From contig JABLXQ010000009.1 of NCBI GenBank assembly GCA_013178375.1, positions 82,347 through 146,346 on the forward strand: a stretch of 64,000 nt of DNA. Reading direction: 5' to 3'. Numbering within the stretch: position 1 is the stretch's first letter; the number at the start of each line of letters is the position of its first letter. The stretch comes from Gammaproteobacteria bacterium (GTDB lineage: Bacteria; Pseudomonadota; Gammaproteobacteria; Pseudomonadales; Ketobacteraceae). The notes beneath the pieces were generated by a model. That model made no database searches. It was not told the DNA's origin and saw only the letters and a program-made list of their open reading frames with translations. Below, piece after piece: positions 1-64,000 of the stretch. The position numbers were made by a program, and so were the translations under genes.

Positions 1-1606
1 CGATCAGGCTGATCTGGTCATTCGCCACCAGCCCGGCATTGTCGATCGCCTCGCTGAAAATCAGCGACAGGCCATCGCGGATCGGGAATTCGGTGGCGCC
101 ATCCGCCGGATAGCTGCCGGTAATGGTGGGCGCCTGCGCATCGTCAGGCTTGCTCGCACTCAGATCCGAATTGATGCCCAGCACCATATGCGCCGGCGCC
201 AGATCCAGCCCCAGCAGATCCATGGTCAGGGTGCGCACGGTTTCAATCGTCAGATTGCCGTTCACGATCCTGGCGGTACCAGTAGCCTGCACATGGGGAA
301 TGGTCTGGTTCAGCACGGCGTTGCCTGCGCTGTCGGTGCCAGTCAGGGCCAGATCGAAAATCAGGTACACCGACACCGGCGCCTTGGTGTCGTCGGGAAT
401 GGTGTCGGCACTGCGGTAAGGATTACGCCCGAGAAAACCGGTGACATCCGACAGGAACGTCGCCTTGATGTCGCCGGTCTGCAGGTTGGCCGACACCTCG
501 CCACCCAACTGCAGATCCAGCCCGGTGATGTTGAGGAAATTGCCCCGCCGGATCACGAACGGAATCAGGCCCTCGAAATTGCCCGGGTCCGCCAGTTCCG
601 CCTGCACGGTGCTGTCCCGCAGATTGATATCGTTGGCACCGATAAGAGGGGAATACAAGTCGATGCTGTTGAGCGCGTGCCCGGTGGTGAAGGACGTGGC
701 CGGGAATCCCGCTTCGCCGAACGCCACCGTGGTATTGAAATGCTGAGTGATCACACAGTCGCAGGCATTCGCATCCTCGGGCACCAGTTCGTAGGTGACA
801 TCCGCCAGGGCTTCGCCGTTGAGATCCCGCACCGCACTGGTCAGACGCACCCGGTAGGTGGCGCCCGGGATCAGATCCTCGTCCGGATCGAAGCTCACGT
901 GCTGGCGCCGCACCATCAGGGAACCCACCACCGGCGTCTCGGTAGCGCCATCCACGGCCAGGAACTGGAAGCTGCTGCCGGCCTGCACGGTTTTTTCATC
1001 CAGGGGCTCGGTGAACTCCACCCGCACGGTGGCAAAATCCATGAACGGATAACGGCCGGACTGGGTGCTGCCCGGCAGATACACCGCCGGCTGCTCGCCA
1101 TTGATCGCCCGCACCGCCGGCACCGATCCGCTGACCGGATCATTCTGGCTGGTGGTAAAGGTCAGCAGGGGCGCGCTGGCGGGCAAATTGGTGTCGCCGC
1201 CCCCAATCACCGCACTGCGCATATGCAGCGCGTACTGGGTGCCCTGCAGCAACTGGTCCGTCTCGAATTCCACCACCTTGCCATTGACCACGGGGCTGAT
1301 CGCCACCAGGCTGTTGCCGGGGCCCACCAGACAGAAATTGCCGCTGACAGTGCCACCGCCGTCCACGCTGCAGGTGGCATCCACCGCGCTCTGGCTGGCA
1401 TTGCGGCTGAATCCGACGTAGAACCGGGTGCCAGTGGGCACATCGGTCTGGCCGGAAAAGGGATAGGTAAAGACCACGCCGTCCGACAGGACCGGTGGCT
1501 GGTAGGGATCGCCGGAGCCGCCCCCGTCACAGCCCGACAGGGCGCCCAGCAGAGCCAAGGTAGCCAGCCGGATTCCCAGGCCACCGGGAACAGAAGTGAA
1601 TTTCAT
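1..1606 (-). CDS. Large surface lipoprotein, N-terminal part; gene continues past the window start.
   Basis: An ATG at 1606 (minus) opens MKFTSVPGGLGIRLATLALLGALSGC-DGGGSGDPYQ, i.e. signal peptide, LSGC lipobox and Gly-rich linker. This frame is the codon-aligned antisense of the listed +ORF 188..1801. I reverse-translated 2..480 codon by codon and found no stop (no TTA/CTA/TCA on the + frame). The composition is T/G/V/D/N-rich, as in Ig-like or adhesin repeats. Confidence 0.7.
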   Translation of the reverse strand, partial: MKFTSVPGGLGIRLATLALLGALSGCDGGGSGDPYQPPVLSDGVVFTYPFSGQTDVPTGTRFYVGFSRNASQSAVDATCSVDGGGTVSGNFCLVGPGNSLVAISPVVNGKVVEFETDQLLQGTQYALHMRSAVIGGGDTNLPASAPLLTFTTSQNDPVSGSVPAVRAINGEQPAVYLPGSTQSGRYPFMDFATVRVEFTEPLDEKTVQAGSSFQFLAVDGATETPVVGSLMVRRQHVSFDPDEDLIPGATYRVRLTSAVRDLNGEALADVTYELVPEDANACDCVITQHFNTTVAFGEAGFPATSFTTGHALNSIDLYSPLIGANDINLRDSTVQAELADPGNFEGLIPFVIRRGNFLNITGLDLQLGGEVSANLQTGDIKATFLSDVTGFLGRNPYRSADTIPDDTKAPVSVYLIFDLALTGTDSAGNAVLNQTIPHVQATGTARIVNGNLTIETVRTLTMDLLGLDLAPAHMVLGINSDLSASKPDDAQAPTITGSYPADGATEFPIRDGLSLIFSEAIDNAGLVANDQISLI

Positions 1607-1830
1607 GCAAACCTCGTGATAACCGTCGCGTCGTCAACCCTGACCCCGTCACCACTCCCGGCGCTTTTTCCTCCAATTCCTGGAGTAAATATGGTCGACA
1701 GATCAACGACTGACCAGTCATTATGCAAGGATTTTCCCGATCCTGGACACAGAGCACCCTTGAACCGCTGCCGGATTCAGGGGAAACTGGCGCCCCTGTA
1801 GACAAAACAAGAACAACAAGAGGGGTTTGC

Positions 1831-2442
1831 ATGAAACACAGCTTCATGAAGCACAGGTTATTGACCGCGCTGATAGTGGGAACCGGGTTGCTGCTGTCGG
1901 CCTGCACCAACACCATCAAGTACGACACCAAGCCGCTCAAGCCCGTCGTGAAGACCAACGTCAACATGCCGGAATTCCAGAAGGCCACCCAGTCCATGGT
2001 CAGCGCCATGCTGCAGTCACCCCAGGTGCTGGAGATCACCGGCAACCAGCGTCCCAAGCTGGCAGTGTTCGGACTGGTGGATTTCACCGGCGAAGACATC
2101 GACATTTCGGCCCTGAACAACGGCATGTTTGCCCAGATCGGCCAGTCGGCCAAGTTCAACTTCGCCGACCCCACCGCCCTGACCAAGGCCGACCAGGCCC
2201 AGTCCCCCAACCGTTATGACCTGCTGGAAGACGCCACTGCCTCGAAGGCCCTGAGCCAGTCCGTGGGCGCCGACTTCCTGCTGATCGGCGAAGTCAGCAA
2301 CGTGGTGCGGTCGCAACCGCAGCAGAAGGAAGTCTGGTACCGGCTGTCGCTGAAGCTGGTGGACGAGCGCAGCGGCCAGTTCCTGTGGCAAGAGCGACGC
2401 GAATTCCTCAAGAGCCAGAAGAAGGTTATCTACGGCATCTGA
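1831..2442 (+). CDS. lpoB: LpoB-like lipoprotein (penicillin-binding protein activator LpoB family).
   Basis: AGAGGGG RBS then ATG at 1831. MKHSFMKHRLLTALIVGTGLLLSAC carries a signal peptide and lipobox. Blocks MVSAMLQSP, FLLIGEVSN and RLSLKLVDERSGQFLW match my recollection of LpoB (MVSKML..., YVLYSSASG, QLMLVQTGEIIW). Confidence 0.55.
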   Translation: MKHSFMKHRLLTALIVGTGLLLSACTNTIKYDTKPLKPVVKTNVNMPEFQKATQSMVSAMLQSPQVLEITGNQRPKLAVFGLVDFTGEDIDISALNNGMFAQIGQSAKFNFADPTALTKADQAQSPNRYDLLEDATASKALSQSVGADFLLIGEVSNVVRSQPQQKEVWYRLSLKLVDERSGQFLWQERREFLKSQKKVIYGI

Positions 2443-2472
2443 TGCCGGCTTTGAACCAGTGAAATCCTCCTC

Positions 2473-2775
2473 TCAGATAGACAGCGGCGGCGGCAACTCC
2501 GCCGCCAGCTCCCCGCCAGTGACGCAAGCCGCAGTTTGAACTCTCCAGCCTTTCACCGCCGCCCTATTCCCTTCACAATCGGGCAATTCACGATCAACTG
2601 ACAGCGGGGCGGCCGCCACCGCCGGCGCGGGCCATTCGGGCGTCTGCACCGGTACTGGCGCCAGCACCCGCAACCCGAAAACCAGCAGGGCACAGCCTGC
2701 CGCCAGTTGCAGCAGGGTCAGGCTGATTTCGTTCTGTCCGTGGGTGAATTGACTGTTCTTGACTAGTCTGTTCAT
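2473..2775 (-). CDS. Small single-pass membrane protein (hypothetical).
   Basis: GGAGG RBS 7 nt upstream of the ATG at 2775. MNRLVKNSQF... has one hydrophobic helix ISLTLLQLAAGCALLVFGL. The longer listed ORF (2473..2934) starts upstream without an RBS. Confidence 0.4.
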   Translation of the reverse strand: MNRLVKNSQFTHGQNEISLTLLQLAAGCALLVFGLRVLAPVPVQTPEWPAPAVAAAPLSVDRELPDCEGNRAAVKGWRVQTAACVTGGELAAELPPPLSI

Positions 2776-2960
2776 GGCAAGCCTCCGCCGGGGATTGGAT
2801 GGGTACCCTGCCATTACGCCGGCCATTTCGGGCGGCAAACCGCCGCAATCGAGGCAGACTGCCGCTGAATCCTGATCATTTGTGGCAGTGCACTTTCTGC
2901 GCGCCACACTTGATATACACTGACGCCATTGCACATCCGCACCAGCCAGCCACGAGATTT

Positions 2961-3659
2961 ATGGCCAAACACATTGCACTGATCGAAGACGAAGCGGCGA
3001 TCCGCGAAAACTACAAGGCCTTCCTGCAGCGTCAGGGTTACCAGGTCAGCACCTACGATTCGCGGCCGTCGGCCCTCAAGGCGTTCCACCAGTCGCTGCC
3101 GGACATGGCGGTGATCGACATCGGCCTGCAGGATGAAATCGAGGGCGGCTTCGACCTGTGCCGGGAACTGCGCCAGCTGGCGCCGCAACTGCCGATCATC
3201 TTCCTCACCGCCCGCGACAGCGAACTGGATGCGATTTCCGGCCTGCGCCTGGGCGCCGACGACTATCTCACCAAGGACATCAGCCTGCCCCACCTGGCGG
3301 CCCGCATCATCGCCCTGTTCCGCCGGCTGGATATCCTCAGCAAGCCCTCGGCCCTGTCCAACAAGCTGGAACGGCAGGAACTGATGCTGGACCTGGACCG
3401 CATGTACGCCACCTGGCAGGAACAGAACCTGGACCTGACCCTGACCGAATTCTGGATTCTGCACGCCCTGGCCAAACACCCCGGCCACGTGAAGAACCGC
3501 CAGCAGCTGATGGACGCCGCCAATGTGGTGCTGGACGACAACACCATCACGTCCCACATCAAGCGCATCCGCAAGAAATTCAACCAGATCGACGCCAGCT
3601 TCGACGCGATCCAGACCGTGTACGGCATGGGTTACCGCTGGCACATCCCGGACGCCTGA
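2961..3659 (+). CDS. OmpR/PhoB-family response regulator.
   Basis: MAKHIALIEDEAAIRENYKAFLQRQGY is a receiver domain (IEDE acidic pocket, phospho-Asp at MAVIDIGL, KD near TKDIS). The C-terminal winged helix ends VYGMGYRWHIP. The listed ORF begins upstream at a non-ATG codon; I chose the ATG at 2961. Confidence 0.85.
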   Translation: MAKHIALIEDEAAIRENYKAFLQRQGYQVSTYDSRPSALKAFHQSLPDMAVIDIGLQDEIEGGFDLCRELRQLAPQLPIIFLTARDSELDAISGLRLGADDYLTKDISLPHLAARIIALFRRLDILSKPSALSNKLERQELMLDLDRMYATWQEQNLDLTLTEFWILHALAKHPGHVKNRQQLMDAANVVLDDNTITSHIKRIRKKFNQIDASFDAIQTVYGMGYRWHIPDA

Positions 3660-3662
3660 TTC

Positions 3663-5738
3663 GTGGGGCTGCGTTCGCAACTGCTCGTCGTTTCCCTCTG
3701 CACCCTGCTGCTGCCCTGGGCGGGCTGCCAGTACGTGCAGGAAATGGAAGGCGTGCTGCGGGAAAACCAGAGCCACGCCATGATCGGCCAGACCGCCCTG
3801 CTGGCCCGCATGCTGAACCAGACCGTTGACCTGCCGGAACCGGTGAAGGGCAACCTGTTCTACACCCCGGTGCGCTACCAGCCGGTGGAAATGGACGGCT
3901 ATGACGACGACTGGCAGGGCCACAGCGCCGACACACTGGAAAACGCAGCCGCCTCGATGGACCTGCGCCTGCAGAAGGGGCTGCACGGCAACGACCTGTA
4001 TTTGTTCCTGCAACTGCACGACACCCGCCTGATCTACCACCACCCGGGCCAGAGCTTCCGCCGCAGCGACCACATCCGCGTGCGCACCGGGTCCGGCAAG
4101 AACGAATTGCAGTGGCTGTTCTTCACCAGCGGTCCGGGTCAGTTGCAGGTCTATGAAAAACGCACCGGCTACAAGCGACTACGGGCACGCCCCGAGATCG
4201 ATGCCTGGTGGCAGGAGACCGGCACCGGCTACCAGCTGGAAATCCGCATTCCCCGCAAGCTGATCCGCACCCATCTGGACATCCAGGTTTATGACCGCGA
4301 TCCCTACGAGAAAAAAACCCGGCTGGCCCTGTCCACCCGGCGTGGCGGCGATGCCTCGGTGTGGGTCAAACCGCTGGGGGATCTGCTGCCAGCCCTGCAG
4401 CCCTGGCGCACCCACGACACCGACATCACCCTGGTGGACCCTCGCGGCTGGCCCCTGGCGCCCCAGAAAAACTGGCTCAACGACGACAGCCCGCTGGACA
4501 GCAACGTCACCCTCGACCAGGGCCTGATCGACAAGACCATCAGCCGCTTTTACCGCTTCCTGGTGGAACACCTGACGCCACGCTCCAGTCACAGCCTGTG
4601 GCCGCTGCCCACGCAGGCCCTCAGCCGACTGCAGCAACGCATTCCGCTGGAAAAGCTGGACACCGCCAGCAGCCGCAACGCCAGCGCCGACTGGTTCCGC
4701 TGGCCCAACACCGACCGCGCCGCCCTGCTGGTGGTGCAGCCGGTACGGCAGGAAGGGGAACTCAAGGGTTACCTGCTCTACACCCAGACCGGTGAAGCCC
4801 TGGTGAGCATGACCAACAATGCCCTGCGCCGGGTCACCCACCGGGCCCTGCTGGTGATGGCCATCGTCGTGGCCGTGCTGATCCTGTATGCCTCATTCCT
4901 GTCCTGGCGTATCCGCCAGCTGAAAACCCGGGCCGAGGCCGCCATCACCAGCGACGGCAAGGTCAACCAGTTCATTCCCTCAAAACAGGAAGACGAGATC
5001 GGCGACCTGTCCCGCAGCTACCACAACCTGCTGCAGCGGGTGCGCAACTACACCAGCTACCTGGAAACCCTGGGCGGCAAGCTGGCCCACGAACTGCGCA
5101 CGCCGCTGGCCATCGTCAAATCCTCGCTGGAACTGGCCCAGACCAGCCCCGGCAACAACGCCGAATACCTGCAGCGGGCCCAGGAGGGCAGCGAACGCCT
5201 GCGCCTGATCCTGTCTGCCATGAGCGAGGCCAGCCGGGTGGAACAGACCATCCAGCAGAGCGATTTCCAGACCTTCGACCTGCGCTCGCTGGTGCGGGAC
5301 ATGGCCCAGGCCTATGGCGACACTTACACCAGCCACCGCTTCCAGAGCGAACTGCCGGATGTGCCGGCCTGGGTGCGCGGCAGCCCGGAACTGATCGTGC
5401 AGATGCTGGACAAGCTGGCGGACAACGCCCGCGACTTCGCCCCGCCCGACAGCACCATCGAGATCGCCGTCAACAGCTTCAAGAACAAATGGTTGCTGAC
5501 GGTGAGCAACATAGGCCCCACCCTGCCTCCAAACCTGGAAGGGCAGCTGTTCGATTCCCTGGTGTCCCAGCGCGATGCCGACCACAAGGGCCAGTCGCCC
5601 CACCTGGGGTTGGGCCTGTATATCGTCCGCCTGATTGCCGCCGCCCATGAAGGCCAGGTGGAAGCCCACAACCGCGCCCAGGGCGACGGCGTGGTGTTCA
5701 CCGTCACCCTGCCTGCCGCCAGCGCGGAGCGGAACTGA
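3663..5738 (+). CDS. Sensor histidine kinase with a large (about 370 aa) periplasmic domain.
   Basis: GTG start 4 nt after the regulator stop. N-terminal TM LLVVSLCTLLLPW, second TM LLVMAIVVAVLILYASFLSW, H-box LAHELRTPLAIV, and ATP-lid/G-boxes DNARDF and LGLGLYIVRLIAAAHEG. Confidence 0.85.
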   Translation: MGLRSQLLVVSLCTLLLPWAGCQYVQEMEGVLRENQSHAMIGQTALLARMLNQTVDLPEPVKGNLFYTPVRYQPVEMDGYDDDWQGHSADTLENAAASMDLRLQKGLHGNDLYLFLQLHDTRLIYHHPGQSFRRSDHIRVRTGSGKNELQWLFFTSGPGQLQVYEKRTGYKRLRARPEIDAWWQETGTGYQLEIRIPRKLIRTHLDIQVYDRDPYEKKTRLALSTRRGGDASVWVKPLGDLLPALQPWRTHDTDITLVDPRGWPLAPQKNWLNDDSPLDSNVTLDQGLIDKTISRFYRFLVEHLTPRSSHSLWPLPTQALSRLQQRIPLEKLDTASSRNASADWFRWPNTDRAALLVVQPVRQEGELKGYLLYTQTGEALVSMTNNALRRVTHRALLVMAIVVAVLILYASFLSWRIRQLKTRAEAAITSDGKVNQFIPSKQEDEIGDLSRSYHNLLQRVRNYTSYLETLGGKLAHELRTPLAIVKSSLELAQTSPGNNAEYLQRAQEGSERLRLILSAMSEASRVEQTIQQSDFQTFDLRSLVRDMAQAYGDTYTSHRFQSELPDVPAWVRGSPELIVQMLDKLADNARDFAPPDSTIEIAVNSFKNKWLLTVSNIGPTLPPNLEGQLFDSLVSQRDADHKGQSPHLGLGLYIVRLIAAAHEGQVEAHNRAQGDGVVFTVTLPAASAERN

Positions 5739-5873
5739 GTCCGTCCGGCTGCTTTTGCAGCAACTGGCCAAATCTGGATTATGCTGAAAGGGCAGCGGCG
5801 GGATTTGCCGGCTTGCAACCGGCTCCCGGACTGAGCCACTATTGATCAAACAACAACCAAGCCGGATACCCGC

Positions 5874-6224
5874 ATGAGCACTGACGACGAGCGCCGCCGC
5901 GCCCCCCGCGCCCCCATCGACGACACCCTGTTCATCAAATCCATTTCGTCCCGGCAGGTCAGCATGCTGGAACCGGGCAACATCGGCGCCGCCGCCAGCA
6001 CCATCAACGCCTCGGCCACCGGCCTGCAGGTGGAGCTGGAATTCGACGTGTTGCAAGGCGCCGAAATTGCCCTGTGGATCAACGCCGAATCCGGCACCCG
6101 CACCCTGATCAGCGGCGTGATCCGCTGGAGCCGCCCTACCGAACGGGACAGCTTCCTGGTGGGCATCGAACTGGACGCCGAATCGGGTCCGGCCATCAAC
6201 GACTGGCTCGACAACATCCACTGA
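5874..6224 (+). CDS. PilZ domain protein (c-di-GMP receptor).
   Basis: Both PilZ signatures are present: RRAPR (RxxxR) and NASATG (D/NxSxxG). Confidence 0.7.
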   Translation: MSTDDERRRAPRAPIDDTLFIKSISSRQVSMLEPGNIGAAASTINASATGLQVELEFDVLQGAEIALWINAESGTRTLISGVIRWSRPTERDSFLVGIELDAESGPAINDWLDNIH

Positions 6225-6397
6225 GCCTGCCTGCCGCGAGGGCCGTTGCGCCCTCCCTCATCAATCAGCTTGCGCACAGCCTTGCAGTTTCGCCACAATA
6301 ACGCTGCAAGGGGCCGGAGCCGGCTCCTCCGATAACAACAATCGACAACAAAAAATGAAGCCATCCTGGCCAGCGCGGCCAGGCCGAGGGAAGCGCC

Positions 6398-6766
6398 ATG
6401 AGAAGTACCATGAAAAGCCTTGTCCACGCCGTAACACTGGCCGCCCTGCTCGGCGGCTGTAGCTCGTCTTCCATCATTCCCCAGCAGGAAGACCCCATCA
6501 TCACCGAGCTGAAAGGCAAGAACACCGATTTCGTCACCAACAAACTGGGCCTGCCCAACCAGCGCGAAGAAACCCGCTCCGGCGGCGTGATCTGGGTGTA
6601 TCTCGACAAGCGCAAAGGCATGAGCGCCAGCGAGTGCAGCGTGACCCTCTCCATCCGCCAGAACAATGTGGAAAGCGTCGTCATCAAGACCGAAGCGCCA
6701 TCCCTGCTGTCGGCGGTGAACAGTTCCTGCGAAAACATCCGCAAGTCACTGACCAACCACTCCTGA
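6398..6766 (+). CDS. Small lipoprotein, possibly SmpA/OmlA (BamE)-like.
   Basis: AGGGAAG RBS. MRSTMKSLVHAVTLAALLGGCSS carries a lipobox. LGLPNQREETRSGGVIWVY resembles the BamE lG.P....W.Y core; this is weak. Confidence 0.45.
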   Translation: MRSTMKSLVHAVTLAALLGGCSSSSIIPQQEDPIITELKGKNTDFVTNKLGLPNQREETRSGGVIWVYLDKRKGMSASECSVTLSIRQNNVESVVIKTEAPSLLSAVNSSCENIRKSLTNHS

Positions 6767-6989
6767 TCCGCCTACAGGCCGGGCCTGTCGCTGGCCCGCG
6801 CCCTGCCCCTTGATGGATACTCCTTTTGAACGTTGTCACGGGGATGCGTTTTGCATTTCCATGACTGCCGCAGCCCCCGTTACCAAATCGGCATGGACTT
6901 CGGGAAACAGCGTGATTAACCTGCGCAGCGTTTCGTCCTGCCAACGCAGGCTGCTTCTGTTTCGCTGACACGTTGGGGAGTCTGTCGTC

Positions 6990-9377
6990 ATGAATCAACG
7001 GATCGCTGCTTTTCTCGTCCGCTACCGGCTGTGGCTGTTCCTGGCCAGCCTGCTCATGGTGGGCGTGGCTGCCACCGGTTTCTCCCGTCTGGAGTACGTA
7101 GCCGACTACAAGAATTTCTTTGCACCGGACGATCCGCACCTGCGCGCGTTCGAGGATCTGCAGGACACCTTCAGCCGCGTGGACAACGTGGTGTTCGTGC
7201 TGGAACCGAAAAACGGCAAGGTGCTGTCGCCGGAGGGCATCCGGGCCCTGCAGTGGATCACCGAGGCCGGCTGGAAACTGCCGTTCTCGATCCGCATGGA
7301 CTCCCTCGCCAATTTCCAGCACACCCGCGCTGAAGAAGATGAGCTGATCGTGGAAGATCTGGTGCCGGCGGATTTCGACGGCAGCGCCGCCAGCCTCGAC
7401 CGCATCGCCCGCATCATCGCCAGCGAACCCACCGTGAGCAAACGCACGCTGACGCCGGATGGCGCACTCACCCTGGCCATGGTGACACTGGAACTGCCGC
7501 AAGATCAGACCACGGCGCTGGAACAGCTGATGGAAGGCCCCGGCGGCGTCAACGAGCTGGTCGCACAATTCCAGGCTGCCCACCCGGAGGTCACCGTCCA
7601 TGTCACCGGCGTGTCGGTGTCCAACTATTACCTGGGTATCGTCTCTGCCCGCGACATGAATGTTCTGATGCCCGTACTGCTGCTGGTGGTGCTGGTACTG
7701 GTGGGCGTCATGACGCGCTCGGTGGCCAACACTTTCCTTACCCTGTTCGTGGTGATCGTGTCCGTGGTCACCACCATCGGCTGCGTCGGCCTGCTGGGTT
7801 TTCCGCTCAACAATGTAAGTTCCGTGGCACCAATGGTGATCCTGACTCTGGCGGTGGCGGAATGCGTGCACCTGCTCTGCTATTACTCGATCAAGTTGCG
7901 GGAAGGTCACAGCAAGGAAGACGCCATGCGGCTGAGCCTGGAAAGCAACCTGCGCGCGATCTTCTTCACCAGCTTCACCACTGCGGTGGGCTTCATGGGC
8001 ATGAACACCATCGATTCGCCGCCATTCGTGCAGTTCGGCTACATCGCATCATTCGGCATCGTCATGGCCTATGTGTTCGGCCATACCATGCTGCCGCAAC
8101 TGGCGATCTGGCTGACCCGCGCCCACACCGGGCCGACCGAGCAGCATAGCGACACCGTGCACAGCGCCACCGCCGACTGGGTGATCGCCCATCCCCGGCG
8201 AGTGTTCTTCGGCACGCTGCTGGTGTCCTTTGCCATCAGCGTCAGCATGGTGCTGAACGACATGAACGACGACAACGTGGGTTATTTCGACCGGGACATG
8301 CCGCTGCGCGTCGCCATCGAACGGGCGGAACAGCACGGGATGGGTATGAACTTCATCGAATATTCACTGGATGCCGGCGAGAATTACGGCATCACCGATC
8401 CTGCCTATCTGGCCAAAGTGGAAAAATTCATCCAGTGGGCCCAGCAGCAACCGGAAGTGATCAACGTATCGTCCTTCACCAACGTGCTGAAGCGGCTGAA
8501 CCAGAACATGCACGGCGACGATCCCGCTTACTACATATTGCCGGAATCCCGCGAGCTGGCATCGCAGTATCTGCTGATGTACGAAATGTCGCTGCCAGTG
8601 GGCATGGACCTGAACAACCAGATTGACACCGGCAAATCGGCGCTGCGCATTACTCTCAGCACGCGCATGATGAAAGCGAAACAGAACCTGGCGCTGGAGC
8701 AACGCGTACAGGACTGGATGGCCGCCAATATTCCCGAACTGCAAACCCACGGCGCCAGCCCCACCATCATGTTTTCCCATATCGGCCAGAACAGCATTCG
8801 CAGCGTAATGACGGGCTCGCTATCCGCCATCGCCATCATCTGCCTGTGCATGATGTTTGCGTTTGGTTCCCTGCGGCTGGGCCTGATGGCACTGCTGCCG
8901 AATATTTTTCCGTCCACCATCGCGCTGGGCCTGTGGGGCCTGTTCGTGGGTGAAGTCAACATGGCGGTGGCGGTGATCTTCACCATTTCGTCCGGCATCA
9001 TCGTCGACGACACCATTCACCTGTTCTCGAAATTCTCCGACGGCCTGCGCAAGGGCCTGAACGTGGACGACAGCATCCGTTACTCATTCGCCCATGCCGG
9101 ACGTGGCGTGGTGATCACGACGGTAGTGCTGTGCGCCGGTTTCGCGATGCTGGGTTTCTCGGATTTCATCGTGAACAGAACCCTTGGCATTCTGGTGGCC
9201 GGCACCATCGCGATTGCGATCCTGTTCGATCTGCTGTTCCTGCCGTCGGTGCTGAAGGTGTTTCCCATCGACACCGCACGGTTTTACCAGCCTCCCGCAC
9301 ACCCGGCGACGAACGGTGCCGGCAGCGCGGAAGCTTACCGCCCGCAACCGGAAAAACTGGCGGAACCGACCGCCTGA
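6990..9377 (+). CDS. MMPL/RND-superfamily exporter (COG1033-type predicted exporter).
   Basis: 795 aa with two 6-TM bundles (VLMPVLLLVVLVLVGVM..., AIICLCMMFAFGSLRLGLMALLPNIF...) separated by large periplasmic loops. GGGGAG RBS. A hairpin terminator follows. Confidence 0.8.
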   Translation: MNQRIAAFLVRYRLWLFLASLLMVGVAATGFSRLEYVADYKNFFAPDDPHLRAFEDLQDTFSRVDNVVFVLEPKNGKVLSPEGIRALQWITEAGWKLPFSIRMDSLANFQHTRAEEDELIVEDLVPADFDGSAASLDRIARIIASEPTVSKRTLTPDGALTLAMVTLELPQDQTTALEQLMEGPGGVNELVAQFQAAHPEVTVHVTGVSVSNYYLGIVSARDMNVLMPVLLLVVLVLVGVMTRSVANTFLTLFVVIVSVVTTIGCVGLLGFPLNNVSSVAPMVILTLAVAECVHLLCYYSIKLREGHSKEDAMRLSLESNLRAIFFTSFTTAVGFMGMNTIDSPPFVQFGYIASFGIVMAYVFGHTMLPQLAIWLTRAHTGPTEQHSDTVHSATADWVIAHPRRVFFGTLLVSFAISVSMVLNDMNDDNVGYFDRDMPLRVAIERAEQHGMGMNFIEYSLDAGENYGITDPAYLAKVEKFIQWAQQQPEVINVSSFTNVLKRLNQNMHGDDPAYYILPESRELASQYLLMYEMSLPVGMDLNNQIDTGKSALRITLSTRMMKAKQNLALEQRVQDWMAANIPELQTHGASPTIMFSHIGQNSIRSVMTGSLSAIAIICLCMMFAFGSLRLGLMALLPNIFPSTIALGLWGLFVGEVNMAVAVIFTISSGIIVDDTIHLFSKFSDGLRKGLNVDDSIRYSFAHAGRGVVITTVVLCAGFAMLGFSDFIVNRTLGILVAGTIAIAILFDLLFLPSVLKVFPIDTARFYQPPAHPATNGAGSAEAYRPQPEKLAEPTA

Positions 9378-9383
9378 ATCAGG

Positions 9384-9425
9384 GCGCACCGGCAGACCTG
9401 TGGCGCTGCCGGTGCGCTATTTTGT
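9384..9425 (+). terminator. Rho-independent terminator after the MMPL gene.
   Basis: GCGCACCGGCAG-acctgtggcg-CTGCCGGTGCGC (12-bp perfect stem) followed by TATTTTGT. Confidence 0.6.
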
Positions 9426-9536
9426 AAGAAATCATGAGCCCCACCCCCATCCCCTTCCGCTCAACTGGCCTTTGCCCCCACCCGCCTTTAGAATGTGAAC
9501 CCTGCTGAATTCGCTTCACTCATCAAGGATTGCATC

Positions 9537-10727
9537 ATGGTCATCCACCCGAAGGTAAAAGGTTTTATCTGCACCACGGCACATCCGGTGGGGTGCGCAG
9601 CCAACGTCAACGAACAGATCCGGTTTGTGCAGGGCCACGGTCCTATTGCAAACGCACCCAAGCGCGTGCTGGTGATCGGCGCGTCCACCGGTTACGGCCT
9701 GGCATCGCGCATCACTGCCGCATTTGGTTGCGGCGCCGCGACCCTCGGCGTGTTTTTTGAAAGGCCCGCCGCCGGCAAGCGCACCGGCACCGCTGGCTGG
9801 TACAACTCGGTGGCCTTCCAGAATGCAGCGGAAAAAGCCGGCCTCTATTCGAAGAACATCAACGGCGATGCGTTTTCCAATGCGGTAAAGGAAAAAGCCA
9901 TCGAACTGATCAAAGCCGATCTGGGCCAGGTGGATCTGGTGGTGTACAGCCTGGCATCGCCGCGCCGTCAGCATCCGGACACCGGCGTCGTGTATTCATC
10001 CACGCTCAAGCCCATCGGCAAGGCAGTCACGCAAACCGGCCTCGACACCGATCGCGAGATCATCAAGCAATTCACGCTGGAACCGGCAGCGCAGGAAGAC
10101 ATCGACAACACCGTGACCGTGATGGGTGGCGATGACTGGGAACGCTGGCTGGCGGCCCTGAGCAAGGCCGGCGTGCTGGCGCCGGGTTGCAAGACCACGT
10201 CCTACACCTATGTGGGCGAAAAAATTACCCGCGACATTTACTGGGACGGCACCATCGGCGCGGCGAAAAAAGACCTGGACCGTGCCGCCACTGCACTGCG
10301 TGGCAAGGGCTTCGACGCCACCGTGTCGGTGCTGAAAGCGGTGGTGACACAATCCAGCGCGGCGATTCCGGTGATGCCGCTGTATCTTGCGCTGCTGTTC
10401 CGGGTGATGAAGCAGGACGGCTCCCACGAGGGCTGCATCGAGCAGGTTTACCGCCTGTTCAGCGAGTGCCTGTACAACGCCAATCCGCGCAAGGATGCAG
10501 AAGGCCGCAACCGGGTGGACGAAAAAGAGGTGCGCCGTGAAATTCAGGGCGAGGTGGAAAAACTGTGGCCGCTGGTAACCACCGAGAACCTGAATGACAT
10601 CAGCGATTTTCGCGGCTTCCGCGCCGAGTTTCTGAAACTGTTCGGCTTTGGCGTGAACGGCGTGGATTACGATGCGGATGTGGATGCGGAAGTGCAGGTG
10701 AATAATCTGGTGGATATGACGCAGTAA
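9537..10727 (+). CDS. fabV: Enoyl-[acyl-carrier-protein] reductase FabV (trans-2-enoyl-CoA reductase family).
   Basis: AAGGA RBS then ATG at 9537. [93 protein letters not shown] and NLFGFG match FabV almost block for block. Confidence 0.9.
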
Positions 10728-10751
10728 TTTTTACGCCGCGTCAGTCGCGCA

Positions 10752-10794
10752 ATAAAAACGCCGGGCTGTGATCACACAACCCGGCGTTTTTATT
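10752..10794. terminator. Bidirectional rho-independent terminator between the convergent fabV and DUF349 genes.
   Basis: AATAAAAACGCCGGGctgTGTGATCACAcaaCCCGGCGTTTTTATT: an 8-bp GC stem with an A-run upstream and a T-run downstream. The loop itself contains the palindrome TGTGATCACA. Confidence 0.7.
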
Positions 10795-10822
10795 GAATCG
10801 TTTTTTTTCGGAGGGTCCGGCC

Positions 10823-13708
10823 TCAACCACCCGCCTTCTTCAACACCGCCTTGAACCGCTTGCCGAACTGCGCCCGCAGAGCCGCTGCCACCGGCCCCAC
10901 CAGACACCACTCCACCTGAAGCTGTTCAATCCGCTCGGCATCGCTGAGCGCATTGGCCTGCCGCTGCTGCAATCCGCTCGACAGCCGGTTCACCTGCAAC
11001 TCCATGCGTCGCTTCTGATCTTCCTGCGGCGATTCCACACCGGCAAGAATTTCCAGCCGGATGCACAGGTCGTGCAGCTGGCTGGCATTCTTTTCCAGTT
11101 CAGCCGCTGTCGGCTTGTCGGCTTTCTGCAGACGGGCAATCGCACCTTCATAGCGCGCCTGCAATCCGGCCTGCGCTGCGGCTGGCACATCGCGATCGCT
11201 GCTCCACTCCGCTTCCGGCGCAGCGCCAAACAGGTCGCCCTGGGTGGATGCCAGCAGCGTATCTTCCAGTTCATCGCAGACACCGGCGCGGCGCCACAGC
11301 TCGACAAAATATTCCTGCCGATGCTGGGCCTGGGCATTGGTCAGGCCTTGCTGGAAATGGGCACACACGGCCTTGAAGCGCTTTTGCAGCGTATCGTGAT
11401 GCTCGCGCGGCAATTGGCCCAGATCGGTAAAACGTTGTTTCAGTTGCTGGAATTCCTGCTGTGCCGCCGCCAGATCCTGAAAATCACTTTCCGCCAGTTG
11501 CTCGATCTGTTCGCACAAATGCTCCGCATGCACCACGTTCTGCTCGCGCTCTTTCTGCGCGGCCACGCGCTGCTGGTCGCGACGCTCGAAAACGCTGTCG
11601 CAGGCAGCGCGAAAGCGTTTCCACAGGCGGGCGTCATCGCGACGCGATACCAGCCCGACTTCTTTCCACTGCTTCTGCAGTGTCTTGACCTGATCGATGG
11701 TGTCGGTGGCATCACTCTGCGCCAGGGCCTCGGCGCGTTCAATCAGTTGCTCACGACGGATGCGGTTGCGGTTGAATTCGTCCTGCAGCTTGCCGCGCAA
11801 CTGGTCCAGCAGACCGTTGAAGCGGTCCTGGATCTGCTTGCCTTCCTTGCGCTCCACCGGCGTGTACAGGCGCCACTCTTCCTTCGCGGTTTCATAGACT
11901 TCGTTCACCGCTTTCCAGTTGGCATTGGCCCAGTCGTATTGCGTCAGGTACAGCTGCAGCTGGTCGCAAATGCGCTGGCGGTCCGCCAGATTTTTCTGGC
12001 GCACGCTGGCCAGTTTTTCAAAATATTCGCGGCAGGGTTCGTAGGCTTTTTCGGCGGCAACGCTGAAGCGATCCCACAATTCCTTGTTGCGGCCCTTGTC
12101 GGCCTCGCCTAGAGCGCGCCACTCATCCTGCAGACGGCGGATCTTGTTCGACAGCGCCTGCGGCTCGACGGCGGCGCCCACCAGCGTTTCCATCTCGTGA
12201 CACAGCTCTTCTTTTTTCGGCGTGGACACGAAACCCTGCCAGTCGCGCAGTTCGTTCACCTGGATGGTGAGTTCCCGCAGCTGCTTCTGGTAGCCGGTGG
12301 CGGTCTTGATCGGCAGGTGTTTCACCAGGTGGCTGGCGTCCCGCAGCAAACGGTTGGCGGACTTCAGCTGACCCTGTTCGATCTCTTTTTTCAGGTCGGC
12401 GAAGATGCCCTTGATGTTGCTGATCGCATCCTGCTCCAGCGTGGTGGCTTTCTGTTGCAGATGCTCGCAGTGGTGCTGTGCCTGCTGGAGCAGTTTCAGC
12501 GATTCGGGCCAGGCCAGTTCTTCCGGCCACTGCAGGTCGCCGATGGCATTTTCGAGCAGCTTGCGCATTTCCACCAGCGTGGTCATGGTGGCTTCCTTCA
12601 CGTCGAGCACAGTGTTGGCGGCACGGACGATGGACTCCTGGTGCTCCGCCAGTTTGCGTACGGCGTCCAGCGCCCGTTGCAGCAACGCGTGGATGCGCAG
12701 GAAACGCTTGCGTTCGTCGGCAGCCGGTTCCACCACGCTGGCAGCTTCATCCCAGCGGATTTTCTGGGTGCTGAGCAGGGCCTGTAGCGCGGGAATGTCC
12801 GACGGCTGCAGCACGGCGTTGAAGCTCAGCTGCTTGACCGCTTCTTCCAGCTGTTCGCAGGCGGCCATGCGTTCGTGCAAGGCATCGCGCCGGCGCTGCA
12901 CTTCTTCCTGCTGGCGGTTCTGTTCGTTGTGAATATCGTCGACGGTGGCCTTGCACAGGGTGTAGGCGCGATTGAAACGGTGGCTGGCTTCGTTGTCGGC
13001 GTGATGCTGCAGCCGGTGCCACTGCTTCTGCAGATGTTCCAGTTTCGGTGCGTACAGATTGTCGTAGGGCAGCCGCGAGAGCATTTCGATGCTCTGACAC
13101 AGCTCGGCAATCTGCTGTTCGATGCCTGCCTCTTCCTGCTGTTCGCTGCGGATCAGGTTCAGCTTGTCCTTGCAGATGCGCCAGACACCCTTGTCCTTGC
13201 CTTTGCTGGCCTTGATCACCCGCTCCAGCGCCGCTTCGCGGTGCAGCTTCTGCGCCGCCGCCTGCCGCATCTGCGCCAGCGGCAGGTTCAGCGCATAGCC
13301 TTCCAGCACCGTTTCGTCATTCACCAGTTCCAGCGCCTGCAAACCGAGCGCCACATTCTGGGTCTGCTCGATGATGGCAACCAGGGCCCTGGTATCCAGC
13401 CCCGCCAGCATGGATTTCAGATCGCTGTCGGCGCCGCTGGCAGACTGCGTCAGCACATTGATCAGGTGTTCGATGGCACGGTTGCGCACGGTGCCATCTT
13501 TTTCCTGCTGGATCAGGGTAATCAGTTTGTCGCGCTGGGGAATGCGCTTGAGCGCCGCCAGCCGCACTTCATTTTCGGTATCGCCCTTCGCCATCAGTTC
13601 GATGATGTGAAAATCGTTGGCGTCATTGACGTTGAGATTCTGCAGGGCCTGAATCCGCACCTGGGGTTTGGCGCTTTGCCATTTGGGCTTGAACAATTTT
13701 TTGAACAT
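10823..13708 (-). CDS. DUF349-repeat protein (961 aa, helical).
   Basis: Repeated about 70-aa units with W/F-x-R-F signatures (KELWDRFSVAAEKAYE, ARLWKRFRAACDSVFERR, LQKRFKAVCAHFQQ, IQDRFNGLLDQLR). Highly charged, predicted all-alpha. Its start overlaps the folA stop. Confidence 0.6.
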   Translation of the reverse strand: MFKKLFKPKWQSAKPQVRIQALQNLNVNDANDFHIIELMAKGDTENEVRLAALKRIPQRDKLITLIQQEKDGTVRNRAIEHLINVLTQSASGADSDLKSMLAGLDTRALVAIIEQTQNVALGLQALELVNDETVLEGYALNLPLAQMRQAAAQKLHREAALERVIKASKGKDKGVWRICKDKLNLIRSEQQEEAGIEQQIAELCQSIEMLSRLPYDNLYAPKLEHLQKQWHRLQHHADNEASHRFNRAYTLCKATVDDIHNEQNRQQEEVQRRRDALHERMAACEQLEEAVKQLSFNAVLQPSDIPALQALLSTQKIRWDEAASVVEPAADERKRFLRIHALLQRALDAVRKLAEHQESIVRAANTVLDVKEATMTTLVEMRKLLENAIGDLQWPEELAWPESLKLLQQAQHHCEHLQQKATTLEQDAISNIKGIFADLKKEIEQGQLKSANRLLRDASHLVKHLPIKTATGYQKQLRELTIQVNELRDWQGFVSTPKKEELCHEMETLVGAAVEPQALSNKIRRLQDEWRALGEADKGRNKELWDRFSVAAEKAYEPCREYFEKLASVRQKNLADRQRICDQLQLYLTQYDWANANWKAVNEVYETAKEEWRLYTPVERKEGKQIQDRFNGLLDQLRGKLQDEFNRNRIRREQLIERAEALAQSDATDTIDQVKTLQKQWKEVGLVSRRDDARLWKRFRAACDSVFERRDQQRVAAQKEREQNVVHAEHLCEQIEQLAESDFQDLAAAQQEFQQLKQRFTDLGQLPREHHDTLQKRFKAVCAHFQQGLTNAQAQHRQEYFVELWRRAGVCDELEDTLLASTQGDLFGAAPEAEWSSDRDVPAAAQAGLQARYEGAIARLQKADKPTAAELEKNASQLHDLCIRLEILAGVESPQEDQKRRMELQVNRLSSGLQQRQANALSDAERIEQLQVEWCLVGPVAAALRAQFGKRFKAVLKKAGG

Positions 13709-13714
13709 GGTCGT

Positions 13715-14218
13715 TTAGGATCGTCTGCGTTGATAGGTCACAATGCTGAAAGCAATTGCGGAATCCGCCCCCGCGGCCACATCCTGGCGTTCGGTTTCCT
13801 GCCACTGCTCAACGTCGAGCGGCGGAAAAAACGCGTCGCCTTCCGGCGACAGATGCACTTCGGTGACGTAGAGCGTGTCAACCAGCGGCAATGCCTGGCG
13901 GTAAATCTCGGCGCCGCCAATCACCACCACTTCGTTGCTGGAAGAATCGGTTAACCGTTGCGCCTGTGCCAGCGCATCCTGCAGCGAATGCGTCAGATGG
14001 CACTGGTCGGGCAACGTCATGTTGTTGCGGCTGATGATGACATGGGGCCGGCCCGGCAGCACGCGGCCCAGGGACTCAAACGTCTTGCGGCCCATGATGA
14101 TGGGCTTGCCCAGGGTGCGTGCCTTGAAATGCTTCAGGTCGGCCGGCAGATGCCAGGGCAACTCATTGTTACGGCCGATCACGTTGTTGTCGGCCTTGGC
14201 CACGATCAGCGAAATCAT
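13715..14218 (-). CDS. folA: Dihydrofolate reductase.
   Basis: MISLIVAKADNNVIGRNNELPWHLPADLKHFKARTLGKPIIMGRKTFESLGRVLPGRPHVIISR is canonical DHFR. Confidence 0.95.
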   Translation of the reverse strand: MISLIVAKADNNVIGRNNELPWHLPADLKHFKARTLGKPIIMGRKTFESLGRVLPGRPHVIISRNNMTLPDQCHLTHSLQDALAQAQRLTDSSSNEVVVIGGAEIYRQALPLVDTLYVTEVHLSPEGDAFFPPLDVEQWQETERQDVAAGADSAIAFSIVTYQRRRS

Positions 14219-14247
14219 GCAGTCGAATCCCTCCGGACCGTTCCGGG

Positions 14248-15081
14248 TCAGATCGCCACCGGCGCCTTGATGGCCGGGTGAGGATCATAACCCTGCAATT
14301 CGAAATCGTCGTAGGTGAAATCGAACAGGGATTTCACCGCCGGATTCAGTTTCATGACCGGCAGCGGGCGCGTCGCGCGGCTCAGCTGCAGATCGACCTG
14401 CTCCATGTGATTCAAATAAATATGCACGTCGCCGAAGGTGTGCACGAAATCACCGGGCTGCAGACCGCACACCTGCGCCACCATCAGCGTCAGCAAGGCA
14501 TAGGACGCAATATTGAACGGCACGCCGAGAAACACATCGCCGCTGCGTTGATACAGCTGGCACGACAGCCGGCCTTCCACCACATAAAACTGGAACAGAC
14601 AGTGGCACGGTGGCAACGCCTGTTTTCCCGCCGCGGCATTTTCCTTCGGCGAGAATTTCACGTCCGGCAGCACCACCGGATTCCAGGCGCTCAACACCAG
14701 ACGGCGCGAATCCGGATTGCGTTTGATTTCATCCAGCAGTTGTTGCAACTGATCGACGGTTTCACCATTGGGGCCTTCCCAGCTGCGCCACTGCTTGCCA
14801 TACACCGGGCCCAGTTCGCCGTTGGCATCGGCCCATTCGTCCCAGATCGAAACGCCGTTTTCCTTCAGGTAGGCGATGTTGGTTTCGCCGCGCACGAACC
14901 ACAGCAGTTCGTGAATAATCGATTTCAGATGCACTTTCTTGGTGGTGACCAGCGGAAAACCGTCCGCCAGATTGAAGCGCATCTGATAACCGAACAGGCT
15001 GGTGGTGCCGGTGCCTGTTCGATCACTTTTGGTAACACCGTTTTCTTTGATATGGCGCAATAGATCGAGATACTGTTTCAT
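14248..15081 (-). CDS. thyA: Thymidylate synthase.
   Basis: [36 protein letters not shown] ... [12 protein letters not shown] (active-site Cys) ... is canonical ThyA. Confidence 0.95.
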
Positions 15082-15096
15082 GGATCGAACGCGGCC

Positions 15097-15906
15097 TCAG
15101 ATCTTGGAATTGGAATACGAAGAATGACGCCCGTAAGCGCAATAAAGCAGGACCAGTCCCACCGCGATCAGCGGCAGCGACAGCAGCTGGCCCATGGTGA
15201 GCCAGTCAAAGGCGACGAAGCCCAGTTGCACATCGGGCTGGCGCGCAAATTCCACGATGAAACGGAACAGGCCGTAAAACAGCGCGAACAGGCCGGATAC
15301 CGCATAACGGGGCCGCGGCTTGCGGGAAAAGAACCAGAGGATGCTGAACAGCACCAGTCCTTCCAGCGTGGCCTGATACAGCTGCGACGGATGCCGTGCC
15401 AGATTGTCCACGTGCGGGAACACCATGCCCCAGGGTCCATCGGTGGGGCGCCCCACCAGTTCGCCGCCGATGAAATTGCCGATGCGGCCCAGGCCCAGTC
15501 CGATCGGCACGATGGGCGCGCCGAAATCCAGCACATCCCAATAGTGTTTCTGCGTATTACGCGCGAACAGCAGCACTGCGATCATCACTCCCAGCATGCC
15601 ACCGTGAAACGACATGCCGCCGTTCCAGACCTGGAACAGGGTGAGGGGGTTATCGAGAAAGGCGCCGAAATTGTAGAACAGTACATAACCGATGCGGCCA
15701 CCCAGGATCACGCCCAGGGCGCCGTAGAAAATCAGGTCGCTGACCTGTTCGGTGGTCCAGCCGGACTGGGGCTGGCGGGCACGCCGGTTCAGCAACATGA
15801 AACCGGACAGAAAGCCGGCGAGGTACATCAGGCCGTACCATCGGATGTCGAGAGGGCCTATGGAAATCGCGACCGGATCGATCTTCGGGAAAGTCAGCAT
15901 GGGCAA
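15097..15906 (-). CDS. lgt: Prolipoprotein diacylglyceryl transferase.
   Basis: [35 protein letters not shown] and [19 protein letters not shown] are Lgt signature blocks, in the conserved lgt-thyA order. Confidence 0.95.
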
Positions 15907-15927
15907 AACCTTTAGGGAATCTCGGAT

Positions 15928-15960
15928 GCGAATGCCGGCGCTGGCGCCGCGAGCATTCGC
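15928..15960 (-). terminator. GC-rich hairpin between the A-domain gene and lgt (terminator or attenuator candidate).
   Basis: GCGAATGC-CGGCGCtgGCGCCG-cga-GCATTCGC is a nested perfect palindrome. There is no clear U-tract, so its function is uncertain. Confidence 0.3.
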
Positions 15961-16014
15961 GCGAGCGAAGTAGTGTACACGATTGGGTGCGGGAGGGCAT
16001 GGGGTGGGCGGCGG

Positions 16015-17556
16015 TTACGGCGCCAGCAGGGCCTGCAGCGCGCCGTAATCCACCTTGCCGTTGGCGTTCACCGGCAGGCGCTCCAGGGTCAGGATCTGGC
16101 GCGGCTGCATGTAGGCCGGCAGGGTGGCTGTCAATTGCGCAAGTACCTCTTCCTCCGGCAGCCAGGGCTGCACCACAAACCCGACCACACCGGTGAACAG
16201 GCCATCCGCACTGCGCGGCCAGGGCACCACGGCCGCCAGCTGGGTACCCGCCACCTGGCGCAGACAGTGTTCCACTTCCTGCAATTCCACCCGGTAGCCG
16301 TTGATCTTCACCTGGCGATCCAGCCGCCCGGCGTAGAGGATGCCGAAGTCCGGATGGACGGTGGCGCAATCACCAGTGCGGTACCAACGCGTTTCATCGC
16401 ACCCGGCAAACCACTGCTGCACGAACACGGCAGCGGTTTTTGCGGCGTCCGCCAGATAACCCGCACTGAGCTGCGTGCCCGCCAGCCAGAGCTCACCGCT
16501 TTCACCGGGCGCCGCCAGCGTCGCGTCCTCACGCACCACGCGGGCCTGCTGGCCGGGATAGGGCCAGCCGATAGGCACCACGCTCAGCTGGCGCCAGTCG
16601 TCGCGATCGCGCTGCAGCTCGAACGCGGTGATGGCAATGGTGGCCTCGGTGGGGCCGTACAGGTTGGCGACGCGGGCGTTGGGCGCCGCATCCAGCCAGG
16701 CCAGGGCGCTGGCGGTGGGCAGCGCCTCGCCACAGAAAAAAGAAAATTGCAGCGACGGCAGCACGCCCGGCCGCAACAATCCGCTCTGCTTGGCGATGCT
16801 GGCCATGGAGGGTACGGAAAACCAGACCTGGATCTGCTGCCGGCGCACGAACTGCAGCGGCATCAGCAGATCCTGGGCGGTGGGAATCACCAGACAGCCG
16901 CCCTGCTGCCAGCACACGAACAGATCATGTACCGACAGATCGAAGGTGAGATCAAACATCTGCGAGTAACGCAGGCCCGCCGGCAGGGGATACAGGGCGT
17001 GGAAATTCCGCAGGTAGGCGAGCAGGTTGCCCACGCTGACCGGGATGCCCTTGGGCACGCCGGTGGTGCCCGAGGTGAACAGCAGGTAGGCCGGCAGGTC
17101 GGCGGCGAATTGCGCCAGCGGCGGTGACTGATCCGATGGCTGAATCAGGCGGGCGTCCGGCACGGCCTCATCCAGCGCCAGCACCGACTGTAAATTCGCG
17201 TCTTCCGCCAGACGCTGGCACTGGTCCGCCGCTTCCCCGCCCGCCACCAGCACCCGCGCAGCGGACAGCGTCAACATGCGCTGGTTGCGGGCATCGGGAA
17301 ACGCCGGATTCAGCGGTACCCAGGTAAAGCCCTCGGCCGCACAGGCCAGGATCGCCACATACGCCACCAGGCTGCGGCTGGCCAGCACGGCGACGGGATC
17401 GCCGGTCTGCACGCCGCAGTCGCGCAATGCAACACGACAGCCGTTGACCCAGAGCCCCAGCTCGCGGTAAGAAAAAGTGCTGCCCTGCACACAGAGGGCG
17501 GGCGCATCCGGTGCGGAAAGGAAATTGCGGGCAAAGGTGTCGTGGTAAATATTCAT
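16015..17556 (-). CDS. Stand-alone NRPS-type adenylation domain (amino-acid activating).
   Basis: All A-domain core motifs are present: A3 LLFTSGTTGVPKG, A4 FDLTFDLS (Asp typical of alpha-amino substrates), A5 NLYGPTE, A7 YRTGD, A8 GRLDRQVKINGYRVELQEVE, A10 NANGKVD. There is no fused carrier or C domain. Confidence 0.8.
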   Translation of the reverse strand: MNIYHDTFARNFLSAPDAPALCVQGSTFSYRELGLWVNGCRVALRDCGVQTGDPVAVLASRSLVAYVAILACAAEGFTWVPLNPAFPDARNQRMLTLSAARVLVAGGEAADQCQRLAEDANLQSVLALDEAVPDARLIQPSDQSPPLAQFAADLPAYLLFTSGTTGVPKGIPVSVGNLLAYLRNFHALYPLPAGLRYSQMFDLTFDLSVHDLFVCWQQGGCLVIPTAQDLLMPLQFVRRQQIQVWFSVPSMASIAKQSGLLRPGVLPSLQFSFFCGEALPTASALAWLDAAPNARVANLYGPTEATIAITAFELQRDRDDWRQLSVVPIGWPYPGQQARVVREDATLAAPGESGELWLAGTQLSAGYLADAAKTAAVFVQQWFAGCDETRWYRTGDCATVHPDFGILYAGRLDRQVKINGYRVELQEVEHCLRQVAGTQLAAVVPWPRSADGLFTGVVGFVVQPWLPEEEVLAQLTATLPAYMQPRQILTLERLPVNANGKVDYGALQALLAP

Positions 17557-17701
17557 GCAGAATTTCGCTTCGTTTCCTGCCGGTTGACTACATTAAATTA
17601 CCAGACCACAGCACTCAAAACGGACCGGTTTCATTACAATTCCCGCGTCTGTTTTTTCGACCACTTCAACTTTGTCGATCACTTCACCGGGCCTGTTTGC
17701 G

Positions 17702-18589
17702 ATGGAAGAATCAATTGTCAGCACCTTTCTGATTCCTGGTGTGCTCGCCGCCATGATGGTGGGCATGGGCATGACGCTGCAACCGCTGGATTTCCAGCGT
17801 CTGTATCTGTATCCGAAAGCCGTTATCACAGGCCTGCTGGCGCAGGTGCTGCTGTTGCCGGCACTGGGTTTCCTGATCGTGTCACTGGTGCCGATGGCGC
17901 CGGAACTGGCGGTGGGGCTGATGATCATCGCGCTGTGTCCCGGCGGAGTCGGCTCCAATCTGCTGACCCTGTTGGCACGGGCCGACAGCGCACTGTCCAT
18001 TACACTGACCGCCATCAGCAATGTGCTGATGGTGATCACGCTGCCGGTGTTCATCAATTTTTTCCTGCGCCATTTCATGGGCCAGGGTACCGACATCCAG
18101 CTGCCGGTGCTGCAGACCATCCTGTCCACTGCGCTGCTCACTGTTCTACCCATTGCGGTGGGGATGGCGCTGCGGCGCTATGCCGGCGATCTGTCGGGAC
18201 GCATAGAAACGGGCTTTCGCCGGCTGTCCGTGGCCGTACTGGTGCTGTTGATGCTGGGCATCGGCTGGCGCAACCGCGAGGTGTTCCTGAATTCGCTGTT
18301 GGATCTGGGACCCGCCGCGCTGGCACTCAATCTGGGTTCCATGGCGCTGGGTTTTGCGCTGGCCGCACTGGCCCGGCTGGAATTGTCGCAACGTGTCACC
18401 ATCGCCATTGAAACCGGCTTCCAGAATGCGGCGCTGGCCATCCTGGTGACCACCACCTTCCTGCACAATCCGCAAATGGCACTGGCACCGGCCTTTTACG
18501 GCGGCACCATGTTCATCGGCGGCTTTTTGCTGATTGGTCTGCTGAAACTGAAAGCCCCGCTGGCAACGACCAACGCCACAACCGGCTGA
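17702..18589 (+). CDS. Bile acid:sodium symporter (BASS/SBF) family transporter.
   Basis: About 9 TM, with the family-typical ALCPGGVGSNLLTLLARAD motif. I chose the ATG at 17702; the listed ORF begins at a TTG at 17672. Confidence 0.7.
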   Translation: MEESIVSTFLIPGVLAAMMVGMGMTLQPLDFQRLYLYPKAVITGLLAQVLLLPALGFLIVSLVPMAPELAVGLMIIALCPGGVGSNLLTLLARADSALSITLTAISNVLMVITLPVFINFFLRHFMGQGTDIQLPVLQTILSTALLTVLPIAVGMALRRYAGDLSGRIETGFRRLSVAVLVLLMLGIGWRNREVFLNSLLDLGPAALALNLGSMALGFALAALARLELSQRVTIAIETGFQNAALAILVTTTFLHNPQMALAPAFYGGTMFIGGFLLIGLLKLKAPLATTNATTG

Positions 18590-18633
18590 GTCACTGACAG
18601 CTGAGCCACTGCCTCCGCAAAAAAAGGCAGCGC

Positions 18634-19584
18634 TCAATTCTGTGTCAGCCGATCCACCCAGCCCTGCAGCAGATTCTGCAGCATGGCATCATCAGGACGC
18701 AGGAACGGATGCAGAGCAAGTGTCAGTGTCAGGCAACCATTGAACGTGGCCGCCGCCGCACCGATCGGTGCGGTGCGCGTGCAGGGTGGCGTAAAAAATA
18801 AATAGGGTGCCGCACTGGCATCCCAGTTCCACACACCCAGGTTCGAAAAAGTGCCCATCTGGCTGTTGTTGCTGCCGTAATAACGCTGCACCTGCTTACG
18901 CACCAGACCCGGTCCGAACCGGCAAATCGTGGTGAGAAAATCCCAGCTGCCCCAATGGTGACCGGCATCGAACAGGCCACGAATAATCCGGTGCACCTGC
19001 GCGGGGGAATCCGCATCTTCAAACACCACCGTCACGATGGAGGACTGGTTTTCCTCCACGCTGTCGGCCCGCACCGCGCCGCGCAGATTGATGGTATTGC
19101 CCCACGCCCGCGGCGTGACGGCAGCCGTAAGCTGCTGCGCCGCGACACCGCTCAATGCCCACAGCAGAAAGCTGTTCAGTGTCACCTGCTGGCGCTTGGA
19201 GTTGGCGAGAATCGCCTGGGTCTGCTCCACACTCAGCACCCGCCCCAGACGCAGCGTGGACAGCTTGGCAACGCGGCCATCCGGTGTCGGTGTCCACTGC
19301 CTCCACTGCACCGGCTGCGGTGTGCGGGTGCGGAATTTGCGCCAGGCATAGCGCACCCGCTGCAAGCGCCCGGGCACCACGCCCGCATAGCGCGGCACAT
19401 CGATGCTGACGCCCTGCTGTTTCAGCGCATGCAGGAACATGCCCATGCCATCCACTTCCTGATGCCGCAGATAATGCCAGTGCACCGGATCGTCGTTGCC
19501 ACGCACCGGCGCATAGGCGATGTCCGGATCGTCACCGAATTCCTCCAGAATATCGAACAGGCGGTGAATGTAGTGCGCGGGCAT
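18634..19584 (-). CDS. Hypothetical 316-aa protein, possibly a divergent acyltransferase.
   Basis: I recognise no family. The N-terminal HWHYLRHQEVDG loosely resembles the HHxxxDG acyl-transfer motif; this is weak. Confidence 0.35.
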   Translation of the reverse strand: MPAHYIHRLFDILEEFGDDPDIAYAPVRGNDDPVHWHYLRHQEVDGMGMFLHALKQQGVSIDVPRYAGVVPGRLQRVRYAWRKFRTRTPQPVQWRQWTPTPDGRVAKLSTLRLGRVLSVEQTQAILANSKRQQVTLNSFLLWALSGVAAQQLTAAVTPRAWGNTINLRGAVRADSVEENQSSIVTVVFEDADSPAQVHRIIRGLFDAGHHWGSWDFLTTICRFGPGLVRKQVQRYYGSNNSQMGTFSNLGVWNWDASAAPYLFFTPPCTRTAPIGAAAATFNGCLTLTLALHPFLRPDDAMLQNLLQGWVDRLTQN

Positions 19585-19610
19585 CGTTGCTCCTCAGGTG
19601 GCAGTGCGTT

Positions 19611-20456
19611 TCAGGCGGCAGAGCGTTCGGCCGGCAGCAACAGATTGCCATCAGCATAGTGGGCTTTCCACTTTTCCGTCAGCTCACGGGTGTCTTGCTG
19701 CCAGGGATGAAAATCACGGCGGTAGAAATCGAGAAAATCCCGGCGCAACACCGCACACAGACCACCACGCCCGAACAGGAAGCGCATTCCCTCGCGCCAC
19801 ATGCTGCCGCGCCAGAGCAGCCCGTCATGGCGCAGCATGTGCACCATCCGCGTGCTGATGCGGAAACTGATCAGCGCGATGGCAAAGGTCATCCACACCA
19901 CGCGGGTGCGATAGGCGCCGTCCAGCGTTGCATACACATCCCAGGCCACCGCCTTGTGTTCGATCTCTTCCACCGAATGCCACTGCCACAGCGCTTTGAC
20001 ATGGGGATCAGCCTGCGTCATGAATTCGCCCCGCAACAGCGCCGCCGACAGAATCGACGTGAGATGCTCGCAGGAAATCGTCACCGCCAGCGCCTGCATC
20101 GGCCGCAAAAAACGGCGCAGACGCCCGGTCATGCGGTTCATGGAGCGGTCCATTGCGTCGATGTCATAACCCCAGCGCTTCATCAGCTGGTTGTACTTGG
20201 CATGCTCGCGGGAATGAAAGGCTTCCTGGCCGATGAAAGCGCTGATCTGCTTCTGCAGCTCTGGATCAGCGATCTGCTCGCGCACCTGGCGCAGGGAAAA
20301 AATGAACAGGTCCTCGCCCACCGGCAAGGTGGTGGAGAACGCATCAAAAAAATGACTGATAAACGGTGAGTCCGCGTACCAGAAGCGTGGCGTATCAGCG
20401 GGAAAATCAATGCTGACCGGGCGCGGTTTTATTTCAAGATCCTGCGGTGTTTTCAT
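19611..20456 (-). CDS. Predicted metal-dependent hydrolase family protein (PF10118-like) with ExxH pairs.
   Basis: 281 aa. QEAFHSREHAKY and VEEIEHKAVAWD carry ExxH-type metal ligands. Its start overlaps the desaturase stop by 23 nt. Confidence 0.5.
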   Translation of the reverse strand: MKTPQDLEIKPRPVSIDFPADTPRFWYADSPFISHFFDAFSTTLPVGEDLFIFSLRQVREQIADPELQKQISAFIGQEAFHSREHAKYNQLMKRWGYDIDAMDRSMNRMTGRLRRFLRPMQALAVTISCEHLTSILSAALLRGEFMTQADPHVKALWQWHSVEEIEHKAVAWDVYATLDGAYRTRVVWMTFAIALISFRISTRMVHMLRHDGLLWRGSMWREGMRFLFGRGGLCAVLRRDFLDFYRRDFHPWQQDTRELTEKWKAHYADGNLLLPAERSAA

Positions 20457-21399
20457 GGGGCGCTTCTCCGCCGCTGATCCCTGCGGCCCGGGTTTTTGTT
20501 ATGGCACCGGCGCTCTTTAGTTTGCGCTGGCGGTCTTCCTGCGACACGGTATGAATATCCCACACCCAACCCAGCTGCTCCGCCACTTTCAGCACGCCGT
20601 AGCCGTAATCGATTTGCCACCAAGCGTGGCTGTTTTTGCCGGACTTGGGAAACGCATGATGATTGTTATGCCAGGCACCGCCCAGCGTGACCAGAGCAAA
20701 ACCGGCATTGTTGCGACTGTTGTCCTTGCTGTTGTAAGGCTGCGTGCCCGCCAGATGACACAGGGAATTGATCAGGAAAGTGCCCTGCTGGGTGGCGAAC
20801 AGACGGATCACACCGCCCAGCAGAAAACCACGCAGCGCACCTTCCCAACTCATATCCCACAGGCCGCTCAGTGCAGCAGGCAACGCCAGCCCCAGCAGCA
20901 CCCAGCCATAATAGATTCGCGTTTTCGACAGCCGGGTAATGATAGGATCGCGATACAGCCACAACGCAAACTTGTCCGGCAGTGGCGGCCGGTACGACCA
21001 TTTCCACAACACCTGCGCGTGCAGAAAACCTTTCAGGCGACCCAGCACGCCTTCGCCACTGTGCAGTGGTGTGTGCGTATCCTGTGGCTGGTCGCTAAAG
21101 CGGTGGTGATGAATGTGATTGGTGGCCCAGGCGATCACCGAGCCCTGTCCGCCCATCGACGCAAACACCACCAGCAATCCTTTCAGCCAGGGCCGCACCT
21201 GAAACGCCTGGTGGGAAAAATAGCGGTGATAACCCAGCTCGATACCCACCACCGTGACGAACCACATCAGCAACAGACCCACGAGATCCACCGCCTGCAC
21301 GCCGGTACGCGCGAGCACGACGATGCCCAGCAGCGCGCCCAGAAACGGCACCACATCCAGCAGAATGAAATGCCGTTTTTGCATGGCGGAGATATTCAT
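20434..21399 (-). CDS. Membrane acyl-lipid/acyl-CoA desaturase (fatty acid desaturase family).
   Basis: Three His boxes, HRYFSH, HHHRF and HNNHHAF, plus 4 TM helices. This is the stearoyl-CoA/DesA-type architecture. Confidence 0.85.
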   Translation of the reverse strand: MNISAMQKRHFILLDVVPFLGALLGIVVLARTGVQAVDLVGLLLMWFVTVVGIELGYHRYFSHQAFQVRPWLKGLLVVFASMGGQGSVIAWATNHIHHHRFSDQPQDTHTPLHSGEGVLGRLKGFLHAQVLWKWSYRPPLPDKFALWLYRDPIITRLSKTRIYYGWVLLGLALPAALSGLWDMSWEGALRGFLLGGVIRLFATQQGTFLINSLCHLAGTQPYNSKDNSRNNAGFALVTLGGAWHNNHHAFPKSGKNSHAWWQIDYGYGVLKVAEQLGWVWDIHTVSQEDRQRKLKSAGAITKTRAAGISGGEAPHENTAGS

Positions 21400-21427
21400 G
21401 GCGTTTCCTCCAGCAGCGACGCTGCGA

Positions 21428-21655
21428 TCAGGCCAGCTTGGCCGTCACTACATCCAGCAACTGGGACACACTGACGACGCCATCCAGATCTTCCTGCACC
21501 AGGGTGATATCAAGCTCTTCCTGCAGCTCCACCACGGTTTCGATCAGCACGAAGGAATCCGCCACCAGATCGGTGAGGCGTGCATTTTCCGTTACCCGTG
21601 CCGCGTCGATCTTCAGCAGTTTTGCCAGCAGGGCGGTCAGTTCATTGCGTTGCAT
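21428..21655 (-). CDS. Acyl carrier protein (carrier 2).
   Basis: 75 aa, acidic. LTDLVADSFVLIETVVELQEE carries the DSxxxxE phosphopantetheine-attachment motif. Confidence 0.8.
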   Translation of the reverse strand: MQRNELTALLAKLLKIDAARVTENARLTDLVADSFVLIETVVELQEELDITLVQEDLDGVVSVSQLLDVVTAKLA

Positions 21656-21685
21656 TTTTCGTTACTCCGATATAAAAAAATTTGC

Positions 21686-21805
21686 TGAACGATTAAGGAT
21701 GCGATTGCCCATCAAGAAACGCTGCAAGTACACCCCTGTAAGCTCGACAGCGGCCTTCCATGGCCGCTGACATTCTTGATGGGCAATCGCATCCTTGATC
21801 GTTCA
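21686..21805 (-). repeat. 120-bp structured element: 33-bp near-perfect inverted-repeat arms around a 7-bp-stem inner hairpin.
   Basis: Arm 1 is 21686..21718 (TGAACGATTAAGGATGCGATTGCCCATCAAGAA). Arm 2 is 21773..21805, its reverse complement with one mismatch. The inner hairpin is CAGCGGCC-ttccat-GGCCGCTG at 21748..21769. It lies between the ferritin-like and ACP genes. Confidence 0.85.
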
Positions 21806-21816
21806 ACAGCAAATAT

Positions 21817-22380
21817 TCAAAACGCGTAATTCTGCTTGTCGAGAATATGGCCTATCCGTTCACCGTGTTCGGCGATCATGCGGCCATAGACTTCCTCATC
21901 CGCCTTGCGGAAGCGCTCGCAGGTATTCTTCACCCGCTCGGCGCCAAATTTCTCTTCCATCTGCTTGAGTGCATCGCCCACCCACTGGATGTGCCACTTC
22001 TCATCTTCCATGATGGTGTTGAGCGCATGCTGCACCGCCGGATGAATGTCGCGCACACGGGAATGACGGGCGTACTGGGAAATCACACGGCGTTCGAACA
22101 CCATGGTCAGCGCCAGAATCTCCATAATGTTGGTGGGCATGCCCGCCGCTTCCAGGTAATGATCCTGGTAGGCGAACGTCATCTTGATCGGGTCCAGATT
22201 CATGTCGCCCAGGGCCTTGGTCCAGTACCAGGCGTGCTGGCTTTCGTCGGCAAAATGCTTGGTGAGGTCGAACTGGATCGGCCCCGCGGGCAACACCCGC
22301 GCCAGACGGCTGAAAAACTGCGCGCCGGAAATTTCGGAATTGCGGTAAAAGCTGACGATCCAGCGATCGTTGTCATTCAT
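21817..22380 (-). CDS. Ferritin-like superfamily protein (putative small di-iron oxygenase subunit).
   Basis: 187 aa. Two ExxH motifs, ADESQHAWYW and MEDEKWHIQW, spaced about 90 aa apart as in four-helix-bundle di-iron proteins. Confidence 0.5.
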   Translation of the reverse strand: MNDNDRWIVSFYRNSEISGAQFFSRLARVLPAGPIQFDLTKHFADESQHAWYWTKALGDMNLDPIKMTFAYQDHYLEAAGMPTNIMEILALTMVFERRVISQYARHSRVRDIHPAVQHALNTIMEDEKWHIQWVGDALKQMEEKFGAERVKNTCERFRKADEEVYGRMIAEHGERIGHILDKQNYAF

Positions 22381-22391
22381 GGTCCATCTCC

Positions 22392-22970
22392 TTATCCGTT
22401 GTGCAGGGCGAATGCCGCTGACAACACTCCTCCGGGAATTTCGATACTGATGTAACGGAAATGCTGCACCCGGCCACCGGCGCGCACACGGGCGGTGCCG
22501 CTGCGACGGTTCGGGTAATCTAGTTCGTACGCGGTAACCCAGCGCTGCTGACCACCCAGATCAGCCTTGAACAGCGCTTCTTTCACCGTCCAGATCCGCA
22601 GCAGGTCACGGCCATTCGCCGCACCCAGTTGCGCATCCTCGCGCCGGGTCAGCATCAACCGGCGATGACGTTCATCCAGCGGACGCCAGGGTTCGAAATC
22701 CAGCCCGACGCCACGATAGGGCGATTGCCGCAGTGCCAGCGCAAAAGTGCGATCGCCTGCATGCGTTAGCGAATGGTCGGCCTGGGCACTGCGCAGCGGG
22801 CCTTCCGGTGCACGCCCCAGCCACTGTCGAGCCGCGCGCAGCAAACGCGCACTGCCGCCGCTGGTCGCAGCTGCGTGCGCCGACCACAACCGCGCATCCA
22901 CATCCGCGAAGTGCGTCAAGCGTTGTTCCAGCGCACCCAGCCGTTGCAGCATCAGACTTCTCTGCCCCAC
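22392..22970 (-). CDS. 4'-phosphopantetheinyl transferase (Sfp/EntD type).
   Basis: The PPTase motifs GVGLDFE (G-x-D) and WTVKEALFKA (W-x-KEA-x-K) are present. Its start overlaps the R-domain gene stop by 19 nt. Confidence 0.85.
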   Translation of the reverse strand: MGQRSLMLQRLGALEQRLTHFADVDARLWSAHAAATSGGSARLLRAARQWLGRAPEGPLRSAQADHSLTHAGDRTFALALRQSPYRGVGLDFEPWRPLDERHRRLMLTRREDAQLGAANGRDLLRIWTVKEALFKADLGGQQRWVTAYELDYPNRRSGTARVRAGGRVQHFRYISIEIPGGVLSAAFALHNG

Positions 22971-24049
22971 TTGGTATTCACCAGGTACTGCACCGTGTTG
23001 CGCACCAGCGTTTCCGGATCGGGCGCACGATAGCGGTCGATGGACCCGCGCAATTGATCATTATGAAACTGCTTGGTGACAAACATCTGCGGCGCAAACG
23101 GGCGAATGCTTTCCACCGCCTGGGACACCACCTGTCCCGACAGCCCGCTCAACCCTTCCGCCAGCAGCTCAAACGATTCGAAATCCGTAAACAGCGGCCG
23201 CAGGATGCGACGCTTGCGAAAACCTTCGTCGTTGCCGAACACTTCAAAACAGATATCCACCAGTCGTCCGATGGGCAGCGATTCCTCGCGGCGATGGCAA
23301 ACGTGGAAGAACTGGCGCTCCGGCACCGCCTTCACACTCAGCTCGGCAATCGCATCCGCCACGAATTCGCCGGTCACCAGATAGATCGGCGTTTCCTCGG
23401 TACCGGGCAGCATGGAAATCAATCCATAAAACAGCAGCCGCATGGTGTTGTGGAATACGTTGTACTGGGTGACGTCGCCGGCGTCGTTGTGGGCCAGCAC
23501 AGTGGCCACGCGGTAGATGTGCCAGGGCAGATCGCCGTATTCATTCTGCAGAATCGCTTCCGCCTCGCACTTGGAGCGCTCGTAGTGATTGGCAAACGGG
23601 CCTGCTGCGGGCAACGGCTGCTCCTTGATATCGCCTTGCACCAAACCAGCAGCATAGGCCGTGCTCACATAACAGAAGCGCCGCAACTGCGGACACTGGC
23701 GCGCAAACGCCAGCATCTTGCGGGTGCCGTCCCGGTTCACGGCATTGGCTACGTCTTCCTTCACATTGAAGGCGGTGACAGCAGCGGCGTGCACGATGCG
23801 ATCCACCTGCTGCGGATTCACCGTGGCGAACGGCGCATCGCCGTACAGATTGCCGGTATGAATTTCAATGCGGGCACGCTGTGCCGCATACTTCTGTTCC
23901 AGCTGCGCCTGTTTGCGTGCAAACTCTTCCGCGTCGTTCGACCGCACCCACAGCAGCAATTGCGCATCGGTGTTGGCCAGCAGGCGATCGCAGACCATGC
24001 CGCCGATATAGCCGTCGGCGCCGGTTACCAGAATCCGTTCTGACGTCAT
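22952..24049 (-). CDS. Thioester-reductase (R) domain protein, SDR/NAD-epimerase fold.
   Basis: MTSERILVTGADGYIGGMV is a Rossmann GxxGxxG. YERSKCEAE is the catalytic YxxxK. The length and layout match terminal NRPS/PKS reductase domains and fatty acyl-CoA reductases. The ATG at 24049 lies 1 nt after the carrier-protein stop. Confidence 0.75.
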   Translation of the reverse strand: MTSERILVTGADGYIGGMVCDRLLANTDAQLLLWVRSNDAEEFARKQAQLEQKYAAQRARIEIHTGNLYGDAPFATVNPQQVDRIVHAAAVTAFNVKEDVANAVNRDGTRKMLAFARQCPQLRRFCYVSTAYAAGLVQGDIKEQPLPAAGPFANHYERSKCEAEAILQNEYGDLPWHIYRVATVLAHNDAGDVTQYNVFHNTMRLLFYGLISMLPGTEETPIYLVTGEFVADAIAELSVKAVPERQFFHVCHRREESLPIGRLVDICFEVFGNDEGFRKRRILRPLFTDFESFELLAEGLSGLSGQVVSQAVESIRPFAPQMFVTKQFHNDQLRGSIDRYRAPDPETLVRNTVQYLVNTKWGREV

Positions 24050-24050
24050 T

Positions 24051-24299
24051 TCACACCGCCTCGGCAAAAAATGCGGCGCAGATGGTATTCACGGAATGGA
24101 AATTTTCCGGTTGCACCTGATCGATATCCAGCGGACGTTCCTGCAAATGTTCCAGAAACAGAATCAGATCCATGATCTGGATCGAGGTCAGAATTTTCTG
24201 TTCCAGCAACGCGGTGTCATCCTGCAGCGCAGCGGCATTCACCTGCGGGTTTTTGGCCAGAATCCAGTCTCGAATCCGGGTTTTTACGGTGCTACTCAT
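24051..24299 (-). CDS. Carrier protein (PCP/ACP-like; carrier 1).
   Basis: 82 aa with a 4-helix carrier layout. The attachment Ser is in KILTSIQIMDLILFLE. Its ATG overlaps the oxygenase stop (ATGA). Confidence 0.65.
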   Translation of the reverse strand: MSSTVKTRIRDWILAKNPQVNAAALQDDTALLEQKILTSIQIMDLILFLEHLQERPLDIDQVQPENFHSVNTICAAFFAEAV

Positions 24300-25159
24300 A
24301 CAGCAGGCGCCTCAGTCATCATGCGGTTTTCCAGGAAATAATCGATGCAGCTTTTTGACACAGCCTGGCGGTGGGCACGACACACTGGCGCATCCCACGC
24401 TTTCTGATACAGCGCATAGCCATTGTCCAAACCTGCGTCTGCGTACACCGCCGGGTTGTAATACTCACGCCAGGTGGACACCATGTAATTGGCAAGATAC
24501 GACTGCACCCCCGCCACCGTCTCCGGTTTCCAGGTGGGCGCCCATTGCTCGAACAGTTTTTTCGACAGCTCGCGGCCAAACGCCAGATGACGGGATTCGT
24601 CGTTGTGGTGATATTGATTGATATGCTGCGCCAGTGGATGCAGTCGCTCGTCCTTGCCCATCGCCAGATTGTAGTGATCCACCAGTTCCTCGAAGATCAC
24701 CACCTTGGCGAAAAACAGAAAATCCGCCTCGCCTTTTTCATACTTGCGCGGAAAACTCAGCTTCTTGTCCGGATACACCTTTTTGCCGTAACGATGGCAG
24801 AAGGTACCGAACACTGTCATGTGCTTGTTTTCTTCATCAAGAAAATGGTGCAGGTATTCCGACAGCTCCGGCGACCAGTCCATGTAATACAGATGCTCGG
24901 CCAGTCCGCCGATCAGCGCTTTTTCACCGTGAATATTCAGGCCGAAAAAATTAACCGTTTCCCAGAATGCCAGTTTTTTCTGCTGCGCCTCGCTTAAAGC
25001 AGCAAATTCTTCCAGGCCATAAATGGAAATGAGTTCCGGGGAAAAATGCCAGTCATCCAGGCTCAATGCATCCGGCCACTGGAATTCCTCATAAGGGCTG
25101 TTATAGCGTTTGACGGAAGCGTCACTCAGCTTGCGGGCGATTTTGGCGAGGCGTTCCAT
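24296..25159 (-). CDS. AurF-like di-iron N-oxygenase family protein (PvfB/HamC-like arylamine/amine oxygenase).
   Basis: 287 aa with the ExxH ligand sets FLDEENKHMTVF and HNDESRHLAFG and an extra carboxylate in VIFEELVDHY. Soluble, with a W/F-rich N-terminus as in the AurF/CmlI family. Family assignment is from motif memory, not a search. Confidence 0.6.
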   Translation of the reverse strand: MERLAKIARKLSDASVKRYNSPYEEFQWPDALSLDDWHFSPELISIYGLEEFAALSEAQQKKLAFWETVNFFGLNIHGEKALIGGLAEHLYYMDWSPELSEYLHHFLDEENKHMTVFGTFCHRYGKKVYPDKKLSFPRKYEKGEADFLFFAKVVIFEELVDHYNLAMGKDERLHPLAQHINQYHHNDESRHLAFGRELSKKLFEQWAPTWKPETVAGVQSYLANYMVSTWREYYNPAVYADAGLDNGYALYQKAWDAPVCRAHRQAVSKSCIDYFLENRMMTEAPAV

Positions 25160-26136
25160 CAGTCAGCTACCTTTTCCAGCAGAATACAGGACCAGTTCAA
25201 ACCGAATCCTGCCATCGGCAGCAGGATCTTGTCGCCGGGCTGAATCTGGCCCTCGGACTGCACGGTTTTCAGATTGATGATGTTGTCGCCGGAAATGCAG
25301 TGGCCGGCAGTACCGATGGTGGGCATCAAAATGCGTTGGAAATCGAAGCGCAGCACGCTGGACAAAATGCGCCACGCCTTGCGGTTGGTGTTCTGGGGCA
25401 CGATCCACTGCACATCCGCCGGGGTGATGCCGGCCTTGCGGCACAGCTCGGTGATCATGCGGTGGCTGTAGCTGAAATAGAAGCCAGCGGTTTCCTCGTC
25501 ATTGGCCGTGGCCATGGCGCCGTTGGTGATGTGGTGGGCGCCCAGGAAGCGGTAACCCCGCGCCTCACGGCTGACGATACAGGCGGCACCGCCGTCGGAG
25601 ATCAGGTTGTAGGCCTGCTCATAGGCAGCGCCTTGGGGAAAACGGTCGGCAGTGATGCAGAGGATATGCTGCATGTCCGGTTCCGCCTGCAGCATTGCGC
25701 TGGCCACGCGGATCGAACCGAGCATGCCGGTGCAGGCCTGCTGGTTGATGCCCATGACATAGGCGTTGTCCATGCCAAAATCCGCCTGTAGGCGGCTGGC
25801 GGGAAAATCCATCAGGTGTTTGACGTCGCGGCTGCTCTCAAACTGGTGCACATCGCCGTTGTTGCCGTTCAGGGGCAGGCAGGTGACATACAGGATCAGA
25901 TCAATTTTGGGCAGCAGATCCCGGGTTTCCGGGTAAGTGGTGAGCATGTCATCCAGAGCACCCCGCGCCAGATCGTAGGCGCTTTCGCCCTCGGGGCAGA
26001 CATGGTGGGTACCAAAACCGGCATCCTCCAGCGCACTGGCAGCCGAGAACAGGCCGTTGGCCGCCTCGGCTTCCGCCAGGGTACGACGCTGGCTGCCCAG
26101 CCGGAAAGCGGGGAAATTCAGATAGATGTCCTTCAT
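25159..26136 (-). CDS. FabH-like (KAS III family) enzyme: condensing enzyme or ACP-dependent acyltransferase.
   Basis: Thiolase-fold. The active-site Cys is in GINQQACTGMLGS. The region expected to hold the FabH His/Asn reads IVPQNTNRKAW / TAGHCISGDN instead of PHQAN / GNTSAAS. Its stop and the downstream ATG share one nucleotide (TGATG). Confidence 0.7.
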   Translation of the reverse strand: MKDIYLNFPAFRLGSQRRTLAEAEAANGLFSAASALEDAGFGTHHVCPEGESAYDLARGALDDMLTTYPETRDLLPKIDLILYVTCLPLNGNNGDVHQFESSRDVKHLMDFPASRLQADFGMDNAYVMGINQQACTGMLGSIRVASAMLQAEPDMQHILCITADRFPQGAAYEQAYNLISDGGAACIVSREARGYRFLGAHHITNGAMATANDEETAGFYFSYSHRMITELCRKAGITPADVQWIVPQNTNRKAWRILSSVLRFDFQRILMPTIGTAGHCISGDNIINLKTVQSEGQIQPGDKILLPMAGFGLNWSCILLEKVAD

Positions 26137-26525
26137 GTACTACGTCCTTTATACGTCAGAGACCGCTTTTGCTCATCGCCGATCAAGCACTTGAAACGAA
26201 CAAAATCGAACGCGATTGGTTAATAATAGTGCAATTCCCAACATGTTGTTCAAATATTAGCCATATCTGGGAGTGGCAAGTGCAGATGTAGCCAGCGGTG
26301 AAACGCCCGGCAATGTTCGTCATTTCCCGACCGGCAGTCAATTAACGGTAAAAAAACGCTACAAATCCCAGCCTAAACAAAACATTGTGGCAGCATCATG
26401 AAATCCGCTCCCGTTACAATGGCTAACAAATCACTCAAGAATATGCACAAGTCCCGCCACGCAAGAATGGATATCCTTAGACACTCAACTTTCATTGATT
26501 GACCATTTTTTGGGCGGATAACGAC

Positions 26526-28256
26526 ATGGATCGTTCAATTTTTAGTATCAAAAAGGAAAGTCCTGTTGCGGATTCCCTGAAATCATTTTCGTTTTCGAAC
26601 CTTTTGCAGGCCGCCGCAGTTGAATATGGCCGCTTTCCCGCCTTTTCTGACCGCAGCGGGGGCCTCTGGCGCAGCCTGGACTTTCGCAATTGCGCCCGCC
26701 GCAGCAATGCCATCGCCTACTGGCTGGAGCAGAAACGGCTCAATACACGCTGCATGATCTTTGCCGAATCCCGTCTGGAGTGGCCGCTGGCCTTCTTCGG
26801 CATCATGAATGCCGGCGCCGTGGCCATTCCGGTGGACGCCAAGTCCACCGCCCAGGAACTGGCCACCTTCATCCGCCACACCCAGCCGGCCGTGCTGATG
26901 CTGTCGCCCAAGCTTCAGGGCGTGGCGGAGCAGGCGGCGGAACTGGCACAGTGGCAGGGTCCGCTGGTGCTGCTGGATCTGGACAACCAGCGCGACAGCC
27001 GCGCCATCGGCACCTTCGAAACCGCCCCCGCCAGTTTTCGCCCCCATTCGCTGAGCGCCAATTCCACCGCCGTGATCGCGTTCACTTCGGCCACGTCAGG
27101 TCAGCCCAAGGCGGTGGAGACAAGCGTGCGCAACCTGTTCCACCAGATGCAGTCGCTGCGCGACCTGTTCGGTGTGAAGCCCGGCGATGCACTGCTGTCG
27201 ATCCTGCCGCTGAGCCATCTGCTGGAATTGTCCTGCGGCTTTCTGGCGGCGTTCGCCAGCGGCGCCCACATCAATTACCTGAATTCGATCCTGCCCAACG
27301 AAATCAAGGATGCGCTGAAGCAGCGGGGCATCACCCACATGATCGTGGTGCCGCTGTTGATGGACATGATTCGCAAGGGCATCGAGCGCAACTTCACCAC
27401 CAAACTCGGCACGCGGGGCGCAACCGTGCTGCAGGGCATGCAGCTGGCATCCAGCCTGGCGCCGACCAATCCGATGCGGCGTTTTCTGAACCGTTTCATC
27501 CTCAGCGAGCTGGGGCCGAAACTGAACACACTGATCGTGGGCGGCGCCACACTCGACCCGTCCACACTCACCTTTTTCAACAACCTGGGCATCAGTTCCT
27601 GGCAAGGCTATGGCCTCACCGAAACCAGCCCGGTGGCGGCGGTGAATTCACCCGGACAGATCAAGCGTGGCTCGGTGGGTCGCGCCATGCCGGGCTGCAG
27701 CATCCGCATCGAGGCGGCGCCGGGGGAAAAAATCGGCGAGATCCTGATTAAAGGCCCCTGCATCATGAACGGCTATTTCAATGACCGCGCCTACACCCGC
27801 GAGGCAATCGACCAGCAGGACTGGTTCCACACCGGCGATCTGGGCTATGTCTGCGACGACGGTTACCTGTTCATCACCGGCCGCAAGAAAAACCTGATCG
27901 TGCTCGATGGCGGCAAGAAGGTGTATCCGGAAGAGGTGGAGAAAGCGCTGTCCGCCAGCCTGCTGTTCCAGGAGCTGTGCGTAACCGGCCTGAAGGTACC
28001 GCATCCATCCATGCCGGGCAAACTGACCGAACAGGTGAGTGCGGTGATCGTGCCCCAGGCCCAGCTGCGGGAATCGAAAAATCTGGCGGATCTGCAAACG
28101 TTGTGCGAACAGGAAGTGCAGCGCCTGTGTCGCGAGCTGTCGTCTTACAAGCGGCCGGTGCAGGTGATCGTACAACTGGAAGAACTGCCCAAAACCCGCA
28201 CCGGCAAGGTGAAAGCGCCGCTGGTGCAGCAACAACTGTCGGCTTCGCATTCGTAA
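26526..28256 (+). CDS. Fatty acyl-AMP ligase / long-chain acyl-CoA synthetase (ANL superfamily).
   Basis: AFTSATSGQPKAV (A3), YGLTETS (A5), WFHTGDLG (A7), GRKKNLIVLDGGKKVYPEEVE (A8) and LPKTRTGKV (A10). The ATG at 26526 lies 27 nt inside the listed TTG-start ORF 26499..28256. It is divergent from the KASIII operon. Confidence 0.8.
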   Translation: MDRSIFSIKKESPVADSLKSFSFSNLLQAAAVEYGRFPAFSDRSGGLWRSLDFRNCARRSNAIAYWLEQKRLNTRCMIFAESRLEWPLAFFGIMNAGAVAIPVDAKSTAQELATFIRHTQPAVLMLSPKLQGVAEQAAELAQWQGPLVLLDLDNQRDSRAIGTFETAPASFRPHSLSANSTAVIAFTSATSGQPKAVETSVRNLFHQMQSLRDLFGVKPGDALLSILPLSHLLELSCGFLAAFASGAHINYLNSILPNEIKDALKQRGITHMIVVPLLMDMIRKGIERNFTTKLGTRGATVLQGMQLASSLAPTNPMRRFLNRFILSELGPKLNTLIVGGATLDPSTLTFFNNLGISSWQGYGLTETSPVAAVNSPGQIKRGSVGRAMPGCSIRIEAAPGEKIGEILIKGPCIMNGYFNDRAYTREAIDQQDWFHTGDLGYVCDDGYLFITGRKKNLIVLDGGKKVYPEEVEKALSASLLFQELCVTGLKVPHPSMPGKLTEQVSAVIVPQAQLRESKNLADLQTLCEQEVQRLCRELSSYKRPVQVIVQLEELPKTRTGKVKAPLVQQQLSASHS

Positions 28257-28300
28257 TTTCGCATTCGTAACGGTTAATCATCATAGGGAAGGAGTACTGC

Positions 28301-31300
28301 GTGGAATTGTCTGCGGTCATATTATTGACCTTTAACTTTTTATATATCGGCGCCACACCGGCGTTTTTCTTCCGCAAGGACGGCTCGTTCAACCTGATGT
28401 GGTTCATCACCGGGTTGCCGCTGTTTCTGTGGCCGGTTTCCCTGTTCGGTGTGTACTGGGGCTATCTGGAGCCGAACCTGGCCCTGGACAGCGAAATGTA
28501 CGCCAGCATGAAAACCCTGGGCGTGCTGCTCAGCTGCGGCTCCATCGCGCTGATCTCGCTGACGATGGGCACGCACCGCATTCCGCTGGCCCTGTGGCAT
28601 CAGGACAACGACGCGCCGCGCACCATCGTCACCTGGGGCGCTTACCGTTTTATCCGGCATCCGTTTTACACGTCATTCATCATCGCCCACACCGCCGCGC
28701 TGATGATCGCGCCGCACTGGTTCCAGTTGCTGCTGCTGTCCTACCAGATCCTGATCCTGAATCACACCGCCGCGCGTGAGGAACGCAATCTGAGCCAGTC
28801 CAGCTTCGGCGCGGAATACCGTGATTTCATCACCCGCACCGGCCGCTTCTTTCCCAAACCCCGAGCTGCGGCCTTCATGGAAACCTATCTGGTGTGGGTC
28901 ACCCAGTATCGTCATCTGGTGCTGGGCCTGCTGGCCGGCTTCACCATTTTCTTCAGTGTGTTTCTCGTCAACATCGGCATCAACGCCACGCCGTATTTCA
29001 TTTCGCCGGACCATCCGGTGCGCGTCACCGAGTCTGAAATCAAAAGCATTTTCACCAACACGGAAGAACAGGCCTTCGTGGCGCTGGTGGATGAAAAGAA
29101 CGGCATTTTCACCACCGCCAATCTGGAACTGGTGCAAAAACTGACGCAGCAGCTGGAACGGATTTCATTTGCCAGCGACAGCGACCTGGAACGCTTGCGC
29201 AGCATCGCGGGCGACGACGCCGAAGCACAGGCCATCGTGGCCAGGGTTGCGGAAAACGGCATCGGGCTGGACGACGTGGAGCCGCTGCGTCAACTCGCAC
29301 AGCACGGCAAAACCGCGAAGACCCTGACCGCCCAGGAACTGAAAAAAATCGACGACATCATCGTGCGTGCGCGGCCCGTGAAGCGCGTGCGCAGCCTGTT
29401 CACCGTGGAAGACATCCGGGTGGACGGCGACGATCTGGCCATCGATTCCCTGATCGAACGGATTCCGTCGGACAGTGCCGGACTGCAGGCGCTGCAACAG
29501 CACATCATGGCCAATCCGCTGCTGGTGGGCGTGATCGTGTCGCAGGATGGCAAGGCCACCAACATGCAGGTGGAACTGAATATCGCCGAAGACGACTCGC
29601 CCAGCATGCAGGCGGTGTACGCCGCCATTGAAAAACTGCTGGCGGAAGCCGGCGGCGATGCGCAGCTGCATTTTTCCGGTCCGCCGATGGTGACTGCCCA
29701 GATCGCGCAGATCATCCAGCAGGACAACATGCTGTTTTTCCCGCTGGTGTCCACGGTGATCTGTCTGATCCTGTTCATCAGCTTCCGCCGTCTGCAAGCG
29801 GTGGTGCTGACCATGACGGTGTGCACGCTGTCCACGCTCTGGACCATGGGTTTCATGGCCATGTTCGGCATCGACGTGAATATCGTCACCGCCAGCCTGC
29901 CGGTGTTCCTGATGACTATTGCGGTGGCCGATTCCATTCATTACCTGACAGAATATTACGGCCTGCTCAACACCCATGACCGGGTGGAAGCGGCGAAGGT
30001 GGCACTGCGCCATCTGATGAAACCGATGTTCATGACCAGTCTCACCGATTTCTTCGGCTTCATCGCGCTGGCGTACACCAGCCTGGTGTTCGTGCGCGAG
30101 TTCGGTATTTTCATCGCCGTCGGTGCGGTATTCGCCTTCATCATTTCCGTCACCCTGCTGCCCGCCATCCTGCCGCTGCTGAAACAGCCGGCCAACGCCA
30201 GCGAGAACAAGCAGAGCGCGCTGATGAATCCCGTCAACCGTGGTTTCGGCAAACTGTACCTGACATTGGGACGCGCACCGCTGCTGGTGCTGGCGGCCAC
30301 GGCTGCCGTCGCTGCGTTCACCACCTATCTGTCGAGCGAAGTGCGCGTGGACAACCACAACATCGTGCAGTTCAGCGAGGACACCCGCATCCGTCAGGAC
30401 GACGAAATCCTGAATCGTCACTTCGGCGGCACCGTGCCGATCAACGTCTGGTTCAGCGCGGCCGATGAACGCCGTTTCACCCAGCCCGATGTGATCGTCG
30501 CCATGGACCAGATCGCGCAGCGGTTTGAACAGCACGAGATCATCGGTTACGTGGGCTCGCCCAGCAATCTGGTGAAGCGCATTCACCAGCTGCTCAACGA
30601 CACCGACTACGCCCTGCCGGCGGATATGTCGCCGGAGCTGATTGCGCAATATTTCCTGCTCTATGAAAACGGTAACGGTCAGGAAATCCGCGACTCGCTG
30701 GATGAGAATTACCAGAACGCGCGACTGGTGGCACTGTCCCATACCGACCAGTCCTCGAAAGTACGCGCCGTGCTGCAGGATGTGGAGGCATACGCCAAAA
30801 CCGTGCTGCCCGCCGACGTGAAAATGCAGGTTGCCGGCTTCGGCCAGATCATGGTGACCAGCACGGATGAAATCGTGAATGGCCAGATCAGCAGCCTGAC
30901 CATTGCCACGCTGCTGATCGCCGGCGTGATGATCCTGCTGTTCCGCTCCTGGTGGACCGGCGTGCTCAGCGTCATTCCGCTGGCGCTGACTATCCTGATC
31001 AACTTCGGCACCATGAACGGGCTGGGGCTGGATATCGACATCGGCACCGCGCTGATCACCGGCATCGTGTTCGGTATCGGCATCGACTATGCGATCCATC
31101 TGCTGTCGTATATCAAGCGCGCCACCGGCGAAGGCAAGCCCCTGGCCCAGGCCATCGAAGCCGCCATCGAGCATGCCTCCTGGCCGATCATGGTGAACTC
31201 GGTGTGTCTGGCGCTGGGCTTCTGTGTGCTGGTGGCGTCGCACTACGGCTCCACCGGACGCCTGGGCCTGCTGATCGCCGGCACCATGATCGTGTGCGCG

Positions 31301-31366
31301 TTGCTGACGCTGATCGTGTTGCCGGTACTGGTGAAACTGTTCAAACCCAAGGCACTGCAAAACTGA
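28301..31366 (+). CDS. Fusion protein: N-terminal ICMT/PEMT-family membrane methyltransferase plus C-terminal MMPL/RND exporter.
   Basis: GGAAGGAG RBS, then GTG at 28301. Residues 1-185 carry 4-5 TM with RFIRHPFYTSF and EERNLSQSSFGAEYRDFITRTGRFFP (ICMT/PEMT signatures RHPxY and EE..L..FG..Y..Y...R.xP). Residues about 190-1021 form two 6-TM bundles with large periplasmic loops, homologous in layout to the 6990..9377 exporter. Confidence 0.75.
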   Translation: MELSAVILLTFNFLYIGATPAFFFRKDGSFNLMWFITGLPLFLWPVSLFGVYWGYLEPNLALDSEMYASMKTLGVLLSCGSIALISLTMGTHRIPLALWHQDNDAPRTIVTWGAYRFIRHPFYTSFIIAHTAALMIAPHWFQLLLLSYQILILNHTAAREERNLSQSSFGAEYRDFITRTGRFFPKPRAAAFMETYLVWVTQYRHLVLGLLAGFTIFFSVFLVNIGINATPYFISPDHPVRVTESEIKSIFTNTEEQAFVALVDEKNGIFTTANLELVQKLTQQLERISFASDSDLERLRSIAGDDAEAQAIVARVAENGIGLDDVEPLRQLAQHGKTAKTLTAQELKKIDDIIVRARPVKRVRSLFTVEDIRVDGDDLAIDSLIERIPSDSAGLQALQQHIMANPLLVGVIVSQDGKATNMQVELNIAEDDSPSMQAVYAAIEKLLAEAGGDAQLHFSGPPMVTAQIAQIIQQDNMLFFPLVSTVICLILFISFRRLQAVVLTMTVCTLSTLWTMGFMAMFGIDVNIVTASLPVFLMTIAVADSIHYLTEYYGLLNTHDRVEAAKVALRHLMKPMFMTSLTDFFGFIALAYTSLVFVREFGIFIAVGAVFAFIISVTLLPAILPLLKQPANASENKQSALMNPVNRGFGKLYLTLGRAPLLVLAATAAVAAFTTYLSSEVRVDNHNIVQFSEDTRIRQDDEILNRHFGGTVPINVWFSAADERRFTQPDVIVAMDQIAQRFEQHEIIGYVGSPSNLVKRIHQLLNDTDYALPADMSPELIAQYFLLYENGNGQEIRDSLDENYQNARLVALSHTDQSSKVRAVLQDVEAYAKTVLPADVKMQVAGFGQIMVTSTDEIVNGQISSLTIATLLIAGVMILLFRSWWTGVLSVIPLALTILINFGTMNGLGLDIDIGTALITGIVFGIGIDYAIHLLSYIKRATGEGKPLAQAIEAAIEHASWPIMVNSVCLALGFCVLVASHYGSTGRLGLLIAGTMIVCALLTLIVLPVLVKLFKPKALQN

Positions 31367-31413
31367 AACAACCACACCCACCCGCGCGACAGCCAACTGC
31401 GCGCGGGCCGGCG

Positions 31414-31421
31414 TGTATAAT
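31414..31421 (+). promoter_or_regulatory. Extended -10 element (TGTATAAT) upstream of the RegB-like kinase gene.
   Basis: TGnTATAAT lies 72 nt upstream of the ATG at 31493 and is preceded by a GC hairpin (31381..31407). No clear -35 element. Confidence 0.3.
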
Positions 31422-31492
31422 GCGGGCAATCCCACCCGCATCGATCCTGTCGGCGCGGACCCGATCTGGCAGGAGACCCCCTGGTCCACCCC

Positions 31493-32815
31493 ATGAAACA
31501 ACCGGTAACCCTCGCGCCCCCGTCCTGGTGGCAGGCTCCCCTGCAACGGGACAGCCTGCGCTACCTCACCTGGTACATGTGCATCCTGCTGGCCGTGATG
31601 CTCACGGCCAGTCTCGCTTTCCACCTGCAGAAAATTGAACTGCCCGCGCGCCTGCACTGGCTGCTGCTGCCGACCCAGACGCTGCTGACCGTCGCCACTT
31701 TTATCGCCTGGCGCCGGCGCGCATCGGTACCGGAGGCGCTTTACCTGCTGTTGCTGTTCTGCTCCATCGGCCTGCTGGGCTGGTTCCTGCACGACGCCGG
31801 TGGCCACACCAATCCGGTGATTTCCCTGCTGCTGGTGCCCCTGGCCATGGGTGCCGCCCTGCTGGGGTGGCAGGCTACGGCACTGATCGCCATCAGCGTG
31901 CTGCTGCTCTACACCGCGCTGACTGAATATTTCATTCCACTTGATATGGGTAGCAATATGGCCGGCCAAGCGCACCACAACCACGCCGGTGCCAGCGACC
32001 ATTTCATGCAGCTGCATTTGTTGGGAATGTGGATCACCTTCGCGGTGTCGGTGCTGCTGATCGTCGGACTGGTGCTGCCGCTGGCGCAGTCCATGCGCCG
32101 CCAGCGCGACCAGATCGCGCGCCAGCAGGAAAAAATCCTGCAGGACGAAAAGCTGATCGCCTTGGCGACTTTCGCCGCCAGCGCCGCGCATCAACTCGGC
32201 ACTCCGCTTTCCACCCTCGCGGTACTCACCGACGATCTGAAAGACGCGCTGGCAGACCGGCCCGACCTGCAGCAGGATCTGCAGCTGATGGCGCAACAGA
32301 TTCACACCTGCAAGGCCACCCTGCACGGCATGATGCGCAAGGCTGATAATTTGCGGAACGACGTGCGCGAACCGGTGGCCATCGACCAGCTCACCCAGCG
32401 CCTGCGCCAGCAGTTCAACCTGCTGCACCCGGCGCGGGAATTGCGCGTGATGGGCCAGCCGCCTGCCTGCACCGTTGTCGGTGACGAAACTCTGGACCAG
32501 GCCCTGCTCAACCTGCTGGATAACGCCGCCCGCGTCAGCGCCACCGATCCTGAACTCGCCTTCGAACAGCAGGGCAACAGCATCTGCCTGCGCATCACCG
32601 ACACCGGCCCGGGCGTGCCCGACGCTGTTCTGCCACAACTGGGGGAAGCCTTCGTCACCTCGCGCCAGGACGGCCTGGGGCTGGGCCTGTTTTTGTCCCA
32701 CGCCACCATCAACCGGCTGGGCGGCACCCTGCGCCTGCTGCCATCCACCCGCCCCGGCGCCAGCGGCACTGTGACCGAAGTGCGCCTGCCACTGGCAGGA
32801 ACGGAAACCCCATGA
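31493..32815 (+). CDS. RegB/PrrB/RoxS-like redox-sensing membrane histidine kinase.
   Basis: Six TM. The intramembrane quinone-site-like heptapeptide is GGHTNPV (RegB GGxxNPF). The H-box is SAAHQLGTPLSTL, with a Cys in IHTCKATL (RegB redox Cys position). The G-box is GLGLGLF. Confidence 0.75.
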   Translation: MKQPVTLAPPSWWQAPLQRDSLRYLTWYMCILLAVMLTASLAFHLQKIELPARLHWLLLPTQTLLTVATFIAWRRRASVPEALYLLLLFCSIGLLGWFLHDAGGHTNPVISLLLVPLAMGAALLGWQATALIAISVLLLYTALTEYFIPLDMGSNMAGQAHHNHAGASDHFMQLHLLGMWITFAVSVLLIVGLVLPLAQSMRRQRDQIARQQEKILQDEKLIALATFAASAAHQLGTPLSTLAVLTDDLKDALADRPDLQQDLQLMAQQIHTCKATLHGMMRKADNLRNDVREPVAIDQLTQRLRQQFNLLHPARELRVMGQPPACTVVGDETLDQALLNLLDNAARVSATDPELAFEQQGNSICLRITDTGPGVPDAVLPQLGEAFVTSRQDGLGLGLFLSHATINRLGGTLRLLPSTRPGASGTVTEVRLPLAGTETP

Positions 32816-33354
32816 CCGCCATCCCCAGCTTGCTGCTGATCGACGACGATTCCCTGTTCCTGCAGACACTGGGCCGCTCCCTGCAACGGCGCGGCACCGA
32901 AGTGGCCACCGCCCGCGACAGTGCCAGTGCCCTGCACACGCTGCAGCACAAACGCTTCGACCTGATCCTGCTGGATCTGAACCTGGACGGCGAGAGCGGC
33001 CTGAAACTGCTGCAGCAGATCCTGACGCTCCAGCCGGACGCCCGGGTAGTCATGCTCACCGCCTACGCCAGCGTCGCCACCGCCGTGGACGCCATCAAGC
33101 GCGGCGCCGAAAACTACCTGTGCAAACCGGTCACCGCCACCGACATCCTGGCCCTGCTGCAGGACGACGCCGACAACACAACCGACAGCAACGCCCTGCA
33201 GGAAAACCCGCTGTCGGTAGACCGGCTGGAATGGGAACACCTGCAACGGGTGCTGCTGGAACACGACGGCAACATCTCCGCCACTGCCCGCGCCCTCAAC
33301 ATGCACCGCCGCACCCTGCAGCGCAAACTGCAGAAACGGCCGGTGAGCAAATAG
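32812..33354 (+). CDS. RegA/ActR/RoxR-like response regulator (receiver plus Fis-type HTH).
   Basis: LLLIDDDSLF ... DLILLDLNL is a receiver domain. The C-terminal GNISATARALNMHRRTLQRKLQK is a Fis-family HTH. It overlaps the kinase gene (ATGA). Confidence 0.8.
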   Translation: MTAIPSLLLIDDDSLFLQTLGRSLQRRGTEVATARDSASALHTLQHKRFDLILLDLNLDGESGLKLLQQILTLQPDARVVMLTAYASVATAVDAIKRGAENYLCKPVTATDILALLQDDADNTTDSNALQENPLSVDRLEWEHLQRVLLEHDGNISATARALNMHRRTLQRKLQKRPVSK

Positions 33355-33478
33355 CGAAAACGATTGCCAATTCAAATCCTTGCGTCACACCTTCGGTACA
33401 CCCGCCCGCTGGCCGTTGCAAACCCATTGTCACGGACTAAGCTTCAAAACGAATGCCCATCGCACGAGGAGTTCCACT

Positions 33479-34066
33479 ATGATCAGGATGTTGAAAGTTG
33501 CCCTTCTTGCTTCACTTGCCCTGCTGCCTGCCGTCTCCCAGGCCGAAATGGCCCAGGCCGAACTGCAGAAAATCCTCAAACCCCGCATCGACGGCCTCAT
33601 GTTCCTCACCAAGAACGCCATGTTTCTCGACGCCATCCGCGAACAGAACCGCGCCAACGCCAGCCTGGAAGAAATCCAGAAAATCGACGAGGAATGGAAG
33701 GCCGGCAAATCGCCGCTGATCCAGGAATTGCAGGACAACAAAGTGGGCGCGTTTCTGAAAAATATCATCGTGCAGCAGTCGGATGTGTACAACGAAGCCT
33801 TCGTCACCGATGCCAAGGGCGCCAATGTGGCGGCCTACCCCGCCACCAGCGATTACTGGCAGGGCGACGAGGACAAATTCACCAAGGCCTTCGCCGGCGG
33901 CAAGGGTGAAATCTTTATCGGCGACGTGGAAGAAGACGAAAGCACCAAGCAGACTGCGGTGCAGATTTCCGTGCCCATGCTGTACAACAAGGAAGCCGTC
34001 GGCGTGCTGGTGATCGGCGTGAAAGTGTCGGTGTTGGAAGCGGAAAAACTGAAGGCAGGAAAATAG
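33479..34066 (+). CDS. Secreted/periplasmic protein (hypothetical).
   Basis: GAGGAG RBS. MIRMLKVALLASLALLPAVSQA is a signal peptide. No recognisable family. Confidence 0.5.
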   Translation: MIRMLKVALLASLALLPAVSQAEMAQAELQKILKPRIDGLMFLTKNAMFLDAIREQNRANASLEEIQKIDEEWKAGKSPLIQELQDNKVGAFLKNIIVQQSDVYNEAFVTDAKGANVAAYPATSDYWQGDEDKFTKAFAGGKGEIFIGDVEEDESTKQTAVQISVPMLYNKEAVGVLVIGVKVSVLEAEKLKAGK

Positions 34067-34149
34067 CGCGGCAGATTGTTATAAACGGATCGTTCAAACC
34101 TGTCGCGGCAATACCGCCGCGACACTGATTGGCACCGCCGGCACTTGTA

Positions 34150-36444
34150 TTACGTCGTCGGCTCTTTCGCCGGCCCGGGAAAATGCATGGGCCGGATAAA
34201 GCTGCCCAGCCCCGCCCTTTCCATCATCAAATCCATGTGGCTGCGGATCACCTGGGCATTGTCCATGGTCCACACCTGCTGCAGGATTTCCTTGGCCCGC
34301 GCCAGGCCAATCTTGCGCAACACCCATTTCACCCGCAGCAAACTGCTGGCGCTCATGCTCAGCGTGTCATAACCCATCGCCATCAGCAGAATCGCCCCGC
34401 GCGGATCGCCCGCCAGCTCACCACAGATCGACACCGGCTTGCCCTCGGCCTTCACTTCCGTCACCACCGTCTGCAGCGCGCGCAGCACGGCGGGATGAAA
34501 CGCGTGGTACAGATTGGCTACTCGACGATTGTTGCGATCCACCGCCAGAATGTATTGCGTCAGATCGTTGCTGCCCACCGACACAAAATCGCACTGCTGC
34601 ACGAACTCGCGGCACTGGTACACCGCGGCGGGCACCTCGATCATCACACCCACCTGCGGCATCACCACATGGGCACCCTCTTCCAGCACCTCCAGATAGG
34701 CGCGGTGGATCAGGTGCATCGCCTCCTCGATCTCGGTGATCGAACTCACCATCGGCAGCATGATGCGCAGGTTGTCCAGGCTTTCGCTGGCCCACAACAT
34801 GGCGCGTATCTGCACCAGGAAAATTTCCGGATGGTCCAGCGTCACGCGAATGCCGCGCCAGCCCAGGAACGGGTTGTCTTCATGAATGGGAAAATACGGC
34901 AACGCCTTGTCACCGCCGATATCCAGCGTGCGCATGGTGACACTGGCGGGATGAAACGCTTCCAGCTGCTGGCGGTAGATTTCCATCTGCTCCAGTTCCG
35001 ACGGAAAACGGTCGCGCACCATGAACGGAATCTCGGTGCGGTACAGGCCCACACCCTCGGCACCGCGCTGGATCGAAATGCCCACGTCCGCCATCAGCCC
35101 GGTGTTCACGTACAGCGTGATGCGGTGGCCATCGGTGGTGATGCAGGGCAGGTCCGCCACCACCTCCAGTTCCTTCGACAGCTGCTTCTCTTCGTCGATG
35201 ATGGCCCGGTACTGGCGCAGCACTTCGCCGCTGGGCGACACGATCACTTCGCCACGATGACCATCGACGATCAGCTCCAGCCCTTCCAGGCGCGACAGCG
35301 GAACATCACCCACGCCCACCACGGTGGGAATACCCAGCGAACGCGCCACGATCGACATGTGGCTGTTGCTGGAGCCATGCTGCGACACGATGCCGAGAAT
35401 GCGGTCGCGGGGAATATCGACAAAGATGGTGGGCGTGATGTCATCGCCGACGATGATGGTGTTCGGCGGCACGGTGGTGTTCTGCGGCTTCGACTGCTGC
35501 AGATACGCCAGAATGCGCAGGCCCAGATCGCGCACATCGGAGGCGCGGGCGCGCAGGTAGGAATCCTCCATGGATTCGAACGCCGCCACGTGTTTCAGCA
35601 CCACTTCCCGCAACGCGCCCTGAGCCCAGTTGCCGGCTTCAATGCGGGCGCGGATCTCGCCCGCCAGTGCGGCGTCATCCAGCATGCGTTCGTACACCTG
35701 GAACAGCGCCTGCTCTTCCGGCGGCAGCGTCAGCAACGCCTTTTCACCCAGGGCGCGAATTTCGGTGCGCACGGATTTCAGCGCTTCATTCAGCGCACGC
35801 AGTTCCTTCTTGATGTTCTTGGCGGCACGATCGGGCACGGATTTGAAATTGGCGGGCGGATACACCACATGGGCACGGCCAATCGCCACCCCGGTGCAGC
35901 CGGCCACACCATCGAATTTCGCGGTGAGTGTGCCTTTGTTGCCGAAGATGCCGTCGATGGCACCGGTGGCTTCCGCATGGGCCACCACCGCCGCCAGCTG
36001 GGCCGAGATGGTCACCAGAAACGCTTCTTCCTGCTGATCGAACTTGCGGCTTTCCCGCTGCTGTACCACCAGCACGCCCAATAGTTTGCGGTGGTGAATG
36101 ATGGGCACGCCCAGAAAGGAATGGAACGGCTCTTCGCCGGTTTCCTGCAGGTAACGGAATTTGGGGTGGCTGGGAGCGTCGTCCAGGTTGATGGGCTCTT
36201 CCCGCATCCCCACCTGGCCCACCAGGCCCTCGGAGAAATGCAGGGTGGCATTACCGACAGCGGACTTGTTCAAGCCCTCGGTGGCCATCAGGTAATAGCG
36301 GTTGGCGCCGTGGTCGAGCAGATAGATGGAGCACACCTCGGTGCCCATGGATTTGCGCACGCGCGACACCATGACTTCGAGGGCCGCCGACAGATCGGGG
36401 GCGGCGTTGACCTCTTGAACGATTCGCCTCAGGGTTTCCAGCAT
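34150..36444 (-). CDS. ptsP: Phosphoenolpyruvate-protein phosphotransferase PtsP (EI-Ntr, GAF-containing).
   Basis: N-terminal GAF domain, then EI phosphohistidine (GSSNSHMSIVARSLGIPTVVG) and PEP-utilising domains (GLYRTEIPF, VSVGSNDLTQY). The ATG at 36444 gives 764 aa. Conserved rppH-ptsP pairing. Confidence 0.9.
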   Translation of the reverse strand: MLETLRRIVQEVNAAPDLSAALEVMVSRVRKSMGTEVCSIYLLDHGANRYYLMATEGLNKSAVGNATLHFSEGLVGQVGMREEPINLDDAPSHPKFRYLQETGEEPFHSFLGVPIIHHRKLLGVLVVQQRESRKFDQQEEAFLVTISAQLAAVVAHAEATGAIDGIFGNKGTLTAKFDGVAGCTGVAIGRAHVVYPPANFKSVPDRAAKNIKKELRALNEALKSVRTEIRALGEKALLTLPPEEQALFQVYERMLDDAALAGEIRARIEAGNWAQGALREVVLKHVAAFESMEDSYLRARASDVRDLGLRILAYLQQSKPQNTTVPPNTIIVGDDITPTIFVDIPRDRILGIVSQHGSSNSHMSIVARSLGIPTVVGVGDVPLSRLEGLELIVDGHRGEVIVSPSGEVLRQYRAIIDEEKQLSKELEVVADLPCITTDGHRITLYVNTGLMADVGISIQRGAEGVGLYRTEIPFMVRDRFPSELEQMEIYRQQLEAFHPASVTMRTLDIGGDKALPYFPIHEDNPFLGWRGIRVTLDHPEIFLVQIRAMLWASESLDNLRIMLPMVSSITEIEEAMHLIHRAYLEVLEEGAHVVMPQVGVMIEVPAAVYQCREFVQQCDFVSVGSNDLTQYILAVDRNNRRVANLYHAFHPAVLRALQTVVTEVKAEGKPVSICGELAGDPRGAILLMAMGYDTLSMSASSLLRVKWVLRKIGLARAKEILQQVWTMDNAQVIRSHMDLMMERAGLGSFIRPMHFPGPAKEPTT

Positions 36445-36520
36445 GCTCGCGCTCTCTCGTGCCAGTGCAGAAGCCTCACGGCCGTGCAGCGGCAAATTCC
36501 CGTTTTTAATCGTTATGCGG

Positions 36521-37018
36521 TCATTCCGCCAAACGCTGTCCCACCACTGCGTGCAAGGAAGGCGCGAGCTCTTTCAACGCCTTGCGGTACACCTCACGCT
36601 TGAAGGACACCACCTGGTTCAGCGGATACCAGTAACTAACCCAACGCCAGTCATCGAACTCCGGCGGATTGCCATAGGCAAAACTGACCTGGCTTTCATT
36701 GCCGGTCAGCATCAATAAAAACCATTTCTGTTTCTGGCCAATACACAGCGGACGGCTGCGGTAGCGCAGAAAACGCTTTGGCAGACGGTAGCGCAACCAG
36801 CCTTCAGTGCAGCTGACGATCTCGACGTCGCTGTCCCTGAGGCCGATTTCCTCATGCAATTCGCGATAGAGAGCCTGTTCCGGGGATTCGTTCTCGGCAA
36901 TGCCGCCCTGGGGAAACTGCCACGCGTCCTGACCCACCCGGCGTGCCCACAGCACCTGGCCCTGTCGATTCGCCAGTATGATCCCGACGTTTGGCCTGAA
37001 TCCATCCTCATCTATCAC
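36521..37018 (-). CDS. rppH: RNA pyrophosphohydrolase (Nudix).
   Basis: [10 protein letters not shown]-like start [11 protein letters not shown] and Nudix box [23 protein letters not shown]. Confidence 0.9.
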
Positions 37019-37274
37019 GTTGCCGTTTTCCGAATCTGTTTATCGGTAATAAATACCTTAGTCCGTGCCGCCGCACAACTGCGCAATCGGGCAACAGATT
37101 CCCGACAGATGCCGATGGCTCCACTATACTATAGACATATTCATTTGATTTTTCTAAGTTTTTGAAAGCCCTGAAAATGAACGTGCATTTTCCCTGCCAC
37201 GGCAAGCTGATACACTGCGTATCATCCTGCCGTGATTTGCATTCGCTCCCCTTTCGCGCACTGACGAGGTACCG

Positions 37275-37937
37275 ATGAGCCTGGCCATATTCGATCTCGA
37301 CCACACCCTGCTGAACGGAGACAGTGATCACGCCTGGGGGGAATTCCTGGTGCGGCAACAGATTGTCGATCCGTCCTTCTACCAGCGCCAGAACGATCAT
37401 TTTTACGAGCAGTACAAGCAGGGCACCCTGGATATCCACGAATATCTGGCCTTCGCGCTGGAACCCCTGACCCGCTTTCCAGTGCAGGAGCTGGAGCTGA
37501 TGCACCGCCAGTTCATGCGCGAATTCATCACCCCCATGCGTCAGGCCAAGGCCGACGGGCTGCTGCAGCAACACCGCGAGCGGGGCGATTTCCTGCTGAT
37601 CATCACCGCCACCAACCGCTTCATCACTGCGCCTATCGCCCGCTCCATGGCCGTGGACGACCTGCTGGCCACCGATCCGGAAATCCTGGGCGACCGCTAC
37701 ACCGGCCGGGTGAAGGGCATCCCCTGCTACCGGGAAGGCAAGGTGCAACGGCTGCACCAGTGGCTGGAAGACACCGAGCACACGCTGGACGACAGCTATT
37801 TCTACACGGATTCCATCAACGACCTGCCGCTGCTGGAGGAAGTGACCCACCCCTTCGTGGTGGATGCGGACGAGCGCCTGCAGGACGAAGCCCGCCGGCG
37901 CAACTGGCCGCTGATGTCGCTGCGCCCAATCTCCTGA
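37275..37937 (+). CDS. HAD-superfamily hydrolase (HAD-IB/SerB-like subfamily).
   Basis: FDLDHTLL (motif I, DxD), IITATN (motif II) and YTDSINDLPLL (motif IV). Confidence 0.75.
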   Translation: MSLAIFDLDHTLLNGDSDHAWGEFLVRQQIVDPSFYQRQNDHFYEQYKQGTLDIHEYLAFALEPLTRFPVQELELMHRQFMREFITPMRQAKADGLLQQHRERGDFLLIITATNRFITAPIARSMAVDDLLATDPEILGDRYTGRVKGIPCYREGKVQRLHQWLEDTEHTLDDSYFYTDSINDLPLLEEVTHPFVVDADERLQDEARRRNWPLMSLRPIS

Positions 37938-37946
37938 CGCTGGCGT

Positions 37947-39182
37947 TTACAGGGCCGGACTGATCCGGAACAGCATCGCCTTCAGGTACTGGGTTTCGGG
38001 AATGGCGGGGTGGATCGGATGATCCGGGCCCTGGCTGCCACGGAACAGCAGCTGGGCGTGACGGTCCACATGGCGGGCAGCGCCGCGCACCGTGTCCAGC
38101 AAGATCTCTTCCGGCAAATGCATGGAGCAGGAGCCGGACATCAGAAACCCGTTCTGTTCCAGCAACCGGATCGCCAGCGTATTCAGCTTCTTGTAGGCAC
38201 TGAGGCCGTTGTTGAAATCCTTCTTGCGCTTGATGAACGCGGGCGGATCGATGATCACCACGTCGAACTTGTGGCCGTCTGCCAGCAGCGCTTCCAGCAC
38301 ATCAAAGGCGTTGCCTTCCAGCGTGGTCACCTTGTCCACGATGCCCTGGCGCTCGGCGTTGGCCTGCAGCTGATCCAGCGCAGATTCCGATGCGTCCACC
38401 GCGAACAGCTCGCTGGCACCGGCAGCCATGCACTGCAAGCCCCAGCCGCCGACGTAGGAGAACACGTCCAGCACCTTGCGGCCTTTCACCCAGCGCATCA
38501 GCTCGCGGCGGTTTTCGCGGTGATCGTAGAACCAGCCTGTCTTCTGGCCTTCGCGGCTGTCCACCTGGAACTGCACGCCGTTTTCTTCCAGCACCAACTG
38601 ATCAGGCCATTCGCCCGCTGCCACTTCCACCGCCAGCGGCAGGCCTTCCTGCTCGCGCAGGGGGCTGTCGTTGCGCCAGAGCACGGCCTTGGGCTTCAGC
38701 ACCTGTTGTAGGGCCGCCAGCAGCGGCTGCTTCAGGCGCTCCATGCCGGCGGTGTTGAGCTGCGCCACCAGATAATCGCCGAAGCGGTCCACCACCAGGC
38801 CGGACAGGCCGTCGCTGTCACCGTACACCAGCCGGTAAAAAGGTTTGCTGTACACGGTTTCGCGCAGGGACAGCGCCTCCTGCAGGCGCTCCGCCAGCAG
38901 CTTCTGGTTCAGCGCACACCGCCAGTCGCGGCTGAGCAGGCGGCAGCAGATCAGCGAGTGCGGGTTGGCATAACCACGTCCCAGGGGCAGGCCGCCGGCA
39001 GTTTCCACCACCACTTCGCAGCCGGGTTCCAGGTCTTTCAGTGGCGTGGCGGCGATATCCACTTCGTTGCTGTAGATCCACAGATGTCCACCCTTCAGGC
39101 GGCGATCTTCCTTGGCTTTCAAGCGGATACGGGGGAGTGATTCTGGTTGCTGCGATTCTGGGGACTGCGATTTTGAAGACAC
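37947..39182 (-). CDS. rlmI: 23S rRNA m5C1962 methyltransferase RlmI-like (PUA plus class I SAM methyltransferase).
   Basis: KGGHLWIYSNEV is an RlmI-like N-terminus. VLDVFSYVGGWG is the SAM motif I. DPPAF is motif IV. The start is ambiguous: a GTG at 39182 is chosen (Ser/Pro/Gln-rich leader), a TTG at 39122 is the alternative, and the listed ORF runs to 39293. Confidence 0.7.
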   Translation of the reverse strand: MSSKSQSPESQQPESLPRIRLKAKEDRRLKGGHLWIYSNEVDIAATPLKDLEPGCEVVVETAGGLPLGRGYANPHSLICCRLLSRDWRCALNQKLLAERLQEALSLRETVYSKPFYRLVYGDSDGLSGLVVDRFGDYLVAQLNTAGMERLKQPLLAALQQVLKPKAVLWRNDSPLREQEGLPLAVEVAAGEWPDQLVLEENGVQFQVDSREGQKTGWFYDHRENRRELMRWVKGRKVLDVFSYVGGWGLQCMAAGASELFAVDASESALDQLQANAERQGIVDKVTTLEGNAFDVLEALLADGHKFDVVIIDPPAFIKRKKDFNNGLSAYKKLNTLAIRLLEQNGFLMSGSCSMHLPEEILLDTVRGAARHVDRHAQLLFRGSQGPDHPIHPAIPETQYLKAMLFRISPAL

Positions 39183-39274
39183 GGTGCGGACTCGGCTGGG
39201 CAAAGGGCAATGCAGGGGACGGCTGCTACACTGAATTGCAGTGCTTGAATTCAGGAACGGGCAAGTATACCGGA

Positions 39275-40168
39275 ATGAGCGACCCCACCCCACTGGACGA
39301 CGAGAAAATCCAGCGCATCCTGCGCGGGATCACCGTGCCGCCGCAGCCGCAGATCATTGTCGACATTCACATGGAACAGGCGATGCCGAACCCGGACATC
39401 AACCGGATCGGCAAGCTGATCAGTCACGACGTGGGTCTGGCGGGCACCATCCTCAAGGTGGTGAACTCCAGCCTGTTCGGCCTGAAAAACCGGATTACCT
39501 CGATTGAGCAGGCGGTACGCATCCTGGGCCTGCAGACCATCATCCGCATCACCGAGGGCCTGTCGATCAAGGGCGAGATGGACGACGAAACCATCATTGC
39601 CATGGGCGGCTTCTGGGACAGCGCCATGGACATTGCGTCCGTCTCTGCCACCATCGCCCGCAACATTGGCTACCAGTCGCCAGACAAGGCCTATTGCCTG
39701 GGCCTGTTCCACAATTGCGGCGTGCCACTGCTGATGCGCGCCCATGCCGACTACCCCGACATCATGCGCGAATCCTATTCCCATCCCGGCGAGCGGGTGA
39801 TCGACACCGAGAACCGCAAGCTGAAGACCAACCATGCGGTGGTGGGCTATTTCGTGGCGAAATCCTGGAGCCTGCCGCCGGACCTGTGCGAAGTGATCGC
39901 CGAACACCACAGCAGCGAGGACATTTTCCGCGAGTCCACCCGCGCCACTTACGACGGCGGCAAGAAAACCCTGCTGGCAATCCTGAAGATGGCGGAGCAC
40001 ATCTGCGGCCTGCACTCGACCCTGGGCGGACAGGCGGAGGATCACGAATGGAACGCCATCTGCCACGATCTGCTGGCCTATGTGGGCCTGAGCGACCTGG
40101 ATTTCGACGACATGGCAGCACGGCTGGAACACCTGGGCGTCAACAGCCAGGACACCTTTCACGACTAG
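39275..40168 (+). CDS. HDOD-domain signalling protein.
   Basis: ILKVVNSSLFGLKNRITSIEQAVRILGL ... LGLFHNCG ... VIAEHH carry HD-related output domain (HDOD) signatures. The ATG at 39275 lies inside the longer listed ORF. Confidence 0.65.
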   Translation: MSDPTPLDDEKIQRILRGITVPPQPQIIVDIHMEQAMPNPDINRIGKLISHDVGLAGTILKVVNSSLFGLKNRITSIEQAVRILGLQTIIRITEGLSIKGEMDDETIIAMGGFWDSAMDIASVSATIARNIGYQSPDKAYCLGLFHNCGVPLLMRAHADYPDIMRESYSHPGERVIDTENRKLKTNHAVVGYFVAKSWSLPPDLCEVIAEHHSSEDIFRESTRATYDGGKKTLLAILKMAEHICGLHSTLGGQAEDHEWNAICHDLLAYVGLSDLDFDDMAARLEHLGVNSQDTFHD

Positions 40169-40276
40169 CACCCGGCGATCTCCAGACAGTCAATTGGCTT
40201 GCAAAATTGCCACGCAATAGTCCTATGGTTAGACTACCCGCCACGTCGGATCAGGGAATTGGGGCTGAAACCGGTC

Positions 40277-41482
40277 ATGCTGTCGCGTCATCGTTTGGCG
40301 AACCTGCTGTTCGCACTGTTATCCGTATTGCTTCCTGCCTCACTGGCCTTCGCGGCGGTGAGCGGCGTCACTGTGAGCCCGAAACAGGGCACGCTCGATG
40401 TTGCCCAGGGCGGCTCACTCACGTTGAAATGGGTGGTATCCACCAGCCCGGCCCACGCGGGCGGCGCATTTTCGGCCCAGGGCCTGCTCACTGATCCGGT
40501 CACCGGCGCCATCCTGCACACGGTGGCCACACCGTTCAACCGCACCGAAGGCTCCGGGCCTCTGCATTTCGACGAGGTGCTGGCCCTCACGCCAGCGCAA
40601 CTGCAGGAATGGGAGGCGAAAGGCATTTCGGCCGTGTCCTACCAGCGCGCATTCGGTTCCAGCGCCAGCGATACCGGCAACAAGACCGCCGCCGCCAGCG
40701 CCAACCTGATCATCACCCTGACCGGTGCCGCCGACCCCACCACGCCGCGCACCCCTGCCGCCGGCCTGTTCATCCACAAACTCAACCTGCGCTTTGCCAA
40801 CGCCCGCAACAAGAAGCGTTTTTCCCCCGGCAGTTCCCTGCGCGCCAAGCTGGACCTGCGCTATTCCGGCACCGGCCTGCTGCAGGGCACCTGGCAGATC
40901 GCCAGCGAAGTCGGCACCGGCGCCAAACCGGTGTTCACCACCCTGGCACAGGTGCGCCGGCAGCTGAAACTGGCGCAACGGGAATTTCTGGTGAGCCCGG
41001 AACTGCCCACCCAGGAACCGGGCAATTACCGGCTGCGGTTTTGCGTGCAGCCGCTGATCGTGGTGTCGGACCAGTTGCATATCGATGGGCAATGTCCGGA
41101 ACCGGAACTGATGGCCGAAATCGATTACCGCATCGACGGCAAAGATGCGCCCCGCACCACGGTGGAGATCGAACTGCTCACGGCCCTCTCGATGACGCTG
41201 ACGCCACAGACGCCGCTGAAATGGAACAAGCTGAAAGGCGCGGTGGCGTATCAGGTGCAGATTTTCAAATCCGGCAACGATGATGTGGAAGACGCGGTGG
41301 ACGGTGCAGAATTTGTGGTGCGCATGATCAGCAGCCCTGATCGCACCCAGCTGTATCTGTCGGAACTGGCCCGCCAGCAGCTGCAGCCAGGTCAGCAGTA
41401 CCGCTGGCGCGTCACGGCGCACGATGAAAACGCGCTGCTGATCGGCACCAGCGAATTCGCCGAATTTACCTATTTGCCCTGA
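40277..41482 (+). CDS. Secreted hypothetical protein.
   Basis: MLSRHRLANLLFALLSVLLPASLAFA is a signal peptide, followed by a beta-rich body. Its 3' end overlaps the convergent giant gene by 13 nt. Confidence 0.5.
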   Translation: MLSRHRLANLLFALLSVLLPASLAFAAVSGVTVSPKQGTLDVAQGGSLTLKWVVSTSPAHAGGAFSAQGLLTDPVTGAILHTVATPFNRTEGSGPLHFDEVLALTPAQLQEWEAKGISAVSYQRAFGSSASDTGNKTAAASANLIITLTGAADPTTPRTPAAGLFIHKLNLRFANARNKKRFSPGSSLRAKLDLRYSGTGLLQGTWQIASEVGTGAKPVFTTLAQVRRQLKLAQREFLVSPELPTQEPGNYRLRFCVQPLIVVSDQLHIDGQCPEPELMAEIDYRIDGKDAPRTTVEIELLTALSMTLTPQTPLKWNKLKGAVAYQVQIFKSGNDDVEDAVDGAEFVVRMISSPDRTQLYLSELARQQLQPGQQYRWRVTAHDENALLIGTSEFAEFTYLP

Positions 41483-44400
41483 GGCGGGCTGGTTTTGACC
41501 CGCGCATCCAGCGTGCGCAGCTGATCCAGCACCTGCTGCATCTTGTCGTGGGTGCGCAGGTCCAGTCCCAGTTTGCCATCCATGGTTTTCACCAGCGGGT
41601 AGATGCTGTTTTCCAGCGTGTCGGCCAGCGTTTTCAGCATCAGGTCGATGCCGGGGACAGGCTGGTTGATCACCTCCACTTCACAGCGCATCTGCGCTGC
41701 GGCTTCTGCGAAGGCTTGCAGCGCTTTTTCGATGCGTTTGCTTACCTGCTGCTGGTTCTGCTCCACGCTGTGCACCAACGTTTTCAAATGCTCGTTCTGT
41801 TGCGCAGTGCGCGAGTCGTTCAACGTTGCACTGACCTGGCCAACCGCTTCCCCCAGCGCATGCAGCTGCATCACCACGCGGGTGCCAACATCGGCCTCGT
41901 CGCCACCGGTTTGCTTCAGACGCTGGAATTCCTTTTTGATCGCCTGCCAGCGTTGCTGCTGCGCTTCCTGCATATTGCCACGCAATTCCGCCAGCTTGAG
42001 CAGGTTGGCCTCGGTGCCGGATGTGAGCAGCTGCGCTTCACCCAGATAGTGATCGTCGATCAGGGTGAGCAGCTCCGCGTCCGTCATCACTGCTGAAATC
42101 TTTTCCGCCATCTTGTTCATGTTGCGGTAACTGCCCTGCAGCTTGAACGGCGGCTCGGTGCGGAATTTGTCGTCCTGCGCGGCGGAGGCGATGTACTGCT
42201 GGTTCACTTTCAGCACCACCTGCTGGATGCGGAAAAGTTTCTGTAACGTCTCGATGATCTCGCGGGATTCAGCGGCGGAATAGGGATGTTTCAGCTCCAC
42301 TTCGTTGAATGCGCGACCGCGGGCGGCATCGACAAAGCAGTAGAAATCCGCCATGTCGCGGGTGGCCAGCGGCGCCAGCACCGGATTCGAGGTCATGCTG
42401 TTTTCGATGTAGCTGAGCGCGAAGACTTCCTCCATGCCACCGAGCACGTCACCCAGGTTGTAGATGTCGGCGCGGTTGGCCAGCATGTCGGGAATCTTGA
42501 ACAGCTCGCCGCTTTCGGTATACGGGTTGCCCGCCATGCCGACGCAGAATTTCTTGCCACGCATGTCGTAGGTTTTGGTGACACCTTTCCACACGCCTTC
42601 AATGCGGCGCGTGCCATCGCACAGGGAAATGAATTTCTGCAGGAACTCAGGATTGGTGTGCTGGATGTCATCCAGGTACAGCATCACGTTGTTGCCCATT
42701 TCCAGCGCCAGGTTGAGCTTTTCCAGCTCCTGCCGCGCGGTGGCGTTCGGTGCCTGCTGCGGATCAAGGGAATCCACCTGATGGCCCAGCGACGGGCAGT
42801 TGATCTTCATGAAGATCAGACCGAGACGGTGGGCGACATATTCCATCAGCGTGGTTTTGCCGTAACCCGGCGGCGAGATCAGCATCAGCAGACCCATCAG
42901 ATCGGTGCGCCGGTTCTCGCCCACGGTGCCCATCTGCTTGGCTAGGTTGGCGCCGATGATGGGCAGGTAGGATTCGCTGATCAGCTTGTTGCGCACGAAG
43001 GACGAGAGCGGGCGCGGCTTGAACTGGTCCAGCCGCAGCCGGCGTTTTTCCTGCTCGATGATGCGCTGGCGGGTTTCCAGAAACTGCAGATAGGTCGGTA
43101 CGGTGTGATCGGCATGCTGCTGCAGGCGCAGCAGAAATTCATCCAGCCGGATGGGCAGATTGCCCTGCTGGATAGTGGCGTGGGACGACAATAATTTTTC
43201 CACGCTGAACTGCAGGTTGAGTTCGCGCGGCTGCCAGCGCAGGCGGGTATCCACCAGCAGGCGGGCAGCGGCTTCTTCGGCATAAGGTGTCAAGGTGTTA
43301 TGTGTCGACGCGCTGTCGGCCTGCCTGTGCAGCCACGCCTGCACCCAGCCCAGCACGAAGCGCCAGGCGGCACCGGGCTGTTCCTGCAGATTTTTCACCG
43401 TTTCATCAAAAGTAGCGGCGGCGTTGGCGGTATTGAGCGCCATGCGCAGCTGCTCCACCAGCGTGAGCGCCGCGCGGGTGATCACAAATTCCGCCTGTGG
43501 CCGCGCCAGTTCCCGCAGCAGGTACTGGGCGGCGCGGGCGCTTTGGGCAGAATCCGTTTCGATCTGCTGCTGGTGCAGAAAATCCCGCAGCTGCTGCTGG
43601 ATTTCATTCTGCAACTGCTGCAGCGCGTTGGCGGAACCAAACAGGTTGAGCATGTGCAGCGCCGATTGCGCCCGTGCCGGCCAGATGCCGGTGTGCGCAT
43701 CACGGCAATAGCGGCTCCAGAACAGCGTGGCCAGCGCGCGGGTGGGCGGATCGAAGCGCAACAGGTCGGCCATTTCATACAGCGGCAGCAGCTGGTCCAG
43801 AATCAGCGTGGCGTCATGATCGTGAATGCCCCGTTCATAACCTTCGCGATAGCGCGGTTCGGCATAGCGGCGCACGCAGTTCAACAAACCGTCGGGCTGT
43901 TGCCGTGCCTGCCGCAACTGGTCCAGTGAAAGCTGTTCGGTGCCACTTTCGGCATGGCGCAGCACAGAATAGGCCAGATATTCCGCCCGGCTCACCTGCT
44001 GGTTTTCCGACGGCAGCGACATGGACCAGAACGCCTGCGTGCCGGCGAGCGTTTCCGCATCCAGCGCTTCATAAAAATCCGTGCCGGTGAGATGAAAATA
44101 CAGCGCGCCATCGCGGGGCAACAGAGTCAGATCCAGTTCCTGCTGATTGACGCTGAAACGGTGCAACGGCCCCAACTTCACCACATTGCCGTCGGCTTCG
44201 TAAATATCGGCCTTGTCGCGCAGGCCGCGCACCGACTGATCCTTCAGCGCCTTCAGTCGCGCTTCAATATCATCGGCCTTGACGCTGTCATCCAGTCCGC
44301 GCAGTTGCTGCGCCAGCTGCCGCAGTTTTTCCACCAGCGGATCGGAACTGAAAAACGTATTGTGCTCGTCCTCGTTGCGGAACTTGCCGCTGCGACGCTT

Positions 44401-46770
44401 GATGCCGTCGATGATGCGGTTGGCGGCATCCAGCAGCGTCTGCGCCCGGCGCTGGCGCTCATCCAGCAGCTGCTGCTTGTGGGTTTCGAAACTTTCAAAA
44501 ATTTCCTCGCGCTTGCCTAGGATGTCAGCGAGGAACTCGTCGTGTTCACCGAACTGGCTTTCCAGCTCCTGCAGCTGGGTCATGATGCGCGACAGCTGTT
44601 CGTCGCAGCGCTCCGGTGTGTTCGACAGCGCCAGTCCGTTGGTAACGCTTTGCGCCAGCAACTTGAACTGGGCGGAAAATTGCGCCAGCGCCTCGGCAGA
44701 ACCCAGATTTTTCACCTGGTTCTGCGCCCGCGCCCGCACCTGGTTCAGTTGTGAATACAGCGCGGAAATGGCGTCGATGATACGGGTGCGGGTGTTGGCT
44801 TCGGCCGAGGTGATGCCGCTGATGGTTTCGGTGAGCAGATCCAGGCCCTGACTCAGCTGATCCAGCTTCTGCAACGGCGCTTCCAGTTCGGCGCGAATGG
44901 CAATCGCAGCAATCTGTTTGTCCAGCTCACCCAGATCGCGGTACAGCGGCTTCAGCGCTTCCTCTTTTGCCAGAAACTCCACCGTGCGCTGCGACAGCTG
45001 CAGCCGCGCCTTGTCCAGCTGCTGATCCAGTTCCGTAATTCTGTTCTTGTCGATATAGCGGTATTCACCGATGGTCAGCAGATGGCCGCGCATCTTGCGA
45101 ATGTCCGCCAGACCCTGCACGAACGGTTGTGGCGTGGTCCAGCTGTCGGGCTGGATCTGTTTCAGCAGGGCGCGGGTTTGTGCGTCGGCTTTATCCAGCG
45201 CCTCGCCGGAACTGCGGCGGATGGCCGCCACCTTTTCATATTCATCCAGGATCAGCTCGCCAGTTTCGACGATCTGGTGCAGCAGTGCAGCAGTCTCCTG
45301 CATCTCCGTCGCGCCGATCCAGTGATACTGATCGAACAGGCGCCCCGCGTATTTGCACAGCTCGTGATAATGCGTGGCCTGGGCATCGGGTTTGCGAACC
45401 AGCTGGCACACACCAAACAGATCGGAAATACCCCGCACCAGATCCGCGTTACCGATGCGGCCGAAAAAAGTCCGCGACTGCTGTGTCTGGCTGGCGTGCA
45501 CGTCGGAATAGAATGGCGTCTGCCACAGCTGCATCGGATGCACGCGGGTAGGTTCGCTTTCCGCCTGGAACATCAGCATGCGGCCGTCTTCAAAACGGGC
45601 ACAGCCGTGGGCATACAGCGGCGTGCGCAACTGCCGCTCGATCAGATTGTACGGGTACAGCGCCACCAGCCCGTTCACTGGCTCGTACAGCAGATACAGC
45701 ACATCCTCGCCGTTGGGGGATTTGATGGCGCGCTTGAAACGCAGGCCGGCATTGGGCTCATCGAACGTCTTGTAATCGCCGGTCTGCAGATAAAAGCCGC
45801 CTGGAAACAGAATGCCGTGATTGTCAGGCAGCTGCACGCAACTATCACCGATGGCGTCGATCCGCACCACGGATTCGTTGAGGCGGTTGAACACCAGATA
45901 ACGCCACTGCGGTTCCTGGTAGGGGCGGATTTTCAGCAGGATCAGCTGGCCCAGCTCCGCGAAAAAAAATTCCGCGTCGTCGAGGGACTGGTTGGGATCG
46001 GCCACCGGATCGGAATACACGCCCTTGCCGGTGGCGGTGTTGTTTTCCACCTTGATGGTGAGATCGCCGCCAATGGTGTCGACGAAAATCGTGTCGAGAA
46101 TATTCAGGTGGGGATGGCGGCCTTCCACGATCAGCTCCCGCGCCACCGGCCGCCATTCGAAATCCTGCGGCGATGGCAGCTGGATGTCGCGTTCGCCACG
46201 ATTGTCGATGTATTCAATACGCTGGCCATCGGCTGAAACGGACCAGCGGAACACGCGCTGGTCCGCCGCCCGCTCGCCGATCTGGAAACTGGCCAGCAGT
46301 TTGCCGTCCCACACCACCAGCAGGGTGAGCACGGTATTTTTGTAATAGGTGTACAGCTCGTTGAAATCGGACTGGAAGCGGGCGTCCGCCAGAAAGGTAT
46401 TCTCGATCGGAACGGCATCCATTTCCGGATTGCCGTCCCGCTCTACCAGTTTGTAGACGGAGAACACGTCGGCCACCTGGGTGGATTTTTTCAGGCCGAG
46501 AAACACGTTGTAGCCGAACAGCAGGCTGTCGCCCACGCGTACGATATCGCGCGCCACACAATTGTTTTCGGTGCGCACGCGGGTGCGGCCAATCACCTGC
46601 ATTTCGGTGGAGCCGAATTCCTCCAGCCGCTGTTTGTTAAGACCAGTGGCCAGCGCCTCCAGGCGATTGCCCTGCTCCAGCAGACGCTTGCGGATAACCT
46701 CATACGCCGAACCCTGGGTGACCGCCTGTTCCACCTGCTGCTCGCCGACAGCCGCCGGTGCCTTGTCCAT
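41470..46770 (-). CDS. Giant (about 1767 aa) protein with a C-proximal AAA+ ATPase domain and a coiled-coil tail.
   Basis: Walker A LMLISPPGYGKTTLMEY, Walker B MLYLDDIQHTNPE and sensor-1-like FCVGMAGNPYTE lie near residues 1250-1400. About 1200 aa N-terminal of them carry no motif I recognise. The C-terminal 300 aa are Q/E/L-rich coiled coil. Its start is either the ATG at 46770 or a TTG at 46797. Confidence 0.75.
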   Translation of the reverse strand: MDKAPAAVGEQQVEQAVTQGSAYEVIRKRLLEQGNRLEALATGLNKQRLEEFGSTEMQVIGRTRVRTENNCVARDIVRVGDSLLFGYNVFLGLKKSTQVADVFSVYKLVERDGNPEMDAVPIENTFLADARFQSDFNELYTYYKNTVLTLLVVWDGKLLASFQIGERAADQRVFRWSVSADGQRIEYIDNRGERDIQLPSPQDFEWRPVARELIVEGRHPHLNILDTIFVDTIGGDLTIKVENNTATGKGVYSDPVADPNQSLDDAEFFFAELGQLILLKIRPYQEPQWRYLVFNRLNESVVRIDAIGDSCVQLPDNHGILFPGGFYLQTGDYKTFDEPNAGLRFKRAIKSPNGEDVLYLLYEPVNGLVALYPYNLIERQLRTPLYAHGCARFEDGRMLMFQAESEPTRVHPMQLWQTPFYSDVHASQTQQSRTFFGRIGNADLVRGISDLFGVCQLVRKPDAQATHYHELCKYAGRLFDQYHWIGATEMQETAALLHQIVETGELILDEYEKVAAIRRSSGEALDKADAQTRALLKQIQPDSWTTPQPFVQGLADIRKMRGHLLTIGEYRYIDKNRITELDQQLDKARLQLSQRTVEFLAKEEALKPLYRDLGELDKQIAAIAIRAELEAPLQKLDQLSQGLDLLTETISGITSAEANTRTRIIDAISALYSQLNQVRARAQNQVKNLGSAEALAQFSAQFKLLAQSVTNGLALSNTPERCDEQLSRIMTQLQELESQFGEHDEFLADILGKREEIFESFETHKQQLLDERQRRAQTLLDAANRIIDGIKRRSGKFRNEDEHNTFFSSDPLVEKLRQLAQQLRGLDDSVKADDIEARLKALKDQSVRGLRDKADIYEADGNVVKLGPLHRFSVNQQELDLTLLPRDGALYFHLTGTDFYEALDAETLAGTQAFWSMSLPSENQQVSRAEYLAYSVLRHAESGTEQLSLDQLRQARQQPDGLLNCVRRYAEPRYREGYERGIHDHDATLILDQLLPLYEMADLLRFDPPTRALATLFWSRYCRDAHTGIWPARAQSALHMLNLFGSANALQQLQNEIQQQLRDFLHQQQIETDSAQSARAAQYLLRELARPQAEFVITRAALTLVEQLRMALNTANAAATFDETVKNLQEQPGAAWRFVLGWVQAWLHRQADSASTHNTLTPYAEEAAARLLVDTRLRWQPRELNLQFSVEKLLSSHATIQQGNLPIRLDEFLLRLQQHADHTVPTYLQFLETRQRIIEQEKRRLRLDQFKPRPLSSFVRNKLISESYLPIIGANLAKQMGTVGENRRTDLMGLLMLISPPGYGKTTLMEYVAHRLGLIFMKINCPSLGHQVDSLDPQQAPNATARQELEKLNLALEMGNNVMLYLDDIQHTNPEFLQKFISLCDGTRRIEGVWKGVTKTYDMRGKKFCVGMAGNPYTESGELFKIPDMLANRADIYNLGDVLGGMEEVFALSYIENSMTSNPVLAPLATRDMADFYCFVDAARGRAFNEVELKHPYSAAESREIIETLQKLFRIQQVVLKVNQQYIASAAQDDKFRTEPPFKLQGSYRNMNKMAEKISAVMTDAELLTLIDDHYLGEAQLLTSGTEANLLKLAELRGNMQEAQQQRWQAIKKEFQRLKQTGGDEADVGTRVVMQLHALGEAVGQVSATLNDSRTAQQNEHLKTLVHSVEQNQQQVSKRIEKALQAFAEAAAQMRCEVEVINQPVPGIDLMLKTLADTLENSIYPLVKTMDGKLGLDLRTHDKMQQVLDQLRTLDARVKTSPPQGK

Positions 46771-46904
46771 TACCGCCACGCGATTCTTCCTCTGCAAACG
46801 ATTCTTGCTCTGACAGCGTCGTGGAAATATGCCGGTGTCCGGCTAACGCGATCGTTCGCGCCGCCAGACCTTCCGGTGTCATGTTACGGGCTCATGCTGC
46901 AGGG

Positions 46905-48995
46905 TCAGGCCTGCTGTTCTTCCGCCGGTTTGACCTCGACAGGTTTGGTCTCGGCAGCACTGCCCAGATTCAAAAGCCGGTTGAACGCCTGATTGATCAT
47001 CGGGCTTTTCGCGGCAATGCCATTCACCGCGTTGCCGATGGACAGCGCCTTGGCGAAGTTCGCGAAGTAATCGCCTTCGCCACCGACGATTTCGATCTTC
47101 GCTTTTTGCAGCGCGGCGCCCAGCACTTCGGCCTGCTCTTTGGCGATGTCCTTGTTGGCGGCAATCGTCGCCATGACTTCCTCGAACGCCAGCTCCAGCC
47201 GCATGCGCAATTCCTCGAACTCGCGCGCTGCCGGGCTCATGTTGTTCATGGCGCTGAATTTCTCGGTCAGGCCATCGGCTTCGGCGCGGCCCTTCTCGCG
47301 AATCACGTCCGCCGACGCAATGCCTTTCTCCCGTTCCGCCAGCGCCACTGCCTTGCCAATGGCTTCGTCGCCCGATGCCTGCGCCGCCAGCTTCTCCTTC
47401 AGCGCGCGGGCTTCCGCCAGACCGATCTGCTCGTCGCCACGGGCCTTCGCCGACAGTTTTTCTTCCAGCACCTTGGCATCTGCCAGGCCCTGTTTCTCGT
47501 TGGCTTCCGCCTGCGCCTCGATCACGCGCGCCTTTGCCAGACCCAATGCCTGGTCTGCATTGGCTTTCGCCACGCCTTCTTTTTCCAGCGCTGCCGCCTG
47601 GGCTTCCTTCACCCGCGCGTCCGCCAGGCCCGGTGCCGCCTGCTCCGCCTGCATGCCTTCGGCCCGCTTGATCTGGGCCTCGGCCTGCTTCGCCGCCGCT
47701 TCCAATTCCGCCTGGGCGATGGTGTTGATTTCCTTCGCCTTGTGAATGGCCTTGCGCTCTTCCGCCTCGGCTTTCTTCACCTGCTTCACCAAATCCTCTT
47801 CAGCGATGGCCTGGGCATCCAGAATCTTCGCCTGCTTGGAACGCTCGGCTTCGGAAATGGTGCGCACATCCTTGATCCGCTCTTCTTCCTCGGCCACTTT
47901 CTTGTCTACCGCGATGCGCTCGGAAATGGTGTTGGCGATGATCTTACGCTCCTCTTCCAGCGCTTTTTCCTTGTCGATGGTCTGCAGCTCCACCTCGCGT
48001 TCGCGATTGACGATTTCCAGCTGGCGCGCCTTCTCCACTTTTTCGTGCTCAATCGCCACCACACGCTCGCGGTTTTTCTCGGCGATCTCGATCTGGCGCT
48101 GTTTATTTTGTTCAGACACCGCCAGCGCTTCCTCGGTTTCGATGCGGGCCTGCTCCGCCTTGCGCCGCTCCTCTTCTTTCACCTTGCTGGTTTCCGCTTC
48201 TTCGCGGGCACGAATCGATTCCACCTCGCGCTTCTGCCGCGCCTCGGCATCGGCCTGCTGTTTTTCCAGTTCCAGCATGGCTTCGCGGGTCGACACGTTC
48301 TTGCGGGTGATTTCCAGTTCCTCGTCGCGCTCCAGCCGGTTGGTTTCGATATTCTGCTGGGCGGTAATCTGGGTGATCTTGCGGATGCCTTCGGAATCCA
48401 GAATGTTGTTGGGATCGAGGGCGGATTTCGGGGTCTGCTCCAGATAATCGATGGCCACATCTTCCAGCACATAGCCGTTGAGATCGTCGCCAATCACTTC
48501 AATGATTTTGTCGCGGAACTGGATACGGTTTTCAAACAGCTCCAGGAATTCCATTTTCTTGCCGACGGTTTTTAATGCCTCGGAGAATTTCGCGTTGAAC
48601 AGCTCACTCACCGCATCCTTGCTCGACGCCCGCTCCACGCCCACCGCCTTCGCCACCTTCAGCACATCCTCGGTGGTTTCATTCACGCGCAGATAGAACG
48701 CCACCGTGATGTCCGCCCGCAGATTATCCTTGCAGATCAGACCGTCCTTGCCGCTGCGATCGATCTCCAGGGTGATGACGGAAATCTTCATCACTTCCTT
48801 CTTGAAAATCACAGGCCAGACGATAGCGCCGGTAAAACTCACCTTCGGCACCGATGCCAGCGTGTTGACGATCAGCGCCTGCCCCTGTTCCACTTTGATA
48901 TAGAACGCCTTCACTGCCAGCAGCAACAACACCAGCACCGCAAAAGAACCGCCCACCACGGTGATCCAGAAAAAAATCCAGCCCGAATCGAACAT
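46905..48995 (-). CDS. yqiK: Flotillin / SPFH (band 7) family protein, YqiK-like.
   Basis: AGGAGAG RBS. N-terminal TM IFFWITVVGGSFAVLVLLLLAV, then an SPFH domain, then about 350 aa of EA/AK-rich coiled coil. Confidence 0.85.
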   Translation of the reverse strand: MFDSGWIFFWITVVGGSFAVLVLLLLAVKAFYIKVEQGQALIVNTLASVPKVSFTGAIVWPVIFKKEVMKISVITLEIDRSGKDGLICKDNLRADITVAFYLRVNETTEDVLKVAKAVGVERASSKDAVSELFNAKFSEALKTVGKKMEFLELFENRIQFRDKIIEVIGDDLNGYVLEDVAIDYLEQTPKSALDPNNILDSEGIRKITQITAQQNIETNRLERDEELEITRKNVSTREAMLELEKQQADAEARQKREVESIRAREEAETSKVKEEERRKAEQARIETEEALAVSEQNKQRQIEIAEKNRERVVAIEHEKVEKARQLEIVNREREVELQTIDKEKALEEERKIIANTISERIAVDKKVAEEEERIKDVRTISEAERSKQAKILDAQAIAEEDLVKQVKKAEAEERKAIHKAKEINTIAQAELEAAAKQAEAQIKRAEGMQAEQAAPGLADARVKEAQAAALEKEGVAKANADQALGLAKARVIEAQAEANEKQGLADAKVLEEKLSAKARGDEQIGLAEARALKEKLAAQASGDEAIGKAVALAEREKGIASADVIREKGRAEADGLTEKFSAMNNMSPAAREFEELRMRLELAFEEVMATIAANKDIAKEQAEVLGAALQKAKIEIVGGEGDYFANFAKALSIGNAVNGIAAKSPMINQAFNRLLNLGSAAETKPVEVKPAEEQQA

Positions 48996-49012
48996 TGTGT
49001 TTCTCTCCTAAT

Positions 49013-49075
49013 GAAAGCTCTGCCTATTAAAAGCTCTGCCTGTTACAAGACCAGCCTGTTATAAAGCCTGTTCAG
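49013..49075 (-). repeat. Short direct repeats in the yqiJ-flotillin intercistronic spacer.
   Basis: AAAGCTCTGCCT(A/G)TTA appears twice (49013..49028 and 49029..49044), followed by CAGCCTGTTA and AAGCCTGTTCA. The GCCTGTT core occurs four times in 60 nt. Confidence 0.6.
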
Positions 49076-49683
49076 CTCTTGAATTCATGTTCCGGCACGA
49101 CCCAGAACAGGTTCGTGTCCTTGCGATGCTCGATCAGCACCACCTTGTCGCCCCGCTGCAAGCCCTTGCCGGCTTCGGCGCGCACTTTCAGGATCAGCTC
49201 GGCGCCATCGATCACCGTGGTCGCCTCGCCAAACGTTTCGTCCACCCGGCTGGAGCGCACGGTGCAGAGCGCACCAATCAGCACCTTGTCCGGCGCCGAC
49301 GCGTTCAACGCCCGGAACAGGGGGCGCAGCGGTTTCACCACCTGCGCGCTCACCAGTACAGACACCGCCAGCGACACCGGAATGGCCAGCGTGCCGGTCA
49401 CATAGTTGAGCCAGTTGCCCGGCTCGCCCACGAACAGCAGCGCCACGATCAGGTAGCAGGTGGCCCAGGAAAACAGCGCCACCAGCCCCAGTACCATCGA
49501 CAGCGGAACCCCCTTCAGGCCCAGCGTGGTCATCAGGCCCGACAGCGCTTCGAATTCGAAATCAACGTCGTCGAATCCCGCCAGCCCCACTGCCGCCAGC
49601 AACAGGTAGAGGAACGCAAAAGCGCCAAAAATCGTAAAGATAACCGTGGGATAACTCGAAATGTTCTGCAGGAACGCTTCCAT
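49072..49683 (-). CDS. yqiJ: YqiJ/NfeD-like membrane protein (flotillin partner).
   Basis: N-terminal TM bundle, then a C-terminal soluble beta domain (VVLIEHRKDTNLFWVVP). Conserved yqiJ-yqiK order. Confidence 0.7.
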   Translation of the reverse strand: MEAFLQNISSYPTVIFTIFGAFAFLYLLLAAVGLAGFDDVDFEFEALSGLMTTLGLKGVPLSMVLGLVALFSWATCYLIVALLFVGEPGNWLNYVTGTLAIPVSLAVSVLVSAQVVKPLRPLFRALNASAPDKVLIGALCTVRSSRVDETFGEATTVIDGAELILKVRAEAGKGLQRGDKVVLIEHRKDTNLFWVVPEHEFKS

Positions 49684-49698
49684 ACACAGCCCCCGGCC

Positions 49699-49916
49699 AT
49701 TGACATATCATGTCAATCTAGTAACAACGACATATTATGTCAATGGCAAAAATCCATACTTGTTGTAGTGGACAGCCCGGCGCTATTTTGTATTGAATGC
49801 CGGCTACCGTTTCAGTCGTGCAGGCACTATAGCCAAGCCATACGGACATAACAAAAAATTGTTTGACATATTATGTCGTGCGGCCTAGCCTTTCCCGTAC
49901 GACATAATATGTCAAC
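49699..49916. promoter_or_regulatory. Four palindromic operator-like sites (consensus TTGACAT-N3-ATGTCAA) in the divergent promoter region.
   Basis: Site 1 at 49699..49717 is ATTGACAT-atc-ATGTCAAT (8-3-8, perfect). Site 2 at 49726..49744 is aacGACAT-att-ATGTCAAT. Site 3 at 49862..49880 is TTTGACAT-att-ATGTCgtg. Site 4 at 49898..49916 is tacGACAT-aat-ATGTCAAc. One pair flanks each divergent promoter. Confidence 0.7.
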
Positions 49917-49943
49917 CACTTCTACCCGGCGCAGGAGACCTCA

Positions 49944-50351
49944 ATGCACCGATTGCAGGAACTGACCTACACCCTGAGCGACCTCAACTATGAAGGCCAC
50001 ACCTTCAACTGCCTGCCCATTGGCGGCGCGCAGAATGTGTTGCAGATACTGGTGTCGGATCTGGACGAAATGCCAATCTATGTCACTGTCACCGACACCC
50101 AGATGCTGTGTATCACCTATCTGTGCCGGCGTGACGAGATCCGCACCGACAAGCGTGATGAACTCAACCGGTCCATGCTGGAAATGAACGTTGCCGTGCC
50201 ACTCAGCTCGTTCGCGCTGATCGAGGACTACTATGTAATATTCGGCGCACTTTCCACCACCAGCAGCATCAATGATATCTGCCGGGAACTGGTTACCCTG
50301 GCCGCCAACGCCTACGACGCGCTGGAAGCCATCGAAGAATTTCTGGTTTGA
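49944..50351 (+). CDS. yjfI: YjfI-like protein (DUF2170).
   Basis: 135 aa, acidic, soluble. It sits immediately upstream of a PspA/IM30-family gene as in the enterobacterial yjfIJ pair. Assignment is by context and size. Confidence 0.45.
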   Translation: MHRLQELTYTLSDLNYEGHTFNCLPIGGAQNVLQILVSDLDEMPIYVTVTDTQMLCITYLCRRDEIRTDKRDELNRSMLEMNVAVPLSSFALIEDYYVIFGALSTTSSINDICRELVTLAANAYDALEAIEEFLV

Positions 50352-50384
50352 ACCTCATTTGAGCGACGTAACGGGAGACACCCC

Positions 50385-51080
50385 ATGAGCAGCGTATTCG
50401 ACAAACTCTGGACCGCCCTGCGCGGCGGCGCACGGGAAATCGGTGACGCCATCGTCGATGCCAACGGCATCCGCATTTTCGAGCAGGAAATCAAGGACGC
50501 CACCGACAACATCGCCACCGCGAAAAGAAGCCTCACCGAAGTGATGGCCAGAAAGATGCAGGCTGTGCGCAAGGTGGCGGAACTGGGCGACGCCATTACC
50601 CAGAATGAACGCTTTGCCACCCAGGCCCTTGAGCAGAACAACGAGGCACTGGCACTGGATGTGGCCGGCAAGATCGCAGGACTGGAGAACGACCGCAACG
50701 AGCAGGCTGCCATCGTCACCCGGCTGGATCACCAGATTGAACAGCTTAAGGCGCACATCAAGAAAGCCGAGAAGCTGATCGCCGATCACGAGCGCGAACT
50801 GGCCATTGTGCGCACCACAGAAAGCGTGCAGAAGGCCACCGAACAAGTGGTGGAAAACGTGGCCGCCAACAACTCCTCCCTGAATTCCGCCCGCGATTCC
50901 CTGGAGCGCATCAAGAAGCGGCAGGAACTGAAACAGGACCAGATGGCCGCCGGCGAACTGCTGGATAGTGAATTGGGCGACCAGGGCCTGGACGCCAAGC
51001 TGGAGGCCGCCGGCATCAAGGGAACAAAAGCCGATGCGGCTGCCATTCTGGCACGGCTGAAGGCGGCCAAACCTTCCTGA
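50385..51080 (+). CDS. yjfJ: PspA/IM30 family protein (YjfJ-like).
   Basis: 231 aa, all coiled coil. MSSVFDKLWTALRGGAREIGDAIVDANGIRIFEQEIKDA is typical of the N-terminus of PspA/YjfJ/Vipp1 (ESCRT-III superfamily). Confidence 0.7.
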   Translation: MSSVFDKLWTALRGGAREIGDAIVDANGIRIFEQEIKDATDNIATAKRSLTEVMARKMQAVRKVAELGDAITQNERFATQALEQNNEALALDVAGKIAGLENDRNEQAAIVTRLDHQIEQLKAHIKKAEKLIADHERELAIVRTTESVQKATEQVVENVAANNSSLNSARDSLERIKKRQELKQDQMAAGELLDSELGDQGLDAKLEAAGIKGTKADAAAILARLKAAKPS

Positions 51081-51207
51081 TATAATGCGGGTCTTATAAT
51101 ATGGCCCTGCAGCGGCGCGCAGCAGCCCGGGTGGCTCTCCGCGCCGTGACGTCATTTATTGCCACTACTGATTACCGGAAACCCAGGCGGAACCACAGGC
51201 TGAACCG

Positions 51208-51522
51208 ATGAAGAATTCCCGCTGGCAACAAGAACAGAACGCCATCAAGGCCGTGCAGGTGGCGTTCGACATTTCCGCCGAGGCCCAGAAGGTCATCAAG
51301 CAGGAAGCCCTGTCCAACAACCTCAATCCACCGGACCAGATCCGCAAGATTCTCGGCCTGTCCTACAACAAGAAACCGGTACGTCCGCGCCTGACCGTAA
51401 CGCTGAAAGACGAGGATTTCGAAGTGCTGGCGGCCCGCTACGGGCTTGACCCGAAGGACCAGGCCGCCATCAAGGAAAAAGTGGTGGAAGAGCTGGTGGG
51501 CTTCGCCCGCAAACCGCGCTGA
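51208..51522 (+). CDS. Small protein with two tandem ribbon-helix-helix-like units (putative DNA-binding).
   Basis: Unit 1: KAVQVAF (beta), DISAEAQKVIKQEAL, PPDQIRKILG. Unit 2: PRLTVTL (beta), KDEDFEVLAARYG, DQAAIKEKVVEEL. Each matches the RHH beta-alpha-alpha pattern. Confidence 0.4.
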   Translation: MKNSRWQQEQNAIKAVQVAFDISAEAQKVIKQEALSNNLNPPDQIRKILGLSYNKKPVRPRLTVTLKDEDFEVLAARYGLDPKDQAAIKEKVVEELVGFARKPR

Positions 51523-51548
51523 TCCTCATCTTCAGGGCAGCTCCGGCG

Positions 51549-52520
51549 TTACAGCCAGCCCTTGCGGCGGAAAAACAGCAACTGGGTTGTCACCACCGAC
51601 AGCATCACGCCAATCAGAATGAAGTAGCCATTTTCCGAATGCAGTTCCGGCATGTTGTCGAAGTTCATGCCGTAAATCCCCGACAGCAAACCCAGCGGCA
51701 CGAAGATCGCCGTAATCACCGTCAATGCCTGCATGGTTTTGTTCAGCTGGTGCGATGTCAGCGACAGATAACCCTCCACCAGATCCCCGCACTGATCGTA
51801 AAACAGCGTGCCCAGGCTGTGCATGCGTTCGCATTTGTCATACACGTCCTGCAACGCGTGATAGAGCGCCACATCCTCGCCATTCAATTCCGCTGTCGGC
51901 TCCTTGATGATCTGGCGCACGATCCGTTCGTGGTAGCTGAACACCCGGGTCAGCTTGCGCAGGCGCGACCGGTACATCACCAGCTTGTGCATCATGGTGT
52001 CGGTGGGGCGCGTCAGCATGTCATCCTCGATCTGGCTCAGCTTGTCTTCCAGTTCCAGCAGCCCGGCCAAATAGCCATTCATCGAAGCACGCAGAATGCG
52101 CATCATCAGCAATGCCGGTTTTTTCAGGTAAGTGGCCAGCTCATTGTTCTGGTCCCACACCGACTGAATACCGATGGAATGGCCATCGCGACGGGTGATC
52201 AGGAAATTCGTACCAACAAAAAACGCCAGCTGGACGTGATCAATATCGAGATCGGCATCGAAGCGCTGAAAGCCGCGATAAAGCATGAAAGTGTAGTGAT
52301 CGAATTCCTCCACCTTGGGCGGATGCCGCGGGCGCTGGGCGTCACTGATCGCCATGGGATTGATGTTCAGGTTCAGCAGCAGCTTCTCCTCGGCGTGGGG
52401 ATCTTCGTTCTCAAGATCCAGCCAGAGCACGCTGCCCGGGCTGTCGCGCCAGCGCTCGGCGGCGGACGAATCAAACCGGAGAAGACCGCCATCGGCGGTC
52501 AATAGTATGGATCGGATCAT
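51549..52520 (-). CDS. CorA/ZntB-family divalent cation transporter.
   Basis: Two C-terminal TM helices with the YGMNF signature (GMN motif) in SGIYGMNFDNMPE. The ATG at 52520 gives 323 aa. Confidence 0.85.
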   Translation of the reverse strand: MIRSILLTADGGLLRFDSSAAERWRDSPGSVLWLDLENEDPHAEEKLLLNLNINPMAISDAQRPRHPPKVEEFDHYTFMLYRGFQRFDADLDIDHVQLAFFVGTNFLITRRDGHSIGIQSVWDQNNELATYLKKPALLMMRILRASMNGYLAGLLELEDKLSQIEDDMLTRPTDTMMHKLVMYRSRLRKLTRVFSYHERIVRQIIKEPTAELNGEDVALYHALQDVYDKCERMHSLGTLFYDQCGDLVEGYLSLTSHQLNKTMQALTVITAIFVPLGLLSGIYGMNFDNMPELHSENGYFILIGVMLSVVTTQLLFFRRKGWL

Positions 52521-52748
52521 GCGTCCTGCTTCCTGTGCGGGCCCCGTTATGCGCAACATTGTAGCGACTAATTGGTAATTTTCACATCATTCCGGCACTG
52601 CGTTTGCCGCCGTAGAAAAAGCGTAAAACTTAAGGAAAAGTTAGGGTTTTCTTACGCAACATTTAGCAACGCCATGCGTCTCTTCGCCCTATGCTTTCCA
52701 TCACCGAACGACAGGCCCGACCAGGGGCCGCACCCAGGGAGAGACCAC

Positions 52749-53417
52749 ATGCACCAGCAACGCTTCGACATTTACCGCCTCATTCACAAAGGTCTGCGCG
52801 CCTATCTGACGGAAACCCTGCTGGCCGTTGGCCGCATGGACCTGGACGCCTCCGCCGATCTGCATGCAGGCCTGACCCAGCTGCACAGCCTGCTGGATTT
52901 CTGCGAAAGCCACCTGCAGCACGAAAACACCTTTATCCATCCGGCGATGAACCTGTGCCAGCCCGGTTCCGCCGACTCGATGTCGGATCATCACCAGCAA
53001 CATGTGGCGATGATCGCGGAACTGCGCGGCGCGGCGCGGCAGTTGCGTGCCTGCGCCCAGCCGGACCGGGAACTGCTGGCTGCTCAGCTGTACCGCAAGC
53101 TGGCGCTGTTCGTGGCGGACAACCTGGCACACATGCACGAAGAGGAAACCCGCAACAACAGCATCCTTTGGAACTGCTACAGCGATGCCGAAATCCAGGC
53201 CATCCATCAGGCGATCTTGCAATCCATTCCACCGCAGGAAAACGCCGTGGCCATGCACTGGATGCTGGCGGCGCTGAATCATCAGGAACGGCATGCGCTG
53301 CTGAGCGGTATGCGCCGGGAAGCGCCACAGCCGGTATTTGAGAACACGCTGGCGATTGCGCAGCAGAACCTGCCCCGTTCCGAATGGAACAAACTGCAAT
53401 TCGCACTGGCCTGCTGA
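52749..53417 (+). CDS. Hemerythrin-like (HHE cation-binding) domain protein.
   Basis: Spaced His/Glu ligands in IHKGLRAYL, HLQHENTFIHP, HHQQHVAMIAEL and LAHMHEEETRNN. All alpha. Confidence 0.5.
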   Translation: MHQQRFDIYRLIHKGLRAYLTETLLAVGRMDLDASADLHAGLTQLHSLLDFCESHLQHENTFIHPAMNLCQPGSADSMSDHHQQHVAMIAELRGAARQLRACAQPDRELLAAQLYRKLALFVADNLAHMHEEETRNNSILWNCYSDAEIQAIHQAILQSIPPQENAVAMHWMLAALNHQERHALLSGMRREAPQPVFENTLAIAQQNLPRSEWNKLQFALAC

Positions 53418-53462
53418 GACGCGGAGCGACCTTACATTCAATCGTTAAACAAGGAGATTATC

Positions 53463-53891
53463 ATGGAGATGAAAATGGAAAACTTTGCAGCGCGCTGGAT
53501 CTACATGGCGGTGATTTATTTCGTGGTGGCCGTGGGCCTGGGCATTTTCATGGGCGCATCCCACGACCACAGTCTGATGGCGGTGCACGCGCACCTGAAT
53601 CTGCTGGGCTGGGTGTCGCAGGGGCTGACGGGCGTGATCTATCACTATTTCCAGAACGCGGGCCGCAGCAAGCTGGCATCAGCGCATTTCTGGATCTACA
53701 ACGTTGCATTGGCACCGATGATGCTGGCGTTGGCATTGCTCCTCAAGGGCAACGTGGCGGCGGAACCGGTGCTGGGGATTCTGTCGATGGTGATGGGCAT
53801 CAGCGTCCTGCTGTTCGCAATCAACATGTTTCTGCCGCGCAAGGCCAGCGGCAATGCGTCAAAGCGCAGCGCCAACCTCGTGCTCCAGTAA
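53463..53891 (+). CDS. His-rich 4-TM membrane protein (hypothetical).
   Basis: 142 aa. SHDHSLMAVHAHLNLLGWVSQGLTGVIYHY carries intramembrane His residues. Confidence 0.45.
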   Translation: MEMKMENFAARWIYMAVIYFVVAVGLGIFMGASHDHSLMAVHAHLNLLGWVSQGLTGVIYHYFQNAGRSKLASAHFWIYNVALAPMMLALALLLKGNVAAEPVLGILSMVMGISVLLFAINMFLPRKASGNASKRSANLVLQ

Positions 53892-55205
53892 CTGCACCGG
53901 CTGGTTCACCTGCAGACGAAAACGTCCACGCCCTGTCTTCACGATCGCCAGGGCGCTGGATTTCTCAGCCAGCCGCCGCTGCAACAGAATCAGGCGCGCT
54001 TCCAGATTGTCGTCGATATCTGGCAGATTCAAATGTTTGTCCAGCCGCAATTCGCGGTTGCTGAATTCAGTGCGGTTTTCATGGACGTAGTAATGCAAAA
54101 GACGCCAGAGGATGGCGCCGGCCACACCCTTGATCAGGTAATCGTCGCCGATAAAAACGCTGTGATTGGCGGGATAAAAACGAATCTGCAGACGCGCGCC
54201 TGCCGGTGACGCGCCCACCGCAACTGCAGCGGTATCCGTTTCCACATCGCCCGCCTGCTGCAGCTGCACAAGGTTCAACGCAATCTGCTGCGCCAGTACT
54301 GACAGGCCGTCTTCATCCTCGAAACCGAAGCGCATGTCCTGCGCGCTTTCTACATACAGCACACCGAGCAGTTTGCCCGACGCCAGCAACGGCAACGCCA
54401 TCTGGCTGTGGGGCTCCGCCAGGCCGGGAAACGGAATTGCCGTCTCCAGCCGCTGCGGATCGAGGCCGGCATTTTCCCGCACCGCCTTGCTGTAGCTGTA
54501 TTCCGCCGCCATGTGGGTAATGCGGATCGGCGTCTGGTACTGCGCTGCTACGCCGATCACGCCGCAACCCAGCGGAATTTCCGAACCAATGCCGGAATGG
54601 ACGTAACCCCGGCTCGCCACCGTATAAAGTTTGTGACCGCACTCGTCCCACATCAGCAACAGGGAATGGCGGATGTCGAGCATTTCCTCCAGACCACCCA
54701 ACACTTCCTCAAACAGGCCCGCCATGTCGCCGCAACCCGCGACGCGCTGGCCCAGCGCCCGCAGCACGGTCAGCCAGTTGTAGGGCGGCAACGCGCGCGG
54801 AGCCTCGGCACCGGGCACGCGTTCGATATCCAGTACACGGCACACATCGGCGCCGCGCAGTTCAAACACGCCAGCCATGCCCGTGTGCGACGCAATGCCC
54901 GCCAGCTTCGCCTTCATGTTCTGGAACAGCGGGCCATCGGTTTCGGTGCGCAAATACAGCAGCGCCAGACGATAACGCGCGGCGGTTTCAGGATCGATCA
55001 GATACGCGGTGAGCTGCGGATTGGCCAGCATGTTGCCGCGGGTCTTGTTGAAAAACTGGAAGGACAGCGCCACCTGATTGCTGTCGACATAATGCACCTG
55101 CGACACATAGGACACGTTGGGAATTCCGTTGGCGTCGCAGGTGGCGACCACGCCGGGGATCGCACCCTCCAGGCTGTGACGGATGGTATCCAGGGCGATT
55201 TTCAT
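53859..55205 (-). CDS. PNPOx-like FMN-binding split-barrel domain fused to a GAF domain.
   Basis: The N-terminal 130 aa (GAIPGVVATCDANGIPNVSYVSQVHYVD) is pyridoxamine-5-phosphate-oxidase-like. The central GAF is CGHKLYTVASRGYVHSGIGSEIPLGCGVIGVAAQ. Confidence 0.55.
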   Translation of the reverse strand: MKIALDTIRHSLEGAIPGVVATCDANGIPNVSYVSQVHYVDSNQVALSFQFFNKTRGNMLANPQLTAYLIDPETAARYRLALLYLRTETDGPLFQNMKAKLAGIASHTGMAGVFELRGADVCRVLDIERVPGAEAPRALPPYNWLTVLRALGQRVAGCGDMAGLFEEVLGGLEEMLDIRHSLLLMWDECGHKLYTVASRGYVHSGIGSEIPLGCGVIGVAAQYQTPIRITHMAAEYSYSKAVRENAGLDPQRLETAIPFPGLAEPHSQMALPLLASGKLLGVLYVESAQDMRFGFEDEDGLSVLAQQIALNLVQLQQAGDVETDTAAVAVGASPAGARLQIRFYPANHSVFIGDDYLIKGVAGAILWRLLHYYVHENRTEFSNRELRLDKHLNLPDIDDNLEARLILLQRRLAEKSSALAIVKTGRGRFRLQVNQPVQLLEHEVGAAL

Positions 55206-55738
55206 GGCAGCGGCTCCAGCCGGGCGCCCGCGTTGGGGCCGGGGGTCTGCAGGAACACGTCGTCCGGCGTGAAGGTCACGGCCACCAGATCGGATTTCTC
55301 ATGCTGGTAATAGAGCCCGGTGAAGGCGCGGGAAAAACCGATGGTGAGCAGGTCGTCGGCAAAGGCCTCGAAACTGGTCTGGACCAGCTGTTCGTCACCG
55401 GACGAGGCTGTTTCCAGACGCGCATCCGAGCCCTTGATCTGCAGCGAACGGTGGGTGCTGGGGCGGGTGAACACCACCGCGATCTGGCCGGACTTCTCCA
55501 GATCCCGCAGCAGCGCCTCGCTCTGGGATTTCACCAGCAGCAGGCGCAGGGTACGGCCGCCGTCGCATACCGCGCACCCTAGGCCGCGCGCCAGGGACGG
55601 CACATGCCGCACATCCCGCGAGGCCACGCAGACCGACACGCCGGAGCGGATGAAGTCGGCGTCCTCAGGGCGCAGGACGGGGGGTGAGGGGGCGGTGGTG
55701 GACATGGGTGTGGGAATCCCGGCAGATGACCCAATCAT
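55202..55738 (-). CDS. PNPOx-like FMN-binding family protein.
   Basis: GAGGGGG RBS. SGVSVCVASRDVRHVPSLARGLGCAVCDGGRTLRLLL is split-barrel-like. Its stop overlaps the downstream gene start (55202..55205). Confidence 0.5.
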   Translation of the reverse strand: MIGSSAGIPTPMSTTAPSPPVLRPEDADFIRSGVSVCVASRDVRHVPSLARGLGCAVCDGGRTLRLLLVKSQSEALLRDLEKSGQIAVVFTRPSTHRSLQIKGSDARLETASSGDEQLVQTSFEAFADDLLTIGFSRAFTGLYYQHEKSDLVAVTFTPDDVFLQTPGPNAGARLEPLP

Positions 55739-55898
55739 CTTATGTCCCCCTCTGATGCTTTTTCAAGCACTTGCCGGCAATGCCCGCCTGAAAATAAATA
55801 CGCAATTTCCAACGATTTTACGTTGTTGCACCGGACCAATTCTGACTAGCATAAAGACTGCTCTACTGAACAACTATTCATTGCATTGGGGAAACACC

Positions 55899-57188
55899 AT
55901 GAAAACAAAAACCATAGTGGCCGTTTCAGCGGCCCTGAGCCTGACTGCGTGCCTGCCCGCCATTGCCTGGAAAACCCTGATCACGGGTGCCGACCTCACC
56001 GGCGCTATACTCCCTGTGGCAACCGACAGCTCCAGCAATACCTATCAGCTTTTTCCCATCGGCACCCAATTATTTCTGCGCAAGCTTGATCCCAAGGGAG
56101 TTGAATTGTGGCAAATGAACGTGGATGAGAGCGTGGCGAATTCGCTGACCTTTGCCGAACCACAGCTGCGCGTTTCACCGCAGGGTGCCGTGGTGGGATA
56201 CCACGACAAGGAGACCAGGCAGGCTTTTTTGAAGCAGTACGATCCCGATGGCGCGGTGTTGTGGAGTGCAGATTTCGGCACTCATGCCAGTGAAACATTG
56301 CGTGACATCGTTGTGGGGGCAGACGGCAGCCTGACCGCAGCATTGCGGCTTTCAAGCACCCGGACCAGTGTTCAGCGCTACGATAGCAGCGGCCTCGCAG
56401 CACCGGAGACACTGCTGCAAAACGGTTTGTTCATCTGTCTTGGCGGCTGTGACGTCACCATTGCAGTCAACGGCACGGGCGAGACGCTGGTGAATCTGGC
56501 TGACATCGATGCGACACTCTCCTATCTGATCGACGCGAACGGCACATTGTTATGGAACAAGAGCCGAGTGACCAATGTTCTGGCTGGCTACACCAGCACG
56601 CCGGTCACAGTGTCGACCAATGGATTTGTCTCCACTCACCCTGGCGCCACCTGGGAATATGACCTGGCTGGTACCGAAACCTGGAGCAAACCATTCGGAT
56701 CGATCGCCCAACCCGCAATGGACGCGAGCGGCAATATTTATGTGCTTGATTCAAACTTTGTGAGCACCTTTCTTTATCCCATCACTCCCAAGGTCCACAA
56801 ACTTGCCAGCGATGGAACCCCGTTGCTGGAAATCCCGCTTGTTGACCAGTACAAGGCTAGCCAGATCGCGTGGCACGAGGACTACCAGCGCCTGATCACC
56901 CTCAGCAACTATTACACGGTAGGGCCGGAAGTTGACTTTACTATTACCAAGGAATCTGGCCAGACACTGTCTGTCTTCGACGTCGCCGGGACGAAAATGC
57001 AGAGTTACAAGAGCAAGCCCGTGCAGGAAAAAGTCCCGGTTTGCACACCCATACCCGATTGTCTTACTTACACCGTGATTCCGGGAGAAACCTGGGGTCG
57101 CTTCGCCATTGCCGCCAACAGGCGAATCGTGGTGTCAGGCTTGATTGAGGACAGCGAGCGTTTCGCAAAGGCGTACAGACTCCCATGA
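55899..57188 (+). CDS. Lipoprotein with beta-propeller-like repeats (hypothetical).
   Basis: MKTKTIVAVSAALSLTAC is a signal peptide plus lipobox. Repetitive G-x-L/V-W blocks (GAVLWSAD, GTLLWNK, TETWSKPFG) suggest PQQ-like blades. Confidence 0.55.
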   Translation: MKTKTIVAVSAALSLTACLPAIAWKTLITGADLTGAILPVATDSSSNTYQLFPIGTQLFLRKLDPKGVELWQMNVDESVANSLTFAEPQLRVSPQGAVVGYHDKETRQAFLKQYDPDGAVLWSADFGTHASETLRDIVVGADGSLTAALRLSSTRTSVQRYDSSGLAAPETLLQNGLFICLGGCDVTIAVNGTGETLVNLADIDATLSYLIDANGTLLWNKSRVTNVLAGYTSTPVTVSTNGFVSTHPGATWEYDLAGTETWSKPFGSIAQPAMDASGNIYVLDSNFVSTFLYPITPKVHKLASDGTPLLEIPLVDQYKASQIAWHEDYQRLITLSNYYTVGPEVDFTITKESGQTLSVFDVAGTKMQSYKSKPVQEKVPVCTPIPDCLTYTVIPGETWGRFAIAANRRIVVSGLIEDSERFAKAYRLP

Positions 57189-57327
57189 CCAACAACACCT
57201 GACCAGTCTGCCCAATCAGGTTCCACCAGCGCATACAATACGCTCCCGCCCCGCGCGGGAGCCATTTCCCTGACAAAACTCAAAGTCTTCCCCTGTTCAA
57301 TCCCCTTACCTTTCTGCTACAACGAAA

Positions 57328-58860
57328 GTGCAATCGTGCAAGATGTCGTTGTCAGGGGGAAAACCGATGGTCCTGGGAATCAACAGTGCATTCACCCAGC
57401 TGCGCAAACTGGAATTGCAGATGGAATCCGCTCCGCATTACCAGGACTGGGAACTGCTGGCCCGACAGCACGATCAGCTGTCCGGGAAAGAGAAGTGGAA
57501 GCAGCGCGATGAAACCATGCTGTACGATTTCGTGGAGATCCGCATCCGCCACGACAAATTGCGGAAATTACTGGATGCTGAAAATCACAGCGAACTGCTG
57601 TACGCACTGAATGAAGGCCTGCACGGCAACATGGCCGGCATGGGTCGTCCCATCCTGTATGCGCAATCCTGGACCGGCACCAAATACCTGATCGATGAAT
57701 TCGTCTCCACAACGGTGGAAGCCCTGCGCTTCATTGCCGCCGCAGACGAAAGCAAAATCACCCTGCCGGAAAAAATCGATTTCTTCCGCCGCGCCAGCCA
57801 CTGCTATGGACGGTCCGCGCTGATGCTGAGCGGTGGCGCCGGCCTGATTTATTTTCACCACGGTGTGGTGCAGATGCTGATCGACGAAAATCTGCTGCCC
57901 AACGTTCTGTCCGGTTCCAGCGCCGGTTCCTGGGTCTGCGCGCAACTGGGCACGCACACCGATGCCGAACTCAAAGCCGGCTATTTCGACCGCTACCGTT
58001 ACGATATGCCCGACGTGTCGCCGCTGGACGTCCTGCTGCAGCGCAACGGTGCCATTCCGCCGCTGCAGGTGAAAGACCAGGCGCTGGACAACTTCGATTC
58101 CCGCATGACGTTCCAGGAAGCCTACGAACTCACCGGCCGCTATATCAGCGTCTCCATCGCACCGGCGGAGAAATACCAGAACTCGCGCCTGATGAACGCG
58201 ATCACCTCGCCCAATGTTTATATCCGCAGCGCCATCGACGCCTCCAGCAGTATCCCGGGCCTGTTTCCGCCCGTCACCCTGTACGCCAAGGGCAGCGACG
58301 GACGCCCCAAGCCTTACCTGTCATCGCGCAAGTGGGTGGACGGTTCCACCTCGCAGGATCTGCCCGCCAAGCGGCTGGCACGGCTGTTCGGCGTCAATCA
58401 CTATCTGGTGAGCATGATCAACCCGCTGGCCGCGCCGTTCGTGAAAGATCCCAAACTGCGCCACAGCAAGGGTATGGCCAGCATTGCGTCTGAACTAGGC
58501 ATCAAGTTGATGAAGGATTTTCTGCACATTGCGGAAAGTTATTCATCGCGTTTCGGTATCGACATTTTCAGCCCTGCTTTTCTGATGACCCATGCCGTGC
58601 TGGACCAGAAATACACCGGCGACATCAACATGATTCTGGACATGCAGGATTTTCACCTGAGGCAGATTCTGCATTTCTTTAAGGAAGGGGAAATCGAACA
58701 ACTGATATTGGCGGGCAAGCGCAGCGTGTGGCCGCGGATCTCGATGATCCGCAACACCTCATTGATCGGGCGCGTGCTGGATGACATTCTGGAAGAGATC
58801 GATCAGCGCGAACTGCAGCTGGCTGGCGAGGCACACAAAAGAATGGTGGGAGCGACCTGA
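57328..58860 (+). CDS. Patatin-like phospholipase family protein (DUF3336-type N-terminus).
   Basis: LSGGAGLIYFHHG is an oxyanion Gly-rich loop. GSSAGSW is the GxSxG nucleophile elbow. A DG dyad region (VDGSTSQDLP) follows. The start is uncertain: the ATG at 57367 (MVLGINS) is the alternative. Confidence 0.6.
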   Translation: MQSCKMSLSGGKPMVLGINSAFTQLRKLELQMESAPHYQDWELLARQHDQLSGKEKWKQRDETMLYDFVEIRIRHDKLRKLLDAENHSELLYALNEGLHGNMAGMGRPILYAQSWTGTKYLIDEFVSTTVEALRFIAAADESKITLPEKIDFFRRASHCYGRSALMLSGGAGLIYFHHGVVQMLIDENLLPNVLSGSSAGSWVCAQLGTHTDAELKAGYFDRYRYDMPDVSPLDVLLQRNGAIPPLQVKDQALDNFDSRMTFQEAYELTGRYISVSIAPAEKYQNSRLMNAITSPNVYIRSAIDASSSIPGLFPPVTLYAKGSDGRPKPYLSSRKWVDGSTSQDLPAKRLARLFGVNHYLVSMINPLAAPFVKDPKLRHSKGMASIASELGIKLMKDFLHIAESYSSRFGIDIFSPAFLMTHAVLDQKYTGDINMILDMQDFHLRQILHFFKEGEIEQLILAGKRSVWPRISMIRNTSLIGRVLDDILEEIDQRELQLAGEAHKRMVGAT

Positions 58861-58944
58861 CCGGCTTTCAGCGGGCCAATTCAACTTGCGCGTGCAACAA
58901 AACGGATTGTCATATCACCCGTTTTGTCGCACGCAATTTTTAAC

Positions 58945-59502
58945 TCAGAGCAGATGATCCGGAGCGCCGGTGACATAAATCTGCGACGAATCCACAATCA
59001 GGCCGGATTCCAGGAAGCGCCGCCCCAGCAACACCGGGTAAATGAAAGCATCACGATCCGTGAGCGTGAACTCGGTGGTATAGGTCTTGTCGCCAATTTT
59101 CAGATCCAGCTCCACCACAGGGCGTTTCACAAAATCCACCGTGTGCTGCTTGATCTTCACCATGCGCTTCACCGGTGCTTCCACCACTTTTTTCTGGTGC
59201 GGAATTCCCGGCATGCCGTGCCGGGACGGACGGGCCTTCTTGTCATATTTGAACCGTACCCATTGCTGGTTGTCACGGGTGAAATACTCGATGTCCTCCG
59301 CATGCAGTGAGGAGGTTTTCGCTCCCGAATCCAATTTGGCTTTCGCCACTATACCTGGCTGCTCGATGGTTACGAACTCCACCCAGCCGACAATATCGCG
59401 GCTTTTAACGGATTGAATTTCTGGGGATTTCTGGTTGGCAAAAACAAAAAAACTGCCGCTGAATGCAAGACAGAGGACCGCCAGTCGAATAATGCTACGC
59501 AT
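58945..59502 (-). CDS. Retropepsin-like aspartic protease (RimK-associated putative zinc-protease family, DUF785-like).
   Basis: Signal peptide MRSIIRLAVLCLAFSGSFFVFA. AKLDSGAKTSSLHA carries the D-S/T-G aspartyl-protease motif. Confidence 0.55.
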   Translation of the reverse strand: MRSIIRLAVLCLAFSGSFFVFANQKSPEIQSVKSRDIVGWVEFVTIEQPGIVAKAKLDSGAKTSSLHAEDIEYFTRDNQQWVRFKYDKKARPSRHGMPGIPHQKKVVEAPVKRMVKIKQHTVDFVKRPVVELDLKIGDKTYTTEFTLTDRDAFIYPVLLGRRFLESGLIVDSSQIYVTGAPDHLL

Positions 59503-59799
59503 GATATGTACTAACTGCTGTGGATAATGGATCGGGTGAGGTTTGCAACGGGGTAATAGTGTAGCGTACCGGACGGAATTTTCACCTGCCGAAAGTGGTG
59601 CCTAATCCGGTTCAATGACGGCCCTTGAGGCTGCCCGTCACGACGATGGCCCATGGAACCACCCCAACCCCTGGGGTGTCACGACCGGATTGACGGCGGC
59701 GCGTCAGCCCAATAGGATCACGGCTGCGGCAAGACTCGCTGCTGCAACCTTGAATTTATTCCTTGCCAACTTCCTGATCACTGTATTTGGGGATACCAC

Positions 59800-60426
59800 A
59801 TGAACAAGATCCTGACCGGCGCCCTGTTGCTGGCCGCTTTCGGCCCATGCGCGTTTGCCGACGACGTTGCTCCACTCTCCACAAGCACACCCACCAACGA
59901 TTTCGGCGCCCTGATCGGCGGCGCATTCACTTTCGGCGGCGACGAGCTGGCGGAATACCAGGTGGAATATGAAGACGGCGATAACAGCAGCGAAAACATC
60001 CGGGCCGGCGAGCAGTTCTACCTGTTCGGCGGTGCCTACTTCCGCCACACCGAATCCGCCGAACTGGCTTACGGCGCGCAGTTCAACGTCGGCTGGTTCA
60101 ACAACTCCATCTCCGGCGACAACGGCGATGTCACCCTGACCCGCTACCCCTTCGAACTGATTCCCTTTATCGAGTTTCACAAATTCCGTTTTGGCCTGGG
60201 CCTGACCCTGCACACCAGCATCGAATTTGAAGACGATGCGGTGTATGAAGTCGCCGTAGAAGCCGAGGACGCCAGCGGCACTGTATTCATCATCGAATAC
60301 CTGTTCGCCGATCACCTGGCAGTGGGTCTGCGGATGGTGGATATTGAGTATGAATTCGGCGAGGGTCGTTATTCAGAAACGTTTGATGCGGGGCATGCGG
60401 GGATTAGTGCGAGTTGGTTGTTCTAA
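59800..60426 (+). CDS. Small outer-membrane beta-barrel protein (OmpW/OmpA-like, 8-strand class).
   Basis: Signal peptide MNKILTGALLLAAFGPCAFA. Alternating amphipathic strands. C-terminal aromatic ASWLF. Confidence 0.6.
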   Translation: MNKILTGALLLAAFGPCAFADDVAPLSTSTPTNDFGALIGGAFTFGGDELAEYQVEYEDGDNSSENIRAGEQFYLFGGAYFRHTESAELAYGAQFNVGWFNNSISGDNGDVTLTRYPFELIPFIEFHKFRFGLGLTLHTSIEFEDDAVYEVAVEAEDASGTVFIIEYLFADHLAVGLRMVDIEYEFGEGRYSETFDAGHAGISASWLF

Positions 60427-60444
60427 AACCGTTCTGATATAAAC

Positions 60445-60474
60445 GCAGCGGTCTTCATATAGGGAGACCGCTGC
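60445..60474. terminator. Hairpin between the convergent OMP gene and the FG-GAP gene (bidirectional terminator candidate).
   Basis: GCAGCGGTCT-tcatatagg-gAGACCGCTGC is a 10-bp perfect stem. The flanks are A/T-rich but lack a clean U-tract. Confidence 0.5.
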
Positions 60475-60515
60475 GCCTTCAGATGATCCAATGGTATGAA
60501 TTCTAATGACGGCCC

Positions 60516-63500
60516 TCAGTGGTAAAAATACAAAGCTTTGGAGGTCGCGACAATCACCTTTTCACCGACGTTGGCGGCGTCCAGATTGTAGTATCCATAT
60601 TCCGTCAACGTGCCTATCAACAGATTCGATTGCCATACAATTGCACCGTCCGACGAGCTGACCTCATACAGTTTTGAATAGAGTTTGCGGAAATTTCTGG
60701 ATTCGTCCTGCAGCGAACCATATGTACCCGCCACCAGCAGATTTCTATTACCCGCTGGCCGATTCTTCTGTATTACTGGTTCCGATACGGCGACATCCAA
60801 CACCTGGACATCACCGGTCTCAGTGTGAATGATCCAGAATTTGGACAGCGGTCGGCTACCATAACCGCCGCGATAAACCACAATCTCATCGAGGTTGTCA
60901 CCCGTGACGTCCAGGACAGAGAGGAAATACTCATCGGAACCAGTAGTCTCAATCGGATAGCGTGCAACCTCCACAATATTATTTCCTGAATAATCGTACA
61001 CGACCAGCAGCGCACCACCCGACACAAAGCTGAACAGGGCGGCCAGACGCTGCGTACCACCAAAGGTTCGTCCCACCAACTCAGCAGCCTCACAGTTGGC
61101 AGGCACACCATATGCACTGATATTCGCTTGCCAGGTCACCGAGGTTTCATTGAGCTTTAACCATGCCAATGCGCTGTCGGCACCCGCAAATCCGCACCTG
61201 AACGCATCATACTCATGATCACCGTCGAAATCGGAGATGGTCCAGCGAGCATTCTCGACAGCTGACCGGCTTCCGATAAACTGCCCGATCGTCTCACCTG
61301 AAGGGATAGAATCAAGGCGAATTGTTGAATGTGCGACATTTCGGCTAATAGAAACCAGTCCACCATCCAGCGCCTGATGCTGTTGTGAAGTCATAATATC
61401 CTTAGCGAGAACACCAAGTTCTGGTTCAATCATTCCCAATTCAAGGCCGTCATTGCCATCAAACTCGACATACCCCAAGGAATAGATCCTCGGTATGCTG
61501 GTGGAATAGTTTGCGAATATTCGACTTCCATCCCAAGCAGGTCCAAAGCCTGATTGCAACTTGCTGTCCTGCAGGAAAGAAAAGGTTTGGACACTACCGT
61601 TATCGACATTCATCAGCTCGGCAGTGTTGCTCTGTATTGACGCCAGCTGATTGCCTACCAAATCCAAATAACCCAATCGTTCGATCAGAACATCAAACGT
61701 CCTTACCAAACTGAATGTCCCATCCGTATACACATACCGGTGGAACTGGTTGGTAAAAGAATAGATAAGGTACAGGTCTGCAAACACACCAGACCCAGCA
61801 TTCATGAATCTCAGAATGGGACACCAGGGCACTTGTGCGCCCAGCGGATTCTGAATCGAGGATTGGGAAATTCTCGCCAGTGTAGTCGCGTTATAAACAG
61901 ACATCACGATATCGGACGGAAAGCTGCATTCCTGATCACCGTCCACAATGACGAGTTCGGCTGCCGCACTTCCAGTTACGTTGGCCAGAAACACTTTCTT
62001 GGTTCCCACCAACCCCACCAGATTCCGCGCTGTGGACCCGAAGCCATACAACCGCCCATCGTCCATCAGGAACTCGGGCTCCGCATCGGCATCAATGTTG
62101 CCAATGGCTGTCGCCGTCAGTACTCCCGTTTCGAAGGTCGATGTCACACTGTTAGACAACATTGAATAGCGAAAGAATCGAGTACCTAACTGCAGCACGA
62201 AGCCATTAAAGGAGACGTCTGCTGGATATACCTTCGAGCTTTCGAAGCTGGAAAGCCCACTGAACCCCGCAAGAGAAGCAACGCCAACTTCTTGGTCGAT
62301 CTCCGGACTGACAACATGGATGCTGTCTTCATACACCATGATCAGCTCTGGACGATTGTCATTGTCGAAGTCCTGCAATTCCAGTGATTGCAAGCGAGAG
62401 TTCTCGGAAAAATTGCGCCCGACATGCGCCAGTCGACGTTGGCCTGAAACCAGCTCATACAGCAGATAGGAATTACCCCACTTGCAAACATAGGCTACAT
62501 TTCCGCTCTGACTCGTTACGCCCCAGCGCTGATTCTCGCACTCGACATTCAAAGGAGTGACATCCAATTGCACACTGTCATCACTCACGTCGACATCAAA
62601 TTCGACGCTGGATTGCCGCCCATTATATGCAACAGCTTCCACCATAATATTGCTGTTATTTTCATACAAAAGGAGTTCGGGAATACCTGTTACAACACCC
62701 TGGCTTGAGACCGTGACACCCTTCGGTGCATGCGCAATCGAAAATGCAAAAGGACCATCCAACGCTTCATTGGTAATTGAAAGAGGGACATTAAGTTCGG
62801 TGTCCTTCTCGATCGTCACCTCATCCACAGACTCAAATTCCGTGGGTAAAGGTATGACGTGGACGGTGAGCGGCAATGCAAATGGCGCAGTTGTTCCGTC
62901 ACGTGCGCCGATTTCCAGCACATAGTCTCCTTGACAGTTGAATACAAGATCCACGACTCGAACATCCTGCTGGTCGATCTCATGGCCACAACCGACCGCC
63001 GGCGCGCTGGTTACCCGGAATGAATAGATCAGCAGGTCATCGCGATCTGAAACATACTCTGCCGCATTCAAGGTCAGAAGCGCGTTCCGGTCAACCGACA
63101 CCGGCACGCTGCTCACAGCGAACGGCTGCCGATTGGGTGTGTGGGGCCATTCCAGAATCGCGTCCGGTTGAAAATCTCCGATCAGTTCAAACTGGCTTTG
63201 AGCTGCATTTATCAGCGCAAGCTTGAAGCTTTCGATCACGTAGCCACTCATTGGGTCATCGAAATCAAAATCCAACACGCCAAGAGTGTCATTGTTACCG
63301 GCAAACGTGAGGCGGCTTTCATCCATTTCACTCTTGATGATCACCTTACCGTCGACCGAATCCCAGAACTCCGCATCCACGGCAGCTCGCGCATCGGCTT
63401 TGCTAATTACCAGTTTATCGAGTTTGAACTGTCTGTTCTGCAAAGCAGACGTCATGATCGCCTGCCCCTGCAATACATAGCCATACGATTGGTCGAATTC

Positions 63501-64000
63501 CAGATCGAAATCACCCTGTAGGACGAAGCGCTCGTTGTCGACTTCTACGGTCAGCTGATCAATTGACGTAGTAGCGGCTCTCGGCAGCGATCCCATGGCT
63601 GTAATGTCATATACGATCTGGCCATCAATCCTGACGTCATCCATCACGCAGTTGGTGAATTGAACCACCAGACGCCCCAAGCCGGTCTCAGCATTAGTCT
63701 TGTCATCAACATCAAACGTCCCTGATTGGCAGACCTCTTCGTCTTCTCCACCCGAAGTATCATCACCCTCATCAAGCGCCAGAAAGTAAGGATCAAAGAA
63801 AGTCCCCACTAACGCTTCGACCGTATTCGAAACGACTAGCTGGGTGATCTGGTAGAAATTGGCGACATAACGCGGAAAATTGGTCTGCACCAGGGTGGCA
63901 TCGGCTTCATTGCCCGCATACACAATGGGCGCATAGGTTCTGAGCTTGAAGGAATCATCAATTTGCTTGTCGCCAGAATCACCACCGCCGCCGCCCCCAC
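60516..64000 (-). CDS. Very large FG-GAP/VCBS-like repeat surface protein, probably a lipoprotein; its 5' end lies beyond the window.
   Basis: FG-GAP-type repeats are DFDNDNRPELIMV, DFDGDHEYD, DVTGDNLDEIVV and GNIDADAEPEF. The frame stays open upstream of the listed GTG (63923) through ...GGGGGGDSGDKQIDDSF to position 64000. That Gly-rich linker typically follows a lipobox. Confidence 0.7.
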   Translation of the reverse strand, partial: GGGGGGDSGDKQIDDSFKLRTYAPIVYAGNEADATLVQTNFPRYVANFYQITQLVVSNTVEALVGTFFDPYFLALDEGDDTSGGEDEEVCQSGTFDVDDKTNAETGLGRLVVQFTNCVMDDVRIDGQIVYDITAMGSLPRAATTSIDQLTVEVDNERFVLQGDFDLEFDQSYGYVLQGQAIMTSALQNRQFKLDKLVISKADARAAVDAEFWDSVDGKVIIKSEMDESRLTFAGNNDTLGVLDFDFDDPMSGYVIESFKLALINAAQSQFELIGDFQPDAILEWPHTPNRQPFAVSSVPVSVDRNALLTLNAAEYVSDRDDLLIYSFRVTSAPAVGCGHEIDQQDVRVVDLVFNCQGDYVLEIGARDGTTAPFALPLTVHVIPLPTEFESVDEVTIEKDTELNVPLSITNEALDGPFAFSIAHAPKGVTVSSQGVVTGIPELLLYENNSNIMVEAVAYNGRQSSVEFDVDVSDDSVQLDVTPLNVECENQRWGVTSQSGNVAYVCKWGNSYLLYELVSGQRRLAHVGRNFSENSRLQSLELQDFDNDNRPELIMVYEDSIHVVSPEIDQEVGVASLAGFSGLSSFESSKVYPADVSFNGFVLQLGTRFFRYSMLSNSVTSTFETGVLTATAIGNIDADAEPEFLMDDGRLYGFGSTARNLVGLVGTKKVFLANVTGSAAAELVIVDGDQECSFPSDIVMSVYNATTLARISQSSIQNPLGAQVPWCPILRFMNAGSGVFADLYLIYSFTNQFHRYVYTDGTFSLVRTFDVLIERLGYLDLVGNQLASIQSNTAELMNVDNGSVQTFSFLQDSKLQSGFGPAWDGSRIFANYSTSIPRIYSLGYVEFDGNDGLELGMIEPELGVLAKDIMTSQQHQALDGGLVSISRNVAHSTIRLDSIPSGETIGQFIGSRSAVENARWTISDFDGDHEYDAFRCGFAGADSALAWLKLNETSVTWQANISAYGVPANCEAAELVGRTFGGTQRLAALFSFVSGGALLVVYDYSGNNIVEVARYPIETTGSDEYFLSVLDVTGDNLDEIVVYRGGYGSRPLSKFWIIHTETGDVQVLDVAVSEPVIQKNRPAGNRNLLVAGTYGSLQDESRNFRKLYSKLYEVSSSDGAIVWQSNLLIGTLTEYGYYNLDAANVGEKVIVATSKALYFYH

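Follow-up and report, generated by a model that had tools for sequence, protein, structure and literature searches.

Placement of a flotillin/YqiJ/giant AAA+ ATPase locus in the PspA-linked bac operon class

Introduction

SPFH scaffolds organise AAA+ machines in bacteria and mitochondria alike, as in the cases of HflK/C-FtsH and SLP2-PARL-YME1L. The closest operon class to the locus described here, combining CesT/Tir-PspA, band-7/flotillin, YqiJ/YuaF and a beta-propeller AAA+ protein, is set out by Ravi et al. (2024, mSystems, PMC11237479). In Pseudomonas aeruginosa it corresponds to bacABCDEF, i.e. PA3732-PA3727, with PA3728 listed as 'ATPase' (Mace et al. 2008, PMC2587700; PMC10948618, 2024). 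The six bac genes are co-transcribed from a sigma-54 promoter, BacB-F co-accumulate 6- to 13-fold in a bacA mutant, and the described phenotypes concern biofilm, rhamnolipid and virulence (PMC10948618). The literature also cites an SPFH protein of B. subtilis as a link between PspA and the membrane, and according to a 2025 review a Vps4-like ATPase appears to be absent in bacteria (PMC7619361).

We analysed a 64-kb stretch of DNA, in the following called the window, in which a YqiJ-like gene, a flotillin gene and a gene for a giant AAA+ protein follow each other. The original prediction, made from the letters of this stretch, regarded the giant partner as unknown; this does not hold, as two sources already contain the neighbourhood, once as an operon class (PMC11237479) and once as bacABCDEF (PMC10948618). 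The locus belongs with this known PspA-linked flotillin/YqiJ/giant AAA+ membrane-stress module, i.e. the bac operon class.

Results

Locus layout and comparison with described systems

An open reading frame check found the YqiJ-like (49072-49683), flotillin-like (46905-48995) and giant ATPase (41470-46770) genes co-directional on the minus strand, as had been predicted. From a TTG the giant frame extends over 41470..46797, and from the ATG at 46770, the start that aligns with homologues, it encodes 1766 aa plus stop. Regarding the spacers, the predicted 76 bp between yqiJ and the flotillin gene are correct, whereas the 107 bp between the flotillin and giant genes apply only to the upstream TTG and become 134 bp with the ATG. 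Instead of the proposed single upstream promoter region, a bidirectional control region was found, common to these three genes (the triad) and to a divergent operon at 49944-51522 that had been overlooked and that encodes a DUF2170/YjfI protein, a homologue of PspA, and orf104, a protein of 104 aa. The window locus is a set of six genes in two operons, of the class 'CesT/Tir-PspA + flotillin + YqiJ + beta-propeller AAA+ ATPase'.

Compared with this class as it appears in the available part of its description (PMC11237479), the CesT/Tir-PspA dyad of the window is divergent from the triad rather than co-directional, a PLD/HKD gene is missing, and the 104-aa gene and palindromic operators are added. 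The gene-neighbourhood check showed neither a PLD nor a rhomboid gene at the window locus. In the case of P. paraeruginosa (L042), where the order DUF2170-PspA-YqiJ-flotillin-giant-PLD was checked, the genes are orthologous to those of the window and keep the same order, with identities of 32% (BacA), 41% (BacB), 38% (BacC), 63% (BacD) and 56% (BacE); the equation of BacE with the giant ATPase is drawn from the gene order of this sister species and not from the PA14 sequence. By contrast, bac is a single sigma-54-dependent operon with the PLD-like bacF as its last gene, whereas in the window two sigma-70-type units diverge from each other, bacF is absent and orf104 is added. E. coli yqiJ-yqiK and B. 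subtilis yuaF-floT share with the window an adjacent, co-directional pair of homologous flotillin and YqiJ-family partner; in E. coli K-12, however, yqiK is followed by sibD/ibsD instead of a giant ATPase gene, and yjfIJ, its DUF2170-PspA pair, is found at a separate genomic site.

Flotillin-like and YqiJ-like proteins

The flotillin-like SPFH protein (46905..48995, minus strand; 696 aa, YqiK/BacD-like) consists of one N-terminal TM helix (residues 7-25), the SPFH domain, a long Glu/Ala/Lys-rich coiled coil and a C-terminal flotillin-like region. Its N-terminal fragment matched Pfam Band_7/SPFH (residues 34-182, E 1.1e-9), a match that filtering removes for the full-length sequence, residues 505-590 gave a weak NCBIfam FloT match, and BLASTP against E. 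coli YqiK returned an E value of 6e-42. A strong Shine-Dalgarno sequence, AGGAGA, stands upstream of its start. The YqiJ-family membrane protein (49072..49683, minus strand; 203 aa, BacC-like), an NfeD-like flotillin partner, shows three hydrophobic segments followed by a C-terminal beta-rich soluble domain. It had no direct Pfam match; a profile of 27 orthologues aligned with E. coli YqiJ over 142 columns (hhalign probability 94.6%, E 6.7e-8). In Planctomycetota, the counterpart does match Pfam YqiJ_N. Both predicted identities, flotillin and NfeD-like/YqiJ, are upheld by these matches.

Divergent operon and shared control region

The divergent operon, on the plus strand, starts with the DUF2170/YjfI-family protein (49944..50351; 135 aa, BacA-like; Pfam DUF2170, E 1.1e-38). 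DUF2170/BacA belongs to the CesT/Tir chaperone superfamily and a BacA crystal structure exists (PMC11237479, PMC10948618). It is followed by the PspA homologue (50385..51080; Pfam PspA_IM30, E 3.1e-37) and by orf104 (51208..51522; 104 aa), which has two strand-helix-helix-like repeats. All 139 homologue clusters of orf104 are named 'hypothetical', none of them has a Pfam domain (0/139), and the coding gene always lies within this cluster type. A weak hhalign match to CopG ribbon-helix-helix was obtained (probability 43%).

The 260-bp intergenic region between the two operons contains four GACATATNATGTC palindromes, two per promoter. Scanning the 64-kb window for this palindrome gave 7 strand-matches, all within these 260 bp, against 0.12 expected. 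Upstream of the triad (promoter/operator at 49700..49743, minus strand; promoter scan and palindromes), a sigma-70-like promoter TTGACA-17-TAGATT (49743 to 49715) is covered by two palindromes at its -35 and -10/+1 regions. Upstream of the DUF2170-PspA-orf104 operon (49863..49915, plus strand), TTGACA at 49863 and a weak -10 TAGCCT accompany the second palindrome pair. Similarly, in Duganella (L087) and a member of Burkholderiales (L089), TTGACA-N17-TATACT stands between two palindromes upstream of DUF2170. Palindromes occurred in 10 clusters, of which nine showed orf104 and one ended at a contig edge; they were found in none of the clusters lacking orf104. Because the promoter-operator module precedes both divergent operons in the window and occurs once, before a fused single operon, in four relatives (L063, L078, L087, L089), we argue for one regulon. 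From the co-occurrence of orf104 with the palindromes we infer that its product is a candidate regulator that binds DNA at both promoters. This regulatory module of palindromes and 104-aa protein appears to be undescribed so far.

Architecture of the giant ATPase

The giant protein (41470..46770, minus strand; 1766 aa, BacE/PA3728-like), which has more than 6500 homologues, is built from an N-terminal helix, a beta-propeller, a coiled-coil/helical region, a single AAA+ module, a conserved helical domain and a C-terminal coiled-coil tail. Pfam matches were DUF3686, DUF7902, AAA and AAA_5. Thus, the N-terminal 1200 or so residues, previously left unassigned, hold DUF3686 (45322..46662, minus strand; residues 37-483, E 2.2e-194), DUF7902 (44710..44961, minus strand; residues 604-687, E 3.8e-21) and coiled coil, DUF7902 lying within the helical/coiled-coil region of residues ~500-1200. 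Residues 1-520 were modelled with AF2 (mean pLDDT 81.6); in this model, residues 58-417 are nearly all beta, and its top Foldseek PDB matches were all beta-propellers (Sec12, WD40, Kelch, LGI1 EPTP, sialidases), with a probability of about 1.0 but a low TM of about 0.24; DUF3686 is thus a predicted beta-propeller. No hydrophobic stretch reached the TM threshold, so that the protein is predicted to be soluble.

NCBI, UniRef and Pfam name this protein 'DNA repair ATPase', and if the name were right the flotillin adjacency would be incidental. A weak P-loop likeness to RuvB, the presence of RuvB among the fold matches, recJ a few genes downstream in some pseudomonads and mutL in Sphingobacterium would agree with such a role. 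The RuvB match, however, is confined to ~45 residues surrounding Walker A, with E values of 0.004-0.1 that lie far under family cut-offs, and no nuclease, helicase, DNA-binding or protease domain was found in the giant protein by Pfam. Its invariant neighbours in at least four phyla are membrane proteins, and the P. aeruginosa gene is co-transcribed and co-regulated with the PspA and flotillin genes. We therefore consider a DNA repair function extremely improbable. It seems that the annotation was never validated, since the literature search found no paper mentioning DUF3686; nor did the literature searched contain a biochemical datum for any orthologue.

The AAA+ core (42451..42903, minus strand; residues ~1290-1440) contains the predicted PPGYGKT, LYLDD and AGNP motifs, which are invariant across the family: Walker A at 1300-1306, Walker B at 1364-1368 (Asp-Asp, not Asp-Glu) and sensor-1 at N1415, with R1433 as candidate Arg finger. 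Residues 1301-1400 are the best-conserved stretch of the protein (91% mean identity). A beta-hairpin is predicted at ~1389-1402, ahead of the sensor-1 strand, and in the AF2 model of residues 1215-1640 (pLDDT 73.8, pTM 0.48) two strands lie between Walker B and sensor 1, at model positions 175-180 and 183-188. Fold matches comprised Skd3/ClpB, NorQ/CbbQ, MCM, RuvB, ClpA/X and Lon, with Vps4 at rank 41. Between the MoxR/AAA_5 and classical AAA clades that had been named as alternatives, the predicted pre-sensor-1 hairpin and the rank of Vps4 argue against the classical clade, and the model looks ClpB/Skd3-, MoxR/NorQ-, MCM- and RuvB-like; this assignment is tentative because the model is moderate (pTM 0.48) and the fold-match TM-scores are about 0.25. 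Likewise tentatively, protein-remodelling rings (Skd3/ClpB, ClpA/X, Lon, NorQ) come closest to the modelled fold. The pore-loop position holds an invariant LGH and lacks an aromatic-hydrophobic-Gly motif, which together with the Asp-Asp Walker B makes both polypeptide threading and fast ATP hydrolysis uncertain.

Conservation of the neighbourhood

Upstream linkage was counted in the 68 gammaproteobacterial giant-gene loci whose upstream flank extends over at least 3.2 kb. Flotillin and yqiJ lay directly upstream and co-directional in 66 of them; in L034 a gap of 930 bp separates them from the giant gene, and L057 is the only locus without them. This linkage is far beyond chance. Linkage of giant orthologues to SPFH/NfeD genes, a point fixed beforehand on which the original prediction was to stand or fall, is thus borne out (66/68), and synteny across phyla makes the three genes a conserved unit. 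The triad was also found in Betaproteobacteria. Flavobacterium, Sphingobacterium, Planctomycetota and a metagenomic lineage without assignment have it too, there with 30-35% identity and with flotillin matches at E 3e-70 or better. A PspA orthologue adjoins the triad in 55/65 loci, also in Bacteroidota and Planctomycetota, and the DUF2170-PspA pair is divergent from the triad, as in the window, in 4/65. Downstream of the giant gene, a rhomboid gene was present in 42/80 loci and a PLD-like gene in 32/80. Synteny is stable through Pseudomonas, Cellvibrionales and Oceanospirillales and looks vertically inherited.

The downstream genes bear on a possible anti-phage or abortive infection role, in which flotillin, YqiJ and PspA would sense phage membrane damage and the ATPase, with PLD in some genomes, would act as effector. 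Large coiled-coil ATPases and PLD-family partners are frequent in defence systems, and the Psp response was first discovered through phage secretin stress. Against this, PADLOC on the three proteins gave no match except a weak one to the SMC-like coiled coil of LmuB (residues 509-845 of the giant protein, E 7e-5, 19 bits). The window flanks, as far as genes were checked, are housekeeping (rRNA methyltransferase, NUDIX, PtsP-like, CorA, hemerythrin), and no integrase, defence or mobile gene was seen among them. Moreover, the synteny is stable and reaches Bacteroidota and Planctomycetota, whereas a patchy distribution is usual for defence islands; the window locus has no PLD gene, and the published phenotypes named above do not include phage resistance. 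The defence-type system suggested earlier thus finds no support and is very improbable.

Discussion

We regard the locus as probably (at roughly 0.6) a module for envelope stress and membrane remodelling: the soluble AAA+ protein would remodel PspA polymers or flotillin assemblies, and the two operons would be co-regulated, probably by orf104. The membrane-microdomain/remodelling role of the original prediction has the best support, since in most genomes a gene of the PspA/ESCRT-III family is linked to the unit. Since 10/65 triads have no nearby PspA, PspA need not be an obligatory substrate.

These ten loci also fit a related reading, in which the flotillin/YqiJ platform would confine the ATPase, as HflK/C does FtsH, to extract or unfold damaged membrane proteins rather than PspA or flotillin polymers. 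The rhomboid protease and the PLD-type lipid hydrolase would co-act where present, altogether forming a quality-control station for membrane proteins and lipids. The rhomboid and PLD genes directly downstream (42 and 32 loci) and the best fold matches, which are unfoldases and disaggregases, agree with it; SPFH, rhomboid and AAA+ are the make-up of mitochondrial SLP2-PARL-YME1L, and HflK/C-FtsH is a bacterial precedent. However, a protease domain, a TM anchor and a canonical pore-loop motif are all absent from the giant protein, the window locus lacks both rhomboid and PLD, and PspA linkage is the majority state across phyla. Such a station is unlikely, without being far-fetched.

Regarding the remodelling module, likeness to Vps4/CdvC-ESCRT-III, ClpB/Skd3 and HflK/C-FtsH would be one of functional analogy only, i.e. 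an AAA+ ring with a PspA polymer and/or an SPFH scaffold; unlike these systems, the giant protein lacks both an MIT and a protease domain, exceeds them three- to fourfold in size and carries the Asp-Asp Walker B. In the proposed mechanism, the flotillin-like protein, together with the NfeD-like YqiJ, would assemble into an oligomer on the cytoplasmic side of the inner membrane. There, the PspA homologue, restrained by the DUF2170 chaperone, would polymerise on stressed or curved membrane. In the window lineage, the two operons would be co-regulated by a repressor, probably orf104, that binds the palindrome pairs overlying their sigma-70-type promoters. The giant soluble ATPase, probably a hexamer, would be recruited via its beta-propeller and coiled-coil arm and drive ATP-dependent remodelling or disassembly of PspA filaments, of the flotillin assembly or of both; alternatively, it would pull out proteins trapped in those polymers. 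The giant ATPase would thus take the place of Vps4 or of a ClpB-type disaggregase.

Organization of the triad genes

Three genes on the minus strand form the core of the locus: a YqiJ-like gene (49072-49683, 203 aa), a flotillin-like gene (46905-48995, 696 aa) and the gene of a giant DUF3686/AAA+ protein (41470-46770, 1766 aa), in the following referred to as the triad and its giant. The ORF calls bear out the three co-directional minus-strand ORFs of the original prediction. Regarding its spacers of 76 and 107 bp, the first, between yqiJ and flotillin, was confirmed, but the second holds only for a TTG start of the giant. The giant ORF is open as far as this TTG at 46797. Alignment with homologues speaks for a start at the ATG at 46770, which gives a flotillin-giant spacer of 134 bp. 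On the minus strand, no terminator-like sites were found in either triad spacer. The 76-bp spacer contains short tandem motifs (49000-49071, minus strand), namely three copies of AACAGGC and two of AGGCAGAGCTTT.

On the 3' side of the giant gene lies a convergent 427-aa ORF (40199-41482, plus strand), which overlaps the giant stop codon by 13 nt and is better conserved than the 335-aa minus-strand ORF that it overlaps (40415-41422). In two comparison loci from other genomes, identities were 93% vs 78% (L002) and 55% vs 37% (L076). The 335-aa ORF was therefore ruled out as a fourth operon gene, which leaves the giant gene as the last of the operon. Pfam gives only a weak Ig-like match for the 427-aa protein. 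Another large protein of the window, encoded by a 1234-aa ORF (29165-32869, minus strand), has no Pfam match at E 0.001.

Relation to a published operon class

The giant had originally been taken as an unknown third partner of an NfeD-flotillin operon. This claim fails, as the neighbourhood was described by Ravi et al. 2024 (PMC11237479) and corresponds to bacABCDEF (PA3732-PA3727) of Pseudomonas aeruginosa. According to that paper, the class comprises a CesT/Tir-superfamily gene with a yjfJ-type pspA, a YqiJ/YuaF-type protein with three TM segments, a flotillin, an AAA+ ATPase that has a beta-propeller and a coiled coil fused to its N-terminal side, and, 'in some Proteobacteria', a PLD/HKD hydrolase. 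The window has the first two genes, but divergent from the triad. Its YqiJ-like protein matches by profile and by three hydrophobic segments, its flotillin by N-terminal TM helix, Band_7 domain and YqiK homology, and its giant by a predicted propeller and a coiled coil. The hydrolase is absent, and being optional this does not exclude membership. The locus is thus a further member of the published class, in a variant layout.

The bac genes are co-transcribed, as seen by RT-PCR, with a proposed sigma-54 promoter; in a bacA mutant BacB-F accumulate 6- to 13-fold, and bac mutants have biofilm, rhamnolipid production and virulence defects (PMC10948618, PMC2587700). The order in P. paraeruginosa is DUF2170(206)-PspA(231)-YqiJ-like(213)-flotillin(688)-giant(1746)-PLDc_2(235), and by this order BacE corresponds to the giant ATPase, whereas BacF is the PLD protein. 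A published listing gives PA3728 as 'ATPase', with recurrent mutations in isolates from cystic fibrosis.

Conservation across genomes

To describe the conservation of the cluster, 80 gammaproteobacterial loci carrying giant-gene homologues were sampled, and linkage was counted in the 68 with enough upstream flank. In 66 of these 68, the giant gene is immediately preceded by co-directional flotillin and yqiJ genes. The exceptions are one locus with a 930-bp gap and L057, which alone has neither flotillin nor yqiJ. Together with the distant lineages, these counts leave the original prediction unrefuted by its own criterion, a lack of linkage between giant orthologues and SPFH/NfeD genes in other genomes. 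A dyad of DUF2170 and PspA genes adjoins the triad in 55/65 loci, co-directionally in 51 and divergently, as in the window, in 4; in the remaining 10/65 the triad stands without PspA. Abbreviated forms without PspA are described as widespread (PMC11237479).

At larger distance (30-35% identity), Flavobacterium and Sphingobacterium showed the order CesT_Tir_1, PspA, a protein of ~220 aa, a flotillin of ~690 aa and the giant. In a Planctomycetota contig the genes run PspA-PspA-YqiJ_N-flotillin-giant, and the arrangement is also kept in a further metagenomic lineage (30-35% identity). Additional genes were detected in or beside some clusters: in Betaproteobacteria a 176-aa zinc-ribbon protein, encoded between flotillin and giant (L087 9093-9623, L089 6070-6606), a 586-aa SMC_N-like protein in Flavobacterium (L083 5228-6988), a TPM_phosphatase protein in Sphingobacterium (L084 11874-13391) and, downstream in one metagenomic lineage, TelA (L086 11989-13227).

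Directly 3' of the giant, 42/80 loci (L001, L005, L008 and others) carry a gene for a rhomboid-family intramembrane protease, which in L001 overlaps the giant stop codon. A PLD-like gene lies downstream in 32 loci, often after the rhomboid gene. The triad with its downstream rhomboid recalls SLP2-PARL-YME1L of mitochondria, a complex of SPFH protein, rhomboid and AAA+ protein. The main rival to the mechanism proposed below builds on such partners: the flotillin platform would confine the ATPase, which would extract membrane proteins, together with rhomboid and PLD where these are present. In the window both genes are absent downstream of the giant, and tblastn with two PLD orthologues gave no match in the window. 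We regard this reading as a serious possibility, if still a doubtful one. In the consulted passages of Ravi et al. (PMC11237479), no rhomboid gene is mentioned as part of the neighbourhood.

Flotillin-like and YqiJ-like proteins

At full length, neither the flotillin-like nor the YqiJ-like protein had any Pfam match, even at E 10. In the flotillin-like protein, the SPFH domain is missed at full length because coiled-coil bias masks it; with the N-terminal fragment only, the coiled coil being removed, SPFH (Band_7) was detected at residues 34-182 (E 1e-9), following a single N-terminal TM helix (residues 7-25). E. coli YqiK is a homologue of the protein (E 6e-42), and a weak FloT match lies at residues 505-590.

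The YqiJ-like protein, with three hydrophobic segments, matched neither Pfam NfeD nor YqiJ_OB nor any other Pfam family, and eight YqiJ orthologues yielded a single sub-threshold YqiJ_N match. Its identity was settled by profile comparison: a 27-sequence profile aligned with E. coli YqiJ at an hhalign probability of 94.6% (E 6.7e-8). The C-terminal domains of the two proteins align, and an SPFH gene adjoins. No PDB relative of the profile was found.

Domain architecture and clade of the giant ATPase

About 1200 aa of the N-terminal part had originally been left unassigned. Pfam places DUF3686 (residues 37-483, E 2e-194) and DUF7902 (604-687) there, followed by AAA/AAA_5 at ~1295-1418. DUF3686 alone has 747 clusters at 50% identity, with full-length members mostly of 1600-1900 aa. 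In an AF2 model of residues 1-520 (pLDDT 81.6), an all-beta body is preceded by one helix and followed by several, and its strong PDB fold matches are beta-propellers without exception; the DUF3686 domain is a predicted beta-propeller. It is followed by a helical/coiled-coil region and then by the AAA+ module. No TM helix is predicted in the giant. In sequence searches of PDB, neither the protein nor its family profile matched more than designed coiled coils and, at the level of the P-loop, RuvB/p97. In the literature, we found neither a mention of DUF3686 nor biochemical work on the giant ATPase.

The motifs PPGYGKT, LYLDD and AGNP are invariant across the family. In the model of residues 1215-1640 (pLDDT 73.8, pTM 0.48), the AAA+ core has a beta-hairpin after Walker B and before sensor 1. 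Best fold matches were Skd3/ClpB, NorQ/CbbQ, MCM, RuvB, ClpA/X and Lon, with Vps4 at rank 41. This hairpin and the fold ranking place the module tentatively, the model being of moderate quality, in the pre-sensor-1-hairpin superclade, and argue against the classical AAA clade (Vps4, p97, FtsH, katanin). The Pfam AAA match is confined to residues 1296-1370, and the AAA_5 profile, at 27.6 bits (E 3.3e-6), exceeds its cut-off of 22. NorQ and CbbQ stand at ranks 5-50, not above ClpB-type folds, and the helix-2-insert region has low pLDDT.

In AAA+ proteins Walker B usually ends in DE. In the giant it reads LYLDD (hhhhDD; residues 1364-1368, DNA 42667-42681), invariant in all aligned homologues, and this Asp-Asp pair may mean slow or regulated ATP hydrolysis. 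The canonical pore loop is absent, with LGH in its place.

Most of the >6500 homologue clusters are named 'DNA repair ATPase'. We consider a DNA-repair ATPase highly improbable and rejected this reading as lacking support, since the RuvB similarity is limited to the P-loop (16 bits vs a family cut-off of 282) and no DNA-processing domain was found. The cluster as an anti-phage defence system, likewise suggested originally, was also rejected for lack of support and appears quite unlikely: the sole match in PADLOC-DB 2.0 was LmuB, in the coiled coil of the giant (E 7e-5, 19 bits), with flotillin and YqiJ unmatched.

The divergent PspA operon and its putative regulator

Directly upstream of the triad, and overlooked by the original prediction, lie three divergent plus-strand genes. 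The adjacent DUF2170/YjfI (49944-50351; Pfam DUF2170, E 1.1e-38) and PspA/IM30 (50385-51080; PspA_IM30, E 3.1e-37) genes form the dyad, and a 104-aa ORF, orf104 (51208-51522), follows. In the 260-bp intergenic region between both operons, the palindrome GACATATNATGTC occurs in four copies; within the 64-kb window there are 7 strand-matches vs 0.12 expected, and zero outside this region. The copies form two identical operator pairs (49700-49915), each covering a TTGACA-N17 promoter, of which one reads towards the triad and the other towards the divergent genes. Marinobacter fuscus, Ketobacter and Hahella share this layout with the window. No sigma-54 promoter of the bacA kind was found in the region, where just two bare GG-N10-GC matches occur, neither of them near the consensus.

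The palindrome is present in 10/10 orf104-type clusters examined, the gene in 9 of these, the tenth reaching the contig end; the palindrome is absent from all examined loci without orf104. Besides the window, the clusters of the orf104 type are L002, L003, L006, L016, L052, L063, L078 and L087-L089, from Gamma- and Betaproteobacteria. Duganella and Burkholderiales show a textbook arrangement, a TTGACA-N17-TATACT promoter in which one palindrome covers -35 and a second covers +1. Clusters with all six genes in a single operon have one operator pair, and divergent ones have two. This argues that the two units of the window are one regulon, with orf104 as its likely repressor.

The gene orf104 was found solely within this cluster type, in 6 of the sampled gammaproteobacterial loci and in three other genomes, those of a Marinobacter, a Duganella and a Burkholderiales MAG. 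Its family comprises 139 clusters, all 'hypothetical' and none with a Pfam domain, and orf104 itself had no match in Pfam, NCBIfam or PDB. Two strand-helix-helix-like repeats and a weak likeness to CopG ribbon-helix-helix (hhalign probability 43%) lead us to hypothesize a ribbon-helix-helix protein. Together with the paired palindromes, it looks like an apparently undescribed repressor/operator pair for this cluster type, the sole cluster element of which we found no description in the literature.

Dyads of the orf104 sub-type share 53-99% (DUF2170) and 45-97% (PspA) identity with those of the window, dyads of the bac type only 27-36% and 25-44%. Because giant and flotillin neighbours are equally similar to those of the window in both sub-types, sequence comparison suggests that the dyad was replaced or diverged faster than its neighbours.

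Proposed mechanism and significance

According to a 2025 review, bacteria appear to lack a Vps4-like ATPase (PMC7619361). In a bolder reading of the cluster, to which we assign a probability of roughly one in five, the DUF3686 propeller ATPase would be a bacterial functional counterpart of Vps4, non-homologous and of the pre-sensor-1-hairpin superclade, recruited to flotillin/YqiJ platforms and reshaping or disassembling PspA (ESCRT-III-family) polymers in membrane repair, with DUF2170 as PspA holdase and, in this lineage, the orf104 repressor setting the level of both operons. The mechanism that we favour, and consider somewhat more likely than not, is broader. In it, the flotillin/YqiJ pair would form the membrane platform, and PspA would polymerise where the membrane is stressed, with DUF2170 as the chaperone that buffers it. 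The giant, a soluble protein, would dock via propeller and coiled coil, and its ATP use would drive the remodelling or disassembly of PspA assemblies, flotillin assemblies or both. The membrane-remodelling idea of the original prediction is right in direction. Gene content, architecture, conservation and shared operators were observed directly; the remodelling mechanism calls for caution given the missing canonical pore loop, the Asp-Asp Walker B, the moderate model and the triads lacking PspA.

Beyond the literature, the present analysis adds the divergent PspA operon, the operator/orf104 module, a tentative AAA+ clade and quantified synteny. The 'DNA repair ATPase' annotation is misleading and should be revised. 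In what is probably one regulon, the conserved cluster joins PspA and its chaperone to a flotillin, the NfeD-like protein that goes with it and an AAA+ motor of very large size. The cluster bears on the question of how bacterial ESCRT-III-like polymers (PspA, Vipp1) are dismantled, and it is relevant to the unsettled role of bacterial flotillin assemblies. It is genetically tractable and also present in Pseudomonas aeruginosa, as an operon affecting biofilm and virulence.

Follow-up and report, generated by a model that had tools for sequence, protein, structure and literature searches.

The region between two divergent operons in the 64-kb stretch of DNA analyzed in this study (the window), which derives from an uncultured gammaproteobacterium near Ketobacter, contains four copies of a short palindrome, which probably act as operators of a 104-residue protein encoded in one of the two units. 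This protein, whose predicted architecture is that of a tandem RHH protein, would repress two divergent sigma-70 promoters and with them its own synthesis. Judged from the sequence, such a circuit would be of a known kind, namely that of an RHH autorepressor with operators placed over sigma-70 promoters, and it is the regulator and its target sequence that we have not found described: the literature searched contains no description of a GACAT-N3-ATGTC operator, nor of this regulator in the flotillin-type cluster. Clusters that combine the genes of DUF2170, PspA-like and flotillin-like proteins with that of a giant ATPase are widespread in Proteobacteria, and the bac cluster of Pseudomonas aeruginosa has been linked to biofilm formation and virulence. 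The operator GACAT-A-W-T-ATGTC and its candidate repressor would offer an experimental handle on this poorly understood membrane module.

The plus-strand unit starts with the gene of a YjfI/BacA-like DUF2170 protein (49944..50351; Pfam PF09938, E = 1e-38; PDB 8q8o BacA, E = 8e-8), for which a CesT-type chaperone fold is described in the literature, it continues with a YjfJ/BacB-like member of the PspA/IM30 family (50385..51080; Pfam PF04012, E = 3e-37), and it ends with the gene of the 104-residue protein (51208..51522), the proposed repressor, after which a convergent CorA gene follows. On the minus strand, the first gene (49072..49683) encodes a 203-residue protein without a Pfam match, which is assigned to the YqiJ/BacC position by a synteny that extends over all loci collected in this study and the Pseudomonas bac clusters. 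It is followed by a 696-residue flotillin-like protein in the BacD position (46905..48995; synteny and a weak NCBIfam FloT match below the cut-off) and by a 1775-residue protein in the BacE position that combines DUF3686, DUF7902 and an AAA+ ATPase (41470..46797; Pfam and synteny). Within this cluster, the 104-residue protein is the only predicted DNA-binding protein.

Palindromic sites in the window and in related loci

The element common to the four sites is a 13-bp core of the form GACAT-N3-ATGTC. Site 1 (49699-49717, ATTGACAT-ATC-ATGTCAAT, core GACATATCATGTC at 49702-49714) and site 2 (49726-49744, AACGACAT-ATT-ATGTCAAT, core GACATATTATGTC at 49729-49741) are located 16-61 bp 5' of the minus-strand ATG at 49683. 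The second pair, consisting of site 3 (49862-49880, TTTGACAT-ATT-ATGTCGTG, core GACATATTATGTC at 49865-49877) and site 4 (49898-49916, TACGACAT-AAT-ATGTCAAC, core GACATAATATGTC at 49901-49913), is found 28-82 bp 5' of the plus-strand ATG at 49944. With core centers at 49708, 49735, 49871 and 49907, the successive spacings amount to 27, 136 and 36 bp. A reading of the region 49500-50100 bears out the location of all four sites reported in a first-pass annotation of this DNA, together with their distances to both start codons and the description of site 1 as a perfect 8-3-8 palindrome. The same annotation had proposed ATGTCAA as shared half-site, of which the inner ATGTC is indeed present in all four sites, whereas the outer TT/AA is confined to some of their halves, as illustrated in site 3, where a left half TTGACAT is combined with a right half ATGTCGT. 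In the window, the core occurs four times, always within 49699-49916, compared to 0.08 occurrences expected from shuffled sequences, and none of 100 shuffles reached this number. A search of the 64 kb with GACATAWTATGTC at up to two mismatches revealed no site beyond the four.

The conservation of the motif was investigated in 80 genomic loci (1.11 Mb) that were fetched through homologues of the 104-residue protein with identities of 44-98%, where the scan covered flanking DNA of about 8-10 kb at each locus. These loci contain 150 perfect cores, every one located within 450 bp 5' of a yjfI homologue, compared to a number of 0.6 calculated from base composition. The upstream region is included in 76 loci, of which 75 contain one or more perfect cores, and the sole exception (L052) carries a copy with one mismatch. 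The resulting consensus reads GACAT-A-W-T-ATGTC, with TT/AA weakly preferred outside the core. A perfect site is retained even next to the most divergent homologue checked, the one of Marinobacter fuscus with 47% identity, whose cluster is also divergent and combines one perfect with one degenerate site. In an alignment of the intergenic region of ten loci with split clusters, the invariant columns are almost exclusively those of the four cores and of C-T-A...T at the two -10 positions, which reads as a clear phylogenetic footprint. The mean column identity of this alignment is 39%, and with such variable surroundings, the invariance of the ATGTC half and of sites lacking TTGACA argues for operators that bind a protein and against plain promoter boxes, in line with the initial interpretation of the motif.

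As revealed by synteny mapping, the genes are in most taxa arranged in one co-directional six-gene cluster in the order DUF2170, PspA-like, 104-residue protein, YqiJ-like, flotillin-like and ATPase, with one to three sites at its front only. This arrangement is found in Betaproteobacteria (such as Variovorax, Massilia, Duganella, Azoarcus and Chitinimonas) and also in Kangiellaceae and Gynuella. A Ketobacteraceae-like group has the last three genes in inverted orientation, as a divergent unit, and all 11 loci of this split type (11/11) contain 2+2 sites, with one pair for each unit. The single front operator region of the co-directional clusters together with the duplicated arrangement in the split ones thus points to one regulon, which lends good support to the earlier proposal that both divergent operons are controlled jointly. 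As the third gene of the six-gene clusters, the candidate regulator is encoded in the operon that it would control, as is characteristic of an autorepressor.

The 104-residue protein as candidate regulator

Clusters without the gene of the 104-residue protein served as negative controls. Neither the E. coli yjfIJKLMC cluster, nor three Pseudomonas bac clusters, which were fetched with the partial P. aeruginosa BacA sequence from PDB 8q8o, nor a GSP-synthetase-type cluster (L094) contains a site at up to one mismatch within about 9 kb. These five controls are few in number and phylogenetically distant and, since the 80 loci were collected through the gene, its co-occurrence with the motif in part reflects shared ancestry, which limits the weight of this argument. 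As a source of yjfI clusters free of this bias, a plasmid collection provided only distant copies of E. coli and Rhizobium.

A metagenome scan with a 14-base version of the motif (CTTGACATNNTATGTC) returned at least 80 loci, most of which are lone matches without cluster genes at chance level, and it is thus paired sites rather than a single core that are diagnostic. Two cores within 40 bp are found in six loci among the metagenome matches listed, and these are either yjfI/PspA clusters or a look-alike promoter (L135). The clusters include operons of a second type, the spermine-synthase-type PspA operon, with a single site in front of its first gene and two in front of DUF2170. In L151 (129-5152), genes for a DUF350 and a SpeE-like 7TM protein are followed by two sites 36 bp apart and by the genes for DUF2170, PspA, a DUF4178-like protein and a 111-residue homologue of the 104-residue protein (HMM E = 6e-41), which is the last gene. 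The same architecture, with an extra site before the first gene, which encodes a lipoprotein, is found in L140 (685-5690) and L170 (3525-8591), whose contigs end before the last gene and whose lipoprotein, DUF350 and SpeE-like genes are candidate members of the regulon. The part of the work by Ravi et al. (2024; PMC11237479) available to us describes an RHH transcription factor as the final gene of a spermine-synthase-type CesT/Tir-PspA operon, the architecture found in L151, and this factor probably belongs to the same protein family as the 104-residue protein. In that part of the publication, the RHH gene appears in one sentence and for the spermine-synthase type only; it is not listed for the flotillin/AAA+ type and no binding site is given.

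Other metagenome matches are of interest in their own right. The locus L135 contains two perfect cores 28 bp apart (8922-8962) in the usual layout, with one site reading cTTGACAT... and the second preceding the ribosome-binding site of a gene that starts at 8978. Judged by eye, the product of this gene begins like a YidC/Oxa1-type membrane insertase, and it may be another member of the regulon; genes of the PspA cluster were not detected on this contig. In L146, a perfect 21-bp palindrome (CCTTGACATATTATGTCAAGG, 4688-4706) is located about 100 bp 5' of a PspA-like reading frame that is not preceded by DUF2170. In L111, an AT-rich contig without cluster genes, two promoter-like stretches of about 70 bp with nearly the same sequence (AAATAAAACTTGACATTTTATGTCTTTTATAGTATATATAC...) are found 3.1 kb apart (2292-2392 and 5447-5547), and they probably constitute a repeated strong promoter, possibly of phage origin, that matches the motif by chance.

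The assignment of the 104-residue protein to the RHH fold is based on its predicted structure. The protein is not recognized by curated RHH sequence profiles: neither the whole chain nor either of its halves matches an RHH model of Pfam or NCBIfam, even at E <= 10, and a profile search of the PDB sequences returned no hit. An AlphaFold2 model that was calculated with 106 homologues and that is of moderate confidence (pLDDT 70, pTM 0.55) contains twice the succession beta-alpha-alpha, joined by a linker. The elements assigned by DSSP comprise a strand at residues 16-18 and helices at 24-36 and 41-49 in the first unit, and a strand at 64-66 and helices at 68-78 and 85-101 in the second, with block pLDDT values of 73-85. 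In the model, each strand is thus followed by two helices and the strands pair in an antiparallel sheet, as in the RHH fold, with the two units of the chain forming an intramolecular pseudo-dimer that superimposes on solved RHH structures. In a Foldseek search, AvtR and TraY ranked first, with matches that are not significant. Conservation among the 106 homologues is consistent with a role of the predicted strands, where Q17, A19 and D21 and the stretch R59-P60-R61-L62-T63 are invariant, in parallel to the invariant core of the operator. Judged by eye, the second repeat, RPRLTVTL, resembles the strand KRLTITL of CopG.

Proteins with two RHH motifs in one chain include AvtR and, according to its PDB title, single-chain Arc. 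The definition of the class is taken from the literature, where TraY and DndE are documented as tandem RHH proteins that act as monomeric pseudo-dimers (PMC10853773). An alignment of the N-terminal with the C-terminal half of the 104-residue protein by hhalign gave a probability of 1% and thus no internal repeat. In the absence of an internal duplication and of a sequence match to TraY or DndE, the likeness to the tandem RHH class is therefore one of architecture only. If the model is correct, this family, which has no Pfam model, would be a new addition to a group of single-chain tandem RHH regulators with few members known to date.

Residues 1-15 (51208-51252), which precede the first strand, form a tail for which disorder is predicted (pLDDT below 50). 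In the 106 homologues, Trp 6 of this tail is invariant and Ala 12 and Ala 15 are nearly so, and the tail may thus serve as a handle for protein interactions. The profile of the 104-residue protein also matches the C-terminus of larger proteins of 350-620 residues (P0249-P0301, P0302-P0415; genes in L216, L217 and L218 from 9001 onward), which we had initially taken for the DUF4178-like proteins of PspA operons. These turned out to be alphaproteobacterial (Rickettsiales-like) and to be always encoded after dapA-smpB, and they have no bearing either way on the proposed DNA binding. Their beta-rich N-terminal domain is connected by a Pro/Ala/Lys-rich linker to a C-terminal domain that is homologous to the 104-residue protein (E of about 1e-10), with no Pfam domain detected in the proteins and no GACAT-N3-ATGTC site nearby.

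The absence of any sequence profile that would call the 104-residue protein DNA-binding leaves room for an alternative, in which the operators are real and serve as binding sites of a transcription factor from another part of the genome, such as a dimer of the TetR, MerR or Xre type, with the 104-residue protein serving a different purpose. Perfect palindromes of 13-17 bp are also typical of helix-turn-helix dimers, and an unlinked gene would have been located outside the 8-10 kb of flank covered by our motif and gene scans at each locus. We consider this alternative unlikely. The motif tracks the gene at 51208-51522 in two operon types and it is absent from the clusters that lack the gene, which strengthens the candidacy of its product, mentioned with reservation in the first-pass annotation, and the 104-residue protein is thus the best candidate for the binder of GACAT-N3-ATGTC.

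Predicted promoters and the sign of regulation

The relation of the sites to the predicted promoters bears on the sign of regulation. For the unit encoding the YqiJ-like, flotillin-like and ATPase proteins, a sigma-70 promoter is predicted on the minus strand at 49715..49743, with TTGACA (49743-49738) separated by 17 bp from TAGATT (49720-49715). It has a scan score of 10/12, and CTAG..T of its -10 box is conserved in the ten-locus alignment. The promoter of the DUF2170/PspA-like/RHH unit on the plus strand (49863..49891) consists of TTGACA (49863-49868), a spacer of 17 bp and TAGCCT (49886-49891). It was read from the sequence by eye, since its weak -10 box escaped the promoter scan, and its C-T-A...T positions are nearly invariant columns in the relatives of the same alignment. 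The -10 boxes match the consensus in three of six positions on the plus strand and in four of six on the minus strand. Both promoters are consensus matches with predicted start positions, and on this scale, site 1 of the minus-strand promoter extends from the -10 box to about +7 and site 2 contains its -35 hexamer, and site 3 contains the -35 hexamer of the plus-strand promoter, with site 4 covering about +3 to +16. The four sites thus overlap the -35, -10 or +1 positions of the predicted promoters, as operators of an autorepressor do.

The same layout is found in the relatives with a TTGACAT-type site, each of which contains one site that embeds TTGACA, reading cTTGACAT..., with a -10-like box (CTATAGT, TATACT, TACAAT, CTAATCT) 16-18 bp further on. 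A second site abuts the first 15 bp upstream in 14 loci or is located 24-39 bp downstream, over the predicted start, in 26 loci, and 23 loci contain a single site. The center-to-center spacings of 15, 27-31 and 35-39 bp do not fit any one helical phase. Since the sites occupy the contact points of the polymerase on otherwise good promoters, repression is the expected outcome, and their placement at -35 and +1 speaks for a repressor more than for an activator.

Regulation of the opposite sign was considered as well. The 104-residue protein could bind the sites as activator or dual regulator, for example by recruiting the polymerase to promoters with a weak -10 box, as which both boxes of the window would qualify, and some RHH proteins, such as AmrZ and relatives of NikR, can activate transcription. 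However, a protein bound to one site on the -35 hexamer and to another over +1 or abutting upstream would clash with the polymerase, and in Betaproteobacteria the same layout is found on near-consensus promoters such as TTGACA-17-TATACT/TATAGT/TACAAT, which should not need an activator, and we thus regard this role as quite unlikely. That there is no regulator at all, and the sites are instead strong -35 boxes (TTGACAT) combined with chance or structural palindromes or RNA hairpins in 5' leaders, is highly improbable: although TTGACA is the -35 consensus of sigma-70 and the transcripts would include sites 1 and 4, each with the potential for a 5-bp hairpin, sites 2 and 3 are positioned at -35 and are not transcribed, the ATGTC half and the sites lacking TTGACA (cGACATAATATGTC, gGACATATTATGTC) are invariant across taxa amid variable flanks, the large excess of cores over expectation is always found at the yjfI promoter region, and the paired cores among the metagenome matches listed belong to yjfI/PspA clusters or to the look-alike promoter of L135.

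A second conserved block (CACTATAGCCA, 49826-49836; consensus cTATAGCAAg) is located between the operator pairs in most loci with split clusters. Its minus strand contains a -10-like TATAGT, which the scan pairs with TTGTTA (49854-49849) at a distance of 17 bp. This may be a further promoter, located upstream, with transcription passing through sites 2 and 1.

In the mechanism we propose, repression by the 104-residue protein would involve two operators per promoter, one of which holds the TTGACA of the -35 box and the first part of the spacer, and the second of which lies over -10/+1, so that the bound protein would keep RNA polymerase off. Each monomer would constitute a pseudo-dimer with one two-stranded beta-sheet, probably reading one asymmetric GACAT half-site, and from the model we infer that two monomers would bind head to head to each palindrome, with the centers of the half-sites 8 bp apart. 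The initial proposal of a dimeric repressor or activator would thus be narrowed to a repressor, in accordance with the layout, and modified with respect to its assembly, where each palindrome would be occupied by two monomers of a single-chain RHH protein instead of a classical dimer. Since the regulator would be produced from one of its two promoters, the module would be subject to negative feedback, and the PspA-like, DUF2170 and flotillin-like proteins and the AAA+ ATPase would form one membrane module within a single autoregulated regulon.

Relation to known systems and possible routes of derepression

The proposed arrangement resembles the autorepression by CopG of pMV158, Arc and Mnt of phage P22 and MetJ, which are small RHH autorepressors with a DNA-reading head formed by a beta-sheet. 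These proteins bind short symmetric operators over the -35/-10 region of their own operon, in case of CopG a 13-bp pseudo-symmetric element over the -35 box, and several of their RHH units pack next to each other on neighbouring half-sites at distances of 7-11 bp, as in MetJ, whose dimers occupy met boxes of 8 bp. The analogy is limited by the fact that CopG, Arc, Mnt and MetJ contain one RHH unit per chain and act as dimers of chains, whereas two unlike units are predicted in the 104-residue chain, which no Pfam RHH model matches, and that their operators differ from GACAT-N3-ATGTC. Conversely, TraY of the F plasmid, DndE and AvtR share the tandem architecture without a sequence relationship, and their functions are distinct: TraY serves conjugation at oriT and DndE takes part in DNA modification, neither of them being the operon repressor of a membrane-stress module, and AvtR is a regulator of an archaeal virus.

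Closer to the window in gene content is the bacABCDEF cluster of P. aeruginosa (PA3732-PA3727), where homologous genes for the DUF2170 protein, the PspA-like protein, a 23-kDa membrane protein, the flotillin-like protein and the giant ATPase are found in the same order. In contrast to the cluster of the window, the Pseudomonas bac clusters contain neither the gene of the 104-residue protein nor GACAT-N3-ATGTC, and the homologous Pseudomonas clusters have thus exchanged the control region. A sigma-54 promoter was proposed for the bac operon from its sequence (PMC2587700, PMC10948618). We have searched for an equivalent element in the window and rejected this candidate, as no TGGCAC-N5-TTGC is found at up to two mismatches in 49684-49943. 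Upstream of bacA in Pseudomonas (8952-8983 in L092, 8734-8765 in L090), two TTACATGTGA near-palindromes located 22 bp apart bracket a TTGAAA box, and these repeats may constitute a different operator for a different regulator.

In E. coli, a PspA-family protein is likewise encoded in an envelope-stress operon, psp, that controls itself and has a divergent promoter region. This control relies on a sigma-54 promoter, with PspF as AAA+ activator and PspA as anti-activator (PMC11237479), and differs from the sigma-70-like promoters and the predicted small repressor encountered here. No enhancer-binding protein of the PspF type was detected among ten neighbouring proteins scanned or among the gene calls of identical contigs.

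How repression by the 104-residue protein would be relieved is a matter of speculation, where, in light of its small size, which leaves no room for a ligand domain, a protein partner would be the most plausible route. The protein could be the DNA-binding end of a sensor of membrane damage, in which the capture of its tail would free the operators and induce the repair module. The captor of the tail with its invariant Trp 6 might be the CesT-like DUF2170/YjfI protein or the PspA-like protein, upon its release from or recruitment to the membrane. We regard this partner switch as doubtful. If true, it would be the repressor-based counterpart of the PspA-PspF circuit, and it would explain the derepression of the bac operon upon loss of BacA in Pseudomonas, where the DNA-binding function may instead reside in an N-terminal extension of BacA.

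In P. aeruginosa, a transposon mutant of bacA over-accumulates BacB-F 6-13 fold (PMC10948618), which shows that negative control is exerted from within the bac operon. The reading frame of bacA extends about 59 codons 5' of the start of the crystal structure (9001-9180 in L092, a P. aeruginosa-like contig; P0142, P0152, P0153; MQRKSSAHYQRVFRQRLREQGLVKKEVWILPENAAALAGIERMLRR...), and a Pfam search with this extension gave no match. The NCBIfam BacA model of 206 positions covers the extension (331 bits, positions 1-199), and YjfI of the window matches this model at positions 91-202 only. The extension looks like a strand followed by a helix, and it might provide the DNA-binding activity that would account for the negative control reported for BacA.
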